A stretch of 64,000 bases of DNA, from contig JANRKS010000040.1 of assembly GCA_033763315.1 (NCBI GenBank), positions 224,001 through 288,000 of the forward strand, read 5' to 3'. The DNA is from Deltaproteobacteria bacterium (GTDB taxonomy: Bacteria; Myxococcota_A; Polyangia; Fen-1088). Of this stretch, positions 1-64,000 are shown piece by piece. Each line of letters opens with the position of its first letter. Within the stretch, counting starts at the first letter, position 1. The notes under the pieces are model-generated. The model saw only the letters and a program-made list of their open reading frames with translations, was not told where the DNA came from and did not search any database. The translations under genes and the position numbers were made by a program.

Positions 1-357
1 GCCATCATGGATCCCATTGGCCTCGCGTTGGAGAACTTTGATGCTCTGGGCGAATACCGCACGATGGATTCCGGCAAGCCCATCGATGCCACGGGTGATC
101 TGGACGATACCAAGTTTAATGGTGCGGCAGAACTATCGAAGGTCTTGGCGGCGCGCGAAGACGTGAACCAGTGCTTGGTCAACAACCTGTTCCGCTACGC
201 CCTGGGACACGTCGAGACGGATGACGAAGCGGCAGCGCTTGCGCATCTGGCGCAGCTTTGGAACGACAAGCAGCACGACGTCAAAGCGCTGTTCTCATTG
301 TTGGCCGCACACGATTCATTCACGTTCGTCACCTCGCCCGAACAAGGAAGCAACTGA
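1..357 (+). CDS. DUF1592/DUF1588/DUF1585-family protein, C-terminal part (module copy 1, 5'-truncated by window)
   Basis: Frame open from base 1 (AIMDPIGLALENFDALGEYR...QCLVNNLFRYALG). Same C-terminal motifs as the four full-length paralogs. TGA at 355-357 overlaps the next ATG. Confidence 0.85.
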   Translation, partial: AIMDPIGLALENFDALGEYRTMDSGKPIDATGDLDDTKFNGAAELSKVLAAREDVNQCLVNNLFRYALGHVETDDEAAALAHLAQLWNDKQHDVKALFSLLAAHDSFTFVTSPEQGSN

Positions 358-1727
358 TGAAAACGATTCAGCCCGTGCGCCTATCTCGACGCTCTGTTTT
401 GCGCGGCAGTGTGAGTGGCGCCAGCATCATACTCGGGTTGCCCGTGTTGGACGCCATGCTCAATTCACACGGCACGGCCTTGGCGGCAGGCCAAGCTTTC
501 CCCGTGCGCATGGGCGTGTGGTTCTGGGGCAACGGTGTGCGTCTTTCTAAATGGAATCCCACAGCCACGGGGACCAACTGGCAGCTTTCCGAAACGCTGG
601 CGCCCTTCGCCAACGTCAAAGCCAAGATGACGGTGGTATCGGGCATGAATGTAAAGACGCCCGACCTGCGCGCGCATCACTCGGGGCAAGCGGCGATTTT
701 GACCGGCGCACCACCCTTGGCGCAGGCGCCAAAGAACGGCGCGCCGTTCGCATCCACGTTCCGCACGGCATCGATTGATCAAATGGCCGCCGCGGTGATC
801 GGCACACAATCAAAGTTCCGTTCGCTTCAAGTGGGCGTTTCAAACAACGCCAACCGTGGTGAAGGCACCAACCTGCAGCACATTTCGCACAACGGGCCCG
901 ACAACGCCAACCCTTCTGAATACGACGCGCCCAAGGTCTTCAATCGCCTGTTTTCGGGCCCCCTGCCAACTTCCACGCCCAGCACGCCCGCGCCTGCCGA
1001 TATGACGCTGGCGTTGCGCAAATCCGTACTTGATGCCGTCTTGGCGGATATGAACGCGCTGAAAGCAAAGGTGGGCAGCAACGACCGAAAGCGGTTGGAA
1101 CAACACGCAGAGAACGTGCGGGCGATTGAGCTGCGCCTCGCGGCGCCCAACGGCGGCGGAAGCGTCAGCCTGTCTGCATGCAAAAAGCCTGCAACACCGG
1201 GTGCCCCCAACAGCGTCTCCAGTCGCAACCAGATGATGGCGGATCTCATGGTGATGGCGCTCGCGTGCGATCTAACGCGGGTGTTTACGTATCAATTCAG
1301 CTCAGGCGTTGATTCGACGATTTACAGCGAAGCGGGCGTCAATGGGACGCATCATCAACTGACGCACGACGAAGGCGGCGATCAACCGAATGTGCAGAAG
1401 ATCTGCGTGTTCATGATGAAGCAGTTCGCCTATTTCGCGGAACGGCTGGCGGGCGTGCAAGAGGGCGATAAGACCCTGCTCGACAACTGCAGCATCTTGG
1501 GCACAACGGATTGCGCCGAAGGCCAGCCCCATTCACTGACGGACTACCCGATGATACTGATGGGCGGCGCGGGCGGACGGCTGAAAACCGGATTGCACTA
1601 CCGCTCGAACGGCGAGAACGCCACGATGGTGTTGATGTCGGTGCTCAAGTCTGTGGGTGCCCCTTTGGCAGAACTTGGCGCCGGCAACGGCAAAGCCACC
1701 ACGGGCTTGGCGGCGATCGAAGCCTAA
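357..1727 (+). CDS. DUF1552 (HXXSHH) family Tat-exported protein (copy 1)
   Basis: Start moved to the ATG at 357 (TGATG coupling, AAGGAAG upstream). Twin-Arg LSRRSVLRG, SIDQ, ALACDLTRV, HHQLTH. Confidence 0.88.
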   Translation: MKTIQPVRLSRRSVLRGSVSGASIILGLPVLDAMLNSHGTALAAGQAFPVRMGVWFWGNGVRLSKWNPTATGTNWQLSETLAPFANVKAKMTVVSGMNVKTPDLRAHHSGQAAILTGAPPLAQAPKNGAPFASTFRTASIDQMAAAVIGTQSKFRSLQVGVSNNANRGEGTNLQHISHNGPDNANPSEYDAPKVFNRLFSGPLPTSTPSTPAPADMTLALRKSVLDAVLADMNALKAKVGSNDRKRLEQHAENVRAIELRLAAPNGGGSVSLSACKKPATPGAPNSVSSRNQMMADLMVMALACDLTRVFTYQFSSGVDSTIYSEAGVNGTHHQLTHDEGGDQPNVQKICVFMMKQFAYFAERLAGVQEGDKTLLDNCSILGTTDCAEGQPHSLTDYPMILMGGAGGRLKTGLHYRSNGENATMVLMSVLKSVGAPLAELGAGNGKATTGLAAIEA

Positions 1728-4114
1728 GAAGCCGAGCGAATCGTGGCGCCGCTTTCAGCTGTGGCGGGTGGAGGCGGCAGCGGCACAAAGTCAGTGTGCG
1801 GATCAAAACCCGGGCCGGCACAGAACACGCGCAGTAGGCCTTCCTGATCCGCATCTTGCGGCGGATGCTGCCAGCGCGCGCAAAAGCGCAACCAACCGGG
1901 CGTCGCTGGTCGACGTGGGTGCACCACAACCCACCTTTCTGGCAAGTGGCCCAAGCTTTCAACGTAGGATTCTGACGCCAGCGCGGCGATGTAGCCGCGC
2001 CTGAGCAGACGAACGCAAAAGTCTTCCACCTCGCCGCCTCCGTCCGCATAGTTTGGATCAAAGCCACCCACGTCATTGATGAGCCCACGCCGCACGAGAA
2101 AGCAGAAGCCGCCAAAGCGCGGCATCGCTCCAAACGCCGCGAAATGGTTTGCGCGGCGGTGATCGGCAAAGGTGGCGATCGTGTCGGGGGTGTCGAAGTA
2201 CTTTGGCCGCGCGCCTCGTTGCGGGCGAGGCCCCACATTTGACACCGGGCACACGACGCCAATGTTTGGGTTCACCCGCATCAACGCAAGCATCGGCAAA
2301 AGCCAGCCCTTGGTCACAACCACGTCGCCGTTCATCACAATGATGTTTTGTGCTGTGGCCATGGCCAAGCCTTCGTTGACGCTCACAGGAAAGCTGCGTG
2401 GCCTTTCATGTCGCACGAACGTGGCGCGTGCCGCTGTGGTGGCCAACACCTTGTCAAAGCATGCACGTAAGGATTCGGCAGAGCCATCGTCGATGACGAT
2501 AAGCTCAAGGCGGGCCTGCGTGTGCTGCAGCAGTGCCTGCAGCGCCTGCGTGAAGGCCACTTCGCCATCGCGCGCGACCATGATCACAGAGACGTCTTCG
2601 GCGCGGGGGTCATCGCATGCGGCGCTGAGGTTCATGAGATACTGCTTGCGTGGTTGCATGCCGCTGTCGGGAAACACCTGCAGAAACGGATAAACCGTGA
2701 CGTCCCGTGCGGCAGACATGGCAAGGCCACGCTCGCCCAAGAGCCGCGACCAAACCTGCGGATGGCCACCAGGCACACCGTCTGGACGCAGGTCAAGCAG
2801 GGTTTCCAGCAGCTCGCGTTGCGCCAGCACGACGCCGCTTGTGAGAAATGGGGTGGCTTCCAATGTGCCTGGTGGCAACGCTGCCGGCAACGACATGCCG
2901 CCCAGGTGTTTAGGAATCGGGGTGAGCAAATCAGGTGTGAAACGGCAGCCACCATCGGCCTGCGATGCACACACAGCGCCCGCCCGCGGGTTCGCCAAGG
3001 CGTGCGCCACCAACCGATCCAGCCAGCCATCGAGCACGCGCCACGCGCACACCACCACGGCGGCGTAAGGTCGCGTCACTTGCGCAAGACCCGCTTGCCA
3101 AGCCGCGGCCAACCCACGATACGTGGGAAGCCGAATCAAGCGGCACCGGTCCGCATGCGCTTGCGCGAACGTCTCAAGGTACTTGGTTAAGGCACCCACG
3201 CCGCCATCGTCAACCACAATGAGTTGATCCTCGACGCTCAATGTGGCGAATACATTCTCAAGGCAAGGTGGCGCTTCGGTCAGCTGATCGTGAACCGCCA
3301 CAACCACGCTAACGCCCGGGCGCCCCGTGCTCACAGGTATGGGTAGGGCGAGCGTGCGAAAGTCGCTTTCAAAACGATGAAAGCGCCCGATCCATTTGCT
3401 GTTCAAAAGCTCTTCGTTGCGTCCCGAATCGGTGAACCGCCCTTCGCTAAGAGACTCATAGTGTGTGACCACGGCGTGCGGCGTGTAGACCACGCGGTAT
3501 CCCGCCTCGCGCACACGCAAGCACAGGTCCACATCTTCATAGCCCATGCGGAAATCTTCATCGAAACCACCCAGACGTTCGAACAGCTCGCGTGGCATCA
3601 AACTGCATGCGGCCGTAACCGCGTTCAGGTCGAGCATCTTTGTACTGACGTCTGCCGGCTGGCCGTAGTGCATGTGAAAGGGCGAAATCGGCCGTGGCGC
3701 ACAGTAAGAAAACGCGACGCCGGCGTGTTGAATCGTGCCGTTGGGAAACAGCAGCTTGCACCCAACCACGCCCACATTGTCTAAGCCCTCAATGGCGGCC
3801 AACATCTCGTCCAGCCAACGTGCTTGCACTTCGGTGTCGTTGTTCAAGAACAGCAGATACTTGCCTGTGGCCACCCTTGCGGCTCTGTTGTTGTTCCAAG
3901 CAAACCCCCGGTTGGTTTCATTGCGCAAAACGCGAATGCCCTCAAGCAAGGGAAGCCCCGCCTTGGTTTCGTCCGTCGAGGCGTCGTCAACGACGATGAC
4001 TTCGTGAGGGATGTGCGCCGTGTGGCGCATGATCGAAAACAGGCAGCGCAGCGTGTACTCCCACAGGTTGAACACCGGGATGATGATTGAAACCAAAGGC
4101 GCCTGCGCGGACAT
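1724..4114 (-). CDS. Glycosyltransferase family 2 protein with three tandem GT-A domains
   Basis: Three VS(I/V)... / V(V/I)DD(A/G)(S/G) starts. FLNNDT and GYEDVDLC in domain 1, VMNGDV in domain 3. Confidence 0.88.
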   Translation of the reverse strand: MSAQAPLVSIIIPVFNLWEYTLRCLFSIMRHTAHIPHEVIVVDDASTDETKAGLPLLEGIRVLRNETNRGFAWNNNRAARVATGKYLLFLNNDTEVQARWLDEMLAAIEGLDNVGVVGCKLLFPNGTIQHAGVAFSYCAPRPISPFHMHYGQPADVSTKMLDLNAVTAACSLMPRELFERLGGFDEDFRMGYEDVDLCLRVREAGYRVVYTPHAVVTHYESLSEGRFTDSGRNEELLNSKWIGRFHRFESDFRTLALPIPVSTGRPGVSVVVAVHDQLTEAPPCLENVFATLSVEDQLIVVDDGGVGALTKYLETFAQAHADRCRLIRLPTYRGLAAAWQAGLAQVTRPYAAVVVCAWRVLDGWLDRLVAHALANPRAGAVCASQADGGCRFTPDLLTPIPKHLGGMSLPAALPPGTLEATPFLTSGVVLAQRELLETLLDLRPDGVPGGHPQVWSRLLGERGLAMSAARDVTVYPFLQVFPDSGMQPRKQYLMNLSAACDDPRAEDVSVIMVARDGEVAFTQALQALLQHTQARLELIVIDDGSAESLRACFDKVLATTAARATFVRHERPRSFPVSVNEGLAMATAQNIIVMNGDVVVTKGWLLPMLALMRVNPNIGVVCPVSNVGPRPQRGARPKYFDTPDTIATFADHRRANHFAAFGAMPRFGGFCFLVRRGLINDVGGFDPNYADGGGEVEDFCVRLLRRGYIAALASESYVESLGHLPERWVVVHPRRPATPGWLRFCARWQHPPQDADQEGLLRVFCAGPGFDPHTDFVPLPPPPATAESGATIRSAS

Positions 4115-4128
4115 GGCCGGTAGCCAAC

Positions 4129-4144
4129 AGCAAGGCGGGTGCCA
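4129..4144 (-). promoter_or_regulatory. sigma54 (-24/-12) promoter for the triple GT2 gene
   Basis: Minus strand reads TGGCAC-CCGCC-TTGCT, matching the TGGCAC-N5-TTGCW consensus, 15 bp before the ATG at 4114. Confidence 0.75.
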
Positions 4145-4239
4145 ACCCCCGGGGTCTGGCTCCGGCGGCGCAAGGTAAGCAAATGCCGTCGTTTACGGTG
4201 CTTGAGGGCACCGAGGTGGTTCGGCGGCCTGGGTGGACG

Positions 4240-4272
4240 CGTCACTTCTTTGACGAAGCCATATTTATGACG
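4240..4272. promoter_or_regulatory. Tandem putative enhancer (bEBP UAS) palindromes
   Basis: CGTCA-cttctt-TGACG (4240-4255) and AGCCA-tattta-TGACG (4257-4272) lie between two divergent sigma54 promoters. Confidence 0.55.
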
Positions 4273-4327
4273 ACCGAATGCCCCAGGCAAGAGCCCGTAA
4301 TTCGTGAGCTTTACAGACCAGGAGCGG

Positions 4328-4343
4328 TGGCATGTCGATTGCT
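4328..4343 (+). promoter_or_regulatory. sigma54 promoter for the sugar-biosynthesis operon
   Basis: TGGCAT-GTCGA-TTGCT upstream of the ATG at 4370. Confidence 0.72.
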
Positions 4344-4369
4344 GTAACGAGGTAGCCGCACCCGCGCTT

Positions 4370-4789
4370 ATGAAGCCATCCATCGACAACGTTCGCCTGA
4401 TTGAGCTGCCGTCCCACGCGGATGGCCGCGGCGTCCTTACGTCGATTGAGCAGATGGAGAGCATCCCGATTGAGATCAAGCGCGTGTTCTACATGCACAA
4501 CATCGTTTCGGACCGCGGTGGCCACGCCCACATCGACACAGATCAGGTGATCATCCCACTGCACGGCAGCTTCTGCGTCAACACGTTCGATGGGGAGCGC
4601 GAGCGGGAACATTTCATGGATGACGCCACCCGCGGTCTTTACACGCCCCGCCTGACATTTTTGACCCTGCATCGGTTCTCGCCCGGCGCTGTGTGTTTGG
4701 TGTTGGCCAACACAAGATACGACATGCGCCGCTCGTTGCGGAAGCGGCAAGACTACCTCGATCATTTGGCTCACGCAGGGATGATTTAG
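4370..4789 (+). CDS. FdtA/QdtA/WxcM-like cupin, dTDP-4-keto-6-deoxyhexose 3,4-ketoisomerase
   Basis: DGRGVLTSIE...IPIEIKRVFY...RGGHAH motif. Start placed at the ATG 4370, downstream of the promoter. Confidence 0.85.
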   Translation: MKPSIDNVRLIELPSHADGRGVLTSIEQMESIPIEIKRVFYMHNIVSDRGGHAHIDTDQVIIPLHGSFCVNTFDGEREREHFMDDATRGLYTPRLTFLTLHRFSPGAVCLVLANTRYDMRRSLRKRQDYLDHLAHAGMI

Positions 4790-4791
4790 TC

Positions 4792-6222
4792 ATGTCGTAC
4801 GGCGTGGTTCGCGGCGGCTTTTTCCATTCGTCCTTGGCGCACGGCAATCGTTTCCAACCGTTCGACGAATTCCTCGCTTGGTTCCACAGCAAGCTGACAG
4901 TCGGACACTTCTCGGTCGTGCGGGCTCCCCTTGACCAACTGGACATGTGGCAATTCGAAGGCGACCGCGACGTGCTTCGGCATACGTCTGGGAGGTTCTT
5001 CCGCATCGAAGGTTTGCGCGTGCGCACGACGTTCGGCAGCACCCCCACCTGGGATCAGCCCATCATCAATCAGCCCGAGATCGGCATACTGGGGATACTG
5101 ACGAAGGTGTTCGACGGCGTTCGCTATTTTCTTATGCAAGCCAAGATGGAGCCGGGCAATGTGAACGTGCTTCAGCTGTCGCCTACCGTGCAGGCCACCA
5201 AAAGCAACTTCTCTCGCGTGCATAAGGGAAAGCTGCCCGCCTACCTTGAATACTTCGTTGAACGCGGCAAAGCCAAAGTGCTGATCGACCAGCTTCAAAC
5301 CGAGCAAGGTGGGCGATTTCTGCGCAAACGCAACCGAAACATCGTCATCGAAGTGAATGATGAGGTTCCGGTGCACGACGACTTCAAGTGGCTCACCTTG
5401 GCCGAGCTTCGCAAACTTCTGTTGATCGACAACTTCGTCAACATGGACGCGCGCAGTGTTTTATCTACGATACCCATGCTGGACGACGAACAACTTGTTC
5501 GGTTGCGCCACACGGGCATCGAAGGTGTGGTGGCAAACGGCGGGCTTTCGCCCTTGGGCCACAGCATCGTGCAATCGTTGTGCGACGAAACAGATGGCTA
5601 CCGCACCCGCGATGAAGTGATTTCATGGTTCACGGAGCAGCTGGTCCGCTATGAACTGGACGTGCAAAAGGTGCCGCTATCGCAGCTTGACGGCTGGACG
5701 ATCAGCGATTGGGAGATCACGCGCGGGCCACGGTTCTTCAGCGTCATCGGCGTCCGCGTGGAGGCGGGTTCGCGCGAAGTGGCGCGCTGGTCGCAACCAC
5801 TGATTGCTGATGCCCACATTGGCCTCTTGGGCTTCGTCGCCAAGAAGATCAACGGCATACTTCACCTGCTGGTGCAAGCCAAGGTGGAGCCGGGCCACAT
5901 CGACGTGGTGGAGCTGAGCCCCACAGTGTCGTGCTCGAACTATGCAGCGGTGGCTGAGCAGGAGCGACGGCCCGCGTTCTTTGATTACTTCATCGGCGCA
6001 CGGGCCGGCAAGATTCATTTGGACGTTCTGCAATCCGAAGAAGGTGGGCGGTTCTTGGCGCTGCAGAACCGCAACATGCTTGTTGAGGTGGGCGAACACG
6101 AGGCGGTGGATGTTCCGGACAACTTTCTGTGGATGACGCTGTCGCAGATCACCGAGCTCATGCGGCACAGTATGTTTAACATCGAAGCCCGGAGCCTCAT
6201 CTCGGGCCTGGGGTTCGGTTAG
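4792..6222 (+). CDS. NDP-hexose 2,3-dehydratase (EvaA/EryBVI-like)
   Basis: Duplicated domain: WDQPII...QAKMEPGN...QLSPTVQATKSN...EQGGRF, then WSQPLI...QAKVEPG...ELSPTV...SEEGGRF. Confidence 0.9.
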   Translation: MSYGVVRGGFFHSSLAHGNRFQPFDEFLAWFHSKLTVGHFSVVRAPLDQLDMWQFEGDRDVLRHTSGRFFRIEGLRVRTTFGSTPTWDQPIINQPEIGILGILTKVFDGVRYFLMQAKMEPGNVNVLQLSPTVQATKSNFSRVHKGKLPAYLEYFVERGKAKVLIDQLQTEQGGRFLRKRNRNIVIEVNDEVPVHDDFKWLTLAELRKLLLIDNFVNMDARSVLSTIPMLDDEQLVRLRHTGIEGVVANGGLSPLGHSIVQSLCDETDGYRTRDEVISWFTEQLVRYELDVQKVPLSQLDGWTISDWEITRGPRFFSVIGVRVEAGSREVARWSQPLIADAHIGLLGFVAKKINGILHLLVQAKVEPGHIDVVELSPTVSCSNYAAVAEQERRPAFFDYFIGARAGKIHLDVLQSEEGGRFLALQNRNMLVEVGEHEAVDVPDNFLWMTLSQITELMRHSMFNIEARSLISGLGFG

Positions 6223-6229
6223 GTCAGCC

Positions 6230-7204
6230 ATGCATGTGCTCTTCTTGGGCAATTCGCAGCTGGTCAACCGACGCCTCTTGCCAAGCTTAGCGTCGCTGCC
6301 GCAGATCACGCGCGTGAGCGTGGCACGCTTTGGCGAAAAGCCGTGGCCCACGACGCCGCCGCCCGTGCCGTGCCATCGATATGATGGCTTCGAGGAGGCC
6401 GAACGGCACTGCCAGCCCGACATCGTTTATGTTTCGACTGTCAACAGCGCGCACCACGAATGCGCCGCCCGATGGCTGGAGCGCGGCTGCCACGTGATCG
6501 TGGATAAGCCGGCCACGCTGCGCCCGCAAGACACGCAATCCTTGGTGGCCCTGGCCACCCGGCACAACGTGCTGCTGGCAGAGGCCACTGTTTACACGTA
6601 CCACCCGCAAATCGCCTTGCTGCGGTCGCTTTTTGCACCTGGAGGGCCACGGCAAGCGACGGTGCAATTTGCCTTTCCCCCCCTGGATCCGGGCAACTTT
6701 CGTTACCGTGCAGACCTGGGGGGCGGAGCCGTTCTCGACACCGCCGCTTATGCTGCCTCCGTTGGTCGCGTGTTCTTTGGCAGCCTGCCATCCACCGTGG
6801 CGGCGGTTTGCGGGGAACGTACACCCGAAGGCCTTTGCGTCGCATACAGCACGCTAATGCAATACCCGGGTGGGAAAACGATGATCGGTCACTTCGGGTT
6901 TCGCTCCGAGTACATCAACAGGTTGCACCTCGCAGGCGAAAGCATGAGCGCACAGATCGACCGCGTGTTCACCACACCCGAAGATCTTGGCAACCCGATA
7001 CACGTGCAAAAGCAAAACCTGCGCTCGACGGTCCACGCTGAGCCGGCCAACGCCTTTGCCTGCTTTTTCCGCGCGGTGTTCCGCGCGTTGGAGCAACGCA
7101 GATTTGAAGCGTTCGCTCACGATATGCTTTTCGATGCCACCGTGACCGAGCAGCTGCAGCGGCAGCTTGCCCCAGCCGAAAGAGACGCGACGACATGCCG
7201 ATAA
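6230..7204 (+). CDS. Gfo/Idh/MocA oxidoreductase, probable NDP-hexose ketoreductase
   Basis: VYVSTVNSAHHE, HVIVDKP, NFRYRADLGGGAVLD. Located next to the 2,3-dehydratase. Confidence 0.8.
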   Translation: MHVLFLGNSQLVNRRLLPSLASLPQITRVSVARFGEKPWPTTPPPVPCHRYDGFEEAERHCQPDIVYVSTVNSAHHECAARWLERGCHVIVDKPATLRPQDTQSLVALATRHNVLLAEATVYTYHPQIALLRSLFAPGGPRQATVQFAFPPLDPGNFRYRADLGGGAVLDTAAYAASVGRVFFGSLPSTVAAVCGERTPEGLCVAYSTLMQYPGGKTMIGHFGFRSEYINRLHLAGESMSAQIDRVFTTPEDLGNPIHVQKQNLRSTVHAEPANAFACFFRAVFRALEQRRFEAFAHDMLFDATVTEQLQRQLAPAERDATTCR

Positions 7205-8301
7205 AGGTTTGGGAATACCTGCAAGAATACGCCACAGAGAAGGACGAAGTCCGCCAAGCCATCAATGAAGTGCTCGACTCCGGCTGGCTGATCCTGGGCG
7301 ACAAGGTGGCCGCGTTCGAGCAGGCATACGCCGCTTACTGCGGCACGACCTTTGGCGTGGGCGTGGACAATGGCACGAACGCCCTATTTTTGGCGCTAAA
7401 GGCTCTAAACGTGGGCGCGGGCGATGAGGTCATCACAGTCGCAAACACGGCGGTGCCTACCGTAAGCGCGATCGTTTCCACCGGGGCCACGCCCGTGTTC
7501 GTAGATGTGGAGCAGGCCACAGCCCTTATGGACGTGGGGCAACTTGAAAGCAAGGTCACGTCGCGCACCAAAGTCTTGTTACCCGTGCACTTATACGGCC
7601 AATGCGTAGACATGGACGCGGTCAACGCCGTAGCAAACCGTCATGCCCTGGCCGTGCTGGAAGATTGCGCCCAAAGCCACGGCGCCGAGTACAAAGGCCG
7701 CAAGGCCGGCAGCTTAGGCACCATCTCGGCCACTTCATTTTACCCCACCAAGATCTTGGGGACGTTCGGCGACGGCGGGATGGTGAACACCTCGTCGGAG
7801 GCCCTCGCGCAAAAGCTAAAACGCTTGCGGTTCTACGGCATGGAGAAGTCGTACTACGCCATCGAGCACGGCTATAACTCGAGGCTAGACGAGCTTCACG
7901 CGAACATCCTGCTGAAGAAGCTGGCGCATCTGCCCACCTACCTTGCGCGGCGGCGCGCGCTCGCAGCCAACTACGATCGGCTGTTGTCCGGATCTGGCTT
8001 GGGGCTACCCAGCGTGCGGACCGACGCCAATCACGCGTACTACCTTTATGTGGTCCGCCACCCGGCACGCGATCGTATTCTGGCGGAGTTGAAGCAACGC
8101 GAGATTCTGCTGAACGTGAGTTACCCGTGGCCGATTCATACAATGACCGGCTATGCACATCTTGGATACAAAGAGGGCGACTTGCCTGTGACCGAGGCCC
8201 TGGCAACCCAGATCTTCTCGCTGCCCATGTACCCATCGTTGACCGATGAACAGCAACGACTTGTTGTGGATGCCTTGCATGCCGTTCTTAAGGGGCTGTA
8301 A
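7195..8301 (+). CDS. DegT/DnrJ/EryC1 PLP aminotransferase (DnrJ/EvaB-like C3 sugar aminotransferase)
   Basis: VWEYLQEY N-terminus, EDCAQSHG, SFYPTKILG (PLP Lys), GYNSRLDE. Confidence 0.9.
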   Translation: MPIKVWEYLQEYATEKDEVRQAINEVLDSGWLILGDKVAAFEQAYAAYCGTTFGVGVDNGTNALFLALKALNVGAGDEVITVANTAVPTVSAIVSTGATPVFVDVEQATALMDVGQLESKVTSRTKVLLPVHLYGQCVDMDAVNAVANRHALAVLEDCAQSHGAEYKGRKAGSLGTISATSFYPTKILGTFGDGGMVNTSSEALAQKLKRLRFYGMEKSYYAIEHGYNSRLDELHANILLKKLAHLPTYLARRRALAANYDRLLSGSGLGLPSVRTDANHAYYLYVVRHPARDRILAELKQREILLNVSYPWPIHTMTGYAHLGYKEGDLPVTEALATQIFSLPMYPSLTDEQQRLVVDALHAVLKGL

Positions 8302-8304
8302 CCA

Positions 8305-9567
8305 ATGGCAACTGAATCATTGACCTCGTTGTTGGACCGCGTGAACCGCGATCCCCGCGACTTGCACGCGTACCAAGGCCTGGTGCAGCTGTTCACCGCA
8401 CGCGGACACCTTGAGCAGGCGCGCGCTTTAGAGGAAGCGCTTCACAGGCACGCGTCTGCGTTTGAGGCGCGCGCTCCGATCGCAACCGATTCCGCCCACG
8501 CCCCACGTGATCGAGAGGCTGTCCTCGCCTTCTTACGCGAAGCCGATCCCAAGTCACAAATTGACCTCATCGCCGCCGTGGCGGGTGAGTATCTGGATCT
8601 GAATCTGGAAGACTCCGAGGTGCAGGCCGCCTTGGTCAGGTGCGAGTCTGCTCACTTCGCGGCTTTGCTGCCACGATGCACAGCGCTTCACACGCGCTTT
8701 CGTCAGCGCAGCTACCGTTTGACGTGCCTTGTTTCCACTTACGCTTCCGCCGCGTTCATTGAGGAATGCCTGGACGATCTTGTGGCACAAACCATCTTCG
8801 CGGACACCGAGGTTCTGATCATCGACGCGTGCTCACCGCAGAACGAAGCTGAGCTGGCGCGTCCCTATCTGAACAAATACGACAATATCCGATACTTCAT
8901 CACGCCCGAACGCATCGGGATCTATCCGGCGTGGACGATGGGATCAATGTTCGCGTCGGCCCCCTATGTCACCCCCTTTAGCACAAACGATCGGCTCGTG
9001 CCCCACGCCTATGAGACACTGGTCGATGCACTCGACAACCACCCTGCGGCGACGTTGGTTTATGGCGACAGCTACCTCACGGATAAGCCTCACCAGAAGA
9101 TCGGCGCCGGCCCGCCCAGTGGCTTTTACCGGTGGCCTGACATCGACTATGGATGGCTTATGTTGAACTGCGGCGTCGGACCGCAACCGATGTGGCGCAA
9201 GGCCGCCCACGAGCACGTGGGCTACTTTGATCGCAGATACAAGGCCACGGGCGATCAGGACTTCTTTTTGCGCCACGCCCGCCGCAATGGGCTGCTGCAC
9301 GTACCTGAAATCACTGGCATGGCGTGGATCACGGATGATTCGCTCTCGGGCCACCCAAGCGCGCTTTCAGAGGCTTTAGACATTCATGTCAAACACTTCA
9401 AAAGTGTATGCATGCGTGTGCCCTTGGCCGCGCGCACTGAGGCCTGGCAGATCTTGCGACGCCGGTACGTGGAATACGTGACCAAGTTGCCGCAACAGGG
9501 CTGCGCCAAAGAAGCGCAAGAGTTGCAACGTCGGCACGGCAGCTTCTTTAGCCAAGTGCCCGAGTAG
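8305..9567 (+). CDS. TPR-like N-terminus plus GT2 glycosyltransferase
   Basis: Helical N-terminus (RDLHAYQGL). GT-A motifs LVSTY, IIDACS, STNDR, GDQDFFLR. Confidence 0.8.
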   Translation: MATESLTSLLDRVNRDPRDLHAYQGLVQLFTARGHLEQARALEEALHRHASAFEARAPIATDSAHAPRDREAVLAFLREADPKSQIDLIAAVAGEYLDLNLEDSEVQAALVRCESAHFAALLPRCTALHTRFRQRSYRLTCLVSTYASAAFIEECLDDLVAQTIFADTEVLIIDACSPQNEAELARPYLNKYDNIRYFITPERIGIYPAWTMGSMFASAPYVTPFSTNDRLVPHAYETLVDALDNHPAATLVYGDSYLTDKPHQKIGAGPPSGFYRWPDIDYGWLMLNCGVGPQPMWRKAAHEHVGYFDRRYKATGDQDFFLRHARRNGLLHVPEITGMAWITDDSLSGHPSALSEALDIHVKHFKSVCMRVPLAARTEAWQILRRRYVEYVTKLPQQGCAKEAQELQRRHGSFFSQVPE

Positions 9568-9591
9568 GAAGGCCGCTGCCGACCACGCGGA

Positions 9592-10839
9592 TCACATCGC
9601 CGGCAGATTGAACTTGTCTGACCACGGTTTGAACATCTGAGGCACGTTCTGTCGCGGCACCTCGAACATCACCTGCAAGGCCACGCGACATCCTTTGCGC
9701 ACAAGGCCTCCACGGTGAATGAGACGCGATCCATCGAACACAATGCATTGGCCCGCGGGTGCCACCAAAGCCACTTCGTTGCGCTTGATCTCGTTTGCCA
9801 GCGGCGTCCCGGCAACAACGTCGAAGCCAAAATGCGAATTGAGCCGCCAAGCGGCCGGCAGAAGCCCAAAAAACTTGCGCGCCACCTGCGAAGTGAACAC
9901 GCCGCGCGCGGGATCGAGGTCGGTCATGGTGCTGCGGATCTCGGGCGCCGCGAGTGTTGTCAACGTGGCCCGCGACACCGTCCAGGCGAAGCGAGGTCGC
10001 TCCATCGCGTACGAAACCGGCACATACGAAAACGGCCCCAGATCCTCTGTGACGTCCCCTAAGTAGATGATGGCCTTATAAACGTCGCGGCTTTCGTCGT
10101 TGTGGTAATACGTCGCGGGACCGGGCTCGGTGAGGCCAACGTCCTTATAACGTGAGTGCCACCAAGGGTTGTCGTCGGGCGAGATCTCCACGGCGAAGCC
10201 CCAGGCCGCGGCAGGCTCGTGGCGTACGTTCGACACCGCGCGGTCAAGCCCACGCCGCGCAAAAAGCTCTTTGACGTAGTTCATCGAGCGCGGATCCAAC
10301 TGGTTCGTCGAAAGCGCCTCGCGGCCGCGTTGGCCCTGTTTGTAGCGCCGCTGCAGTTCGTCCACGTAGGGCTGCACCTGTACCTGCAGACCCGCGAGTT
10401 CATCGGTTGTGAGGGTGCAATGAATGAACCCGTTGACCGCCAGGCTATTCCGCAGCCCCATCTCGTGCGCGTCGTTGATCACGGGCACGTAACTGTTGCG
10501 CCGATCAAAGTACGCAAGATCATCGAACACAACCCTCAGAAGCTCGTGGTGAAACCGCTTCGCAAACGGCGAAAAATCGTTGTTCACAACTTGGTTCGCA
10601 GACACCAGCAGGTCAGTCACGAGGCCCAGGCCTTGGTTCACTTCACCGATCGCGTCCGTCAAGGACGTCTTCTTCAGCGTCAGATCGGATTCGGCACGCA
10701 ACAGCAGCTGGTTCATCACCTCGCTGGCCTGCGCCACGCGCGCATCGAACGTGGCGTTCCACTTGATGTGCGGCTTGAACGCCGGATGTTGCGCGTAATC
10801 GGGTTGAAACGGAAGGCTTGCGGCCTGCGGCTGATCCAT
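9592..10839 (-). CDS. PhyH-like Fe(II)/2-oxoglutarate dioxygenase
   Basis: YYHND (HxD), IIYLGDVTEDLGPFSYVP, AGQCIVFDGSRLIHRG (distal His). Start moved to the ATG at 10839, downstream of a sigma54 promoter. Confidence 0.7.
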   Translation of the reverse strand: MDQPQAASLPFQPDYAQHPAFKPHIKWNATFDARVAQASEVMNQLLLRAESDLTLKKTSLTDAIGEVNQGLGLVTDLLVSANQVVNNDFSPFAKRFHHELLRVVFDDLAYFDRRNSYVPVINDAHEMGLRNSLAVNGFIHCTLTTDELAGLQVQVQPYVDELQRRYKQGQRGREALSTNQLDPRSMNYVKELFARRGLDRAVSNVRHEPAAAWGFAVEISPDDNPWWHSRYKDVGLTEPGPATYYHNDESRDVYKAIIYLGDVTEDLGPFSYVPVSYAMERPRFAWTVSRATLTTLAAPEIRSTMTDLDPARGVFTSQVARKFFGLLPAAWRLNSHFGFDVVAGTPLANEIKRNEVALVAPAGQCIVFDGSRLIHRGGLVRKGCRVALQVMFEVPRQNVPQMFKPWSDKFNLPAM

Positions 10840-10857
10840 GGTGTGGGCCGGCTCTTC

Positions 10858-10873
10858 AGCAAAAGGGGTGCCA
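10858..10873 (-). promoter_or_regulatory. sigma54 promoter for the dioxygenase
   Basis: Minus strand reads TGGCAC-CCCTT-TTGCT. Confidence 0.78.
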
Positions 10874-10902
10874 CCCTGGCACGGGCCCAAGAAGCGTGCG
10901 GC

Positions 10903-10918
10903 CGTCACAGCCTTGACG
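10903..10918. promoter_or_regulatory. Putative bEBP UAS palindrome
   Basis: CGTCA-cagcct-TGACG, with the same arms as 4240-4255. Confidence 0.55.
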
Positions 10919-11008
10919 CACGCAGGCGGTTTGCCTCACCCGCGCCTCGCGTTTCGCCCGCTAGGGTCTCTGAAGAGGCCTGGGAGGAGCGGCCAGAGCG
11001 CCCACCGG

Positions 11009-11024
11009 CGACATAAATCTGACG
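11009..11024. promoter_or_regulatory. Putative bEBP UAS palindrome (one mismatch)
   Basis: CGACA-taaatc-TGACG. Confidence 0.5.
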
Positions 11025-11042
11025 AACCCTGCTTAACGCGCG

Positions 11043-11058
11043 CGGCATTGGATTTGCT
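11043..11058 (+). promoter_or_regulatory. sigma54 promoter for the methyltransferase/GT operon
   Basis: CGGCAT-TGGAT-TTGCT (GG-N10-GC). Confidence 0.65.
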
Positions 11059-11072
11059 GGATGAAGGCAACC

Positions 11073-11999
11073 ATGTCGCTCGAAGCGTTGGCAAACATCT
11101 TGGGAGGAGAAACGTTGCAGCTTGCCGACGTGGGGGCTTCCTATTTCCTCCCCGACACTTGGGCGTACCTGCTGCCGTTGCCCACGAGCCGATTTGTGTT
11201 GTTTGATCCCGTGGGCACGAACTTGGCTTACGCCTCGAAGCTGCCGCCTGAAAAGGTTCGAGTGGTGCCCACCGCGCTCTCGAAGGATGGCGGCGCCGCC
11301 GAGTTCTTCTTGGCGCACGTCGACTCCGGCAGCTCGTTGTTTCCACCTCACCCTTGGCCAAGCCGCCCCCCGCTGAACCACGATTACTTCTTTCCCTTGA
11401 AGGTGATCGACATCGAAACAAAGACGATGGGCGCGTGCTTGGATGAGCATGGCATCGAAGCCGTTGATGCCATCAAGCTTGACACGCAGGGGTCGGAGCT
11501 GGACATCGTCAAAGGTCTTGATCCCGCGCGGCTTGCGCGCGTGCTGTTGGTTGAGATGGAGGTGAGCATGGACTCTCACCCCACGCAATTGGGCTCCGTG
11601 AAACTACCCGAAGTGATCGCGTTCTTCGAGAGCCATGGCTTTCGCTACATCAACACACGCATCGCCCGACGGTCCCTGAAGGCGACGGGCTGCGAGGACA
11701 ACGGCGCCACCATCGCCGCTCAGCATGAGGCGGACGTGTTGTTTGTCAAAGACATCATGAACATGGAGCACCCAGACACAGCGTCGTTCCTCAAGACGCT
11801 GCGCCGCCTTTTAACCCTTCTGTGCGCGTACTACATGCATGGCGATGCGAAGGAGACGTTGCAGGTCGCAGCGTCGTTCCTGCCCGCCGCACGCCCCACC
11901 CTGGCGGCTTTCGAGAGTTGGATCAACCAAGTGGCGGACGTGCAAGCCGCTCACCTCAAGGCTGGTGGCCAATCTTTGTGGCACCGCGATCACACCTAA
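11073..11999 (+). CDS. FkbM-family SAM methyltransferase
   Basis: ADVGA, IKLDTQGSELDI, VEMEV. The ATG at 11073 is preferred over 11061 because of the promoter position. Confidence 0.85.
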   Translation: MSLEALANILGGETLQLADVGASYFLPDTWAYLLPLPTSRFVLFDPVGTNLAYASKLPPEKVRVVPTALSKDGGAAEFFLAHVDSGSSLFPPHPWPSRPPLNHDYFFPLKVIDIETKTMGACLDEHGIEAVDAIKLDTQGSELDIVKGLDPARLARVLLVEMEVSMDSHPTQLGSVKLPEVIAFFESHGFRYINTRIARRSLKATGCEDNGATIAAQHEADVLFVKDIMNMEHPDTASFLKTLRRLLTLLCAYYMHGDAKETLQVAASFLPAARPTLAAFESWINQVADVQAAHLKAGGQSLWHRDHT

Positions 12000-12005
12000 G
12001 GAACC

Positions 12006-14171
12006 ATGAACCAGCCCACATCGCAACCCACATTGCCCCGCGTCTTCGAGTCGCAACCGCCCGCCACCCAAGCCGCCATCATGGTGGCTCAAGCGCGATC
12101 GCTATTGGCATTTGGTGAACCGGGAGCCGCGGCTCGTCTGTTGTCAGGCTCGATGCATTTGGCGCCGCATTCTGTGGATTTGCTGCAAACGTTGGCCGAT
12201 TGCTTTTTGGCGCAAAGCGATCTTGCTTCCGTGAAAGACACCATGGAGTACGCGCGGCGCTTGCATCCCGACGATGTAGACATCGCCGCGCGCATCGCGC
12301 TGTCGGCTCTCGCAGGCTTGCCGGCGAATGAGCCAGCGGTTCAAGCGCCGCCGATTCAGGCTCAAGCGCACAAACCCACCTGCGTTTTCATCAACACCTA
12401 CTACCCCGCCTTTCTCGCGTCCTTCCGCGCACGTCAGCCAGGCTTGGCAAATGCGCCTTACGAAAAGCAGAAGGCAGACCTGCTTGGCACCTGCTTTGGT
12501 GACAGTGACTTCTATTCTTCGGGCCTGCGCAAAGCGGGCTGGATCGCAGACGAATTGGTGGTGAACGATGTGGACTTGGCCCAAGCATGGAGCCAAGCTC
12601 ATGGCTTCTCATTTACGCAACCGTTAGACGTCGCGGTGGAGCAGATCCGTCGCCTGCGTCCTGATGTTGTGTACCTGCAAGACCTGGGCATCGCCGACAC
12701 GGCTTTTGTGAGCCGCATTCGTCCCTACACGCAACTGATCGTGGGGCAGATTGCGTCGCCCATGCCACCGCAAACGGACTTGCGTGGCTTTGATCTAATC
12801 ATCACGTCTTTCCCCCACTTTGCAGATCGCTTGCGGCAAGCGGGCGTCACCGCGTATTACCAGCCGCTGGCCTTCTCACGTAAGGTCCTCGATCGTGCAA
12901 AGCCAGGCGCGCGGACGCGGCCGTTGACCTTCGTGGGAGGACTGTCGCCACAGCATCCGGCAGGCACCGAGCTGCTTAACAGGTTGGCGCAATCCACCAA
13001 CATTGAAATCTGGGGTTACGGCGCGGCGGCACTGCCACCCGACTCGGCCATTCGCGCCCGCCACCGCGGCGAAGCGTGGGGGGAGGATATGTTCCGCCTG
13101 CTGGCCGAATCACAAATCACCGTGAACCGGCATATCGCGGTGGCTGAGAACCACGCCAATAACATGCGCTTGTTTGAAGCCACGGGCTGCGGGGCTCTGC
13201 TGATCACTGATTACAAGGACAACCTGCAGGACCTGTTTGACATCGGAAAAGAAGTGGTGGCCTACCGCTCGCCACAAGAATGCGAGGCTTTGATTCAGTA
13301 TTACCAAGCGCACCCCGCGGAGGCGGAACAGATCGCAAAAGCCGGCCAAGCGCGCACCTGGCGAGACCACAGCTACGACGCGCGTCTGCAGGACACAGCG
13401 GCGATTCTGGAGCGTCACCTTCGCCACAAGCGTGAGGTGGATGCGTTTGCGGCCGTGGATCTCGGTGCCGTATCCACCGCCTATAGGGCCATGGACGCGG
13501 CCCACGTGACGCCAGCACTGATAGACGCGTGGAAAAACGAACAATTGCCACAACGACAGCGAGCCCTGGTGCACCGCGAGCTTGGCGAAATGTATAAAGG
13601 GCGGGATGTTGTGCCCTTCAAGGTTCTGGCCGACGCCCTCAATCCCGAGCTCGGTCGCATGCCTGCCGGCACCAAATCCCTATTAGAGATTGGTTGCGCC
13701 AGTGGGTACTACTTTGAAGTGCTGCGCTTTTTGTGCAAACAACCCATCGCCTATACAGGCGTCGACTATTCGCCGGCGATGATAGCGATGGCGAAGGACT
13801 ATTACCCGCAGGCGACGTTCAGTGTGGAAGATGGCGCCAAGCTGCCGTTTGCAGACCGCAGTTTTGACGTGGTTGTGTCGTCCTGCGTTTTGCTCCACGT
13901 GCCAAACTATCGTGAGCACATCCAAGAGACGGCGCGTGTGGCGCGCGACCTCGTGGTGGTGCACCGAACGCCGGTGTCGCGACGCCAACCGACCAAGCAC
14001 CTGCACAAGCAGGGCTATGGGGTGGATATGGTGGAGCTGCAGTTCAACGAGACTGAGCTAAACCAACTGTGGAACGCCGCGGGATTTACGCTGGTTTCAG
14101 GCATTCAGTACCACGCCGATGAAGCGGCTGACGAGTATGGCGTGACTTACGTCTACAAAAAGGTGGCGTGA
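12006..14171 (+). CDS. TPR + CgeB-like GT-B glycosyltransferase + class I SAM methyltransferase fusion
   Basis: TPR-like N-terminus. NNMRLFEATGCGALLITD (CgeB/Glyco_trans_1_2). LLEIGCASG...GVDYS...LPFADRSFDVV. Confidence 0.85.
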   Translation: MNQPTSQPTLPRVFESQPPATQAAIMVAQARSLLAFGEPGAAARLLSGSMHLAPHSVDLLQTLADCFLAQSDLASVKDTMEYARRLHPDDVDIAARIALSALAGLPANEPAVQAPPIQAQAHKPTCVFINTYYPAFLASFRARQPGLANAPYEKQKADLLGTCFGDSDFYSSGLRKAGWIADELVVNDVDLAQAWSQAHGFSFTQPLDVAVEQIRRLRPDVVYLQDLGIADTAFVSRIRPYTQLIVGQIASPMPPQTDLRGFDLIITSFPHFADRLRQAGVTAYYQPLAFSRKVLDRAKPGARTRPLTFVGGLSPQHPAGTELLNRLAQSTNIEIWGYGAAALPPDSAIRARHRGEAWGEDMFRLLAESQITVNRHIAVAENHANNMRLFEATGCGALLITDYKDNLQDLFDIGKEVVAYRSPQECEALIQYYQAHPAEAEQIAKAGQARTWRDHSYDARLQDTAAILERHLRHKREVDAFAAVDLGAVSTAYRAMDAAHVTPALIDAWKNEQLPQRQRALVHRELGEMYKGRDVVPFKVLADALNPELGRMPAGTKSLLEIGCASGYYFEVLRFLCKQPIAYTGVDYSPAMIAMAKDYYPQATFSVEDGAKLPFADRSFDVVVSSCVLLHVPNYREHIQETARVARDLVVVHRTPVSRRQPTKHLHKQGYGVDMVELQFNETELNQLWNAAGFTLVSGIQYHADEAADEYGVTYVYKKVA

Positions 14172-15922
14172 TGGAAACCCGGCGAAGCTATTGTACGCAG
14201 TCGGACAGCAATTACCTCACGCGGGGCATTGCGCTGTGCGAATCGATGCAGCGCCATGAGAAACACCCGTACGTTATCTATTACGTATGCCTCGACGAAA
14301 TCACCCGCACAGTGCTTGAAGCGTTGCGGTTGCCCAATGTGATCCCCGTGCCTTTGCACGACGTGGAGCGTGGCAATGAGCCGCTGCGGGTGGCGCGCGG
14401 CAATCGCTCTCTGGTTGAATACTATTGGACGCTGACGGCCACCATCTTGGATTGGGTGATGGAGCAGCACCCCCAGATCCACACCCTCACTTACCTCGAC
14501 GCGGATCTATACTTCTATTCCTCTCCGGATCCGGTTTTTGAGGAGCTCAAGCAGGGATCCGTCGCCATCCATGAGCACCGGTTCTCGCCCGAACTCGCAC
14601 ACTTGGCGGTTGAGAACGGGCGCTTCAACGTGGGCCTTATGAGTTTTCGGCGCGACAGCAACGGCATGGCGGCGTTGCGCTGGTGGCGCGATCGCTGCCT
14701 TGAGTGGTGCTATGCCAAGCCCGAAGATGGCAAGCTAGGCGATCAAAAGTATCTGGAACAATTCCAAACACGTTTTAGTGGCGTGGTGGTGCTGCAACAC
14801 CTGGGCATCGCGTTGGCGCCCTGGAACCAATCGCAGTTCACGATTCAAAGCTCCCCGGGCACCACGCCCACAATCAACGGCCAGCCGCTGGTGTTTTTTC
14901 ACTTTCACGCCTTGGCCGTGCCAGATCCCGATGTGGTGATCGCAGCCAAACACGCCTATGTGGTGGGTGAGTCAGTGGTGCGCGCGTGTTACGTCCCCTA
15001 CTGTGAGGCGCTCGATCGGGCCGCCGCACGCATCAGGGGCGTTGCACCCAGCTCTTCTTTCGGCATGCACGAACCGGTGCCCGTCCGCGCTGAACACGCC
15101 CTGATCGTGAAGCAAGGCGCGCTCGGCGCCAAGCCGGGACTGGCGCCCATTGCCACGCAACGACGGCGGGTATCCATGGGTGCGTGGGACGCCTATTTCC
15201 CTGATCCCGCCGCACGACCGGTGCACACCGAACAGGCTCATGACACCCAAGGCAGCGGCGACGAGTTGCTGCTGTCTTTGCATGGCTTGCTGATCACGCG
15301 CAAGGTTGAGACATTGGTGTTCGCGGGGGCACATCTGTTTCAAGAAGCCTCGTTGCTGTTCACGTTGCTGCCGAAGCTCAAACGGGTTTACCTGTTTGAG
15401 CCGCTGCCTCAGCTCTTCGCCAAGCTCAAGCAATGGGAAGTGCGCGATCCGCGCGTGCGGGTGTTTCCTTATGCGCTCAGCGACGGCGACGGGCAGGCCA
15501 CCTTTCACGTCACCAACAACGACGCGCAATCCAGCTCGCTGCTGCCGTTGGCGAAGCACACGGAGATCTTCCCCGAAGTGGTTGAAGTGGAGAAGATCAC
15601 CGTGGAGCGAAAAACACTGGCCAGTGTGATGGCTTTTCATGATCTTGCGCCGCCAGATATGCTGTTTATCGACACGCAGGGCGCCGAGTACCAAATCCTG
15701 TCGTCGTTGTCTCAAGATCTCTTGCGTGGGGTGTCCCTCATCTACACGGAGGTGAGCACGGAAGAGCTCTATGCCGGAGGCCGCACCTTGGATGACATCA
15801 AAGCCTTGCTGGCACCCGAATTCGTGTTCGTGGCGTTTGCGCCGTTGTTTCCTCACACCCCTACGCACGGAAACGCGCTGTTTGTGAATCAAAATGCGAC
15901 GTGGCTGCTCAAGCAGGGCTAA
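14168..15922 (+). CDS. GT-A glycosyltransferase + FkbM methyltransferase fusion
   Basis: YLDADLYF, GDQKYLE, APWN in the N-half. FAGAH, FEPLP, IDTQGAEYQIL, IYTEVS in the C-half. Confidence 0.82.
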   Translation: MMETRRSYCTQSDSNYLTRGIALCESMQRHEKHPYVIYYVCLDEITRTVLEALRLPNVIPVPLHDVERGNEPLRVARGNRSLVEYYWTLTATILDWVMEQHPQIHTLTYLDADLYFYSSPDPVFEELKQGSVAIHEHRFSPELAHLAVENGRFNVGLMSFRRDSNGMAALRWWRDRCLEWCYAKPEDGKLGDQKYLEQFQTRFSGVVVLQHLGIALAPWNQSQFTIQSSPGTTPTINGQPLVFFHFHALAVPDPDVVIAAKHAYVVGESVVRACYVPYCEALDRAAARIRGVAPSSSFGMHEPVPVRAEHALIVKQGALGAKPGLAPIATQRRRVSMGAWDAYFPDPAARPVHTEQAHDTQGSGDELLLSLHGLLITRKVETLVFAGAHLFQEASLLFTLLPKLKRVYLFEPLPQLFAKLKQWEVRDPRVRVFPYALSDGDGQATFHVTNNDAQSSSLLPLAKHTEIFPEVVEVEKITVERKTLASVMAFHDLAPPDMLFIDTQGAEYQILSSLSQDLLRGVSLIYTEVSTEELYAGGRTLDDIKALLAPEFVFVAFAPLFPHTPTHGNALFVNQNATWLLKQG

Positions 15923-17679
15923 GGGCTGTTGGCAAACGCATAGAGGCGCACAAACAGCCCCGTCAAACTTGTGGGCACTCGCTCTCCGTGCCACGTTTGC
16001 AGGAGTCGACGCATATGCGTTTTGATGAGCGCCAGCTCCTCGGCTTCCGTGGTCAAACGAAACGCCTCAGGATCCAGCAAAGGCAGCAACGAATCTGCCC
16101 CCTGCTCCACCACATCACTCAACAGATCGGCCTGCCGCAGCCGATCGGCGCGCTGGTATACATCAAGCCGAGCCTCGGCCGCGTGAGCGATGCTGCTTAA
16201 CTTGTGGCGACCGTAAACGCCAATCGGTGTGTGTTGCGGCAAGGGATAGCTTTGCCGCAAATCGAATAAGGACCGGTGATGGTCAAAGGCGTACCACCGA
16301 AACGCCTGCACGATCCGTTCGGCCCGCCAGCCGTCCGCCAGCGCGCTTTCAATCGCAGCAAAATAGTGTTCGCGGCTTTCGTCACCCACATAGTTGAGCT
16401 CCGGCGGATAGAACACCAGCTCCTTGGAATAGATGACCGCAGGAATCCCGAGCAGCGCCATCTCCTTGCCCGCGCTTGACCAGGCATTAAGAAAGACGTC
16501 CGTGATCTCTGCCAGATCGAAGATCGAAATCTCGTCTGTGGGCCAGTTAACCCGTACGTTGGCGGGAAGCGTGGCGAAGAGCTGTTTTAGCTTCGCAGCG
16601 TGCTGCGAAACGTTGCCGCGAAACTCACGCGGGTGCACCCGAATGATGAAGAACAAGTCGGGACGATCGGCGACGTATTCGATCACCGCTTGCACCCAAT
16701 CAGCTTGACGGTCAAAGAGCAACCGGCCTGAATAATCAGGCAGGGCATGCACAGCCTCGGCCGCAAACCGTTCATCGTAGCTGCTCATCGTTGCAACCAA
16801 CACGCTGGCGCCGCCCGGCACGCCGAAGCGTTCGCGCAGATCGCCCACATCTTTATTGCGCGCCGATGAATACGCCCAATGACCAATGCCTTGGATCAAG
16901 GTTAGGAAGTGATCCACCGTCTGCGAGATCTCATCGCCCCCCGCGGGAATGCCACTCCACCGGGGCCAGTCGGCAATCTGCTGGGCAAAAAAGTCAAACG
17001 TGTATCGGCGCGTGAGGAAGATGTATTGAATTCGATGCGCAAGATTGGCGCCGGCGTGCAGCGAATAGCAAGGAATGCCTTGCGATTCCACGTAGTGAAG
17101 GAAGATCTGGTTTACGGGGTAAAGCGCGTTGTAAATGATTACGCGCTCGGGCTTTTCCTGTGCCACCAGCTTCTTGGCCGCCGCCAAACCAAGCAGCGTG
17201 TTGAACAGCTCGATGCGGTAGATCGCCATCTCTTCGGCACTGAAATGCAGATCAATACGCTTCGTATCAAGCAGCAGTACATAAAGCGCCGTGCGACCCA
17301 CGGGCATGCCGTCAACGAAGTAATTCTCAACGCCCTCTTTCGGGCACGCTTCGAGCATCTCGTTGGCCCAGGTGACGTCGGCCTCGGTGATGACATCCGA
17401 GAGCCGGCAGCCCGGCAACGCCATATTTGTGCGCAGCAGTTCGCCTTGAAAATGGCAAAGCGCGCACACCCGCGATCGCACCTCAAGCGAACTGCCGTGC
17501 GGCGCGCTGTTGGCGTCCATGGCCTCGCAGTGGTTTTTCAACACCTCGCCGCACGTGACGTAACAAACGTCATGCCCCGACTTCATCAGAGATTCAGCGA
17601 GCACAGCTTCGGGAAACGCATGCACCCAAATCGCTGCGCGCGGGCTTAAAAACAGCACCTTTTTCTTACTTGTGCTCAC
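15919..17679 (-). CDS. Capsule-synthesis (KpsS-like) GT-B protein, candidate nonulosonic-acid transferase
   Basis: IRVHPRE (HP motif) and SSAGKE. GTG start 9 bp after the pseI stop. N-terminal Cys cluster. Confidence 0.6.
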   Translation of the reverse strand: MSTSKKKVLFLSPRAAIWVHAFPEAVLAESLMKSGHDVCYVTCGEVLKNHCEAMDANSAPHGSSLEVRSRVCALCHFQGELLRTNMALPGCRLSDVITEADVTWANEMLEACPKEGVENYFVDGMPVGRTALYVLLLDTKRIDLHFSAEEMAIYRIELFNTLLGLAAAKKLVAQEKPERVIIYNALYPVNQIFLHYVESQGIPCYSLHAGANLAHRIQYIFLTRRYTFDFFAQQIADWPRWSGIPAGGDEISQTVDHFLTLIQGIGHWAYSSARNKDVGDLRERFGVPGGASVLVATMSSYDERFAAEAVHALPDYSGRLLFDRQADWVQAVIEYVADRPDLFFIIRVHPREFRGNVSQHAAKLKQLFATLPANVRVNWPTDEISIFDLAEITDVFLNAWSSAGKEMALLGIPAVIYSKELVFYPPELNYVGDESREHYFAAIESALADGWRAERIVQAFRWYAFDHHRSLFDLRQSYPLPQHTPIGVYGRHKLSSIAHAAEARLDVYQRADRLRQADLLSDVVEQGADSLLPLLDPEAFRLTTEAEELALIKTHMRRLLQTWHGERVPTSLTGLFVRLYAFANSP

Positions 17680-17687
17680 GGCGGTTC

Positions 17688-18743
17688 CTATTCCAGCATA
17701 TCCCAAGTCAATGCCGTGCCCCGCTTTAGCGCCCGCTTGAGCTTCCGCCCCAGCACCTGCTCGAAGTGTTTGGGGGCCATGGCGAACCCCGGACGAATGA
17801 CACGCAAGTTCTGGCGCGTGAGCGGCTCACCCGCGGCCACGTCAGCAACAACATAAAGCGACCGCCGAAACACGCGCGATCCCGCTTCGGCCTTCAATGT
17901 GCCGTACCTCACCTCACCCAACGCCTGCCAGGCACGTTCGGTTTCCACCACCAACGACGCCATTTCAGCAGGCTCAAGCGAAAACGTGGAATCCACCCCG
18001 CCATCGCGCCTCGCCAGCGTGAAGTGCTTCTCCACCACGGTGGCCCCCAGCGCCACCGCCGCCACCGCCGCGCCCACACCCATGGTGTGATCCGAAAGAC
18101 CCACTTCCACATCGAACAACTGGCGCAAATGAGGAATCGTTCGCAGGTGCGAGTTCAGCGGTGTTGCTGGATAGGTGCTCGTGCATTTGAGCAAAATAAG
18201 GTCCCGGCAACCGCCCGCGCGAGCCGTGGTCACCATCTCTTCAAGTTCGGCCAAACTGGCCATGCCGGTGGAGATGATCATCGGCTTGCCCGTGCCAGCC
18301 ACCTTGCGGATCAAAGGCAGATCGGTGTTCTCGAACGAGGCAATCTTGTAGCAAGGCACCGCAAGCGATTCCAAGAAATCAACCGCCGTTTCGTCGAACG
18401 GGGTGGAGAAACACAGCATGTTGCGTTCAGCGGCCCGCGCAAAAAGTGCCGCGTGCCAATCCCATGGCGTGTGTGCTTCTTGGTAAAGCTCGTACAGGGA
18501 GCGCCCCGCCCACAGACTCTTCGGATCGTTGATGCGAAAATCGCCCTCATCAAGATCTATGGTCATCGTATCGGCGGTGTACGTTTGCAGCTTGATCGCA
18601 TGGGCACCCGCGTCGGCCGCGGCGTCTACGATGGCCAACGCCCGCTCAAGCGATTGGTTGTGGTTGCCCGACATTTCAGCGATCACAAACGGCGCGTGAG
18701 CGAGGCCCACGGCGCGCGACCCGATGTGCAAGGTTTTGCTCAT
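17688..18743 (-). CDS. pseI: Pseudaminic acid synthase
   Basis: IAEMSGNHN, KLQTYTADT, KIASFE, GLSDHT, EKHFTL, C-terminal RRSLY/SAF domain. ATGA overlap at 18740-18743. Confidence 0.92.
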   Translation of the reverse strand: MSKTLHIGSRAVGLAHAPFVIAEMSGNHNQSLERALAIVDAAADAGAHAIKLQTYTADTMTIDLDEGDFRINDPKSLWAGRSLYELYQEAHTPWDWHAALFARAAERNMLCFSTPFDETAVDFLESLAVPCYKIASFENTDLPLIRKVAGTGKPMIISTGMASLAELEEMVTTARAGGCRDLILLKCTSTYPATPLNSHLRTIPHLRQLFDVEVGLSDHTMGVGAAVAAVALGATVVEKHFTLARRDGGVDSTFSLEPAEMASLVVETERAWQALGEVRYGTLKAEAGSRVFRRSLYVVADVAAGEPLTRQNLRVIRPGFAMAPKHFEQVLGRKLKRALKRGTALTWDMLE

Positions 18744-19462
18744 GCTTTCCCCGTGTTCTCCAAATGGCGCCCCACCATGAATGCTTCGGCCGCCTCCATG
18801 CCCACAGAAGCGCCCCGCCATAGGGCAAGATGGGTCACGGCTTCAATCGATCGCGCGTGTGGCCAGGCACGCATCTCGCTGCTGTAGCACCGTAAGGCCT
18901 CTTGCTTGCGTGGCAAGGTGGCGCCAACGTCCACAAACCACGTGGGCACAAATGGTGCGCTCGCAGGATTCCATTCGGTGCTCGACGGCACTTCAAAGAA
19001 CAGCAAGGTTTGCACAAAGAAGCCCGGCTGCGGGCGGCAAGCCGTCACCACTGCGTTGTGCACGCACGCGTGATCCACATTGAGATCCGATCGATTGTGC
19101 GTGTAAACCACCGCGGGCCGGTGCGTGGCTAAAAATGCTTCCACCACTTTAACAACGTCGAGAAGCGCCACAGTGTCCATGCGGTTGTCGGGAAAGTCGT
19201 GCAACACCAACGATGACGTTCCCAACACAGCATGCGCGGCTTCGGCCGCCTGCCGCAGTTGAGAAAGGCCGCTTTTGTGCGCCCCCACGTCGCGCGTGGG
19301 ATCTCGGCTCGTCAGCCCTTCCGCCAAAATGAGCACCGCCACGGTATCGCCCTCGGCAACGTGGCGAGCGATCACGCCGCCGCACCCCAACACTTCGTCA
19401 TCGGGGTGTGCCGCGATCACAGCCACGCGGCGAGGGCCTTTGTTGTTGACGATGGAGCTCAT
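18740..19462 (-). CDS. PIG-L/LmbE-family N-deacetylase
   Basis: AAHPDDEVLGCGG, DLNVDH, FEVPSSTEW, HARS. Confidence 0.88.
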   Translation of the reverse strand: MSSIVNNKGPRRVAVIAAHPDDEVLGCGGVIARHVAEGDTVAVLILAEGLTSRDPTRDVGAHKSGLSQLRQAAEAAHAVLGTSSLVLHDFPDNRMDTVALLDVVKVVEAFLATHRPAVVYTHNRSDLNVDHACVHNAVVTACRPQPGFFVQTLLFFEVPSSTEWNPASAPFVPTWFVDVGATLPRKQEALRCYSSEMRAWPHARSIEAVTHLALWRGASVGMEAAEAFMVGRHLENTGKA

Positions 19463-19482
19463 GAAAATCTGTGCCTTTGCCT

Positions 19483-20172
19483 TCAAGAGCCTTTGGGTTT
19501 GGGCACCACGCGCACCTGTGCCGTCAGCGATTCGCCCTGCAGGCTGGCATGGCTGAACTCGAACCTCAAGAATTCCGTTTCGATGAACGCCGCTGGATAC
19601 CCCGGGGCGTCCAACATGCGTATGAAGTCGTACGCGGCGTCAATCGATGTGACTTGCGCCATTTCACTTTCGTGCGGCCTGCGCCGGGCGAACGCCACGG
19701 CCTCTCCGGTTTGCGGCATCGGTGTTGGCCTCGTCGCCACAATTTCCGCAATCATGTCCTCGATGAGATGGGTGCCGCGGATGTAGATCTCTTCCGCGCG
19801 CCCCGCAAGCGAAAGCGGCCGCTTGAGGTAGACAGGCCCTGTATCGAGCCCCGCCTCACAGCGCAGCGCCGTCATCTGAGTGTCCTGCACGCCACGCACC
19901 AACAGGTTCTGCAGGGGGCTGCCGCCGCGGCCAAACGGCACGTCGGTCATGTGGAAGATCACGCACGTAAACGTGTCAAACACGCTGGCGGGGATCCGAT
20001 GAGACCAGTGCGGAAAGAACACCCAGTCGGGCGCGAACGCCTTCAGCGCCTCCGCGGTGAGCTGTTCGGGAGCGGTGATGTGCCTTGTGACGGCGCCGCA
20101 CCTGGCAGCCACGCGCTCGGCAAGGCCGGGCACCCAATCCCTCGAAGTGGCGATGACGATCCGTGGCTTCAT
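19483..20172 (-). CDS. Sugar N-formyltransferase (Fmt-like)
   Basis: FPHWS, IFHMTDVPFGRGGSPLQN, LDTGPVY, IRMLDAPGYP. Confidence 0.85.
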   Translation of the reverse strand: MKPRIVIATSRDWVPGLAERVAARCGAVTRHITAPEQLTAEALKAFAPDWVFFPHWSHRIPASVFDTFTCVIFHMTDVPFGRGGSPLQNLLVRGVQDTQMTALRCEAGLDTGPVYLKRPLSLAGRAEEIYIRGTHLIEDMIAEIVATRPTPMPQTGEAVAFARRRPHESEMAQVTSIDAAYDFIRMLDAPGYPAAFIETEFLRFEFSHASLQGESLTAQVRVVPKPKGS

Positions 20173-21902
20173 GACGACCGCCGGTCCTTCTCAATACGCA
20201 ACACGTACCGCACACCGTGGTGATCGAAGAACGCAGGATAGGCGTCGTTGTCCACCACCCGCAGCAAGTTGAATTGTTCAGCCAACGTGAGCGCAGGATC
20301 GAGGCGGCTGTCTTCGGCGCGCCTTCGGGGATAGGTGCTTGGGGTGCCCCTTTGCTCGCACGCCGTTTGTACAGCCTCGGGGTAATTCTGCACCCACCAC
20401 TGGCACAGGCGCAACGTAGCCTCGGCTTGCAAGGCGCGCAACTCATCGACCAGCTCATGACCTTGCAGCTGCATTTGGGTCTGCGCATAGATCGGCCCGC
20501 TGTCCACGCTGAGCTGTGCCTCGAACAAAGTTACGGGTATGCAAGCCTTGCCCTCAAGAACTTGCCACGTCATCGGTGACCAGCCACGGCCGCGTGGCAG
20601 ATCACTTTCATGCACCACCACATTGTGCACGTTTCGCGCAAGAATCGCCGCGCCAGCCAGCTGGCCGCAACTCAAGAACAGCGCACAATCGCCCATCCCC
20701 AGCGCGTTGACTTGATGCACCCACGTCACCTCGTGGCCAGCCGCCTTCCACCCATCAAGCAAAGGTGGCAGAAAGCGGTTAAGCCAGCTGTGCTCATCGG
20801 AAACAACGTTTAAGCGGAGGCGACGATCAAGCGCCGCCGCCGCGCGCGCGGCGCCCTGCCCGTCGACCAGACGCTGGCCTCGTTGCGACAGGCGCGCAAG
20901 CAACGAGGGCCGCGCCAGCATTCGCGCGATGGCCGAGGCCACAGCGTCAATGGTCAGAGCCTCCGCGTTCCCCAAAAACCACGCAAACCGTTCGGCACCC
21001 GCGCCCTTGCCAATCTCTATCTGGTTGTGGGCGATCGCAATCAGGATCGCAGGCAGCCCCAAACAGCACCGTTCCCACGTGGAGATGCCTGGGGCGCCAA
21101 TCATAAGATCCGCTGCCTGCATCAACGCCGCCATCTGGTCCGTCTGCACGTGAAGTTGCGCACGGGGCAAAGCCGCGCACAAGCGCGCCACCTCTTCCGC
21201 CTGCGGGTGGCTCTTGCCGATCACCACATCGATGTGAAGGTTCTCGCTCGCCACACGCTGCAGGGCCTGCAGCACCAAGCCAGTGACGTTGTGTGGATCG
21301 CCCCCGCCCAGGCTCACCAGCAAGCGACGCGCACTTACGGCTGGGTGTGGCCACAGGCGCGGCTTTTGGCGCCGCAGCTCGAGAAACGCGGGCCGCAACA
21401 GTGCAAAACGTGGCCCCAGCAACAGCCGACAATTCGTGGGCACAAGGCCCTCGTAACGGCGGGGTTGCAACTGCAAATTGGCGTCCAGCAGAACATCGGC
21501 GTCGTGAGGGCGATCGGCCAAATCGTCGATCACAGCCACTTGCTGCGCAAAGGCACGCAGGTTCCGCTCAGCACGCGCGTCGAGCGCGTAGTGATCCACC
21601 ACCGCCCAATCCCAGCTTGACAAGGACCCAAGCGCAGCGTTGACCTGTTGCACTTCTTCGTCGAGGCTCGCGCCTAACCAGCGTGCGTGTCGTGGCCCCG
21701 CCGCCGTCGGATTGCCCAAAGGCAAAGCAATCACTTCAAACCCTTGCGCCTTCACATGCTCGGAAAAGTGCCCAGGATGCAGCCGCGACAGAAACACAAC
21801 TTGGGCACCGCGTGCCCGCAAAGCGGCTGCCAGCGCCAAGCAGCGCATGACGTGGCCAGAGCCAATCTCGGTCGAGGCGTCAGCCCTGACCAAAACCCTC
21901 AT
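20169..21902 (-). CDS. pseG: PseG UDP-sugar hydrolase fused to a C-terminal formyltransferase domain
   Basis: RADASTEIGSGHVMRCLAL, VVDHY, GISTWERCCLG. C-terminal HESDLPRGRGWSP...VDSGPIY. ATGA overlap with pseC. Confidence 0.88.
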   Translation of the reverse strand: MRVLVRADASTEIGSGHVMRCLALAAALRARGAQVVFLSRLHPGHFSEHVKAQGFEVIALPLGNPTAAGPRHARWLGASLDEEVQQVNAALGSLSSWDWAVVDHYALDARAERNLRAFAQQVAVIDDLADRPHDADVLLDANLQLQPRRYEGLVPTNCRLLLGPRFALLRPAFLELRRQKPRLWPHPAVSARRLLVSLGGGDPHNVTGLVLQALQRVASENLHIDVVIGKSHPQAEEVARLCAALPRAQLHVQTDQMAALMQAADLMIGAPGISTWERCCLGLPAILIAIAHNQIEIGKGAGAERFAWFLGNAEALTIDAVASAIARMLARPSLLARLSQRGQRLVDGQGAARAAAALDRRLRLNVVSDEHSWLNRFLPPLLDGWKAAGHEVTWVHQVNALGMGDCALFLSCGQLAGAAILARNVHNVVVHESDLPRGRGWSPMTWQVLEGKACIPVTLFEAQLSVDSGPIYAQTQMQLQGHELVDELRALQAEATLRLCQWWVQNYPEAVQTACEQRGTPSTYPRRRAEDSRLDPALTLAEQFNLLRVVDNDAYPAFFDHHGVRYVLRIEKDRRSS

Positions 21903-23059
21903 GCGCCGCTTTCCTTGATCGCCTCTTTTAAGGCTGCGATGCACACGTCTTGCTCGGCAAAAGACAACGACGCATAAAGCGGCATAGATATCGCCTCGGC
22001 ATAGTAGCGTTCCGCTTCAGGAAACATGCCGTCACGGAAGCCCAACGCCATAAAGTCAGGCTGCGTATGCACGGGGATGTAGTGCACATTCACGCCGATG
22101 TCAGCCGCGCGCAATGACTCGAAGATCTCTCGCCGCTGTGCCGCCGGCACGCGCACCACGAACAGATGCCACGAAGGGTCGGCATCGGAATGAACACCCT
22201 GCACGTGCACAAGGGTGTGTGCCAGGGCGGCGCGATAGCGTTCCACCAACACGCGGCGGCGGGTCACGAATGTTTGCAGCCGGTGCATTTGGCTTGCGCC
22301 CAACGCCGCCTGGATGTCGGTCATGCGGTAGTTGAAGCCAAGCTCAACCTGCTGGTAATACCAAGGGCCATGCGACTCCCCCTGCATCAGCGCACGCTCG
22401 CGCGTGATGCCATGGGTTCGCAGCCGCAATAGGCGTTCGAACAACGCTTGGCTCTTCGTGACCACCACGCCGCCTTCGCCCGTGGTCACGATCTTGACCG
22501 GATGAAAGCTGAAGATGGTGGCATCGGAGTGATTGCAGTTGCCTACGGGTGCGCCCTTGTAACTCGCGCCAATGGCATGCGAAGCGTCTTCCAGCAAGCG
22601 AAAGCCGTAACGGTCTGCCAATGCGGCAAACTCGGCCATCGGGCAGGACTGCCCCGCGAAGTGCACGGGGATCACAAGCTTTGGCATCAGCCCGCCGCTG
22701 CGCTGCGTGCGTTCGAGCTTGTCCGCCAAGGCGGCCACGCTCATATTCAAGGTTGCTGGATCAATATCCACGAAGTCCACACGTGCGCCGCAGTAGCGCG
22801 CGCAGTTGGCGCTCGCCACAAACGTATTGGGCGACGTCCACACCATATCCCCTGGCCCCACGTCCATCGCCAAACAAGCCAAATGCAAGGCCGCGGTGGC
22901 AGAGCTCACGGCCACGGCGAAAGGCACCGCGGCGGCCTGCGCCACAGCCGTCTCAAAACGCGCGATCGCTGGACCCTGCGTAAGCCAATCCGAACGCAAC
23001 ACCGCCTCCACGGCTTCAATGTCGTCGTCATCAATGGACTGGCGTCCGTACGGGATCAT
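21899..23059 (-). CDS. pseC: UDP-4-amino-4,6-dideoxy-AltNAc transaminase
   Basis: MIPYGRQSI, SDWLTQGP, SFHPVK, GFNYRMTDIQAALG. Confidence 0.92.
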   Translation of the reverse strand: MIPYGRQSIDDDDIEAVEAVLRSDWLTQGPAIARFETAVAQAAAVPFAVAVSSATAALHLACLAMDVGPGDMVWTSPNTFVASANCARYCGARVDFVDIDPATLNMSVAALADKLERTQRSGGLMPKLVIPVHFAGQSCPMAEFAALADRYGFRLLEDASHAIGASYKGAPVGNCNHSDATIFSFHPVKIVTTGEGGVVVTKSQALFERLLRLRTHGITRERALMQGESHGPWYYQQVELGFNYRMTDIQAALGASQMHRLQTFVTRRRVLVERYRAALAHTLVHVQGVHSDADPSWHLFVVRVPAAQRREIFESLRAADIGVNVHYIPVHTQPDFMALGFRDGMFPEAERYYAEAISMPLYASLSFAEQDVCIAALKEAIKESGA

Positions 23060-24054
23060 AGGGCGGATCCGTTAAACTCTTTCAGCTCAGCGGTGGTCAA
23101 GAAGTGCGGGTTCGTATCGGAGGCATATTTGAAGCCTTCGTCCACGGGCTTGCCACTTTCACCTAGGGCATTGGTGGAAAACTCCGTGACGTTTGCCAGC
23201 TGCAGCGTGGGAGCGATGACGAAGTGATCTGCAAACTCATACGTGTGTGTGCTGTCGTCGCGGGAGATCATCGTCTCATGCAGCTTTTCACCGGGACGAA
23301 TGCCGATCACACGGTGAGGCATCCCAGGAGCGATTGCCTCCACCAAATCCAAGATGCGCACGGAAGGAATTTTCGGCACGAAGATCTCGCCGCGCCGCAT
23401 GCGTTGAAAATTCTTTAGAACGAAATCTACGCCGACCTGCAGCTTCAGCCAAAAGCGGGTCATGCGTGGATCAGTCACCGGCAGGACTGTGGCGCCTTCG
23501 GCAACCAAGCGCTTGAAGAACGGCACCACCGACCCGCGCGAGCCCACGACGTTGCCATACCGAACCACGGCAAAACGCGTGCGGTGCGTGCCAACGATGT
23601 TGTTGGCCGCCACAAACAACTTATCGGAAAGCAGCTTGGTGGCCCCGTAAAGGTTGATAGGGCTTGAGGCTTTGTCGGTGGATAGGGCGATCACCTTCTC
23701 AACACCGTTTTCGATGGCCGCGGCGATCACGTTTTCAGCACCCGAAACGTTGGTACGAATAAACTCGGTGGGATTGTATTCAGCCGCCGGCACTTGTTTG
23801 AGCGCGGCCGCGTGAACCACAAAATCGACGTCGCGCATGGCTTGGCGCAAGCGGGCGGCGTCGCGAACGTCACCCAAGAAGTAACGCATACAAGGTGCAT
23901 TGAACTCCTGCGACATATCGAACTGTTTCAGCTCGTCGCGCGAGAACACCACCACGCGCCGGGGCTTGTAGCGTTGCAAAATGGTGCGAATGAATTTTTG
24001 ACCAAAGGATCCCGTGCCACCCGTGATCAAGATCGACTTCTCGTTAAGCATCAC
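23056..24054 (-). CDS. pseB: UDP-GlcNAc 4,6-dehydratase (inverting)
   Basis: ITGGTGSFG, SRDELKQ, AALKQVPAAEYNP, STDKA, YGATK, GIRPGEKLHE. Confidence 0.95.
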   Translation of the reverse strand: MMLNEKSILITGGTGSFGQKFIRTILQRYKPRRVVVFSRDELKQFDMSQEFNAPCMRYFLGDVRDAARLRQAMRDVDFVVHAAALKQVPAAEYNPTEFIRTNVSGAENVIAAAIENGVEKVIALSTDKASSPINLYGATKLLSDKLFVAANNIVGTHRTRFAVVRYGNVVGSRGSVVPFFKRLVAEGATVLPVTDPRMTRFWLKLQVGVDFVLKNFQRMRRGEIFVPKIPSVRILDLVEAIAPGMPHRVIGIRPGEKLHETMISRDDSTHTYEFADHFVIAPTLQLANVTEFSTNALGESGKPVDEGFKYASDTNPHFLTTAELKEFNGSAL

Positions 24055-24095
24055 ATCCCTACCTGTTGGTCAGTCTCGGCAACCCCGCCGCCCGT

Positions 24096-25223
24096 TCAAA
24101 CCTGGAAATCGCCTTCCAAATAGAAAACTGAATTAAACGTCTTCGCAAACAGCCGGTACCCCTGCGCTCGCATGAAGCCGTGCACGGTTGAACCCAACAC
24201 GGCTGCGACATCCGACTGCAAACACTCCACCACCACACACTGCGGGCGAAAGCGTTCCCAATCGTTTGATTCAAGTACCTTCAGGTCCAAGCCTTCCACG
24301 TCCACCGACATGAAGTGGATGGGCGCCCCAGGTACCAAGCACTGATCCAGGAGATCGGCCAGCGGCACCACATCCAGCTCGCGTGTTTGCACAACGTGGT
24401 ACGCCCCACTCTCGCGGCTACGGGTCAGCTCTTCATCGAACGAATTCAATGCGGGATCATTGAACATGTAATACGTGAGCTTGCCGTAGACGTTCGAAAC
24501 ACCGCAGGCAACGTTCACGTCCCCGGGCCGCACGGCAGCGAACGCCGCCATAAGTTCGGGGTTTGGCTCAATGTTTACGCCCCGCCAGCCTTGCAGATAG
24601 AACCGGTGCGTGTTCGAGAAGCGCAAGGGGTGATGCGCGCCCACGTCCACGTAAAGCCCCAACTTCTGCCGGTCGAATAGGCGCGCCAGAACAAGGTCCT
24701 CGCCCTCCTGGCTGTAAGACACGTTCATAAACTCTGTGTGGGGATGGCTCGTCACCGCGTGAGTTGGAACAGCTAAACGGGGACCACTGTAGATCAGAGG
24801 CTTATCGAGTAGGCCCAGACGTGACACGGCTTGCTCCGGTTGAGCCGCCAAAGCCGCCATCAGGCCCACCACCTGCACATCGAACGGATGACGACGCAAG
24901 AACGTTTGCACCACGTCTGACGCCCGTTCGGGTGCCCCCGCGTTCATGAAACACAACGCCAACAACGCCACGCTTACAGCGTTGTCAGGCTCCAGCTCTA
25001 GGGCCCGCGCCAGCGCAGCGGCCGCGGTATCAAAGTCAGGCGACCGAAGGATGGGTAGTTTACCGCCGGCCGCACGACACAACGACCACGCCAGACCGTG
25101 GTAGGCATGCACGTCGCGCTCGTTTTCTTTGCACGCCTGCAAGAACCGTTCGGCGGCTTTGGCATAGTCGTGCCGGGCCAGTAAGGCGCGCGCCTCAACC
25201 AGCGTGGGGGTTCGTGCAAGCAT
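24096..25223 (-). CDS. TPR + FkbM-family methyltransferase
   Basis: TPR-like N-terminus (RDVHAYHGL, ALELEPDN). SYSQEGEDL, VDVGAHHP, SVDVEGLDL. Confidence 0.85.
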   Translation of the reverse strand: MLARTPTLVEARALLARHDYAKAAERFLQACKENERDVHAYHGLAWSLCRAAGGKLPILRSPDFDTAAAALARALELEPDNAVSVALLALCFMNAGAPERASDVVQTFLRRHPFDVQVVGLMAALAAQPEQAVSRLGLLDKPLIYSGPRLAVPTHAVTSHPHTEFMNVSYSQEGEDLVLARLFDRQKLGLYVDVGAHHPLRFSNTHRFYLQGWRGVNIEPNPELMAAFAAVRPGDVNVACGVSNVYGKLTYYMFNDPALNSFDEELTRSRESGAYHVVQTRELDVVPLADLLDQCLVPGAPIHFMSVDVEGLDLKVLESNDWERFRPQCVVVECLQSDVAAVLGSTVHGFMRAQGYRLFAKTFNSVFYLEGDFQV

Positions 25224-25340
25224 GTCGCCTGTTTACAGTGCGGGATCGGCCGTTACGCTGTCAAAAAATACGCCATGGCACCGCAAGCCACATCACGCAA
25301 TCCACGCCCAAAAGCGTCCATGGTATGACTTTGCCCCACC

Positions 25341-26255
25341 GTGAAGTCGAAACCAAAGACCATCACCGCCCCGGGCGCCGACTATTCCATTCGTGTTCTG
25401 GGCGCGCACAACTCCGCACTCCGCGATTTTTACCATGCCTTGCTGTTGTGGCGTTGGCCCACAACTGTGGTGGCGATCGCCGCCATGTTCATGCTGGCAA
25501 ACACGGTGTTCGCGTTTGCTTACATGCTGACCGACGGCGTGGCCAACGTTCACCCCGGTTCCTTTTTGGACTGCTTCTTCTTCAGCGTGCAGACGATGGG
25601 CACGATTGGTTACGGCTATATGTATCCGGCCACAACGACCGCCGAAGTGGTGGTGGTGGCGGAAACCATCACCAGCGTGACGCTCACAGCCTTGGCCACG
25701 GGCCTCGTGTTCGCAAAGTTCTCGCGCGCCAGCGCTCGTGTGTTGTTCAGCGATACGGTCACCATCAGCCCGATGAATGGCGTGCCCACGCTGCGTTTGC
25801 GCCTGGGCAACCAGCGTAACAACCAGATCATTGACGCCCGGGTGAAGGTGCAGCTGCTGCGCACGGAGAAGCTTAAGGAAGGTGGAGTGTTCTACCGCAT
25901 GGTGGACGTGAACCTCGTCCGTGAAAACATCCTCTCGCTGTCACGATCGTGGACCGCTTTGCACGTGATCGATGAATCAAGCCCGTTGTGGCAGGCTACC
26001 CCAGAGTCATTGGCCTCCGATGAAGCCGAGCTGCACGTGTTGTTGATGGGACTCGACGACACAACGTTGCAGCCCGTCCACGCTCTGCATCGGTATTTTT
26101 CGCAGCAGATCTTGTGGGGTCGGCAACACGTGGACATCCTCACGGAACGCGACAGCGGCGTGCTGGAGCTCGATCTGCGCCGCTTCCACGAACACGCGCC
26201 CACCGAGCCCACGCCCTCGTTTCCTTATCCAAAAACCGTATCAACAAAGCCTTAA
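25341..26255 (+). CDS. Inward-rectifier potassium channel (KirBac-like)
   Basis: FFFSVQTMGTIGYG selectivity filter, two TM helices, cytoplasmic Kir domain (WTALHVIDESSPL). Confidence 0.92.
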   Translation: MKSKPKTITAPGADYSIRVLGAHNSALRDFYHALLLWRWPTTVVAIAAMFMLANTVFAFAYMLTDGVANVHPGSFLDCFFFSVQTMGTIGYGYMYPATTTAEVVVVAETITSVTLTALATGLVFAKFSRASARVLFSDTVTISPMNGVPTLRLRLGNQRNNQIIDARVKVQLLRTEKLKEGGVFYRMVDVNLVRENILSLSRSWTALHVIDESSPLWQATPESLASDEAELHVLLMGLDDTTLQPVHALHRYFSQQILWGRQHVDILTERDSGVLELDLRRFHEHAPTEPTPSFPYPKTVSTKP

Positions 26256-26385
26256 CGTTTGTCCGCGTGGCCACGTTCCCTCGGCCACCCAAGTGTGTAT
26301 TTTCACGACCTGTGCGCTTTGTAACTGTGAAACCGCCATTGGCTGCGCTAGCTTGGACACTCTTATAAAAAAGGAAGAGTGACGT

Positions 26386-29300
26386 ATGCGTGGCTTTCGG
26401 TGTGTGGTGGTTTTTGCGGTGTTGGTGGGGACGGCCGCATGTACGGTCAAGGCAACGCCCACGGGCACACCAGGTCCTGTGGACGGTGGCCAGGTCGTAG
26501 AGGCCGGTGTTCCTGGTCGACCCGATCCGGTCGCGTGCGATCCGTCCGCCGTCCTCAAGGACGTGGCCGAATCATGCACGTGCAACGCAGAGTGCGGCAC
26601 CGGCCGTTGTGTGGATGGCGTGTGCTGCGCCAGCGCTTGCGACGGCCTGTGTGAGGCCTGCAATGTGCCCGGAAAAGTGGGGGCCTGCGCTCCCATCCCC
26701 GCCGGCCTGCCGCCCGTGGTGGCCGGTCAATGCAAAGTCGACGACGTCAGCACGTGCGGCTTTGATGGCACCTGCAATGGGAACCGCGGTTGCAGAAAAT
26801 ATCCCGAAGGCACCGCCTGTAAAAAAGGGATATGTGATGGAGCCACTGTAAAAGGCGAAAAGGTGTGCCGGCTTGGCCAATGCACTGTGGGCCCCGACAC
26901 CGTGTGCAGCCCCTTCGGTTGTGATCCTGCAAAATCGGCCTGCTTTGAGACGTGCACCGACGATGGGCAGTGCTCGGCTTCGCAAAAGTGTGCAAGCGGC
27001 AGTTGTGGCCTACGAAACATCGGCGCCAAGTGCGGTGGCAACACGGAGTGCGAATCAGGATTTTGCGCCGATGGCGTTTGCTGCAACACCGCGTGTGATG
27101 ACGCGTGCGTTACCTGCAACCAATTGTTGACCAAGGGCGAGTGCCGGCCGGTGATGGCCGAGCAACCCGATCCGCACAATGTCTGCAAAGACGAAGGCGC
27201 TGCCACATGCGGACAAAGCGGAAGCTGCGATGGTCAGGGTGGTTGCGCCAAATATAGCGCCTCCACACCTTGCCGCGCGGCACGCTGCGAAGGTGCAAAC
27301 GCGATTCCCGCCAGCACCTGTGATGGCAAAGGTTCCTGCCTGGCCGCCAGCCAAGTGGCTTGCGCCCCTTTCGCGTGTTCGGGCAACGCTTGCAAAACCA
27401 CGTGCAACGACGACACCGACTGTTCGGGCGCCGTCTGCATCAACAACAGCTGCGGGCTGCGTGGCAAGGGACAGAACTGCACGGCCGCTTCCCAGTGCGC
27501 TTCAGGTTTTTGTTCCGACGGCGTTTGCTGTGACAGTGCATGCACAGGGCAATGCAAGTATTGCGCTTCAGCGCAAGCGCGCGGCAGCTGCGTCAACGTG
27601 GCAGCCGACACCGCTGATCCGCGCGCCGCTGGCGCCAACCCATCAGCCGAGGCCTGCGTGGCTTCCGACCCGCGCACCTGTGGTCGAAATGGCATGTGCA
27701 ACGGCAATGGCGCCTGCCAGTTGTGGAACAAGAACACGATGTGCGAAGACCAGAGCTGCTCGGCCGCACAAAACACCTATTACGCGGCCAAAATGTGTGA
27801 CGGCGCAGGGTCGTGCAAACCTCAAGACAACGGCTCGCGCACCTGTTTTCCGAATAAGTGCAACGGCTCAGCGTGTGGCATTGCGTGTGGTTCATCAAAC
27901 GATTGCGTGGCGCCTAACGAATGCGTCAATGGGCGGTGTGGCCCCAAAGCGATCGGCGCCGTGTGTAGCGCCGACAACCAATGTGACAGCGGCTTTTGCC
28001 GCCAAGGCGTTTGCTGCCAAACCGACTGCAAAAGCAGTTGCTATTCATGTGCGCTGGCCAGCACCCGCGGCGTATGTTCGGCCGTACCCGCGGGCGAGCA
28101 GGATCCTGCGAAGGTGTGCACGGCCGATGGCGTGGCCAGCTGTGATCGCGATGGCATGTGCAACGGCTCGGGAGGGTGTCGCCTCTACGCCGCAGGGCAA
28201 GTGTGCGCGGGGGCCACGTGCGTGAACGGCACCGCGACCGGCGTTTCTAAGTGCGACGGCAAAGGCGAATGCCAAAAAGGCGCCGTGCGTGCGTGCGATG
28301 CCTATAAGTGCAATTCCGATGGCACCGCTTGCTTTGAATCCTGCACAGACAACAGCCAATGCGTCAGCCCGCGGGTGTGCGTGGGCACTTCGTGTGGCGC
28401 CAAACCAAACGGCGCCGAATGTCCGAATGGCGCGTCTGAATGCCAATCCGGGATATGCGTGCAGGGGGTGTGTTGCAACGAAGCTTGTGATGGTGTCTGC
28501 AAAACCTGCAAAGGCACAAAAGCGGGCACTTGCAGCAACGTGGCTCAAGGCGCAGCCGATCCCGCAGGCAGGTGTGCCCCTGCGGCGGGCGCGGCCGTGT
28601 GTGGCAACGATGGCACATGCAACGGCAACGGAGCCTGTGCGAAGGCGCCCAACACAGTTGTGTGCCGCAACCAAACCTGCCCCGCCGATTCAAACACCTT
28701 CACCCGATCGGCCAGATGTGACGGCGCCGGGAATTGCCCTGCACCCGCCACCGTGGATTGCGGCTCGATCAAATGCGACGCCACATCAAACGCATGCCTC
28801 ACGGGCTGCCAAAACGACGGCCAATGCGTCTCTGGAAACATCTGTGACGCGGCCACGATGTCGTGCGGAGGGCTCAAACCCAACGGCGCGGATTGCACGG
28901 CAAACCGCCAATGCGCGTCTGCGAAATGTGTAGAGGGCGTGTGTTGCGGCGGCTTGGCCGCGGACCAAAACGCTTGCCCCGCCTGTCAAAGTTGCAAGAT
29001 CGAAGGGCAAAAAGGCACCTGCCGAAGCGCGCCTGCGGGCGCGGCAAACGCGGGCGCGTGCCCCGCAGGCACGGGATTTTGTGGCGCGCAAACGTGCAAC
29101 GGGGCGGGCGCCTGCGTGCAGGCTAACCCGGCCGGCACGAGCTGCGGCGCACAAACGTGCGTTGACGGCAACAAGGTACAAAGCCAAACGTGTAACGCCA
29201 GCGGCATGTGCGTGAACGGTCAGCTCACCACGTGCGAACAGGGCTACCGCTGCGCCGACGGCAAGTGCAAGACCTCTTGCACCGTTGCCACTGCCAGCAC

Positions 29301-29883
29301 CGATTGCACCGCGGGCAACATCTGTATCGCCAACCGCTGCGCACCACCCGTGGTCGACGGAGGTCGCTGCGCAGTCAACACCGATTGTGTAAACGGCGCC
29401 TGCATCAACCAGATTTGTTGCAACCGCGCTTGCAATGGTCGTTGCGAAAGCTGCAGCGCCGCGGGCCAATGCACGGTGGATGCTGCCTGTCTTGCCAAGT
29501 GCACCTCCAACGCCGACTGCGCCAGCAACCAGATGTGCGATCCCAGCACGATGATGTGCGTCGCAAAAGTGACCAAGTTTCCACGCGGAGCCGATTGTCA
29601 GAACGCTGGGCAATGCGAAACCGGCTTCTGTTCACAAGGCGTGTGTTGCGACTCAAATTGTACCGGTATGTGCAAAACATGTGCGGCCGTCGGCGTCGAT
29701 CGGGGGATCTGTAAGAACGTGCCGAAGACGCCAGAGCTCCGCTGTGGCACCGAATGCTCCGCGAATAAAAAGACCGTGATACCGCTGCTTTGCGACGGCA
29801 ACGGCGGATGCACGGCCAAAGGCAAGGGCACGGATTGTGACAAGAACGACCGATGCGATGGCACAATGTGCGTTCCTAAGTAG
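26386..29883 (+). CDS. Large cysteine-rich repeat lipoprotein
   Basis: Lipobox TAAC. Eight C-x2-G-x-C-x2-GVCC-like repeats. Confidence 0.85.
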   Translation: MRGFRCVVVFAVLVGTAACTVKATPTGTPGPVDGGQVVEAGVPGRPDPVACDPSAVLKDVAESCTCNAECGTGRCVDGVCCASACDGLCEACNVPGKVGACAPIPAGLPPVVAGQCKVDDVSTCGFDGTCNGNRGCRKYPEGTACKKGICDGATVKGEKVCRLGQCTVGPDTVCSPFGCDPAKSACFETCTDDGQCSASQKCASGSCGLRNIGAKCGGNTECESGFCADGVCCNTACDDACVTCNQLLTKGECRPVMAEQPDPHNVCKDEGAATCGQSGSCDGQGGCAKYSASTPCRAARCEGANAIPASTCDGKGSCLAASQVACAPFACSGNACKTTCNDDTDCSGAVCINNSCGLRGKGQNCTAASQCASGFCSDGVCCDSACTGQCKYCASAQARGSCVNVAADTADPRAAGANPSAEACVASDPRTCGRNGMCNGNGACQLWNKNTMCEDQSCSAAQNTYYAAKMCDGAGSCKPQDNGSRTCFPNKCNGSACGIACGSSNDCVAPNECVNGRCGPKAIGAVCSADNQCDSGFCRQGVCCQTDCKSSCYSCALASTRGVCSAVPAGEQDPAKVCTADGVASCDRDGMCNGSGGCRLYAAGQVCAGATCVNGTATGVSKCDGKGECQKGAVRACDAYKCNSDGTACFESCTDNSQCVSPRVCVGTSCGAKPNGAECPNGASECQSGICVQGVCCNEACDGVCKTCKGTKAGTCSNVAQGAADPAGRCAPAAGAAVCGNDGTCNGNGACAKAPNTVVCRNQTCPADSNTFTRSARCDGAGNCPAPATVDCGSIKCDATSNACLTGCQNDGQCVSGNICDAATMSCGGLKPNGADCTANRQCASAKCVEGVCCGGLAADQNACPACQSCKIEGQKGTCRSAPAGAANAGACPAGTGFCGAQTCNGAGACVQANPAGTSCGAQTCVDGNKVQSQTCNASGMCVNGQLTTCEQGYRCADGKCKTSCTVATASTDCTAGNICIANRCAPPVVDGGRCAVNTDCVNGACINQICCNRACNGRCESCSAAGQCTVDAACLAKCTSNADCASNQMCDPSTMMCVAKVTKFPRGADCQNAGQCETGFCSQGVCCDSNCTGMCKTCAAVGVDRGICKNVPKTPELRCGTECSANKKTVIPLLCDGNGGCTAKGKGTDCDKNDRCDGTMCVPK

Positions 29884-29955
29884 CCCCGCCGTGTGGTGAC
29901 AGTTCGATCCCCGCGCTGGCGAGTGCGGCGACTAAATGACGGGCAGGAGCAAAAG

Positions 29956-29995
29956 CGAAAAAGGCCTCGACGGCAAACACCGCGAGGCCCTTTCG
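29956..29995. terminator. Probable bidirectional intrinsic terminator between convergent genes
   Basis: GGCCTCG(A)CGG...CCGCGAGGCC stem, A-rich on the left and T-rich on the right. Confidence 0.6.
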
Positions 29996-30010
29996 TTTCG
30001 TAAACGATCG

Positions 30011-31381
<1,371 letters not shown>

Positions 31382-31425
31382 TTACACGCTGACGAGGTGT
31401 CGAAGGCGTGGGATAATTGGACTTA

Positions 31426-32499
31426 ATGCGCGTTGCACCTCGAGATCTTGAGTCGATCCCCACGCCGCGTCAGATCTTTGAGTACCTAGACCGGTACGTG
31501 GTTGGCCAAGATAAGGCCAAAAGAACGGTGGCCATCGCCGCCTACAACCACTTGAAGCGGTGCCGGCAAAAGCACGCGGGCCCCGGTAAGCGGCTGCTGA
31601 AGAAATCAAACATCTTGCTCGTGGGCCCCACGGGCTCTGGCAAAACACACATCGCGCGCACCCTGGCCGAAATGTTGAATGTGCCTTTGAGCATTGCCGA
31701 CGCCACCGAATTCACTGAAGCGGGTTATTACGGCAAAGACGTTGAGGTGATGGTGGGTGAACTGCTGGCCAAGGCAAACCACGATGTGGAGCGCGCCCAA
31801 CGTGGCATCGTGTTCATTGACGAGATCGACAAGATCGCTCGGCGCAGCCCTGGGGCACGCACGGGCGCTGGCTCGCGCGACATCGGCGGTGAAGGCGTGC
31901 AGCAGTCGCTGTTAAAGCTGTTGGAGGGCCGCGAGATCTATGTTCCGGGCAACGTCACACAACACTGGAACAAACACGATTTTGTGTTGATGGACACGCA
32001 AGACATTTTGTTTATCGCCGCCGGCACGTTTGCGGATCTCAAGCCATACAACGAAACGTCACACCCGTTAGGCTTCGGCCACCACGGTGCCACGCCCGAT
32101 ATGCAGGCCAGCGATCGCGTGACCGAAAGAGACTTGCTGGATTACGGATTGATTGGTGAACTTCTCGGCCGCTTGCCGGTGCGCGTGCGGCTGCATCCTT
32201 TGAATGAACAACAGATGCTGGGCGTGCTCACAGGCCCGCCTGATTGCGTGGTGAAAGAGTTTTCGCACCTGATGGCACTCGATGGCGTGGATCTCACATT
32301 CACGGATGAAGCACTGATGGCCGTGGTTCGCCACGCGATGGCCCGCCATACGGGCGCACGCAGCTTGCGCACCCTCGTGGAAGAGATCTGCCACGATCTC
32401 ATGTTCGAGGCTCCCGAGCGCCACGGCGAGCAGATCGTCATCGACAAAGCTTACGCCAGCGCGCGCCTTGATCGGTTGGGCGACGATCTATCGAGCTAA
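31426..32499 (+). CDS. clpX: ClpX-family AAA+ ATPase paralog lacking the N-terminal zinc-binding domain
   Basis: [50 protein letters not shown] loop, TGARSLR. Confidence 0.85.
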
Positions 32500-32563
32500 G
32501 CCACCCATCCGTGCGCGTTGGCGCGGCTGGACAATAGAGCGCAACCCCGGTAAACGGAACGCC

Positions 32564-34477
32564 GTGAAAATCGCCGCGCCTTCGCCCCAGCCCGATCCCG
32601 CTCACGGCCACAGCACGCCGGCGTTGACTCTAGCAGCGTTGGGCGTCGTGTTCGGCGACATCGGTACGAGCCCGCTTTACACCTTGAGCGAGTGCTTCCA
32701 TGCCAAGCATGGCGCTGCCACGACGCCACTTATCGTGCTGGGTGTTTTGTCATTAATCTTCTGGTCGCTGGTTGTGGTGATCGCTTTTAAGTACCTCGCG
32801 ATGATTCTGCGTGCGGACAACGGAGGCGAAGGCGGCATCTTTGCGCTGTTGGCGTTGATGCCCGAACGGTTGCTGCCAAACGCGCAGGGCCGTCTGCGTT
32901 GGACCACATTGCTTGCGTTGATCGGCGCCGCTTTGCTTTTTGGCGACGGCATCATCACGCCCGCGATTTCCGTCCTGAGTGCCATGGAGGGCCTCGAGGT
33001 GGTGGCCCCCGCGTATCATTGGGCAGTCCTTCCGGCCACGTGTGCGGTGCTGCTGGGCTTATTTGCAATGCAAAGCCGCGGCACCGGCGCGATAGGCGTT
33101 GTGTTTGGCCCCATCATGGTTGTTTGGTTCGTCACCTTGGCGGCGCTGGGCATCAACCAGATCAGCCAAAACCCGAGCGTCCTTTGGGCGTTGAACCCCA
33201 TCTACGCCATTCGGTTCTTCGCGTCCGAGGGGCCCACGGGGTTTCTCATTCTGGGCGCGGTGGTCCTGGCCATCACCGGTGGCGAAGCGCTTTACGCTGA
33301 TTTGGGCCACTTCGGTCGCAGGCCGATTCGGATCGCCTGGTTTGCGGTGGCGATGCCCGCACTCGTTCTAAATTATTTTGGCCAAGGTGCCCTTGTCCTT
33401 GCGCACCCAGGCTCAAGTGGCTCGCCGTTTTACTCACTTGTGCCCGCGGGGCCGTGGACGTACGCACTCATCGCTTTGGCCACGGCGGCAACGGTCATCG
33501 CATCGCAGGCCCTGATCTCGGGCGCGTTTTCGCTCACCCACCAAGCGGTTCGCCTTGGGTTCTTCCCGACGGTTCGTGTGACCCACACGTCGAGACACTC
33601 CGAAGGCCAGATCTACATCCCTGCCGTGAACTGGATGTTGGCCGCCGCTTGCACCGCATTGGTCCTGATGTTCAAACGATCGAGCAACTTGGCCGCGGCG
33701 TACGGCCTGGCCGTCACCGGCACAATGGCGATAACAACCATCATCTACTTCGAGGTCGTACGCACGCGATGGCAATGGCCGCTATGGAAAGCGCTGCCCC
33801 CGGTGCTTCTGTTTTTGATCTTCGATGTTGCCTATTTCATTGCGGCGTCGTTCAAGTTCGTCGATGGCGGATACATTCCCGTCATCATCGCGGTCGGCTT
33901 TTTCATCGTAATGTGGACCTGGAAGCGCGGTTGGGACATCTACCGGGAGCACGTCAAAGAAACCGTTCCCAAGCTTGATCGCCTGTTCACCGAAGGCGCC
34001 GGTAAGGGCGTGGCACGAACGCCTGGCACAGGTGTGTTCCCCACGGGCGTGCAAGGCGGCGTGCCACCGGTCTTATCGAATTTGATCACGCGCATCGGTG
34101 TGCTGCCCGCCGAGGTGGTGTTGCTGCACATGACAACGGCGCGCGAGCCGTACGTCAGCCTTCGAGAGCAAAAACCCCAGCTTGAGGCGTTGGGCGATGG
34201 GCTCTACCGGCTGTCGGTGTGCATTGGCTTTATGGATCGCCCCAGCGTGCCCGTCGTGTTGGCAGAAGCCGTCGCGGCCAGCGGCCATTCGATCGACGTT
34301 GAGAACGTCACGTACTATGTGGGCCGTTATACTTTCGTGGCCTCCGCCGCTGGCAAGATGGGTCGCCGCGCGGAGTGGCTGTTCGCATTGCTTACGCGCA
34401 ACGCCCAGCCGCTGCCTGACCACCTGGACATTCCTTGGCGCCAAGTGGTTGAAATCGGCGCGCAGATCGATCTATGA
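32564..34477 (+). CDS. kup: KUP/HAK/KT potassium transporter
   Basis: GVVFGDIGTSPLY, ADNGGEGG, GDGIITPAISVLSA, EALYADLGHFG, GQIYIP. Confidence 0.95.
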   Translation: MKIAAPSPQPDPAHGHSTPALTLAALGVVFGDIGTSPLYTLSECFHAKHGAATTPLIVLGVLSLIFWSLVVVIAFKYLAMILRADNGGEGGIFALLALMPERLLPNAQGRLRWTTLLALIGAALLFGDGIITPAISVLSAMEGLEVVAPAYHWAVLPATCAVLLGLFAMQSRGTGAIGVVFGPIMVVWFVTLAALGINQISQNPSVLWALNPIYAIRFFASEGPTGFLILGAVVLAITGGEALYADLGHFGRRPIRIAWFAVAMPALVLNYFGQGALVLAHPGSSGSPFYSLVPAGPWTYALIALATAATVIASQALISGAFSLTHQAVRLGFFPTVRVTHTSRHSEGQIYIPAVNWMLAAACTALVLMFKRSSNLAAAYGLAVTGTMAITTIIYFEVVRTRWQWPLWKALPPVLLFLIFDVAYFIAASFKFVDGGYIPVIIAVGFFIVMWTWKRGWDIYREHVKETVPKLDRLFTEGAGKGVARTPGTGVFPTGVQGGVPPVLSNLITRIGVLPAEVVLLHMTTAREPYVSLREQKPQLEALGDGLYRLSVCIGFMDRPSVPVVLAEAVAASGHSIDVENVTYYVGRYTFVASAAGKMGRRAEWLFALLTRNAQPLPDHLDIPWRQVVEIGAQIDL

Positions 34478-34505
34478 GGCATGCGGCGCCTCCAGACGCC
34501 GACGC

Positions 34506-34973
34506 TCATTTGCCCTTCGTCTTCGCTTTTCGCGGCACGGACCTCGCCTTCGTGGGCGTCTTGCTTGCTTTGGCCGCTTTGGCCTTCACAGCGGCGTCGA
34601 TCTTGCTTTTCACGTATGCGATCGATTCGTCCCACAGCGGCGAATCCGAGCCGAGGTCGGTCAATTGTTCGGGACTGATCAACGCCCACCCCGACATGGC
34701 GCGGTTCCCGCCTGCGATGAAAGGCCGATAGCCTAAAGTGTCAATCAACGTTTGCACCCGTGCCTGCGGCAAGGTGATGCACACGTCTTCGCCGAACAAA
34801 ACAGCAACGGCTTTTGTGCCAAGAAAAAATCCAGGGCAGCCGAACATCTTTCCCGGGCGCAGCAAAGGTCGATCAGCGAGCGCTTCCGAAAGCAGCGCAT
34901 GCGTGGCTTTGTCTGCGGGAGGTATAACCATCTTTGTGCGCGCGGCCGCAGGCGTCTTCGGTTGTTTTTGCAT
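34506..34973 (-). CDS. TfoX/Sxy N-terminal-like protein
   Basis: GKMFGCPGFF...RPF...RAMSGW pattern with a basic tail. Confidence 0.6.
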   Translation of the reverse strand: MQKQPKTPAAARTKMVIPPADKATHALLSEALADRPLLRPGKMFGCPGFFLGTKAVAVLFGEDVCITLPQARVQTLIDTLGYRPFIAGGNRAMSGWALISPEQLTDLGSDSPLWDESIAYVKSKIDAAVKAKAAKASKTPTKARSVPRKAKTKGK

Positions 34974-34983
34974 CACGTGAGAC

Positions 34984-36183
34984 TTAAATCGAAGGGATGC
35001 GCTCTTTGGTAAAGAGTGTGAAGGTAAGCCCGGTTGCCTCTTGCCGTTGCTCAATCCACGCCACGCGCGTGGGCCCCACGGCGATTTCTACGCTGTCCAA
35101 CGTTGGAACGGATCGAAACAAGCGGTTTTTGACCACGCCGCGTCCACACGCCACCGGCACCAAAGCGTTCGGCGAAGCTAGCTCCATCTTGTAAAGCGCT
35201 CCGTCGTTGAGCTGTGCCTTCGACGGCAGTTGCTGCATGTAGAACGTGTCGCCCGCGCTGGCCAACACGTTGAAGAACGGACCTGAGTTTGCACGTTCGA
35301 TCAAGGGCCGCGGGTTCATGCCATCGAGATCCAGCGCCACCACACGGCTGCCTCCACTTCCCGTTGTGCAAACCACAGCGGTGCTGCCAAACACCACGGG
35401 CTGTAGCTGCACAAGGCACGTGCCCGACTTCACAACCCCGAACGGCGTGGGCAGCGCCGCAGCCGCAGAAACATCAAGCACGTTGTACCCGAACGCACCC
35501 GTCATCATCGGAAGGGTTTGCGTGAAGTACAGTTTGGCGCCAACGAGTTGCGTGCCCAACATGGTTGAACCATCCACGTCGGCGATGGTTGCGGCCCCGC
35601 CGCCACCAAGGGCGATGCGGGCCACGCGCTGTTTGCCTGCGGCCTTGCTCACCACATAGACGCTTGCGGCATCGATGCCCACCACGCGCGCCTCAGCGAG
35701 ATCGATGCCCACCTGCGTGGGCGTCCCGCCGGCAATGGGCATCTTCATCACGCGTGACTTGGTGGGCGCCGCCGTGTAGTCGTCGTCGACGAAAACGATG
35801 TCCGTTGCGTTCACCATAAAACCCGCGATGACGTGCTGGGCTGCCGCAGTAAAGAGCGTTGTCACTATGCCGCCCGCGCTGGCCACCCGCCGGATCGAAC
35901 CGGGTGCGCTGCCAACGCCCGCCTCTTGGTAAAGAAAATCTTCCATCACAGGCAAAAGGTTTGAGCCCGCGATGTTGGCCACCAAAACCAGCGGCGGCGG
36001 GGCGTTGCAGGTTGTTGCGATAGCCCCACCGGCCCCTGTGTCTGTACCTCCACCATCCATCAAACCGGCGTCTGTCGCGCCAGTCTCTTCTGATTCATCA
36101 TCGCTGCACGCGAGCAGTGGCACGCAGGCCATGAAAGCGACAAAAAACCGCCACCCGGATCTTGCGAATGCTTTCTGCGTCAT
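34984..36183 (-). CDS. Lipoprotein, probable beta-propeller
   Basis: Lipobox LLAC, acidic DAG linker, repeated IRRV...GG / VMKMP..GG strands. Confidence 0.65.
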   Translation of the reverse strand: MTQKAFARSGWRFFVAFMACVPLLACSDDESEETGATDAGLMDGGGTDTGAGGAIATTCNAPPPLVLVANIAGSNLLPVMEDFLYQEAGVGSAPGSIRRVASAGGIVTTLFTAAAQHVIAGFMVNATDIVFVDDDYTAAPTKSRVMKMPIAGGTPTQVGIDLAEARVVGIDAASVYVVSKAAGKQRVARIALGGGGAATIADVDGSTMLGTQLVGAKLYFTQTLPMMTGAFGYNVLDVSAAAALPTPFGVVKSGTCLVQLQPVVFGSTAVVCTTGSGGSRVVALDLDGMNPRPLIERANSGPFFNVLASAGDTFYMQQLPSKAQLNDGALYKMELASPNALVPVACGRGVVKNRLFRSVPTLDSVEIAVGPTRVAWIEQRQEATGLTFTLFTKERIPSI

Positions 36184-36300
36184 GGCGGGATATTAACGCA
36201 AATCGCCCCGCATGTCGGCGGCGTTCTAGAACAGGCTTTCGATACGTTCCTCCCCAAACACGTCCTTACGGCAGCCTCGACAGCGTGCATTTAGCGATGT

Positions 36301-37692
36301 TTAGGCCTTGATGTCCGCTAGTTCGCCGCGACACGCGGCTGGATGGCCAAACTTTGTGGTGGGCACACCCATGCCGTTGGCGATCGTTGTGAAAAGATCG
36401 CCGTTGGAGGGAACGTTTGGCGAATCACTCGGGCCCCAACGGACGTTGTCGTTGTCGTAACTAAGGAACTGCCCTGGCTTGAGATAACCGCCCAGGTTAC
36501 CTGCCAAAAGCCATTTGTTGTTGTGGTACGAGTGGCCGGGTTGGGCAATCTCACCGCACCACAAAACAGCCGTGTGGTAGAGCATTGGTTTGCCATCGGC
36601 CTCTTTGAGCTCGGTGAGCAGGTTCAATACCTTCGCAAAGAGATCTGAATGCAGACGGTAGTAGCGTTTGGCGATGTCCAGCCGCGCCTTGTCTTGATCT
36701 TCCTTTTTGTTGACGTCGAGCTTGTGCACGAGATCGTGTAGATCCGTGGTGCCTGCGGCGCCCGGTGTGTAGCCAAAGGCGCTGGGCGCGGGCTCTTCCA
36801 CCTGGAAGCAAAACACGCGCGTCAGATCGCACGCAAAGGCCGCTTGCATCAGTTTCGGCATCGCATCCGAGGTGTTGGCCCACCAGCCCGCGTTGCCTGC
36901 ATTGGCCTTGATGCCTGTGGGCGCAGAACATGAAGCGCCTCCGCCTCCTGTGGCGTCGATGCGAAGCTTTAGTTCATTCACCAAGGTTGCGTGTTGAACC
37001 AAACGCTCGCGTTCGGCTTTGCCCATCTTGTTGCCAACGATGTTGAACTCGTCCTTTATGAAGTCGAGCGCACTTTTGCGTTGATCGAACGCGGACGTGT
37101 CCATCATTCGATCGGGCGCTTTGCCCGTGGGAAACAAGCGCGAGAAGATCACCTGCGGGTTGTATTCGGGCGACACCACCTTGCCCGGACCTTGGTGGTA
37201 CGGGGTGCCCCACAAGCTGAGGTTGGGCGATTTGTCCAAGATTCCAGCGTGCACCAAAGGCAAGGCCGTGGGGGATTTGCCACCGTTTTGCGCCGCCAAG
37301 CCCGTGGCAACGTGCGCATCAATGGAAATGCCGTTGCCCAACTTGCCTTTGATTTGCGTTTGAGCCGTGAGCGACCCCGCCTGCCCGCGTGCGTGCCCGC
37401 AGTTCGCATCATTGGGGCCTTGATCAATGCCCTTGCTATCCACGCCGCCAAGCAAGATGAGATCCTTCTTGAAGGCAGCCAAAGGCTCGTGCAGGTAACC
37501 CAATTCAAAGTTGTCGCGCGTGCCCTTCGGCGTCCACAGCCACGGCAAGGTGCCGTGTTGCGTGTAGAAGATCACAAAACGCGTGGGGATCTTCGTGGCC
37601 GCAGAGGCGCGCCTCAAAGTGGGCAAGAAAGTGGCCGCGCCTCCCAAACCCAACGATTGCAAAACCTGGCGTCGATTGATGGAGTTAATCAT
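36301..37692 (-). CDS. DUF1552 Tat-exported protein (copy 2)
   Basis: INRRQVLQ, SID, AFACDLTRV, HDLVH, GEIAQPGH. An alternative GTG start lies at 37704. Confidence 0.88.
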   Translation of the reverse strand: MINSINRRQVLQSLGLGGAATFLPTLRRASAATKIPTRFVIFYTQHGTLPWLWTPKGTRDNFELGYLHEPLAAFKKDLILLGGVDSKGIDQGPNDANCGHARGQAGSLTAQTQIKGKLGNGISIDAHVATGLAAQNGGKSPTALPLVHAGILDKSPNLSLWGTPYHQGPGKVVSPEYNPQVIFSRLFPTGKAPDRMMDTSAFDQRKSALDFIKDEFNIVGNKMGKAERERLVQHATLVNELKLRIDATGGGGASCSAPTGIKANAGNAGWWANTSDAMPKLMQAAFACDLTRVFCFQVEEPAPSAFGYTPGAAGTTDLHDLVHKLDVNKKEDQDKARLDIAKRYYRLHSDLFAKVLNLLTELKEADGKPMLYHTAVLWCGEIAQPGHSYHNNKWLLAGNLGGYLKPGQFLSYDNDNVRWGPSDSPNVPSNGDLFTTIANGMGVPTTKFGHPAACRGELADIKA

Positions 37693-37700
37693 CGTGTTCC

Positions 37701-39455
37701 TCACTGCGAAAAAGCGCTGCGGTAACGGAAAGCGTTGGTGCGCACCAGGGCCTTCAGCAAGCCGCGGAAATCGCCCTCGTTGTCCACCATTTGATCGGTC
37801 AGCGACGCCACACTACAGCCGTCCACCTCTTGAGTGCTTCGCGCCATCGCGTAGCGGTAGAACTGTTCAACGAAGCACTGGTAGGTTTGTTCGCTGCGCG
37901 AAAGCTTTTCCGTCATCTCGATCGCGTTTGCAAAATCGCCGTCGGCGTCAAAGGAATCCTTGATGTACGCCGATGAATCGATCGGCAGGCCTTCTTCCTC
38001 GGTTTGCCATTTACCAATGGCATCGTAGTTCTCGAAGGCGAAGCCAACGCCATCAATGATTTCGTGGCAGCTCTTGCAGGAGCCGCCCTGCGCTTCGTGC
38101 TCAAGCACCAGCCGTTGACGCGTGGTTCGCTTTACCGAGGTATCAACAGGCGGAATCGAGGGCACCATGTTGTTGGGCGGAGGCGGAGGCGGTTGGCACA
38201 ATAGAAGATCAAGCACGAATTGCCCTCGCAGCACCGCCGCTTGGTTTGCGTCGTGTGCCAGACCCGCCAACAAACCGGCCTGCGTCGTCAGTCCGCGGCG
38301 CTTGCTGGCGTCAAGTTCCACCGGTGCCAGCGTGGCACCTTGGGGGGCCGAGACCTCATAGATGAACGCCGTCTTGTCGTTGACCCACGCCTTGTTGCTG
38401 GTGAGAAGCTTCTTGATACCGCCCCCCTCCCCTAACAAGCTGTCAGCCAGAAACTCGTGGAGGCCTTCTGATAAGGCTTGCGCCGTGTCTTGCGTGTATT
38501 TGGGAAACAGCGTCTTGTTCTTGCGCTCTGCCGACGCGTTTCCGGAAACCCGCCCCAGGTGGAGCCACTGGCCCGCAAACTCATTGAGCGCCTGGCGGGC
38601 GCGTGGATCGTCGATCATGCGATCAAGTTGCTCGCCCAAGCCCTCGCTTGTCTCCAGCTTTCCCTCGCGTGCGGCTGTGAACAAAGCCTCGTCCGGCATG
38701 GAATCCCACAGCAGGTAAGACAAGCGTGAGGCCATTTCATAGCCGGTTAGTTTCACAGCGCCTTTTGTGGCATCGCCCTCGCCGAATTCCAGTTTGTAAA
38801 GAAACTGTGGCGATGACAGTAAGACCGTCGTGGTCAGCTCAAGCGCCTTGTTGAACCCAAACGCAGCTTTGCTCTTTGTGAAGAACGCAAGGAACCGCTG
38901 CTTCTCGTCTTCCTGCAAAGGGCGTCGAAACGCACGCATGCCAAACGAATCTAAAAACGCAGCCGCACAAGACGCTTCCGCCGCTTCACCTGAGCCCCCA
39001 CACCCCTGCAGCTTCAATGACGCTAGATTTTGCACAACCGCGGCAGCGGCTGATTGAGCGCCGAGCTCAAACTGTTCGATGAGTGGGTCGGAAGGGTTCT
39101 GTCCTTCCCAGTTGTTTGAGAAGCCGTTCGTAACAACTTCCATGGGCAGCTGGGGTTTTTGCGGCACCTTGATGGGCGCCAACAGCGCGGCCAACGTGTT
39201 TTCATATTCGGTGTTGGTTAAGCGGGAAAGCGGCGTATTGCCCGTATTGAGGCCCTTGGGCTCTTCGCAAACCAAGGTGTAATTTGGGTTGCGCGTCAGC
39301 GAACCCGCTTTCGGTGGAGGCGGGTTGCCGCCGCCTTGACCGCCTTCGTTATCGCCCCCGCCATCACCGTCCGTCGTGGACGCCGTGCATGCGGCAAAAC
39401 TCGCTGCACAAGTGATACTTAAGGCCGTTAACAGGCACGTTCGCAACTGCATCAT
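37701..39455 (-). CDS. DUF1592-family CxxCH lipoprotein (copy 2)
   Basis: Lipobox FAAC, RLTNTEYENT, RAFRRPL, MASRLSYLLW, CKSCH, FENYDAIG. Confidence 0.88.
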   Translation of the reverse strand: MMQLRTCLLTALSITCAASFAACTASTTDGDGGGDNEGGQGGGNPPPPKAGSLTRNPNYTLVCEEPKGLNTGNTPLSRLTNTEYENTLAALLAPIKVPQKPQLPMEVVTNGFSNNWEGQNPSDPLIEQFELGAQSAAAAVVQNLASLKLQGCGGSGEAAEASCAAAFLDSFGMRAFRRPLQEDEKQRFLAFFTKSKAAFGFNKALELTTTVLLSSPQFLYKLEFGEGDATKGAVKLTGYEMASRLSYLLWDSMPDEALFTAAREGKLETSEGLGEQLDRMIDDPRARQALNEFAGQWLHLGRVSGNASAERKNKTLFPKYTQDTAQALSEGLHEFLADSLLGEGGGIKKLLTSNKAWVNDKTAFIYEVSAPQGATLAPVELDASKRRGLTTQAGLLAGLAHDANQAAVLRGQFVLDLLLCQPPPPPPNNMVPSIPPVDTSVKRTTRQRLVLEHEAQGGSCKSCHEIIDGVGFAFENYDAIGKWQTEEEGLPIDSSAYIKDSFDADGDFANAIEMTEKLSRSEQTYQCFVEQFYRYAMARSTQEVDGCSVASLTDQMVDNEGDFRGLLKALVRTNAFRYRSAFSQ

Positions 39456-39600
39456 GGAACCCCCAAAAAGCGAAGTGTTTCTTGATGATACTTCACAAAT
39501 CGCCGAAAGCGCAGCCGCAGCCTCAAGGCATATCTAGTCGCCTAGGTAAAAGTTAGTAGTCAGGCGTCGCTCGTGCTTACCGGACGGACGCTTGAGCGAG

Positions 39601-40227
39601 CTACTCCAGGTGAACCAAGCCACGATGCAAAGCCACCGTCACCGCCGCCGTGCGGTCATCGACACCTAGTTTGGCGAGAACCGCTGCAACGTAATTGTTG
39701 ATTGTGTTCACGCTTAGACCGAGGGCGTTCGCGACTTCTTTGTTCGTCTTGCCCCTGGCGATCAAGGTCAGCACCGCGCGTTCACGTTCCGTCAAGTGGG
39801 CGCGCCCGTCACGCACTTGCAACCTTGCCGAGACGTCGGCCGGCAAAGCTGCCTCGCCGCGAAATACCGCGCGCACGACCTCCGGCAGCTCTGCATCGAC
39901 GACGCGCTTAAACACATAAGTGGCAGCGCCCGCCTTTAGCGCCAAAGCGATGTGCTCATCCCCTTCATAGTGGCTAAGCGCAATGAGGCGCGCGTTTGGA
40001 AACTCACTCCGGATGGCCGCCATCGCTTGCGGTCCATCCATCACCGGCATGCGACAGTCAAGGATTGCAATGTCTGGTTGCACCTCGCGGTAAAGTTTGA
40101 TGGCTTGAACGCCGTCATCCGCCTCGGCCACCACTTCCATGTCGTGCGAGCCTTCGATGATGGCGCGCAACCCGCAGCGCACAAGGTAGTGATCGTCAGC
40201 CAAGAGGATGCGAATGCTGTGGCTCAT
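39601..40227 (-). CDS. NarL/LuxR-family response regulator
   Basis: ILLADDH, LDCRMP receiver, LTERE...GKTNKEVA HTH. Confidence 0.93.
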   Translation of the reverse strand: MSHSIRILLADDHYLVRCGLRAIIEGSHDMEVVAEADDGVQAIKLYREVQPDIAILDCRMPVMDGPQAMAAIRSEFPNARLIALSHYEGDEHIALALKAGAATYVFKRVVDAELPEVVRAVFRGEAALPADVSARLQVRDGRAHLTERERAVLTLIARGKTNKEVANALGLSVNTINNYVAAVLAKLGVDDRTAAVTVALHRGLVHLE

Positions 40228-43160
40228 GTTTTTGCACCTTGGGTGGACGGGATGCGCAGGATAACTTCAGTGCCCTGGCCAGGGGCCGTGTGAAATTCAA
40301 GCTGCCCTCCCACCCGTGTGGCCCGCTCGCGCATGCCTTGCAGGCCAAGACGTCCGTGCCCGTGTTGATCGAGTTCAAAGCCTTGGCCGTTGTCAGCGAT
40401 ACGCACAACGAAGCCTCCCGCTGGATTGGCATCCAAGTCGATCGTCACGTGCGGGGCAGCCGCGTGTTTTGCAGCGTTGGTGAGGCTTTCTTGAACGATA
40501 CGTAGCACGGCGGTCAGTGTTTCCGCTGACGCTTGGGGCTCCGGCCCCCGGATGGATACCGTGCAAGTCCCCACTTCCAAGGCTCGATAGTACGCTGCCG
40601 CCGCTTGCAGGGCCCCCACCAAGCCTTGCGCTGGTTGCCGCCGCAGATCCCAAATGAAGTGGCGGGTGTCAGATCGGATATGGCTCACGATGGCGCGCGC
40701 GGCGTCCACGTGGGGGCGCCCCGGATCGGCAGGCTGTGTCCGCTGCTCGATCGCCTTGAGGTGCAGCGCGATGCCTGTGAGACCCTGTTCAAGGGCATCG
40801 TGCAAGTCGCGCGAGATGCGCTGCCGCTCGTCCGCCAGCGTTTCAAACCGACGCTTTACATGGCGCACGCGCAACACCGAAACCAAAGTCGTGAGGCCAG
40901 CCAGAACAACCACCAACGCCAACAGACGCACTGTGGTGCGTTGGTACCATAAAGGTGGCAACAGAATTTGCATGCGCGTGATCGGCCCCCACACGCCATC
41001 TGGACCCGCGGCTTGTACGGCCAGATGATAGAGCCGCGGCGCGAGGTTGGTGAAGCTTGCGCCGCGCTCGCGCGCCAAGACCACCCAGCCCTCGTCGATG
41101 CCCTGCAACTGAAACCGAAACTGGCACAGCCGCGGCTCAAGGGTTCGCAAGGCCGTGAACTCAACATCAAGCCTGCCGGTCCCGGGTGGCAAAGTTACCT
41201 GCGAAGCCGGCGCAATCACGTGCCCCTCAGCGGTCAGTTTTTCAATGACCGTCGAGGGGGGAGCCAGCGGGGGCGTCACGCGCTTTGGATCCACCACCAC
41301 CACACCCGCGTTTGTGGAGAACCACAACTCGCCGCTTTGCATGCGGAACGCCGAAGGGCTTGCAGGAAAGCTAAATTCTGTGCTTTGCAGGCCCCAAGCC
41401 GCGTGCCACCGGCGCACTTGCCAACGCCCGTTCTCAAACCGCACGCGAAACAATCCGGCGCGTGAAGCCGCCCAAACGTCGCCTTGGGCGTCCTCCACAA
41501 GCGCCGTGACCGAACCCAGCAACCCGGCCGACACCCCGATTTTTTCAGCATGCGTGCCACGAACATGCACCAACCCTTCACGCGTCCCCGCCCATAAACC
41601 AAGCGGCGTTTCCACGAGTCCGTACACCAACGCGTCTTCCGAAACCGGTAGCCGAAGCTCTTGCACCAAACTGTCCCCTTGCACGCGATAGATGCAACCG
41701 TTTGCCCCCACTCGAAGTTGGCCGTCCTTTGTTTGCAGGGGTGTGGTGGCGATGAGGCCCGACGCATGTTTGGAATCAACCAAGTGCAGTTCACCTTCAC
41801 TTAAGCGCCCTAACCTTCCGCCCAGGTTCAACCAAAGCCCGTCCGACGTCGTGGCTGTCATCCCCCACACCGGCGTGACCCCGGTGGCCCCGCCGCTGAG
41901 TCCGGGCACGGGGACATGAGGGGACTCGGGCAAAGAACGCCTCCACAACTGATCGCCCGTGCCTATCAACAACCGCCCTGCGCTGTCTTGGTTCAAAGCG
42001 AGCACCGGGCTGTGGCTGCCTGGCTCGTTTGCCGCGTCAACGCGTTCGGTACGAGCGGCTCCAGATGGCGAAACGCGCATCAGCAATCCATCCTCGCCCC
42101 CTAACCAAACATCACCGTCAGCGCCTTGAAACAGCGCCGTCGTGAATGCGGACGGCAAGCCATGTCGCTGGTCCACGATGCGAAACGGCCGGGGGCTAAG
42201 CCGGGACAAGCCCGACGTGGTGCCGACCCACATCGTTCCCAAGTCATCGGCGGCCAACGCTGTCACGGTGTTGCCGGCGAGCCCCGCTGTGACGTCAAGC
42301 ATGGCAACCTTTTGCGGGCTTTGCAGCACGCCCACCCCGCCCCCCCACGTGCCAAACCAAAGTTGCGCTTGCATGTCCTCGGCCAGCGCCGTGATGCGCA
42401 CGGCAGGGACGCCTTCGGGCACACCGATGCGCTCAAGCTTGTCTCCGACAATGTGTATCAAGGCGCCGGCGTTCGTGCCGACCCACACACCATGATTTGC
42501 CGTCGACAACACACTATAGGCCCCGTCCTTCGTCATCGCCGTTTCGGCAGCGAAGCCGGTGCGCTGGCCATCGCGCCACCTCCAAAGCGCACGTTCACCT
42601 GGCGCGACCCACACGGAACCGTCCGCTGCGCAAGCCAAGCGTGACACCGCCCCCGCATCCACCTTACGAAGCCGTGCCCCATCGGCTTCCCACAACCCTT
42701 GTGTGGTGCCGATCCAAACATGATTGTCCGGACTTTGGCAGACACTAGCGATGTTGAGCGGGAACAGACCTTGCGCCACACCGAAGCGCGCAAACTGATC
42801 TGTGGCGCGATAAAACAACCCGCGGTTCAATGTGGACGCCCACAGCCCCCCCGCGTGATCGATCATGAGGGCACGCACTTGCGTTCGCTCGGCGAGGGAG
42901 GGCCCAAGACCCAGGGACCTAAACCTGACCCCATCAAAGCGCATGACGTCGCCGTGCAACCCCAGCACCAGATGACCCGCGCGGTCCCACGCCAGGGATT
43001 GCACAGCGGTTGAAGGCAGATCGTCCTGCACGCCCCAGCGTTCGACCCGGTAAAAATCAAGCGGCGACGCCGAGAGCACAGCCGCCGCGCACACGGGCTG
43101 CACCACCAACAACGGCCATAGCAAGGCCGCCACGCGCTGGATCCAGCCAAGGCCATTCAT
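40224..43160 (-). CDS. Sensor histidine kinase: periplasmic Reg_prop beta-propellers + Y_Y_Y + TM + HisKA_3/HATPase
   Basis: Signal peptide, repeated D..G.(L/M)W(V/I)GT motifs, FQLQGIDEGW...FTNLAPR, ERQRISRDLHD, QESLTNAAKHA, DNGQGF. Confidence 0.9.
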   Translation of the reverse strand: MNGLGWIQRVAALLWPLLVVQPVCAAAVLSASPLDFYRVERWGVQDDLPSTAVQSLAWDRAGHLVLGLHGDVMRFDGVRFRSLGLGPSLAERTQVRALMIDHAGGLWASTLNRGLFYRATDQFARFGVAQGLFPLNIASVCQSPDNHVWIGTTQGLWEADGARLRKVDAGAVSRLACAADGSVWVAPGERALWRWRDGQRTGFAAETAMTKDGAYSVLSTANHGVWVGTNAGALIHIVGDKLERIGVPEGVPAVRITALAEDMQAQLWFGTWGGGVGVLQSPQKVAMLDVTAGLAGNTVTALAADDLGTMWVGTTSGLSRLSPRPFRIVDQRHGLPSAFTTALFQGADGDVWLGGEDGLLMRVSPSGAARTERVDAANEPGSHSPVLALNQDSAGRLLIGTGDQLWRRSLPESPHVPVPGLSGGATGVTPVWGMTATTSDGLWLNLGGRLGRLSEGELHLVDSKHASGLIATTPLQTKDGQLRVGANGCIYRVQGDSLVQELRLPVSEDALVYGLVETPLGLWAGTREGLVHVRGTHAEKIGVSAGLLGSVTALVEDAQGDVWAASRAGLFRVRFENGRWQVRRWHAAWGLQSTEFSFPASPSAFRMQSGELWFSTNAGVVVVDPKRVTPPLAPPSTVIEKLTAEGHVIAPASQVTLPPGTGRLDVEFTALRTLEPRLCQFRFQLQGIDEGWVVLARERGASFTNLAPRLYHLAVQAAGPDGVWGPITRMQILLPPLWYQRTTVRLLALVVVLAGLTTLVSVLRVRHVKRRFETLADERQRISRDLHDALEQGLTGIALHLKAIEQRTQPADPGRPHVDAARAIVSHIRSDTRHFIWDLRRQPAQGLVGALQAAAAYYRALEVGTCTVSIRGPEPQASAETLTAVLRIVQESLTNAAKHAAAPHVTIDLDANPAGGFVVRIADNGQGFELDQHGHGRLGLQGMRERATRVGGQLEFHTAPGQGTEVILRIPSTQGAKT

Positions 43161-43200
43161 GCGTAACCTTCAATTATGTGGCTCCTTAACTGAATCGTCT

Positions 43201-43238
43201 ACCGGTTAGAATTAACCGGTCACTCTGTACGTAGTGAC
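43201..43238. promoter_or_regulatory. Two abutting palindromes in a divergent promoter region
   Basis: ACCGGTTA-gaat-TAACCGGT (43201-43220) and GTCACT-N8-AGTGAC (43219-43238). Confidence 0.5.
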
Positions 43239-43268
43239 TTCGTCTGAAGCGGGTGGTCTTTTAGGGGA

Positions 43269-44957
43269 ATGCTGCGAATCAGACCAAGTTGTGTGGTCGT
43301 ATGTGTATTGGCGGCCGGGTGTACCGGTGGAAATGCGGCCACCGATGACGCCAAGGCAGGTCCGGGCGGCCCCGACGATTCGCCCGGTGCCAGCTGCGAG
43401 GTGCAAAGGTCCTCTTTGCCGCGCGCGCGTTTGTGGCGCCTCACGGTGCCTCAGTACATCAACAGCCTGGAGTCTGTGTTCGGCAAGGGCATCACCAACA
43501 AAAAGCTGCCCATCGATCCCAGCACCCCCGGCAGCTTCGCCACGTTCGATAACGTCGCCAGCGCCGCGAGCGTTGATGATCAATTGTTAACCGCATACCG
43601 AGAGGTTGCGGGCGATGTGGCCATCAACGCGAAGAGCCGCCTGACTTCTGATTGGCCATGTTTAGTAAGCCAACCCGCTTCGCAGACCTGTGCAGAGAGC
43701 TTTGTCAAAGGCCTGGGACAGAAGTTGTTTCGACGCGCTTTGGACAGCGAAGAGCTGCAGCGCCACCTGGCGTTTTTTAAAAACAGTGAAAGCCGCTGGA
43801 ACACTGACGAAGCGGTCGCGCTGACATTGGAGGCGATGCTGCTGTCACCTCGCTTTCTCTATCGCAGTGAGTTGGGGCAGGCCGAAGATGGCTTGCAAGT
43901 GCTGACGCAGGACGAGTTGGCCAGCGAACTGTCTTACTTGATCGCCGACATGCCGCCCGACAACGAGCTTGTTGAGCTTGCGGTCGAGGGCAAGCTCAAA
44001 GACGTCGACGTTCGGCTCCAGCAGGCCCGGCGCCTTGCCGAGTTGCCCCAAGCGCACGACAAGCTTGAACGCTTCTTCTTCCAAGCGCTTCATTTACAGC
44101 CGCTTTCGCAAGGTGGGCTGGCGAAAGACACAGACCGCTTTCCGCAGTGGAGCGCCAGTCTGCAAGCGTCCATGGTGCAGGAAACCGAAACGTTCTTAGA
44201 CTCGATGGTTTGGAACGAGCAAGCCACGCTGCACGAGCTTTTTTCGGCCGAGCACAGCTACATAGACCAAAACCTAGCGTCCTTGTACGGCATCGCCCTC
44301 CCAGAGAATTTCGCGCCATTTTCCCGAATCAAGCTGCCCCCGCACCGCAAAGGTTTGGTGGGCCACGGTGGGCTTCTGGCCACGCTGTCACATGCGGAAG
44401 ACACTTCGGTGGCACACCGGGGGCTGTTGTTTAGCCAGGCTCTTTTGTGTCAACCGATCGCCTCGCCCCCGGCGGGCGCTGCGGACCAGGCAAGCCTCAA
44501 ACTGTTCAATCCAAACGACAAGGAGGCCACCGCACGCCAGCACTTCGAGTTTGCTCAAACCAACGCGCGAGAGTGCACGAGCTGCCATCAACAGTTCGCT
44601 TGGTTCGGCTTGGGATTAGAAAACTTCGATGCGATCGGCGCCCACCGCACAGAAACACAATTTAAGCGCGCCATCGATACAAAAATCACGCTCACGGACC
44701 AGGGCGACCTTGATGGCACCTATGACAGCAGCATCGAGTTGGCGGGCGCGATAGCCGCAAGCCCACGCGGGCAAGTTTGTTTTGCCGCACAAATGGCCTC
44801 GTTCGGGTTTGGCAAAGAGTTTGAGCCCGAAGCGCAATCGTGTGAGTTGGAGCGGCTCGTGGCGCCCGACAAAGAGCAACCACAGCGCGTGGCCGACATG
44901 CTGATAAACCTGGCGGCGCTACCGAGCTTTTCTTTGCGACAAGGAGGCGAACAATGA
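43269..44957 (+). CDS. DUF1592-family CxxCH lipoprotein (copy 3)
   Basis: Lipobox LAAGC, RLTVPQYINS, LFRRAL, SPRFLYRSE, CTSCH, LENFDAIG. Confidence 0.88.
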   Translation: MLRIRPSCVVVCVLAAGCTGGNAATDDAKAGPGGPDDSPGASCEVQRSSLPRARLWRLTVPQYINSLESVFGKGITNKKLPIDPSTPGSFATFDNVASAASVDDQLLTAYREVAGDVAINAKSRLTSDWPCLVSQPASQTCAESFVKGLGQKLFRRALDSEELQRHLAFFKNSESRWNTDEAVALTLEAMLLSPRFLYRSELGQAEDGLQVLTQDELASELSYLIADMPPDNELVELAVEGKLKDVDVRLQQARRLAELPQAHDKLERFFFQALHLQPLSQGGLAKDTDRFPQWSASLQASMVQETETFLDSMVWNEQATLHELFSAEHSYIDQNLASLYGIALPENFAPFSRIKLPPHRKGLVGHGGLLATLSHAEDTSVAHRGLLFSQALLCQPIASPPAGAADQASLKLFNPNDKEATARQHFEFAQTNARECTSCHQQFAWFGLGLENFDAIGAHRTETQFKRAIDTKITLTDQGDLDGTYDSSIELAGAIAASPRGQVCFAAQMASFGFGKEFEPEAQSCELERLVAPDKEQPQRVADMLINLAALPSFSLRQGGEQ

Positions 44958-46324
44958 CCACGGTCAAGGGCAAACGCTTGGTGAGGCGTCGCGATTTGTT
45001 GGCAGGCCTGGGTTCTGCCACGTTGATCCTGTCGCCGTTTGTTCGCAAGATGCGCGCGCAGGCGGCGGGCGTGCAATCGCCGGGAAACTTCTTCTTCTTT
45101 TTCACGAGCAACGGTTTCGTTCGTTCAGACTTTGGTTCGCGCGGGCAAGGGGACGCCTTCACGCTCTTGCCATCGTTGTCACCGCTTGAGCCGATCAAAG
45201 ATCAGATCACGGTGCTGCGCGGCCTATCAAACAAGTCCGCGCACGAGCGGGGGCAATTTCACTTCAACATTTCCCGGCTGCTCACGTGCGTGAGCGGAGA
45301 CTCGCCCTTCATTGGGTACGGCCCTTCCCTGGATTATGTGATCGCAGGCCTCACGCCCAACCCACCGTTGAACTTGATCACGTATTGGCCACGTGTTCCA
45401 AACATGTTCACGGTTCTGACTTGGCGAGGCAAAGGTCTTCGGCTGCCCCACATCAATGATTCTCGCGAGGCTTATAAGTTGGTGTTCGGCGGGTTGGCGC
45501 CAAGCGGATCGAACGCCGAAGTTGAAGACGCCCTCGCGAGGGAAAAGAGCCTGTTGGACTTTGTAAAGGCGGACATCACGGCGTTCAAGAGCCGCCTGCC
45601 CGCCAGCGCAAAGGCTGACGCCGACAATATGTTCGAAACGATTCGCAACCTTGAGACAAAGCTGACCAAGCCAATGATGAACGCAGCTGCCTGCAATGCA
45701 CAGGTTCTAGGCAAGGCGCGCACAACCGTGCCACCGCCTGACGCCTCCGCCGGAACCTACGACAAGGCTGCGTTCGAGCAGCACAACACGCTGCAAATGG
45801 ACTTCGCCGTGGCCACGATGGCATGCGGCATGCGCAATGCCGTCACATTCATGAATCAAGGTGGCGGCGGCGGTCTGAATCCCTTAAAGGGTGTTGGCAA
45901 AGCCGATGATCACCACGAGGTGAGCCACGGCGAAACGAGCCCCGGCGTCGCGCCGCTGGTCGAATGGAAGGCGATCGACAAGTACTATGCAGAGCGTTTC
46001 CGTTTATTGCTTGAAAAGCTCAAAACCGCAGGGATTCTGGACGACACCGTTGTGGTGTGGGGCAGCGAGATCGCCGAGGCCCACAGCCAGAACAACCAAA
46101 CCTTCGTTGTGGCGGGAGGCGCCAAACGCGGCATCGCCCACCGCAGAACGTTTGAATTTCCCTTTGCAGGCAACGAAATGGGGGGGCCAGCGGCGGGCCG
46201 CGACGCGCGCAACGCAAGCCTCGCAGACCTATGGGTAAGCGTTCAGAAAGCCTGTGGCGTGAACAGCGATGTTTTTGGGCAAGACTCCCAAGGTGGAATC
46301 TCGGGCCTGTGGAAGCCGGTTTGA
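44954..46324 (+). CDS. DUF1552 Tat-exported protein (copy 3)
   Basis: ATGA-coupled to the upstream gene. VRRRDLLAG, SLD, HHEVSH, SEIAEAH. Confidence 0.85.
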   Translation: MTTVKGKRLVRRRDLLAGLGSATLILSPFVRKMRAQAAGVQSPGNFFFFFTSNGFVRSDFGSRGQGDAFTLLPSLSPLEPIKDQITVLRGLSNKSAHERGQFHFNISRLLTCVSGDSPFIGYGPSLDYVIAGLTPNPPLNLITYWPRVPNMFTVLTWRGKGLRLPHINDSREAYKLVFGGLAPSGSNAEVEDALAREKSLLDFVKADITAFKSRLPASAKADADNMFETIRNLETKLTKPMMNAAACNAQVLGKARTTVPPPDASAGTYDKAAFEQHNTLQMDFAVATMACGMRNAVTFMNQGGGGGLNPLKGVGKADDHHEVSHGETSPGVAPLVEWKAIDKYYAERFRLLLEKLKTAGILDDTVVVWGSEIAEAHSQNNQTFVVAGGAKRGIAHRRTFEFPFAGNEMGGPAAGRDARNASLADLWVSVQKACGVNSDVFGQDSQGGISGLWKPV

Positions 46325-46326
46325 CC

Positions 46327-47895
46327 ATGCACAGGCTCCCGCGTCCAGCTTTCGTAAAGCGCGTTCTTCGACATCTGGTTATGGCGGGCTTGTGCCTGCG
46401 GGCGCCCCTTGCCGACGCGGCGGTGGTGGAGGTTCAAAGTGGGGGCGCCGACTTTCGGATCTACATTCCGCAAGGCAAACCTGTGCTCAGAGGCGTGATC
46501 ACATCGTTTAATGGCTCGGGCGCGGATTTTCGCGCGCAAAGTGATGATGCCACCATGCAAGCGGTCGCTTCATCATGGCGGTTTGCGTTCGTGGCCACCC
46601 GCGGTTTCGGTGGATCGGGAGCGGGGTTGGCAAACCAACTCAACGATGCGCTTGCCCAAGCGGGCGCACAGACCAATCATCCTGAATTGAAGAATGCCCC
46701 GCTGTTGCTTACGGGCTACTCGCTTGGCGGCGGTGCGGTGTGCGCCATCACCGAGGCGATTCCGCAGCGGGTGCTGGGCTTCGTGGCGATGCGAGGCGGT
46801 GGCAACCCGGGCGCGCTTTCAGCGCAGGCACAGCAGGTGCCCGGCTTGTTCGTGGTTGGCAGCGGTGACAGTGGGTCCAACCCTCGCGTTTGGGACATCT
46901 TTCGCCAATGGCGTTTCGAACGCAAAGCGGCGGTGGCCTTCGCGGTGGAATGGGTGGCGCGTCACGTACCGGTTCCGGCCGAAGACGGCATGGCCTGGCC
47001 TTTGACCTGGGCGTTTGCGCACGAGGTGATCAGGTTGCGGTACCCATCCGATCGCGCACCCACCGCAGACGCAGCCCCTCAACTGGAGCCGATCCCAGCC
47101 GCGAGCGTCTGGCATTCAGTGCCACCGCCTTGGGACCGCAGCACTGACGATCTCAGGTTTCCCACGATTGCACCCGCCGCGAGCTTTTCGGCGGTGCCCA
47201 CCGCAGAAGCCAATTGGCATCCCAGCGAAGCAGCTGCGCTTTACCATCGCGCATTTAACGCACGCGAGAAGCTTTCCCTCAACGTGCCTCGCAACGTGAG
47301 TCTGCGCTTCTCCTCGCCCGCCACCCGCGCCGGTTCACAAATCACGAGTGTGGATGGTTCGCAAATCGAAGTGGTTTTGGAGCCCCGCATGCTTGATGGC
47401 TTGTCACAAGTGCAAGTGTTCTTGGGTGCCAAAGCGCTGTTCGAACTTAAGGCGCCACCATGGAAGTTCTTCCTCAAAAATCTTCCGCCCGGCATTCACG
47501 CGCTGACCGCCATCGGTCGCATGGGCAGCGCCAGCTTCCCAACCTACGAAACCTTTTTGGTGCAAGGCGAAGCCACGTTTGGTGAGCCTGGCGTTGAGTT
47601 TGTTGATCCGCAGGGCGCAGAGTCGATGGGCGGTATGGGTGGTTCACCCGACACGGGCGCAGCTTCGGGCGGCAATGCGCAAGCTGCAGAGCCGCAACCG
47701 CAAGGGGGCGCAGGCGGTGCAGAGCCTACGCCCACTGATGATGAGGTTGAGCCTTCGCAGGATCGCCCACGAAATACAAACGGGTGCAGCTTTGGGAGCG
47801 GAAGCCGGGCCGCCGCAGGTGGGCCCACCCTGCTGCTATGGCTGGTTTGCCTTTATGTTGTCTTCACTCCGAGAACAATTCGGCGCCGCGGTTAA
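46327..47895 (+). CDS. Secreted alpha/beta hydrolase with Ig-like domain and MYXO-CTERM-like anchor
   Basis: Signal peptide, GYSLGG nucleophile elbow, low-complexity linker, GCSFG...hydrophobic...RRRG C-terminus. Confidence 0.7.
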   Translation: MHRLPRPAFVKRVLRHLVMAGLCLRAPLADAAVVEVQSGGADFRIYIPQGKPVLRGVITSFNGSGADFRAQSDDATMQAVASSWRFAFVATRGFGGSGAGLANQLNDALAQAGAQTNHPELKNAPLLLTGYSLGGGAVCAITEAIPQRVLGFVAMRGGGNPGALSAQAQQVPGLFVVGSGDSGSNPRVWDIFRQWRFERKAAVAFAVEWVARHVPVPAEDGMAWPLTWAFAHEVIRLRYPSDRAPTADAAPQLEPIPAASVWHSVPPPWDRSTDDLRFPTIAPAASFSAVPTAEANWHPSEAAALYHRAFNAREKLSLNVPRNVSLRFSSPATRAGSQITSVDGSQIEVVLEPRMLDGLSQVQVFLGAKALFELKAPPWKFFLKNLPPGIHALTAIGRMGSASFPTYETFLVQGEATFGEPGVEFVDPQGAESMGGMGGSPDTGAASGGNAQAAEPQPQGGAGGAEPTPTDDEVEPSQDRPRNTNGCSFGSGSRAAAGGPTLLLWLVCLYVVFTPRTIRRRG

Positions 47896-49129
47896 CGAGT
47901 CCCGTCATCCCCTGACCACCCATCAAGAAAACGCGTCCGTCAGATAGAGCCACGCTCTCGATCAATGACAGCGCTTGGCCAAGGTCGGACCCCGAAGTGA
48001 ATGTGTTTGTGGCAGGGGCAAAGATCTCGGTGGTGCGCAACGTGGATGAGGGGCCATTGCCACCCGCGATCAGCACGCGACCGCTGCCCAACCGAGCTGC
48101 GGTGTGATTGCGCCTGGGGCTGCTCATGGGGGGGCCAGCGATGAAGCGAGCCATGGCCGGATCGTACAGCTCGGTTGTCGCAAGTTCGTCACCGGCGCCG
48201 CTAGAGCCGCTTTGTCCGCCGACCACAAGGACACGGCCGTCACCAAGCGTCGTCGCGGTCGGGAAACGACGGCTCTGCAGCGCGTCTGCAACACGACGAA
48301 AGGTGGCCGTGGAAGGCACGTACACATAAGAATCGAGAACCGCTGCAGCGTTAGCCATCGTGCGCCCCCCGGTGATGAGCACGCTGTCGTCAGTGAGCTG
48401 CGCAAACGCCGCGCCTTGACGCTCCATCGGAGCATCGACAGTCGTCACCGGCGAAAACATTGACGTGGCCGGGTCGAAGACTTCCACCGTTAACGGCGTG
48501 CCGAGGGCGCCGCCACCCATGATCAGCACCTTCCCAGCCAACGCGCCCATCGAAAGCGTGAACGCGCCGTGCCCGAGCCGGGGGATCGACATTTCGTTCG
48601 CGACGCGCGTGAAGGCTTTCGTCGTTGGATCATAGAGTTCGGCGGTGCGCCACGTAGCGGCGGGCATGCCTCCATATCCGCCCGCGACCAGCACGCGGCC
48701 GTTTGCCAACAACGTTGCGCTGTGGCTGTGCCGGCCGTCCTGCATGCGACCCACCACGCTAAACGATCCGGCTGTCACATCATACAAAGTGGTATCGGTA
48801 AGACCGGACAAAGGACTGGGAAACTTGATGCCTCCTATAACCAGAACCTGCCGGTCCGCAAGTTCCACCACGGCATGTGCTTGCCGACTTACGTCTCTTG
48901 CGCCCAACGACATGATCTTGCCCATGGCGGATGGCCCCACCTCGCCCGCGAACGCTCCGTCTGCGAGCGCACTGTCGGCGACCGCTCCGTCGCTGCTGGG
49001 CGCATCTTGGCTTCCATCCGAGGATACGGCGGCATCGCCGCCGGGCCGCCTCGAGGATTCGTCCTCGCAGGCCGCCAACGCCAGAAGTGAAAGCGTAATC
49101 CATTTTGTTTCGCGGCCAAGCTTCTTCAC
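47864..49129 (-). CDS. Kelch-repeat lipoprotein
   Basis: Lipobox LAAC. Repeated H.AT.L.(D/N)GRVL(V/I).GG...ELYDP units. Confidence 0.88.
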   Translation of the reverse strand: MKKLGRETKWITLSLLALAACEDESSRRPGGDAAVSSDGSQDAPSSDGAVADSALADGAFAGEVGPSAMGKIMSLGARDVSRQAHAVVELADRQVLVIGGIKFPSPLSGLTDTTLYDVTAGSFSVVGRMQDGRHSHSATLLANGRVLVAGGYGGMPAATWRTAELYDPTTKAFTRVANEMSIPRLGHGAFTLSMGALAGKVLIMGGGALGTPLTVEVFDPATSMFSPVTTVDAPMERQGAAFAQLTDDSVLITGGRTMANAAAVLDSYVYVPSTATFRRVADALQSRRFPTATTLGDGRVLVVGGQSGSSGAGDELATTELYDPAMARFIAGPPMSSPRRNHTAARLGSGRVLIAGGNGPSSTLRTTEIFAPATNTFTSGSDLGQALSLIESVALSDGRVFLMGGQGMTGLVNRGAELFSE

Positions 49130-49486
49130 GACGGCAGTGTCACCCACTCGGGTGCGCCGTGCAACCGGCGTATCGCCCTATCGCCCCTCCTTCGGGTTGG
49201 GTCAAGCGGGTCGCACGCGAGTGGACGAAACCGGCAAAAGCGATCATCCGTTCACACAAGCGAATGCTTGATCGGATTTCGCGAGCGAGCACTAGGTCGT
49301 CAACGCAGGTGTTGCCGTGTTGCTGCGAATCTCGACCTTGATGAAGTTGTCCCAGTTCAAGCTTGCACGAGCGTGGCCTACGGGCCGGCGTAGGGACCGA
49401 CCCCTTTGCAGGACACGGAGTTGAAGTTGCCAAAGTCTCAGGCTTTCCCGCCGTCACCACTCGTCCTTGACGCTGGAAGCCCGGCC

Positions 49487-50836
49487 TCAGCGAAGCAGGG
49501 CCGTGTAAGCCCCCGCGTTGCTGTCGGGGCGCCCCAGGGCATCCATCTGTATGCCCAATCCCTGCAAGACTGCCGTGATAACGTCGCACACCGAACGTCC
49601 CTTGAGGTCATGATCACTGCCCACAGCAAACACGCTGCTGCCACCCGAAACCGAAACCGGTAGGTCATTGGTTGCGTGACCGTTGTTGTTCGACTCGCTC
49701 AGCCGCAACACCACGGTTTGATCGAGCAAGGTCTGCCCGCCCATGTCTATCTCGGCCAAACGATCCAACAAGAAGGCAAGCTGCTCTTCGTACCATTGAT
49801 AAAGCATCTGGCGATCCGCAAAGGATACATCCTTTGGATGCTCTTTGGGATGTGAAAGGCGATGATGATAAACACCTTTGAGTTTTCTGTTGGGCAACCA
49901 ATCGGGCACAGTGGTGGGGCCGGTGGTGCCCCAGTGAAATGTGATCGCGCGCGTGGTCCCGGCAGCCAGCGCCGCCGCAGCAATGCGCATATTCGCCTCG
50001 CCGACCACGTTAAAGTTTTTGTCGTCCTGATAGAAGGCTGCTTCACCCCAACGATTGTCGAGCTTCGGTAACGCAGACGGCGATGCCATACCCATGCCTT
50101 GTTCCAGCATCGCTTTCGTGCGCTTCTCCACAGCGCGCACGCTTGTAAGGTAGGCGTCCAGGCTGTCGCGACCGCTGCTTCCCACGGCTTCGCATGTGCG
50201 CTTTAGTTCAGGCACCAGCGAATCAAGCAAGCTGCCCCGCATCAGCAAGGTGCGGCGCGTTCTCTCGCGCGCAGCCAGGGCGTCGGCGTCGTTGCCCGAC
50301 GGCGCTAGGCCCGACAGCAGATCTGCGTAGCTCTTGACCGGGTTGTACGAAGGCACGCGCGGTTTGCCGCGTGACTCGAAACTGATGTAGCGGACGCCAT
50401 CCTTCATGTTGGAGCCCCACGAGCCGAGCTCGTAGGTGGGGAAGATCGCGCTGCCACCCAAGACAGAGCCCACAATTTGATCGGCGGAACGCCCTGCAGG
50501 CACCTTCACGCCGTTGGCCACGCGGTCAGGTCCGTTCTGTCCGCCCGTCAGCAATGTCCGCGGACCGTTGGGATGCTCTTCGCTGCCATACTCCCGCTCG
50601 TACGCCGTGTGCTGGCTGTTCGTGATGACGGCAACGTTTTTGCGATGGCGTGCGAGCAGCGTCTTGCGTGAGCCCGCGGGATCCGTCGGAGAGCCGTCAG
50701 GCACCCAGAACACGATGAGGTTCTTGACGCCCGACGCGGGGGCCGCACGTGTGACCTGCGGCAACAAAGGCAGCGCCAGGGGCAAAGAACTGGCGCCAAC
50801 GAGAAACTTGCGACGATTGATGTGTGTGAGGCTCAT
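49487..50836 (-). CDS. DUF1552 Tat-exported protein (copy 4)
   Basis: INRRKFLVG, SADQ, HHRLSH, SESNNNGH. Confidence 0.85.
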   Translation of the reverse strand: MSLTHINRRKFLVGASSLPLALPLLPQVTRAAPASGVKNLIVFWVPDGSPTDPAGSRKTLLARHRKNVAVITNSQHTAYEREYGSEEHPNGPRTLLTGGQNGPDRVANGVKVPAGRSADQIVGSVLGGSAIFPTYELGSWGSNMKDGVRYISFESRGKPRVPSYNPVKSYADLLSGLAPSGNDADALAARERTRRTLLMRGSLLDSLVPELKRTCEAVGSSGRDSLDAYLTSVRAVEKRTKAMLEQGMGMASPSALPKLDNRWGEAAFYQDDKNFNVVGEANMRIAAAALAAGTTRAITFHWGTTGPTTVPDWLPNRKLKGVYHHRLSHPKEHPKDVSFADRQMLYQWYEEQLAFLLDRLAEIDMGGQTLLDQTVVLRLSESNNNGHATNDLPVSVSGGSSVFAVGSDHDLKGRSVCDVITAVLQGLGIQMDALGRPDSNAGAYTALLR

Positions 50837-50851
50837 GATGGTTCTCCTGCT

Positions 50852-52576
50852 TCAAATCGAAGTGGTGCACGTGCGCTGTTCATTGGCTGGGCGTTCACTT
50901 CGCGTGCGAAACGAGCGCGTCTGAACCACGGAGATTAGAAGTTCGCGAACGTCTAGCTTCGCGCTGCGGAACGCTTCTACAGCGTCGTTCATGCTGCTCA
51001 CGTCAAGGGGGCCTTCAACGCGGCCCACGGCAAAGCGGAACCACTGCCGCGCATAGCAATAGGGGCCATCCACGCCCGAAAGCAGGCGTCGCCCAAGTTC
51101 CTCGGATCCCGTGAAGACGCCGTCAATTTCGACGGAGTCGGCGATGTTTCCATCTACTTTACGCCCGGTCGTGCTTCGCTCTTCCCCGAGTGATCCGTAA
51201 AGTTCAAGACCAAGACCCAGCGGCTCGAACGAACGGTGGCAGCCACCACATACAGGATGCGAAAGGCGATCCTCCACCTCCATCTCGGCCACGTTGGGCG
51301 GCACCTTCGGTAGCTCACGGCACAAGACACGTTCGAACAACGTCACGGCCCGTGTGATCGGATTCGAATCCCTCTCGGTGGCATGACCCGCTAAGAAGCT
51401 GGCGTGACCAAACATGCCGGCGCGCTTGACGCTGGCGTCGAAGGGTGTTGGTTGATCCACGCCGCGCGGGCTTGGCACGCCGTAAAGTTTTGCAAGCTCG
51501 GGCGTAAGAAACGAATACCGCGCCGTGAGAAGATCGGTGAGACCGCCGTTGCCGTCGAAAACCACGTGCTTCACGAACTTGTCCGACTCTGTGGCCATGG
51601 CAGTCTTCAATGCTTCGGTAAAGCGGGGATCCTCTCTTTGCGCCTCATCCAGATGGCCGCGTTCCAGCCACTGTGCATGAAAGGCCTGGATGACCACGGC
51701 TGCGCGCGGATCGGCAAGCAGACGACGCGCCTGTGACGCCATTACTTCGGGCTTCAGTATCTCACCAGATTGGGCGGCGGCGAGGAGTTCGCTGTCGGGG
51801 CCACTTCGCCACAGGAAGAACGCCAAACGGGACGCCAACGCAAAGGCGTCCAGGTGCACGAGGCGTGGCTCATTTGACGATGCGCCAGCCTCAGGCTCAA
51901 TCTTGTGGAGGAATTGCGGCGACAGTAACAACCGAGCGATCACCAAAGCGGCTGCCTCGCGTGCCGTCGCCGTGAACTCTGTGCGCGCGCGATCATAGAG
52001 TCCAAGCATCTGCGACTTGCCGTCCGCATCAAGTGGCCTGCGCAACAAGCGAGCCGCGAAGGTATCGAGGAATTTCTCGACGCACGCACGGTCGCCCTTC
52101 GCAAGGTCGCAGTTCAGCTTGTCGCTAAGCGGCCTGTCGAGCAGCGCCGCAGCCACCGTCTCGGCGGCCGTCTGATAAGCAGCGAAAGCGGTGTCTGTCA
52201 TCGCGAAGGACTGGCCAACGAAACCCGTGCCCGCGGCGTCGCCTTCGTCGTCTGGCAACGATAGCTGTGCGGGAATCGCTCCGAACACGTCGGTAAGAAT
52301 GTTGCGATATTCCATGGATGAAATGCGCGCTAACCCGTCGAAGCCTTCGCCGTGAAAGTCAAACACTCCTTTTTCCGCGTTGGGATCCACAACAACGGGC
52401 CCTTCGGGCCGAGGGCCGGGCGGCTGCGGTGAATTGGGCGATTTGGGGGCCCTGGGATCGTCGCCGCCTCCAGGGCCGTCGGGCCGTTGGACGGTACCTG
52501 TGCAAGCACAAAAGTAGGCGATCCCAAACGTGAAACTGAGTGAGAGGCCGCGTGCGCGAAACGAACTTAAGTTCAT
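50852..52576 (-). CDS. DUF1592-family CxxCH lipoprotein (copy 4)
   Basis: GGAGA RBS, lipobox FCAC, LLRRPL, LASRLAFFLW, CGGCH. Confidence 0.85.
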   Translation of the reverse strand: MNLSSFRARGLSLSFTFGIAYFCACTGTVQRPDGPGGGDDPRAPKSPNSPQPPGPRPEGPVVVDPNAEKGVFDFHGEGFDGLARISSMEYRNILTDVFGAIPAQLSLPDDEGDAAGTGFVGQSFAMTDTAFAAYQTAAETVAAALLDRPLSDKLNCDLAKGDRACVEKFLDTFAARLLRRPLDADGKSQMLGLYDRARTEFTATAREAAALVIARLLLSPQFLHKIEPEAGASSNEPRLVHLDAFALASRLAFFLWRSGPDSELLAAAQSGEILKPEVMASQARRLLADPRAAVVIQAFHAQWLERGHLDEAQREDPRFTEALKTAMATESDKFVKHVVFDGNGGLTDLLTARYSFLTPELAKLYGVPSPRGVDQPTPFDASVKRAGMFGHASFLAGHATERDSNPITRAVTLFERVLCRELPKVPPNVAEMEVEDRLSHPVCGGCHRSFEPLGLGLELYGSLGEERSTTGRKVDGNIADSVEIDGVFTGSEELGRRLLSGVDGPYCYARQWFRFAVGRVEGPLDVSSMNDAVEAFRSAKLDVRELLISVVQTRSFRTRSERPANEQRTCTTSI

Positions 52577-52638
52577 TGATGATTCTCCGCTGTTGGAGGC
52601 TGCAGATTGAGGGCACACCAAGTGGGCCCCTGATGGTT

Positions 52639-52665
52639 ATGCCCGCCTCATCGGTTTCGGATCAC
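52639..52665 (-). promoter_or_regulatory. Putative ECF sigma promoter of module copy 4
   Basis: Minus strand reads GTGATCCG-aaaccgatgaggc-GGGCAT, with the same boxes and spacing as 54806-54832. Confidence 0.65.
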
Positions 52666-52698
52666 GAGTCGCGAAGAAAAACACGCGATCGATCGCGT

Positions 52699-53406
52699 TT
52701 ACGGAATTGTTGTGATGCGAACGTCGTCAACGATCCAACCGCGCGCGTCCCGATTCCCTGAGGAGCCAAACACGAAGCGAACCCAGAAGGGCTTCGTGGC
52801 GAACAGTGCCGGCAAAGTGAACTGTGGGTTCAGCCACCCGCGGTTGCGGCTGCCCCAGGCTGCGTGCCCAATGTATGAACCAACGATCTCAGGCGCGCTG
52901 CACTTCTTTGGATCAGCGGCAAGTTGTCCGTTGTAGGGATCTCGGCTGGGGGACGCCAAATCCGTCCACGATAAGCCTGCGTCGAATGAGATCTGCAAGA
53001 ACCCACCGTCGGGCGGTGAGGTGGCGTCGCCCGGGTTGTTAAAATCGCGCCAATGCCAGAACGACAGCGTCGCGGCGCCGCTGCATCCAACAAGATCAAC
53101 TTCCGGAGACACCAAGACCGCCGCAGAACATCCGGGGTAGCCTTCCGCCAATGAAGCGCCAAAACATTGCGTGCCGTCGTGGCAAGCGGGATCCAAAGAG
53201 GCGCCGTGTTGCCAAGGGTTCAATGCGCCTTCTACCAGCGGGGCCGCCACCCAACTTTGTGCACCACCCTCAAAGGTGAAGGCCCACGTGCAAAGCGGCG
53301 GGGCGGTGGCGCCTACGCCCAACACTGTGGGTGAGGCTTCACAACCTAGAAGGCAGCTGGCGGCGGCGATGGCAAGAAGGCGCACGCCATCACCTTGAAC
53401 TTGCAT
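52699..53406 (-). CDS. Lipoprotein with jelly-roll (MAM/immune-inhibitor-A-associated-like) domain
   Basis: Lipobox LLGC. FTFEGG, LVSPEVDL, LSFWHW, DGGFLQIS, GWIVDDVRIT. Start uncertain (53406 or 53385). Confidence 0.65.
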   Translation of the reverse strand: MQVQGDGVRLLAIAAASCLLGCEASPTVLGVGATAPPLCTWAFTFEGGAQSWVAAPLVEGALNPWQHGASLDPACHDGTQCFGASLAEGYPGCSAAVLVSPEVDLVGCSGAATLSFWHWRDFNNPGDATSPPDGGFLQISFDAGLSWTDLASPSRDPYNGQLAADPKKCSAPEIVGSYIGHAAWGSRNRGWLNPQFTLPALFATKPFWVRFVFGSSGNRDARGWIVDDVRITTIP

Positions 53407-54169
53407 CGCCTTGCTGCAACGACTTAAGCAACGACTGCACCCTTTGTGTATACGGCGAGCCATCTTTGCGGCGCAAGAAAGTCGCGCCTGCTTGCAGAGC
53501 CGCCTCCCGTTGCCCCGCAAGAGCCAGCGCCTCGATCTGCAACACATCAACTTCAACTCCGAGCGCGTTTGGCCTGAAAGCACGCCGATGGTTCGCAAGG
53601 CGTCGCAGCGCGGCCGCACCGTCTTTCGCTTCCACGGCCGCGCGTATTTGTTCGACGCTTGCCAGCTCGGCGGCAAGTGGCGCTTGGGACCCGGCGTTGT
53701 TACGCGCAAGGGCGAGCTTAGCGTGGCGACGGGGCCCAACCTGCGCGGGCAAGGCTTGTGACGTCACGGGGTGAACAGACAGGGGCGCAAGTGGCTGCGC
53801 TTGCATGGGCGCTGTTTCATTTACATAGGGAGCCACCTGCGCGGCCTTTGGCTTTGTTGTGGCGTTGGGGCCGAGCGAACGCACGACGCGCAAGCCTCCC
53901 ACCGCCAGCGCTCCACCCGCGAGCAACACAGAAACCACCTTCGTGGCCACTACTATGCCCTGTGCGGCCTTGCCAGCCCCCGCCGCCGCGCCGGCAAGCT
54001 TCGCCACCGCCGGCCCCCCCAAACCCAGGCCTCCGGCCACACCAAGACCCGCCAAGATCCGGCCGCGTTGCTGTCGATTCAAGCCATCGCTTCGCGTGGA
54101 ACGCAGCAGAGCCATCTGTAAGGGCGAGCCCTTTTTTCTGAGGCGTTCTGGATCGCGTTCGTCGGTCAT
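53390..54169 (-). CDS. Putative single-TM anti-sigma factor
   Basis: ATGA-coupled to the sigma gene. Gly/Ala-rich N-terminus, TM segment, Pro-rich linker, TPR-like C-terminal domain (ELASVEQIRAA...EVDVLQIEAL). Confidence 0.65.
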   Translation of the reverse strand: MTDERDPERLRKKGSPLQMALLRSTRSDGLNRQQRGRILAGLGVAGGLGLGGPAVAKLAGAAAGAGKAAQGIVVATKVVSVLLAGGALAVGGLRVVRSLGPNATTKPKAAQVAPYVNETAPMQAQPLAPLSVHPVTSQALPAQVGPRRHAKLALARNNAGSQAPLAAELASVEQIRAAVEAKDGAAALRRLANHRRAFRPNALGVEVDVLQIEALALAGQREAALQAGATFLRRKDGSPYTQRVQSLLKSLQQGDASSR

Positions 54170-54798
54170 GCCGTGCCTCCTGAATCTCCCTCGGCCGTCG
54201 CATCTGCACATTGGTTCTGAAAGTCTTCGCGTGCCCGCCGCAGCCTTGAAGCGGCCGTGCCGCGCGGAATTTCCAACGCTGACGCGATCTCTGTAAGTGA
54301 CAGCTCTTCGAGCTCAAACAATACAAACACGGCGCGCAGGTCGGCATCCATGCGATCAAGAATCGTATCCAGCAGATCCCGCATTTGCGCTTGCTCTGCC
54401 GCTCGTTCAGGCGTTTGCACGCCGGGTGAAGGCAAGTGCCCCACCGCTTCGCGGGTGCGCTCCCGGCGGGCCTGCGCACGGCGCTCGTGCGAAGCCACCC
54501 GCGTCGCGACGGCTATCAAGAAGCCGCGTTCTTGTTCCGGGTGGATTGCGTTCAACTTGCCGTTCGCGGTGAGAAACACTTTCTGCACGGCATCCTCAAT
54601 ATCGGTGGGCGGAACGCCTAGCCTGCGAACCGTCCGCGCCACTAGGTCTATGTGGCGGGCCACCAACTTGCGAAACCGACGCGAAGGACGCACAGGTTCC
54701 GTGGGGCGCTCCGGCAGGGGTGCCTCCTCGGGCGACGTTGGCAGTGTTACGACGCGGCTCACGATAATGCAGCTCGGCACCCAGACGGGTGCGTTCAC
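54166..54798 (-). CDS. ECF sigma-70 factor
   Basis: DIEDAVQKVFL (region 2), RAVFVLFELEELSLTEIA...GTAASRLRRAR (region 4). Start uncertain. Confidence 0.9.
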   Translation of the reverse strand: MNAPVWVPSCIIVSRVVTLPTSPEEAPLPERPTEPVRPSRRFRKLVARHIDLVARTVRRLGVPPTDIEDAVQKVFLTANGKLNAIHPEQERGFLIAVATRVASHERRAQARRERTREAVGHLPSPGVQTPERAAEQAQMRDLLDTILDRMDADLRAVFVLFELEELSLTEIASALEIPRGTAASRLRRAREDFQNQCADATAEGDSGGTA

Positions 54799-54805
54799 GA
54801 AGGAG

Positions 54806-54832
54806 ATGCCCAGCAAATCGATAACGGATCAC
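54806..54832 (-). promoter_or_regulatory. Putative autoregulatory ECF promoter of the sigma gene
   Basis: Minus strand reads GTGATCCG-ttatcgatttgct-GGGCAT. Confidence 0.65.
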
Positions 54833-54837
54833 GGCGC

Positions 54838-55836
54838 CTAAAAAATTACGCCGACGTCCACCATCGCCACCGCCCCCAAACCGGGCGTTTGGTACAGGAG
54901 GACATCGGGAGATCGAAACACGAACTGATGACGCAGCAGCGGCATCGCGGCGCCGCCCACCACGCGAATGAAAAACGGGCCGCCTGGATGCACTGACATT
55001 TGTACTGTTGCCTCAACTGAGAGCCACAGCCGCGTCGCGTCCCGAGGCTGCGCCAAGTCCAATCCCTGGCCACGGATGGCACCAACGTTTAGGCCCAGGC
55101 AAGGGCCCCGCAGCATGAAAGGCGGGCGGTTGAACGCAGCCGCGCACGCGGACAGGGCGCCAGCCGTCCAATCAAAGCGCGCGCGGCCCGCATCCGCTTG
55201 TAACGGCAGCTCGGTGCGTGGTGCGTGCGCCACCATCACGCCCACCGCCGGAGACCACTGCCACTTTTGCTCTGTATGCGAGCGCGCCCACCACAACGAC
55301 AGCCCTGCGCCCATCGCCAAGCTGCGCCACAGATCTGTGCGCCCCACGCCTGTCGCGCTTAGCCGCCATTGGGAGAGTGGGCGTTTAGGCACAGTCGGTG
55401 GCGAAGTCTGGGCCGGGGCAGTCACCCGTCGTTGTGAACCATCCTCCGCTGCCTTGTGGTTCACCCCTTCGCCTGTACGTGGGTCCACCGCCAACACCAC
55501 CATTAGGGCCAGGGCCGACACCACCGCCTCGCAGGCACCGTCGCGCACATGCCGAACCGAGTCCTCAGCTGGCCCGGCCCGCAGGTTCCCCATGTAGCCA
55601 TCATCTAAGTGTTTCACTGTCACGAAAAACACGTTCTCCGTCTGTGATGCCTCCGTGATCACGATCCGAGGTGAACGGCGCAAGACCTCTTGCGCCACGA
55701 CTGCGTTCGGCGGGCATTCCGGCGGCGCTTGATAGTCGATAGCTATCGCAATCGGTGTCTGGCCCGTCGCCCGCGCGACGTTGTTGGCGAGCAGGACCCC
55801 GAGAAGGGGCAGCCAAACACGTGCCGCAAAAGTCAT
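54838..55836 (-). CDS. Secreted protein with disulfide N-domain and probable C-terminal beta-barrel
   Basis: Signal peptide, ECP...ACEAVVSALAL, Pro-rich linker, alternating beta-strands ending in a terminal Phe (VDVGVIF). Confidence 0.6.
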   Translation of the reverse strand: MTFAARVWLPLLGVLLANNVARATGQTPIAIAIDYQAPPECPPNAVVAQEVLRRSPRIVITEASQTENVFFVTVKHLDDGYMGNLRAGPAEDSVRHVRDGACEAVVSALALMVVLAVDPRTGEGVNHKAAEDGSQRRVTAPAQTSPPTVPKRPLSQWRLSATGVGRTDLWRSLAMGAGLSLWWARSHTEQKWQWSPAVGVMVAHAPRTELPLQADAGRARFDWTAGALSACAAAFNRPPFMLRGPCLGLNVGAIRGQGLDLAQPRDATRLWLSVEATVQMSVHPGGPFFIRVVGGAAMPLLRHQFVFRSPDVLLYQTPGLGAVAMVDVGVIF

Positions 55837-56015
55837 CGATGATGCCGCAAGATGCGCTTTCAAAACACATGGCCCCCCTCCACCGTGTAGGGGTTGGGAC
55901 GGTCCACCAAACACCTGACGGGCACGGCGAAGGGTCAAGTTTGCATTTTATCCCAAATACGGCTGAGTTTCGTGGGAAGTCGAGACGCCACCTCCGTTCG
56001 TGGCTACCTTCAGGG

Positions 56016-57674
56016 ATGGATCCACATTCCTTGCGTCTTCTACGGGTGTTTTGTGCTTTTGGAACTTTGGCGGCCTTTTGCGTTGAGGCGGCCGCATGGG
56101 CCGGCGATCCACCTGCGCTTTATCCGTACCTGATCGAGGCCAACCGGGCGCAGGTCGTGATGCTCGCAGAGCGCGAGTTGTTGCCACACGACCAACTTCG
56201 CCGCATCGCGGGTGCGCTGAAGACAGCGGCTACCGAGCCCGCTGCACCAGGCGTACAGAGATCACCCAATTACCTTGCATTGGAGGCGCGTCTGGTCGAG
56301 CTCATCGGACCCGAAGCGTCCAACATTCACGTTGGCCGCAGCCGAAACGATCTTGGGGAGACGATGAACCGCATGTGGTTGCGTGACCAAGTGTTGCGAA
56401 TCGCTGAGGCGCTTTTCAGCGTTCGCTCCACGCTGCAGAAAGTGGCAGGCGCTCATTTGGAAACCGTCATGCCTGGCTTCACTCAAGCGGTGCAGGCGCA
56501 GCCAACGACCGTCGCACATTTTCTGCTCGCCCTTGACAGCTCGCTCGAACGAGACGGTCAACGTCTGCGAGAGCTTTACAAACGTATCAATCGCAGCCCG
56601 TTGGGCAGTGGCGCCTTCACGACCTCGGGGTTCCCCCTTGATCGCGTTCGATTGGCAGACCTTTTGGCGTTCGACGGTCTCATAGAGAACTCCTACGACG
56701 CGATCATGGTCTCTGCGGCAGACAGCAAGGTGGAATTCTCCATGGTGATTGGCCTTTCGGCGATAAACATCGGGCGCTTTGCCCAGTCGCTCGTCTTCCA
56801 GTACGACGACCCCTCTGCCGGAATGGTGCTTGACGGTCCTATCACGACCCACAGCAGCGCGATGCCGCAAAAGCGTAACCCGAGTGCACTCGAGCGGCTT
56901 CGCCTCGGCGCAAGCGAGGTTCTGGCGAACGCACACGCCTCGGCCATGTTTTCCCACAACACGCCCATGTACGAGGTGAAGGACGTACGCGAGGACCACC
57001 TCATCCGGCTCATCCGCTTCGCAGATGAGGCCGTCGCGATGTTCGAGAGTCTCAAGGCGGTACTTGAATCCTTAACGATTCGCCGTGACGTCCTACGCAA
57101 CCTAGTGGACGGCGACTACTCCACCATGTCAGAGCTGGCCGATACCCTCTTGCGGCAGGCGAATGTGCCCTTTCGCACGGGATACAAGGTGGCCTCCGAG
57201 CTGACGACCTACGGAAAAGCCAAAGGCAAAAAAACCGCGGAGCTAACACTGCAAGAGGTGTCGGAGATCTTCCATCGTTTGACAGGCGCTGCGTTTCCCC
57301 TCTCGGAAGCACAACTTCGGCAGGCCTTTGATCCCGCAGCACTCATCGCCAATCGCAAAGGCCGCGGCGGGCCGCAACCCGCTGAGACCGCACGCATGTT
57401 GCGCGTGCAACAGCAAGACGTGGCGCAGGCGCGCCTGTGGGTTCAAGGATGCCGTAAGGCGTCCCAGAATGCCTCCTGGCGGCTACAGCGAAGCTTCGAC
57501 GCGTTGGTGCGTTGGTGCGTTGAGGCTTTGCTCGGCCAGGGCCTTGGTGGCGTTGCCGGCGACGATTTGCCGGATTGCATGTCGCAGCAACCCGCCGTCA
57601 GGGCAAAGGCCACGAAACCAGCTCGAGCCTCCGGCCTTGACATACGTATGCGGATACGTATTCTTGAGGCATGA
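56016..57674 (+). CDS. Argininosuccinate-lyase-superfamily protein with N-terminal signal peptide
   Basis: HVGRSRND, SPLGSGA, SSAMPQKRNP, VPFRTGY. Signal-like MDPHSLRLLR...AAAWA. C-terminal read-through extension. Confidence 0.8.
   Translation: MDPHSLRLLRVFCAFGTLAAFCVEAAAWAGDPPALYPYLIEANRAQVVMLAERELLPHDQLRRIAGALKTAATEPAAPGVQRSPNYLALEARLVELIGPEASNIHVGRSRNDLGETMNRMWLRDQVLRIAEALFSVRSTLQKVAGAHLETVMPGFTQAVQAQPTTVAHFLLALDSSLERDGQRLRELYKRINRSPLGSGAFTTSGFPLDRVRLADLLAFDGLIENSYDAIMVSAADSKVEFSMVIGLSAINIGRFAQSLVFQYDDPSAGMVLDGPITTHSSAMPQKRNPSALERLRLGASEVLANAHASAMFSHNTPMYEVKDVREDHLIRLIRFADEAVAMFESLKAVLESLTIRRDVLRNLVDGDYSTMSELADTLLRQANVPFRTGYKVASELTTYGKAKGKKTAELTLQEVSEIFHRLTGAAFPLSEAQLRQAFDPAALIANRKGRGGPQPAETARMLRVQQQDVAQARLWVQGCRKASQNASWRLQRSFDALVRWCVEALLGQGLGGVAGDDLPDCMSQQPAVRAKATKPARASGLDIRMRIRILEA
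57501..57523 (+). repeat. 8-bp tandem repeat at the expected stop codon
   Basis: GCGTTGGT GCGTTGGT GCGTTGA. Confidence 0.8.
57637..57664 (+). promoter_or_regulatory. sigma70 promoter with two palindromic operators (vapBC)
   Basis: TTGACA-N16-TATTCT. ATACGTAT at 57642-57649 and 57654-57661. Confidence 0.75.
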
Positions 57675-57913
57675 GAACCACCCTCGTCCTCGACGACAAC
57701 TTGTTCAAGAAGGCGCGGGAACGAGCGACCGCGTCAAACAGCACCATCAGCGACGTCGTAAACGAAGCCTTGCGTGAAGCGTTGGCCAAACCTCCTCTAA
57801 CGGCAACACCATTCGAAATGCTGACATTTGCCGGAGGCGACAAGAAAATGCATGAGCCAAGCGATTTCGCGGAACTGCTATCCTTGGATGACTCCGCATC
57901 GCTGGGACGCTGA
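57671..57913 (+). CDS. vapB: VapB-type ribbon-helix-helix antitoxin
   Basis: MRTTLVLDDNL...TISDVVNEALR, directly upstream of a PIN gene. Confidence 0.88.
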   Translation: MRTTLVLDDNLFKKARERATASNSTISDVVNEALREALAKPPLTATPFEMLTFAGGDKKMHEPSDFAELLSLDDSASLGR

Positions 57914-57916
57914 ATC

Positions 57917-58351
57917 GTGTTGATGCCCGACGTGAATGTGTTGGTTTATGCCCACCGACAAGACGAGGTTGTTCACGAGGCTTACAAGCATTGGTTGGAT
58001 GCGATGGTACAAGGACCACAGCCTTTCGCATTAAGCGTGTTGGTTGCGGTGGCATTCGTTCGCATCTGTACGAATCCACGCATCTATAAAGTGCCAACAC
58101 CACTTCCAATCGCGCTGGCTTCGGTCGATCAGATTGCCAACCATCCTAACTGCCGGATCATGTCACCCGACACCAACCATTGGCAGCTCGTCTCACAGTT
58201 GTGTCGGACAACCAATGCGACAGGAAAGCTCGTAGCAGATGCCCAGCATGCAGCCCTCGCAATTGCGGAAGGCTGCACTTTTGTAACGCGCGACTCTGAC
58301 TTCGCGAAGTTCGCTAACCACGGTTTAACGTGGAAGCATTTGGTGTTCTAG
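57917..58351 (+). CDS. vapC: VapC PIN-domain toxin
   Basis: PDVNVLVYA, DAQHAALAI, VTRDSDFAKF. Confidence 0.9.
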   Translation: MLMPDVNVLVYAHRQDEVVHEAYKHWLDAMVQGPQPFALSVLVAVAFVRICTNPRIYKVPTPLPIALASVDQIANHPNCRIMSPDTNHWQLVSQLCRTTNATGKLVADAQHAALAIAEGCTFVTRDSDFAKFANHGLTWKHLVF

Positions 58352-58401
58352 CCGCAAGAGCCGCACATTACACATGCGCGTACGCTTCGGCGGTTCGGTG
58401 A

Positions 58402-58716
58402 TCAAGGTGTGTCACACAGTTGGCTGGCACGCAAAGGCTGCTGTGGGATAGCGGCAAACAACAAAGCGCGGTGAACGCGCACGTGCTCTACCAGGGCACG
58501 CCCCTCGTGTCCCGGCAACGCTACCAGGTGCAAGTGGACGTGTGGGATCAAGACGACAAGCTAGCGAGCGCCCACGAGCCCGCGTTCTTTGAGACGGCGT
58601 TCCTGCAACCGCACGAGTGGCAAGCGCGGTGGATCGGCAAAGACAAGCCCCCCAAAGACGTGCCCGTACTTCTTCGGAAAGCGTTCCGAATCGACAAACG
58701 TGTGCGCAACGCGCGG
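58402..58716 (+). pseudogene. Fragment of GH78 alpha-L-rhamnosidase N-terminal region
   Basis: LWDSGK...YQGTPLVSRQRY..QVDVWD...FETA...WQARWIG...LLRKAF, about 100 aa. No start and no catalytic domain. Confidence 0.7.
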
Positions 58717-58748
58717 AAGCCCGTGACGGGTTCGATTATGATGAAGAC

Positions 58749-59261
58749 ATGCGCCTCGGTCGCCAGGCGGTTGCTGTTGTGTTCCTTATCGTTGCCTCTT
58801 GCTCGGATGACAGGGACGCGTTGCCCACCGAGGGTGGGGCAATCGACGCACCGGTGGGCATGGATGGGAGCAGGGACGTCGTTCTGGGAGTCGATGCGAA
58901 CAATGACGTGCGTGTCTGCGAGACGCCCAATCCAGCCGAAATGTGTCCGACGACCGCTTCGGCGTGTGTGCCATCAAGTTGCCATTGCTTTAATGGCTTG
59001 TGGGCCTGCACGGGAGATTGTGGTGGCGGGCGCGGCTGCGGCGACGGGGGCCTTGTGGACGCGCCAGGGCCAGACGCTGTGTGCACGACCACCGGCGGCG
59101 CACAGCAAGGCTGCACCGCAATCGCGTGCACGCCTGGAATGGATCAGACGTGCAACGACAACCCTGTGCTCTCGTCGCTGCATGGACGTTGCAATGCGGA
59201 TCGCACGTGCACGTGCACGCCGCCCTTCCCCCTGAATCCAGTCACCGGACGATGTCTGTGA
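58749..59261 (+). CDS. Small Cys-rich lipoprotein
   Basis: MRLGRQAVAVVFLIVASC lipobox, DA-rich linkers, CTPGMDQTCND module. Confidence 0.7.
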   Translation: MRLGRQAVAVVFLIVASCSDDRDALPTEGGAIDAPVGMDGSRDVVLGVDANNDVRVCETPNPAEMCPTTASACVPSSCHCFNGLWACTGDCGGGRGCGDGGLVDAPGPDAVCTTTGGAQQGCTAIACTPGMDQTCNDNPVLSSLHGRCNADRTCTCTPPFPLNPVTGRCL

Positions 59262-59348
59262 GGCTGCCCCCGTTCCCACACGGCTAAAGCAGCCTTCGCT
59301 CAGAAAACATGTGCGGCCCCAAGGCGGCCTCTTTTTCCTGGCCGCCTA

Positions 59349-59882
59349 TCAGCTGCCGGCGGCCTTAGCATCGCTTTTGGGCAGGAGGCTTTTCGGGCGG
59401 ACGATCACCAAAATGCCCATACTTAGAAACATCAACGGCACGACGACCCCTGCCGACAGATGCCATGAAACGCCACGATGGATCACCGATTCGTGAGGCT
59501 GTTGCGGGTTGACGAAGCAAGTTACCTGGGATCCTGAAGGCGCGGCCGCCCGCTGCTGGCACGGCTTTGCGCCGTTTGTGAACACTTCGAAGAAGTCCGT
59601 CCGCTCGCCTATCCACTGCCTCCCTCGAAACTCGTACTGGTACCTTGCCCGCCACCTGTAGGTTCGCCCTTTCCCACCGCGCCCCTCCAAGGATGAACTG
59701 AGAATCGTACACGTGGTGCGGTACCAGCTGCGCGCTCTTGCAACCTCCATCATTGGCTTGATGGCGCCTATCCAAATGCCAAGCACACCCGGTGCCACAA
59801 AAAGCGAACCAACCGCCAGCCTTCGTAGCCAGGACACCTTGGGCGCGTCTCTTTGCGTATTCGGTGTTTGCACTTCGCGCAT
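59349..59882 (-). CDS. DUF3592-like membrane protein
   Basis: TM, then RSW..TTCTILSS...YQYEFRG...VTCFVNPQQPHESV, then TM. Confidence 0.75.
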   Translation of the reverse strand: MREVQTPNTQRDAPKVSWLRRLAVGSLFVAPGVLGIWIGAIKPMMEVARARSWYRTTCTILSSSLEGRGGKGRTYRWRARYQYEFRGRQWIGERTDFFEVFTNGAKPCQQRAAAPSGSQVTCFVNPQQPHESVIHRGVSWHLSAGVVVPLMFLSMGILVIVRPKSLLPKSDAKAAGS

Positions 59883-60137
59883 CCGCCGCGCGACAAGTTA
59901 GCATTGATTAAGCGCGGGTGTGATCCCTTCGCTCGGCTGCGGCCGTGCTTTCACCTTGAGTGATGTCGGAAGCTCATTGCCAAGACGATGAGGATCTCCC
60001 ACGCGCAGCTTCCGGCTGCACATTTGCGAGCAGCGACCGCATTGACAGCGGGGCACCCCTCTTGCTGATGGGCGGCGCCGTTGCAACGGCTCTTCTTGCG
60101 CGGCGCAGGTCCCGCCGCCCCGGCAAATGACCTTCCA

Positions 60138-61463
60138 CTACAGGTCAGGCAAATGCCCGGTGCCGTTTGTGCCGAAGCGGGGCGTTGGCACACCACTGAG
60201 ATCGAGGACGCTCGCAAGTGCGTTGGCGTATTGAACTTCGTGGTAGTTGTATTTGATGTCGCGGCCGGTTTTAAGCCGCCCGCCAGCCTGTCCGGCCAAC
60301 ACAACGGGCACCTCATGTGTTTGGTGCGCCCCGTTTTGATGCTCGCTCGCGCAGATCGCGATGACATTCGAAAGCAGCGTTCCGCCGATCTCTGGCGCCG
60401 CTCGCATCTGACCGACGAGGTAGGCAAACTGCGCCACCTGATCGGCTACAACCTTTTGCGTCTTCATCGCGCCCGCAGGCGTACCGTCGTGGGATAGACC
60501 GTGGTGACCAGGTTCAATGGTGTTGTTGTTTGGACCGCTAAGTTCACCTATGCCAAGCCATGGAAATTGACGATTGTCCCACCGGTTGCTCAGACCAAAG
60601 CTTGCAAAACGCGTGAGGTCGCAACGGAACGCAAGAACGAGGAGCCGCATAAGCGCTTGAGCCCGTTCGTTTGACAGGTCCACACTTTGTTCGGGTGGGG
60701 TGCCCGCACTACAAGCAGCGGCGGGTTTTGCTTCAAGTTCAATCGAACGTTGCACTTCGTCGAGCAGCGCCAGATGGTCATCCACCGTGCGGCGGTCAGC
60801 GGCGCCAACGCGCATCTTGAGGCGATTGGCTTCGGCCATCACGTGACTGACAACATCTTTGCGGTAGTCTCGACCTTCTGTGGGCTTTGTCTTGAACAAC
60901 TTGTCCCACAGCGCTTTGGGGTCGCTATCAGGTGGAACAGGCTTCTGGGCCCCCTTCCAGGACAAATACGCCGTCCACGGGTTTTTGTTGCGCCCCATGG
61001 CGACGGTCAAAGATTGGAAACGCGTTCCGGTGCCGAGCTTTTCCGCTGCGACTTGATCGATTGAAGGGCCCCCGGCCCCGGTCGAGTTCACCCCCACGCC
61101 CGTGAACGCGGATCCATGACCCGCGTCATGATCGCAACTCTTCACGCGCTTTCCGTCGGCGTGCTCGGTCTTCCACAGGTTTCGAACAACGACGATGTCA
61201 CCCTTCACATCGGCCAAGGCCCCACCTGGCCCGAGCATGTTGTCGATGTTTTGCTGCTCGTCACCGCGGGCCCCAGACATATAGGCACCCCATCCGTTGG
61301 GGAAGAAGTACGTAACCATACGCACTGGCGGCGCCGCGAACGCGTCCCGCGAGAACCAGCGGCCACGGCCGTCAACCATTGCCTCAAGCGTTGGCAGAGC
61401 CACGGCAATGCCCGCCCCGCGCAAAAGTGTACGTCGATCAATCGGCTTTGTGAGGGTGCTCAT
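60138..61463 (-). CDS. DUF1552 Tat-exported protein (copy 5)
   Basis: IDRRTLLRGAG, SIDQ, AFRCDLTR, HHGLSH, SEHQNGAH. Confidence 0.9.
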   Translation of the reverse strand: MSTLTKPIDRRTLLRGAGIAVALPTLEAMVDGRGRWFSRDAFAAPPVRMVTYFFPNGWGAYMSGARGDEQQNIDNMLGPGGALADVKGDIVVVRNLWKTEHADGKRVKSCDHDAGHGSAFTGVGVNSTGAGGPSIDQVAAEKLGTGTRFQSLTVAMGRNKNPWTAYLSWKGAQKPVPPDSDPKALWDKLFKTKPTEGRDYRKDVVSHVMAEANRLKMRVGAADRRTVDDHLALLDEVQRSIELEAKPAAACSAGTPPEQSVDLSNERAQALMRLLVLAFRCDLTRFASFGLSNRWDNRQFPWLGIGELSGPNNNTIEPGHHGLSHDGTPAGAMKTQKVVADQVAQFAYLVGQMRAAPEIGGTLLSNVIAICASEHQNGAHQTHEVPVVLAGQAGGRLKTGRDIKYNYHEVQYANALASVLDLSGVPTPRFGTNGTGHLPDL

Positions 61464-63142
61464 GGTGACTCTCCGATCTCACGCAGTGTTGTGCTGCCAG
61501 CGAACTCAACCAACGTCGCTGCCAAGTCGCCCCGGTGTGCATCAAGAGACTTCTGCAAAGCCTCAAGCGCGCAAGCGTCCGCTTCAACTTCGTGCCTTCC
61601 AAACCCATACCGGAACACGTGCTTGATCAAACAGGCCCGCGCCTCGGGCATGGTTGCAAGCTTACGACCCAACTCGACGCCGCCCGTAAACTCGGGAGAT
61701 GAGGCGCCTTCAAGATGCCCCTTTGCACTCAAAGGCGTACCGAGTTCGTCCTTCTCTCTGTACCCCCCTACGAGGTCGTAGCGTTCAAGCCCAAAACCTG
61801 TGGCATCAAGCCGTCGATGGCACTCCACACATCCGGCTTTGCCGTGCTCTTCCAAGATCTGACGCACGGTTTTCCCTGCTCGATCCTCGGGTGCGGGAGG
61901 AACACCCACGGGAGGGGGCGGCAGTGGGTCGCAAAGAAGCACGTCACGAACAAACGCACCACGCGCGATCGGCGCCGTGATTTCTGTGTGTCCCGTCATG
62001 GTGAGCACACTGCCATGGGTCAAGATTCCGCCGCGGTTGTCGCGATCTTGCAAGTCAACGCGCTCCCAACCAGCGCGGGGCGCGGGCAGCCCATAGTGCT
62101 TCGCAAGCACCGCATTGACGAACGTGAAAGGCGCATCGAAAAGGCGCGTAAAGGCGGGGCTGTTTCCAAATATGAGTTCCTCAAGCACGCGACGAGTCTC
62201 CTCGGCCATGGCCTCGCGCAAGCCTTGGCCCCATAGCGGGTACGTCGTTGCATCACGCGTTTCGGTCTCAAGGTCCGCCAGGCGCATCATCTGCCCCGTG
62301 AACCGCGCCATGCCCTCGCGCGCCCGCGGATCAGCCAACATTGCGCGGGCGACGGTCTTGGCCCCTTCTGCATCTTCGAGCCGTCCCCGCTCCGCCTCGG
62401 CCAGCAGGTCGACCGATGGGGTCGTTCCCCAAAGCAGATACGACAATCTGGTGGCAAGCTCATATCCAGTTAGCTGACGCTTGCCGTCCTTCGTTGCCGT
62501 TCCAATTTCAACGCGATAGAGAAACCAGGGCGACTGAAGGAAGGTTGAGATTACGAGACGGAAGGCGGCCAGCGGGTCCGGATCGTTCTCTGCCAAACCT
62601 GCAAGGGTGCTGTAGGCCGCTTTTTCAGCGTCATCAAGCGGCCTGCGAAACGCTCGTCGACCAAAGCCGGCGATGGTGGCTTCAAGGCAGCCCCGTCGCG
62701 CAGCGCCGGTGACTTCGCAGCCGAGTAGAGCTGGCTTGGTGGCTCCCGCTGGCAGGGCACGTTCAGCAATCTCCGAGCTCACCTTGGCATAGAAAGAAAG
62801 GTGAGAGGTGGACAGGGCCAAGGTGGCCCGGTTGTTGTCGAAGCCATCAAGACGGCTGTCGCGAGGCGCGTCTGCCGTTAACGCGGGCTCGATCCCCGTT
62901 AAGTCGCGGACGGTCCGCACGTACTCCACTTGCGATAGCCGCCGCAGATACGCCGGCCCCGGCGCAATCGTGCACTGGCTGGGATCGGGCTGCGACGGCG
63001 ATCCATCTGCGCCCCCTCGGCCACCGCTCGACGCCCCCCCTGCACCGCCGTCGCCGCCTGCGCTTACCCCGCCGGAGACGCTCCCGGTGCAGGCCGCGAC
63101 GGCCACCAGCAACCCAACATGAAATTTTCCTGGTGTGAGCAT
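61460..63142 (-). CDS. DUF1592-family CxxCH lipoprotein (copy 5)
   Basis: GGAGG RBS, lipobox VAAC, RRLSQVEYVRTVRDL, RAFRRPL, CVECH. Confidence 0.9.
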   Translation of the reverse strand: MLTPGKFHVGLLVAVAACTGSVSGGVSAGGDGGAGGASSGGRGGADGSPSQPDPSQCTIAPGPAYLRRLSQVEYVRTVRDLTGIEPALTADAPRDSRLDGFDNNRATLALSTSHLSFYAKVSSEIAERALPAGATKPALLGCEVTGAARRGCLEATIAGFGRRAFRRPLDDAEKAAYSTLAGLAENDPDPLAAFRLVISTFLQSPWFLYRVEIGTATKDGKRQLTGYELATRLSYLLWGTTPSVDLLAEAERGRLEDAEGAKTVARAMLADPRAREGMARFTGQMMRLADLETETRDATTYPLWGQGLREAMAEETRRVLEELIFGNSPAFTRLFDAPFTFVNAVLAKHYGLPAPRAGWERVDLQDRDNRGGILTHGSVLTMTGHTEITAPIARGAFVRDVLLCDPLPPPPVGVPPAPEDRAGKTVRQILEEHGKAGCVECHRRLDATGFGLERYDLVGGYREKDELGTPLSAKGHLEGASSPEFTGGVELGRKLATMPEARACLIKHVFRYGFGRHEVEADACALEALQKSLDAHRGDLAATLVEFAGSTTLREIGESP

Positions 63143-63348
63143 CGTATCCTCCTGGCACCGGGCGCAATGCCGGACTCATGAGGAAGTTAGGTGGAGGCAA
63201 CCGGGTCTTCGGTTGAAAAAATCGACGTGGCAAGGCCTGCCACGGCCTGTCGCTGCGGCACGCGGGGTTGAAACCTGCCAGTTCCAGTACCACTTTGGCG
63301 TCAATCACGGGGCGAATTCGCCGGGCGCCAGGTGGCCTTTGCAGATCG

Positions 63349-64000
63349 CTAAAGCGCCCGCAGCGAAATCGCCGTGTGATAGCGGTGTGACTGCCCAGCG
63401 GCGAGGGTGAGCGTCCCCGAACGGTTGAGGGCGTTTGGCAGGTCGGTCCAGGGTTCAAGACAGATGTAGGGCGCTGAAGCCGAAGCGTTCCACGCCACCC
63501 AAACGGGGAAGGGTTGCAAGCTGCCCTCTACCGACACACGCGTCGCCGTTTGAGCGGCCTCGTCGCGCACCTCCAGAGACACAGCTCCCGTATCTTTGAG
63601 GACGATGGACGAAGGCAAGTCTGCATCGCTCGCGCTGATCGTACGGGCGGCAAAGGGTTCGCTTTCGAACGTGCGCCACCCATCTGCTGAACGCACGCGT
63701 GTGCCGGCGGGCAGATCGATCAAACAAGCGGCAGAAACGGCTGGGATCCTCAAGTAGGGGTGAAAGCCAAATGCGTAAGGAAACGGCTTGTCCCCCGAAT
63801 TTCGCACCACGCTTTCGATGTGCAACGTGGTGCCTTCCACGCGGTACGTGAGGCGCACTTCGAAGTCAAAAGGGAAGCCCAGCTTGAAACCGGGGTGCGG
63901 CACCACCGATGCCGTCAACGAAGATTCGGTTTGCTCCTGAATTTGCCAGTACACATTGCGTGCCCAACCGTGCGGCGGCATCGGCAACGGACGCCCCTCG
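63349..64000 (-). CDS. Aldose 1-epimerase (GalM-like) family protein, 5'-truncated by window
   Basis: HGWAR, GFHPY, YICLEPW. Frame is open to the window edge. Confidence 0.85.
   Translation of the reverse strand, partial: EGRPLPMPPHGWARNVYWQIQEQTESSLTASVVPHPGFKLGFPFDFEVRLTYRVEGTTLHIESVVRNSGDKPFPYAFGFHPYLRIPAVSAACLIDLPAGTRVRSADGWRTFESEPFAARTISASDADLPSSIVLKDTGAVSLEVRDEAAQTATRVSVEGSLQPFPVWVAWNASASAPYICLEPWTDLPNALNRSGTLTLAAGQSHRYHTAISLRAL

Follow-up and report, generated by a model that had tools for sequence, protein, structure and literature searches.

The operon at 17688-24054, on the minus strand of the window (the whole 64,000-nt stretch that was analysed), appears to encode a non-canonical pseudaminic acid (Pse) pathway with two formyltransferase-like (Fmt-like) units and an LmbE-family deacetylase. 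The simplest product of this pathway would be Pse5Fo7Fo, a reading that we favour with slightly less than even confidence. The genes follow the order pseB, pseC, a fusion of pseG to a formyltransferase-like domain (Fmt2), a second formyltransferase-like gene (Fmt229), an LmbE/PIG-L deacetylase gene, and pseI; this order, claimed in the first-pass annotation, is confirmed by family profiles. The core enzymes were called with NCBIfam equivalog profiles, and all four score above the equivalog cut-offs: the inverting UDP-GlcNAc 4,6-dehydratase PseB (23056..24054; TIGR03589, 544 bits, cut-off 408; also Polysacc_synt_2, 338 bits), the aminotransferase PseC, leading to UDP-4-amino-4,6-dideoxy-beta-L-AltNAc (21899..23059; TIGR03588, 519 bits, cut-off 424), the UDP-sugar hydrolase domain PseG (20790..21902; TIGR03590, 302 bits, cut-off 154), and pseudaminic acid synthase PseI (17688..18743; TIGR03586, 496 bits, cut-off 340). 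The PseG domain also matches C. jejuni PseG (PDB 3HBM), GxGH motif included. In the raw fusion ORF (20169-21944, 591 aa), PseG covers residues 15-312 and the C-terminal Fmt-like domain residues 419-503, Fmt2 being encoded at 20169..20789. The stand-alone, 229-aa Fmt229 (19483..20172) is followed by the putative de-N-acetylase LmbE (18740..19486; PF02585, 88 bits, cut-off 28), whose translation contains the AHPDDE motif.

Read from the DNA, four of the five operon junctions are true 4-nt overlaps of the ATGA start-stop type (PseB/PseC, PseC/PseG, fusion/Fmt229, and LmbE/PseI), in agreement with the earlier statement that most junctions overlap. The Fmt229/LmbE junction is a TTGA overlap, or else an ATG lies 22 nt downstream. 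Starts at the ATGA overlaps imply that over-extended starts account for the long overlaps between the raw ORFs. The true start of PseG is the ATG at 21902 (M15), and that of PseI is likely the ATG at 18743 (M27), its raw ORF covering 17688-18821 and its TIGR03586 match beginning at residue 44. Judging from the ATGA overlaps, the operon is translationally coupled. On the same strand, a gene for a KpsS/LipB-like (Capsule_synth-like) protein (15919..17679), with a GTG 9 nt past the pseI stop codon, probably ends the operon, and a TPR and FkbM-type methyltransferase gene (24096..25223; Methyltransf_21, 70 bits, plus TPR repeats), 41 nt upstream of pseB, is a possible member. More than one FkbM-type methyltransferase is found in the neighbouring glycan island, where an NDP-hexose 2,3-dehydratase, an oxidoreductase and a DegT aminotransferase at 4693-8301 represent another amino-sugar pathway.

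The profile matches show a set of enzymes in which PseB and PseC are predicted to form UDP-4-amino-4,6-dideoxy-beta-L-AltNAc, PseG to strip UDP, and PseI to join the hexose with PEP. For the free 4-amine, the later N7 of Pse, capping by one of two paralogous 1ZGH-type Fmt-like units is proposed, most likely by Fmt2 on PseG, in the slot that a PseH-like GNAT or PseJ takes in relatives. LmbE would take off the GlcNAc-derived 2-N-acetyl (N5 of Pse), and the remaining Fmt-like protein, conserved next to LmbE, would re-acylate that amine from N10-formyl-tetrahydrofolate. The simplest product would carry formyl on both nitrogens, whichever Fmt serves which nitrogen. A cytidylyltransferase::aminotransferase fusion from a different contig would probably carry out the activation with CMP. 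The KpsS-like protein encoded downstream of pseI would probably transfer the sugar, with flagellin or a surface glycan as possible acceptors. This candidate Pse glycosyltransferase is without a Pfam match and weakly matches the BFO_1060 glycosyltransferase; in the ESM Atlas it reaches a feature score of 0.96-0.97 and a TM of 0.64-0.70 to Capsule_synth clusters, and weak homologues adjoin Pse genes in related loci (L013, L015, L031, L034, L054, L080, and L081). A literature search found no di-N-formyl nonulosonate. For the mono-formylated form, PMC11040635 describes the formation of Pse5Ac7Fo by PseJ and the acceptance of N-formyl Pse by PseF.

No PseH-type GNAT is encoded within 17688-24054, and the search of the whole assembly (7.63 Mb, 40 contigs, 90.85% complete) for a distal copy gave a best match to PseH (TIGR03585) of 36 bits (cut-off 93), so that the absence of pseH noted at first pass holds genome-wide at this completeness. 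HMMs built from the PseH-like GNATs of related loci, which score the GNATs found there at 44-310 bits (training members included), gave at most 35 bits in the assembly, and no member of the PseH-like clades was found. The missing part of the assembly may nevertheless hold pseH, or one of several generic GNATs, which reach 30-36 bits to PseH, may do its work. The pathway would in that case be an ordinary one leading to Pse5Ac7Ac, and the Fmt-like and LmbE proteins would serve another amino sugar of the island. However, these genes are enclosed by pseC and pseI and joined by 4-nt overlaps, PseG carries one of the Fmt-like units as a fusion, and the same module is present inside Pse clusters of many phyla; together with the lack of PseH-like clade members, this makes an ordinary pathway most improbable.

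The two Fmt-like units belong to the family of PDB 1ZGH. Fmt229 matches this entry over its full length (E 2e-63), with the FHMTD-PFGRGGSPLQNL motif common to both, scores 72.5 bits to PF21553 (Formyl_trans_C_2), and has at least 7228 relatives at E<=1e-10. For Fmt2, 1ZGH is likewise the closest PDB entry (6.9e-8 with the single sequence, 2.9e-20 with the family profile). Orthology of Fmt2 to PseJ was rejected, PseJ ranking 37th (E 4.8e-6) and 1ZGH first, and the same was concluded for Fmt229, a 1ZGH-type protein. The label "methionyl-tRNA formyltransferase" of 1ZGH is almost certainly a mis-annotation, because its family occurs in the context of Pse clusters. The catalytic His and Asp are retained in both units, as are the P-x-G-[RK]-G-x-S-P and D-x-G loops. 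In the Fmt229 family, His74, Asp77, and Asp110 are invariant, and the position of the Asn is taken by Ile or Val; in Fmt2, the His is kept in the motif VVVHESDLPRGRGWSP and the Asp in VDSGPIY, and the Asn position is Val. Fmt2 of the window has every residue that is invariant in its family, which speaks against decay.

The Asn of the canonical Asn-His-Asp triad is thus missing in both units, family-wide, and both score below the Pfam threshold of 26.1 bits for Formyl_trans_N (24.8 for Fmt2 and 23.7 for Fmt229). These features would suit proteins that are not amine N-formyltransferases at all and that catalyze another reaction or use another donor, for example hydrolysis, transfer of another acyl group, or transfer to a thiol or a carrier, so that the final sugar would carry N-substituents other than formyl. 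The 10-formyl-THF dehydrogenase uses 10-formyl-THF, and its N-domain hydrolyzes the formyl or hands it to a thiol; among the alignments listed for Fmt229 and Fmt2, the structures of this domain share the hydrophobic Asn position, with Ile. In addition, a literature search found no assay of any 1ZGH-family member, the sole paper naming 1ZGH being unrelated. On the other hand, the His, Asp, and folate-loop motifs are retained, the 10-formyl-THF dehydrogenase uses its formyl-folate despite the Ile at the Asn position, and a PseJ orthologue fills the Fmt2 slot in one related locus (L034). To our knowledge, the characterized Fmt-fold members among the PDB matches all use formyl-folate. Formylated nonulosonates also occur in organisms with deacetylase and formyltransferase clusters, according to the SugarBase preprint (10.64898/2026.04.20.719630). 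A non-formylating function is therefore considered unlikely, and amine formylation remains the preferred reading.

The role of Fmt2 can be judged from related loci. Among long PseG ORFs, 17 of 19 are PseG::GNAT, PseG::Fmt2 is found in 5 loci, and in L019 and L076 PseG::GNAT::Fmt2 forms one polypeptide. The substrate channelling suggested earlier may apply to the fusion only insofar as PseG-acyltransferase fusions in general hint at it. Fmt2 occupies the exact GNAT position of relatives in two lineages: in Ignavibacteria, the collinear loci L013 and L015 (60-92% identity) have a GNAT and Fmt2, respectively, in the same slot, and Bacteroidota loci contain either B and D GNATs or a B GNAT and Fmt2. 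In L034, a true PseJ orthologue (6CI2, E 6e-72) is located in the slot beside Fmt229-LmbE-PseI, with GNAT absent; therefore, two-formyltransferase logic is found with a family whose N7 formyltransferase activity has been validated biochemically. Of the 60 loci that lack Fmt2, 47 have a PseH-like (clade C/D) GNAT, as compared with 7 of the 20 that contain Fmt2, and the arrangement of the window, Fmt2 without a PseH-like GNAT, is found in 13 of 80 loci. Since 7 of the 20 keep the GNAT, Fmt2 is not simply a PseH substitute, and in these loci three candidate N-acyltransferases face two amines. The initial proposal that one Fmt-like unit replaces PseH is thus supported by the slot swaps, the PseG fusions, and the PseJ of L034, but weakened by the retained GNATs.

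This surplus of acyltransferases over the two known amines would also be expected if formyl were placed on one nitrogen only, a scenario that is rather unlikely but has several points in its favor. The other nitrogen would be a free amine, or would be acylated or methylated by a distal clade-A GNAT or one of the FkbM-type methyltransferases of the island. The spare Fmt-like unit would be redundant, non-catalytic (e.g., a dimer partner), or active on a third amine introduced by a distal class-III aminotransferase and aldo-keto reductase. A three-gene operon on a distant contig indeed encodes a clade-A GNAT, a cytidylyltransferase::class-III aminotransferase, and an aldo-keto reductase, all of which recur in Pse clusters of other genomes. 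Over its whole length, the cytidylyltransferase fusion shares 44% identity with one from within a Pse cluster, and a family relative (G004) has a fusion of this kind immediately upstream of pseG. These GNAT, aminotransferase, and reductase activities may alter the product or its substituents. Moreover, 13 of 80 loci have Fmt229 and LmbE and neither Fmt2 nor a PseH-like GNAT, with a methyltransferase in the slot in some of them, and according to the preprint on Ca. Kuenenia (10.64898/2026.04.20.719630) the CMP-nonulosonates have a single formyl group beside a free amine, with +14 Da forms in addition. However, in L013, L033, L053, and L080 the clade-A GNAT stands alongside PseH-like D-type GNATs and is therefore probably neither the N7 nor the N5 acyltransferase; the intact family residues of Fmt2 and the slot swaps, which indicate that Fmt2 acts in the GNAT's role, also favor formylation of both nitrogens.

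Across many phyla, 78 Fmt229-containing loci were compared: LmbE is present in 75, adjoining Fmt229 in 62, and PseI in 71. Where flanks are complete (60 loci), LmbE is always found, next to Fmt229 in 49. By this gene context, Fmt229, LmbE, and PseI are a conserved module, and the Fmt229-LmbE pair is mostly accompanied by a PseH-like GNAT. The tight pairing fits the acyl-swap pair of deacetylase and formyltransferase put forward in the first-pass annotation. In L092, LmbE forms a fusion with Fmt2, and in L028 and L086 a D-type GNAT is encoded in the same ORF as LmbE; therefore, the transferase partner of LmbE is ambiguous. The adjacency in 62 of 78 loci also resembles a make-and-break pair. In the L-Ara4N pathway, a DegT-family aminotransferase supplies the substrate of the Fmt-fold enzyme ArnA, ArnD is the paired de-N-acylase, and formylation is transient. 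Similarly, formylation of the PseC product could pull transamination forward, with LmbE later removing the formyl and the mature amine being free, as in the Kuenenia nonulosonates described in the preprint (10.64898/2026.04.20.719630), or otherwise modified. Such a cycle is very unlikely here: the same source describes formyl retained on those sugars, L034 combines a PseJ orthologue with Fmt229 and LmbE, which is hard to reconcile with protection and deprotection, the PseH-like GNAT of most loci would already cap the amine, and the LmbE-family enzymes among the NCBIfam matches are de-N-acetylases of GlcNAc-type substrates.

When compared with known systems, the operon shares PseB, PseC, PseG, and PseI with the canonical CMP-Pse5Ac7Ac pathway of Campylobacter jejuni and Helicobacter pylori (PseB-PseC-PseH-PseG-PseI-PseF), but adds two Fmt-like units and LmbE. 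Neither a PseH nor a PseF equivalog was found in the assembly (for PseF, 29.7 bits at best, cut-off 206), and the likely cytidylyltransferase is encoded on another contig as part of a fusion with a class-III aminotransferase. The PseJ route to Pse5Ac7Fo in Anoxybacillus kamchatkensis, reportedly described by Reimer et al. in 2018, is comparable in that a formyltransferase-fold enzyme (PDB 6CI2/6CI4) replaces PseH; however, PseJ, as well as its L034 orthologue, retains the N-x-H Asn that both units of the window lack, and the deacetylase is extra here. The Clostridium thermocellum entry 1ZGH is a structural genomics structure and the source of PF21553, with no function reported in the literature searched. 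ArnA is among the better solved matches of both Fmt-like units, whereas ArnD belongs to another deacetylase family than LmbE, which here most likely removes acetyl. The nonulosonate cluster of Ca. Kuenenia stuttgartiensis, according to the preprint's own description (10.64898/2026.04.20.719630), resembles the proposal in having a deacetylase and a formyltransferase, with formyl replacing acetyl on CMP-sugars, but it is legionaminic-type, with a single formyltransferase and one formyl beside one free amine. A Ca. Brocadia locus (L066) contains, besides a Pse-type module that includes 1ZGH-type Fmt proteins, another cluster in which an ArnA-like Fmt accompanies LmbE. Halorubrum sp. PV6 is archaeal and uses a Leg pathway, and PMC6137143 describes no deacetylase; its cluster includes a predicted formyltransferase, inferred to be about 317 aa from a 953-bp RT-PCR product. 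Its 5-N-formyl-legionaminic acid (PMC6137143) is nevertheless a natural nonulosonate in which, as proposed here, formyl replaces the GlcNAc-derived N5 acetyl.

The operon lies on the minus strand at 17688-24054 and consists of six closely packed genes, as judged from open reading frames and family models. The four pseudaminic acid (Pse) enzymes of the canonical pathway encoded here all exceed the cut-offs of their NCBIfam equivalogs: PseB (TIGR03589, 544 bits against a cut-off of 408), PseC (TIGR03588, 519 against 424), PseG (TIGR03590, 302 against 154), and PseI (TIGR03586, 496 against 340). A 591-aa ORF encodes PseG in its first two thirds and ends in a formyltransferase-like domain, named here Fmt2. 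The fusion is followed by a stand-alone formyltransferase-like protein of 229 aa (Fmt229) and by a PIG-L/LmbE deacetylase (PF02585, 88 bits against a Pfam cut-off of 28), the translation of which contains AHPDDE, the metal-binding motif of PIG-L/LmbE de-N-acetylases. Reading of the junctions from the DNA revealed ATGA start-stop overlaps at PseB/PseC, PseC/PseG, fusion/Fmt229, and LmbE/PseI, and placed the true starts at M15 of PseG and M27 of PseI. The Fmt229 and LmbE genes abut, with either a TTGA overlap or a start at an ATG 22 nt further downstream. The GC content of the operon is that of the remaining window. No GNAT is encoded within the operon. The gene content and layout described in the first-pass annotation were thus confirmed by the equivalog and Pfam matches and by the junctions.

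Both formyltransferase-like units score below the threshold of 26.1 bits for Formyl_trans_N (PF00551), the PseG-fused domain with 24.8 bits and Fmt229 with 23.7 bits. Fmt229 scores 72.5 bits to PF21553 (Formyl_trans_C_2; cut-off 27), and aligns over its residues 4-223 with PDB entry 1ZGH (E 2e-63). This Clostridium thermocellum structure was deposited by structural genomics under the name methionyl-tRNA formyltransferase, and the sole paper found to mention the entry is unrelated. The Fmt229 family is large; of 8000 scored candidates, at least 7228 fall within E<=1e-10, and they are called methionyl-tRNA formyltransferase or hypothetical protein in their sources. The former is almost certainly the wrong name for the 1ZGH-type family. 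Fmt2 is a paralogue of Fmt229 with 21% identity. When a clean Fmt2 profile of 12 sequences (A3) was compared with the PDB, 1ZGH was the best match (2.9e-20), followed by sugar N-formyltransferases and ArnA. PseJ (PDB 6CI2), the known Pse N7-formyltransferase, ranks 37th with this profile (4.8e-6), a position that does not indicate orthology, and it is absent from the single-sequence PDB matches at E<=0.01 for Fmt2 and E<=1 for Fmt229. A previous profile (A2), which ranked PseJ second, was discarded as inflated, since it included a PseJ orthologue (from locus L034) and an ArnA-like row. Fmt2 gives no match to PF21553 at E<=0.001; with 1ZGH as its best match and yet without this domain, it is regarded as a sister family and not as a member. 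The other solved relatives, to which the Fmt-like units are homologous, are Fmt, ArnA, 10-formyl-THF dehydrogenase, and the sugar N-formyltransferases. The catalytic His and Asp as well as the P-x-G-[RK]-G-x-S-P and D-x-G loops are kept in both families. In the canonical Asn-His-Asp catalytic triad of the Formyl_trans_N superfamily, His and Asp are invariant and the Asn position is occupied by Ile/Val in the Fmt229 family and by Val in the Fmt2 family, so the full triad is not preserved. The N-domain of 10-formyl-THF dehydrogenase, an enzyme that uses formyl-folate, likewise has Ile at this position in these alignments, and the missing Asn alone is therefore no argument against formyl-folate use. 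N10-formyl-tetrahydrofolate is the putative donor of the Fmt-like units.

The context of Fmt229 in other genomes was analyzed by a scan of species-representative genomes, in which at least 583 relatives were found among the 600 matched stretches listed. Eighty loci from many phyla were kept, and their six-frame ORFs were searched with the window proteins. LmbE is present in 75 of the 78 loci with a clean Fmt229 ORF and in all 60 with full flanks, and it adjoins Fmt229 in 62/78 and 49/60, respectively; for the presence of PseI the corresponding numbers are 71/78 and 56/60. These counts indicate that Fmt229-LmbE-PseI is a conserved tailoring module of Pse clusters. The module is usually accompanied by a GNAT: 17 of the 19 long PseG ORFs are PseG::GNAT fusions, and many other loci have a GNAT of ~150 aa directly upstream of Fmt229. 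To classify the GNATs, 75 of their domains were placed in a tree by a quick IQ-TREE run, of which only the four major clades were used, 37 of the 72 inner branches being unresolved. The tree replaced a classification by our first HMMs (g3 and g4), which mixed the clades and put true PseH rows in g3. Clade C is true PseH, scoring above the cut-off of TIGR03585. Clade D (47 rows) is weakly PseH-like and often fused to PseG, clade B is specific to Bacteroidota, and clade A includes a GNAT encoded on contig 7 of the genome studied here. Of the ten loci having clade C, only one also has clade D, a rarity that fits one shared role, the PseH step.

Fmt2 was found in 20 of the 80 loci. Among these it is fused to PseG in five, lies directly upstream of Fmt229 in ten (including four of the PseG fusions), and is separated from Fmt229 by pseI alone in seven. 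Of the 60 loci without Fmt2, 47 have a PseH-like (C/D) GNAT, as against 7 of the 20 with it; such figures are descriptive, the related genomes being non-independent and some contigs truncated. Thirteen loci resemble the window in having Fmt2 without a C/D GNAT, and another thirteen have neither. More weight than these counts is carried by two exchanges seen in nature. Two Ignavibacteria loci, L013 and L015, are collinear with 60-92% amino-acid identity, and at the position ahead of Fmt229 the former encodes a D-type GNAT (9507-10004) and the latter Fmt2 (9024-9932); this natural swap is usable for functional tests. A similar alternation is seen in Bacteroidota, in which B and D GNATs (L079, L091) stand against B and Fmt2 (L054, L057, L067). 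In an Ignavibacteriales MAG (L034) the order is pseG, a PseJ orthologue (9381-9992; E 6e-72 to 6CI2, with N-x-H kept), Fmt229, LmbE, and PseI, and no GNAT lies within 9 kb. The validated N7-formyltransferase family and the Fmt229/LmbE pair thus exist together in nature, and L034 is, by its gene content, an even cleaner candidate for a di-N-formyl Pse cluster. Comparison of the loci shows that PseH, a PseH-like GNAT, PseJ, or Fmt2 can occupy the slot before Fmt229.

The exchange of Fmt2 for a PseH-like GNAT is not strict. The two coexist in seven loci and even share one PseG::GNAT::Fmt2 polypeptide in L019 (5843-8062) and L076 (7681-9969), or a GNAT::Fmt2 one in L063; moreover, there is an LmbE::Fmt2 fusion in L092 (10012-12099), and LmbE and a D-type GNAT occur in one ORF in L028 (8058-9212) and L086 (10659-11843). 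The fusions in L019, L076, L092, L028, and L086 are six-frame ORFs in which frameshift artefacts are possible. Loci with both Fmt2 and a GNAT would have three candidate N-acyltransferases for two amines, and LmbE may be partnered by either Fmt229 or the slot enzyme. For the window this choice is of less consequence: besides the clade-A GNAT, only two Fmt-like units are available for two nitrogens, and either assignment predicts formyl at both.

The alternative that a distant pseH, encoding the GNAT that acetylates the 4-amine, completes the pathway was addressed by a search across the entire assembly, which comprises 7.63 Mb in 40 contigs and is 90.85% complete. TIGR03585 gave at most 36 bits against a cut-off of 93, and our own HMMs of PseH-like GNATs from the related loci gave nothing above 35 bits; the genome search for pseH proposed in the first-pass annotation therefore found none in this 90.85%-complete assembly. 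The PseF equivalog is not found in it either (TIGR03584, best 29.7 bits against 206), and the only two CTP_transf_3 domains of the genome are located on contigs 7 and 21. The contig-7 domain (114 bits) is fused to a class-III aminotransferase in a protein of 693 aa, encoded in a three-gene operon between a clade-A GNAT and an aldo-keto reductase (L011:9225-12919, G000:C7:93224-96918). Over its full length the fusion shares 44% identity with one inside the Pse cluster of a Nitrospirota genome, and the aldo-keto reductase is 35% identical to the neighbour of that protein. Many related loci have the trio of aldo-keto reductase, cytidylyltransferase, and class-III aminotransferase between pseC and pseG, and in a relative of the same family (G004) a fusion of the cytidylyltransferase::aminotransferase type is directly upstream of pseG. 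As its homologues are embedded in Pse clusters, the contig-7 operon is probably the displaced remainder of the Pse pathway, including the CMP-activation step; the aminotransferase and the aldo-keto reductase might, speculatively, place an extra amine on the sugar. The contig-7 GNAT was considered as the missing PseH. It belongs to the separate clade A, which occurs beside the PseH-like clade D in L013, L033, L053, and L080, and therefore it is unlikely to be PseH. No full-length fused homologue of the contig-7 fusion was found in two genomes of the same genus, a search swamped by generic class-III aminotransferases. The contig-21 cluster (L098:8529-15592), with its NeuB-like synthase and cytidylyltransferase, was rejected as a source of Pse; it is a different ulosonate cluster without GNAT or Pse genes. 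It encodes a KdsB-like cytidylyltransferase, a split transketolase, a class-III aminotransferase, an SDR, a KdsC/KDN-9-P-like phosphatase, an OlsE-like lipid hydroxylase, and the synthase, which has 310 aa and no SAF domain. GT4 glycosyltransferases, a flippase-like protein, and an HpnN-like transporter are encoded nearby.

In the pathway proposed for the operon, PseB, PseC, PseG, and PseI, assigned by family membership, would perform the canonical steps. One Fmt-like unit would cap the 4-amine that becomes N7, LmbE would strip the 2-N-acetyl to give the N5 amine, and the other Fmt-like unit would formylate the freed amine. PseI would then form the nonulosonate, and the contig-7 cytidylyltransferase would activate it. 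The first-pass annotation had proposed that one formyltransferase replaces PseH and that the deacetylase and the second formyltransferase swap the other acetyl for formyl. The comparative loci support both ideas, the filling of the PseH slot by an Fmt-like unit and the pairing of LmbE with an Fmt-like unit for an acyl swap, and this interpretation can be considered a reasonable, partly supported hypothesis. A broader reading can be offered only tentatively, and we consider it possible but rather doubtful: LmbE and the Asn-less 1ZGH-type Fmt would constitute a widespread N-acyl editing module that rewrites the N5 acetyl, the sister Fmt-like domain would have repeatedly displaced the PseH GNAT, and both would act here to give di-N-formyl Pse, maybe further modified by the distal aminotransferase, reductase, and GNAT.

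The genes around the operon provide leads for the fate of the sugar. A 586-aa ORF on the minus strand (15919-17679), starting 9 nt past the pseI stop, has no Pfam family and resembles KpsS/LipB (Capsule_synth-like) in the ESM Atlas. Weak homologues stand beside Pse genes in seven related loci, and the protein is a candidate pseudaminyl transferase that might transfer the sugar. The operon is adjoined by a glycan island at 1724-15922, with a triple-GT2 protein (1724-4114), an NDP-hexose 2,3-dehydratase (4693-6222), a GFO-type oxidoreductase (6230-7204), a DegT aminotransferase (7195-8301), further GT2, and two FkbM methyltransferases. This content suggests a second sugar, 2,6-dideoxy or 3-amino, in the same glycan; with three FkbM-type methyltransferases in the island, methylated forms are possible. 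The island also encodes a protein with TPR, Glyco_trans_1_2, and methyltransferase domains in Pfam (12006-14171), an FlmG-like architecture. FlmG proteins are described as flagellin glycosyltransferases in the available part of a preprint (10.1101/2022.03.25.485807), and by this analogy flagellin, for which the genome has two genes, is a possible acceptor. Elsewhere in the window there are four gene pairs of the planctomycete-type families DUF1552 (HXXSHH) and DUF1592/1588/1595/1585/1587, plus a lone DUF1552 at the window edge (258-1727, 36301-39455, 43269-46324, 49487-52621, and 60138-63142). They give a hint, though no more, of Planctomycetota or a neighbouring phylum as the source. A bacterial inward-rectifier-type K+ channel (IRK_C and Ion_trans_2) is encoded on the plus strand at 25341-26255 and followed on the same strand by a 1165-aa protein without Pfam or NCBIfam family (26386-29883).

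With the fusion protein as a query, no match was found at E<=1e-10 in the two same-genus genomes, and the matches in 8 of 30 relatives all fall within PseG, with at most 43% identity; Fmt229 is present in 4 of the 30. In this lineage, the operon represents an accessory glycan module with a patchy distribution. Flagella, capsules, and lipopolysaccharides carry pseudaminic acids, whose N-acyl groups set charge, antigenicity, and phage recognition. With its two Fmt-like units and single deacetylase, and without any GNAT in the cluster, the operon is a minimal natural case and thus a clean start for assigning functions to a large (more than 7000 proteins at E<=1e-10) and misnamed family with a solved structure. 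It could also serve in the enzymatic making of N-formyl Pse. The names widely given to 1ZGH-type genes need correction even if the prediction proves wrong.

In the literature searched, no report of di-N-formyl Pse was found; the terms Pse5Fo7Fo, Pse5Fo7Ac, Leg5Fo7Fo, and “5-N-formyl-pseudaminic” gave none, and the matches to “diformamido” concern unrelated chemistry. No published mechanism for changing the N5 substituent was found, and the portions available of papers on Tannerella and Pseudoalteromonas and of the FlmG preprint contain nothing on N5 editing. Shewanella sfmABCDE was dropped as a lead, having no bearing here, as the accessible text mentions neither LmbE nor formyl genes (PMC3765264). 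In the excerpts available of one article, PseJ is credited with Pse5Ac7Fo, PseF accepts Pse5Ac7Fo and Pse7Fo5(3RHb), most N-modifying enzymes are called unknown, and the Pse of Pseudomonas aeruginosa serotype O7 is described with N5-hydroxybutyryl and N7-formyl groups (PMC11040635). The accessible part of the SugarBase preprint describes CMP-nonulosonates of Ca. Kuenenia with one formyl and one free amine, for which a deacetylase and a formyltransferase are indicated in the cluster (10.64898/2026.04.20.719630). Among our loci, a Ca. Brocadia sp. MAG (L066) has two adjoining nonulosonate clusters. The first (1659-11429) is of the Pse type and encodes both 1ZGH-type Fmt proteins together with LmbE; in the other (12854-18432), a second LmbE accompanies a NeuB-like synthase and a full-length ArnA-like formyltransferase of 295 aa. 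These clusters may bear on the formylated free-amine sugars of the related anammox Kuenenia. For Halorubrum, 5-N-formyl-legionaminic acid and a predicted formyltransferase in the cluster are reported in the available section (PMC6137143), and Geobacillus flagellin islands, as far as the text at hand describes them, contain pseC, pseF, pseG, and pseI without pseH, and formyltransferases in some island types (PMC5109656). Set beside these systems, the operon is a variant of the known Pse pathway, built from a widespread uncharacterised module.
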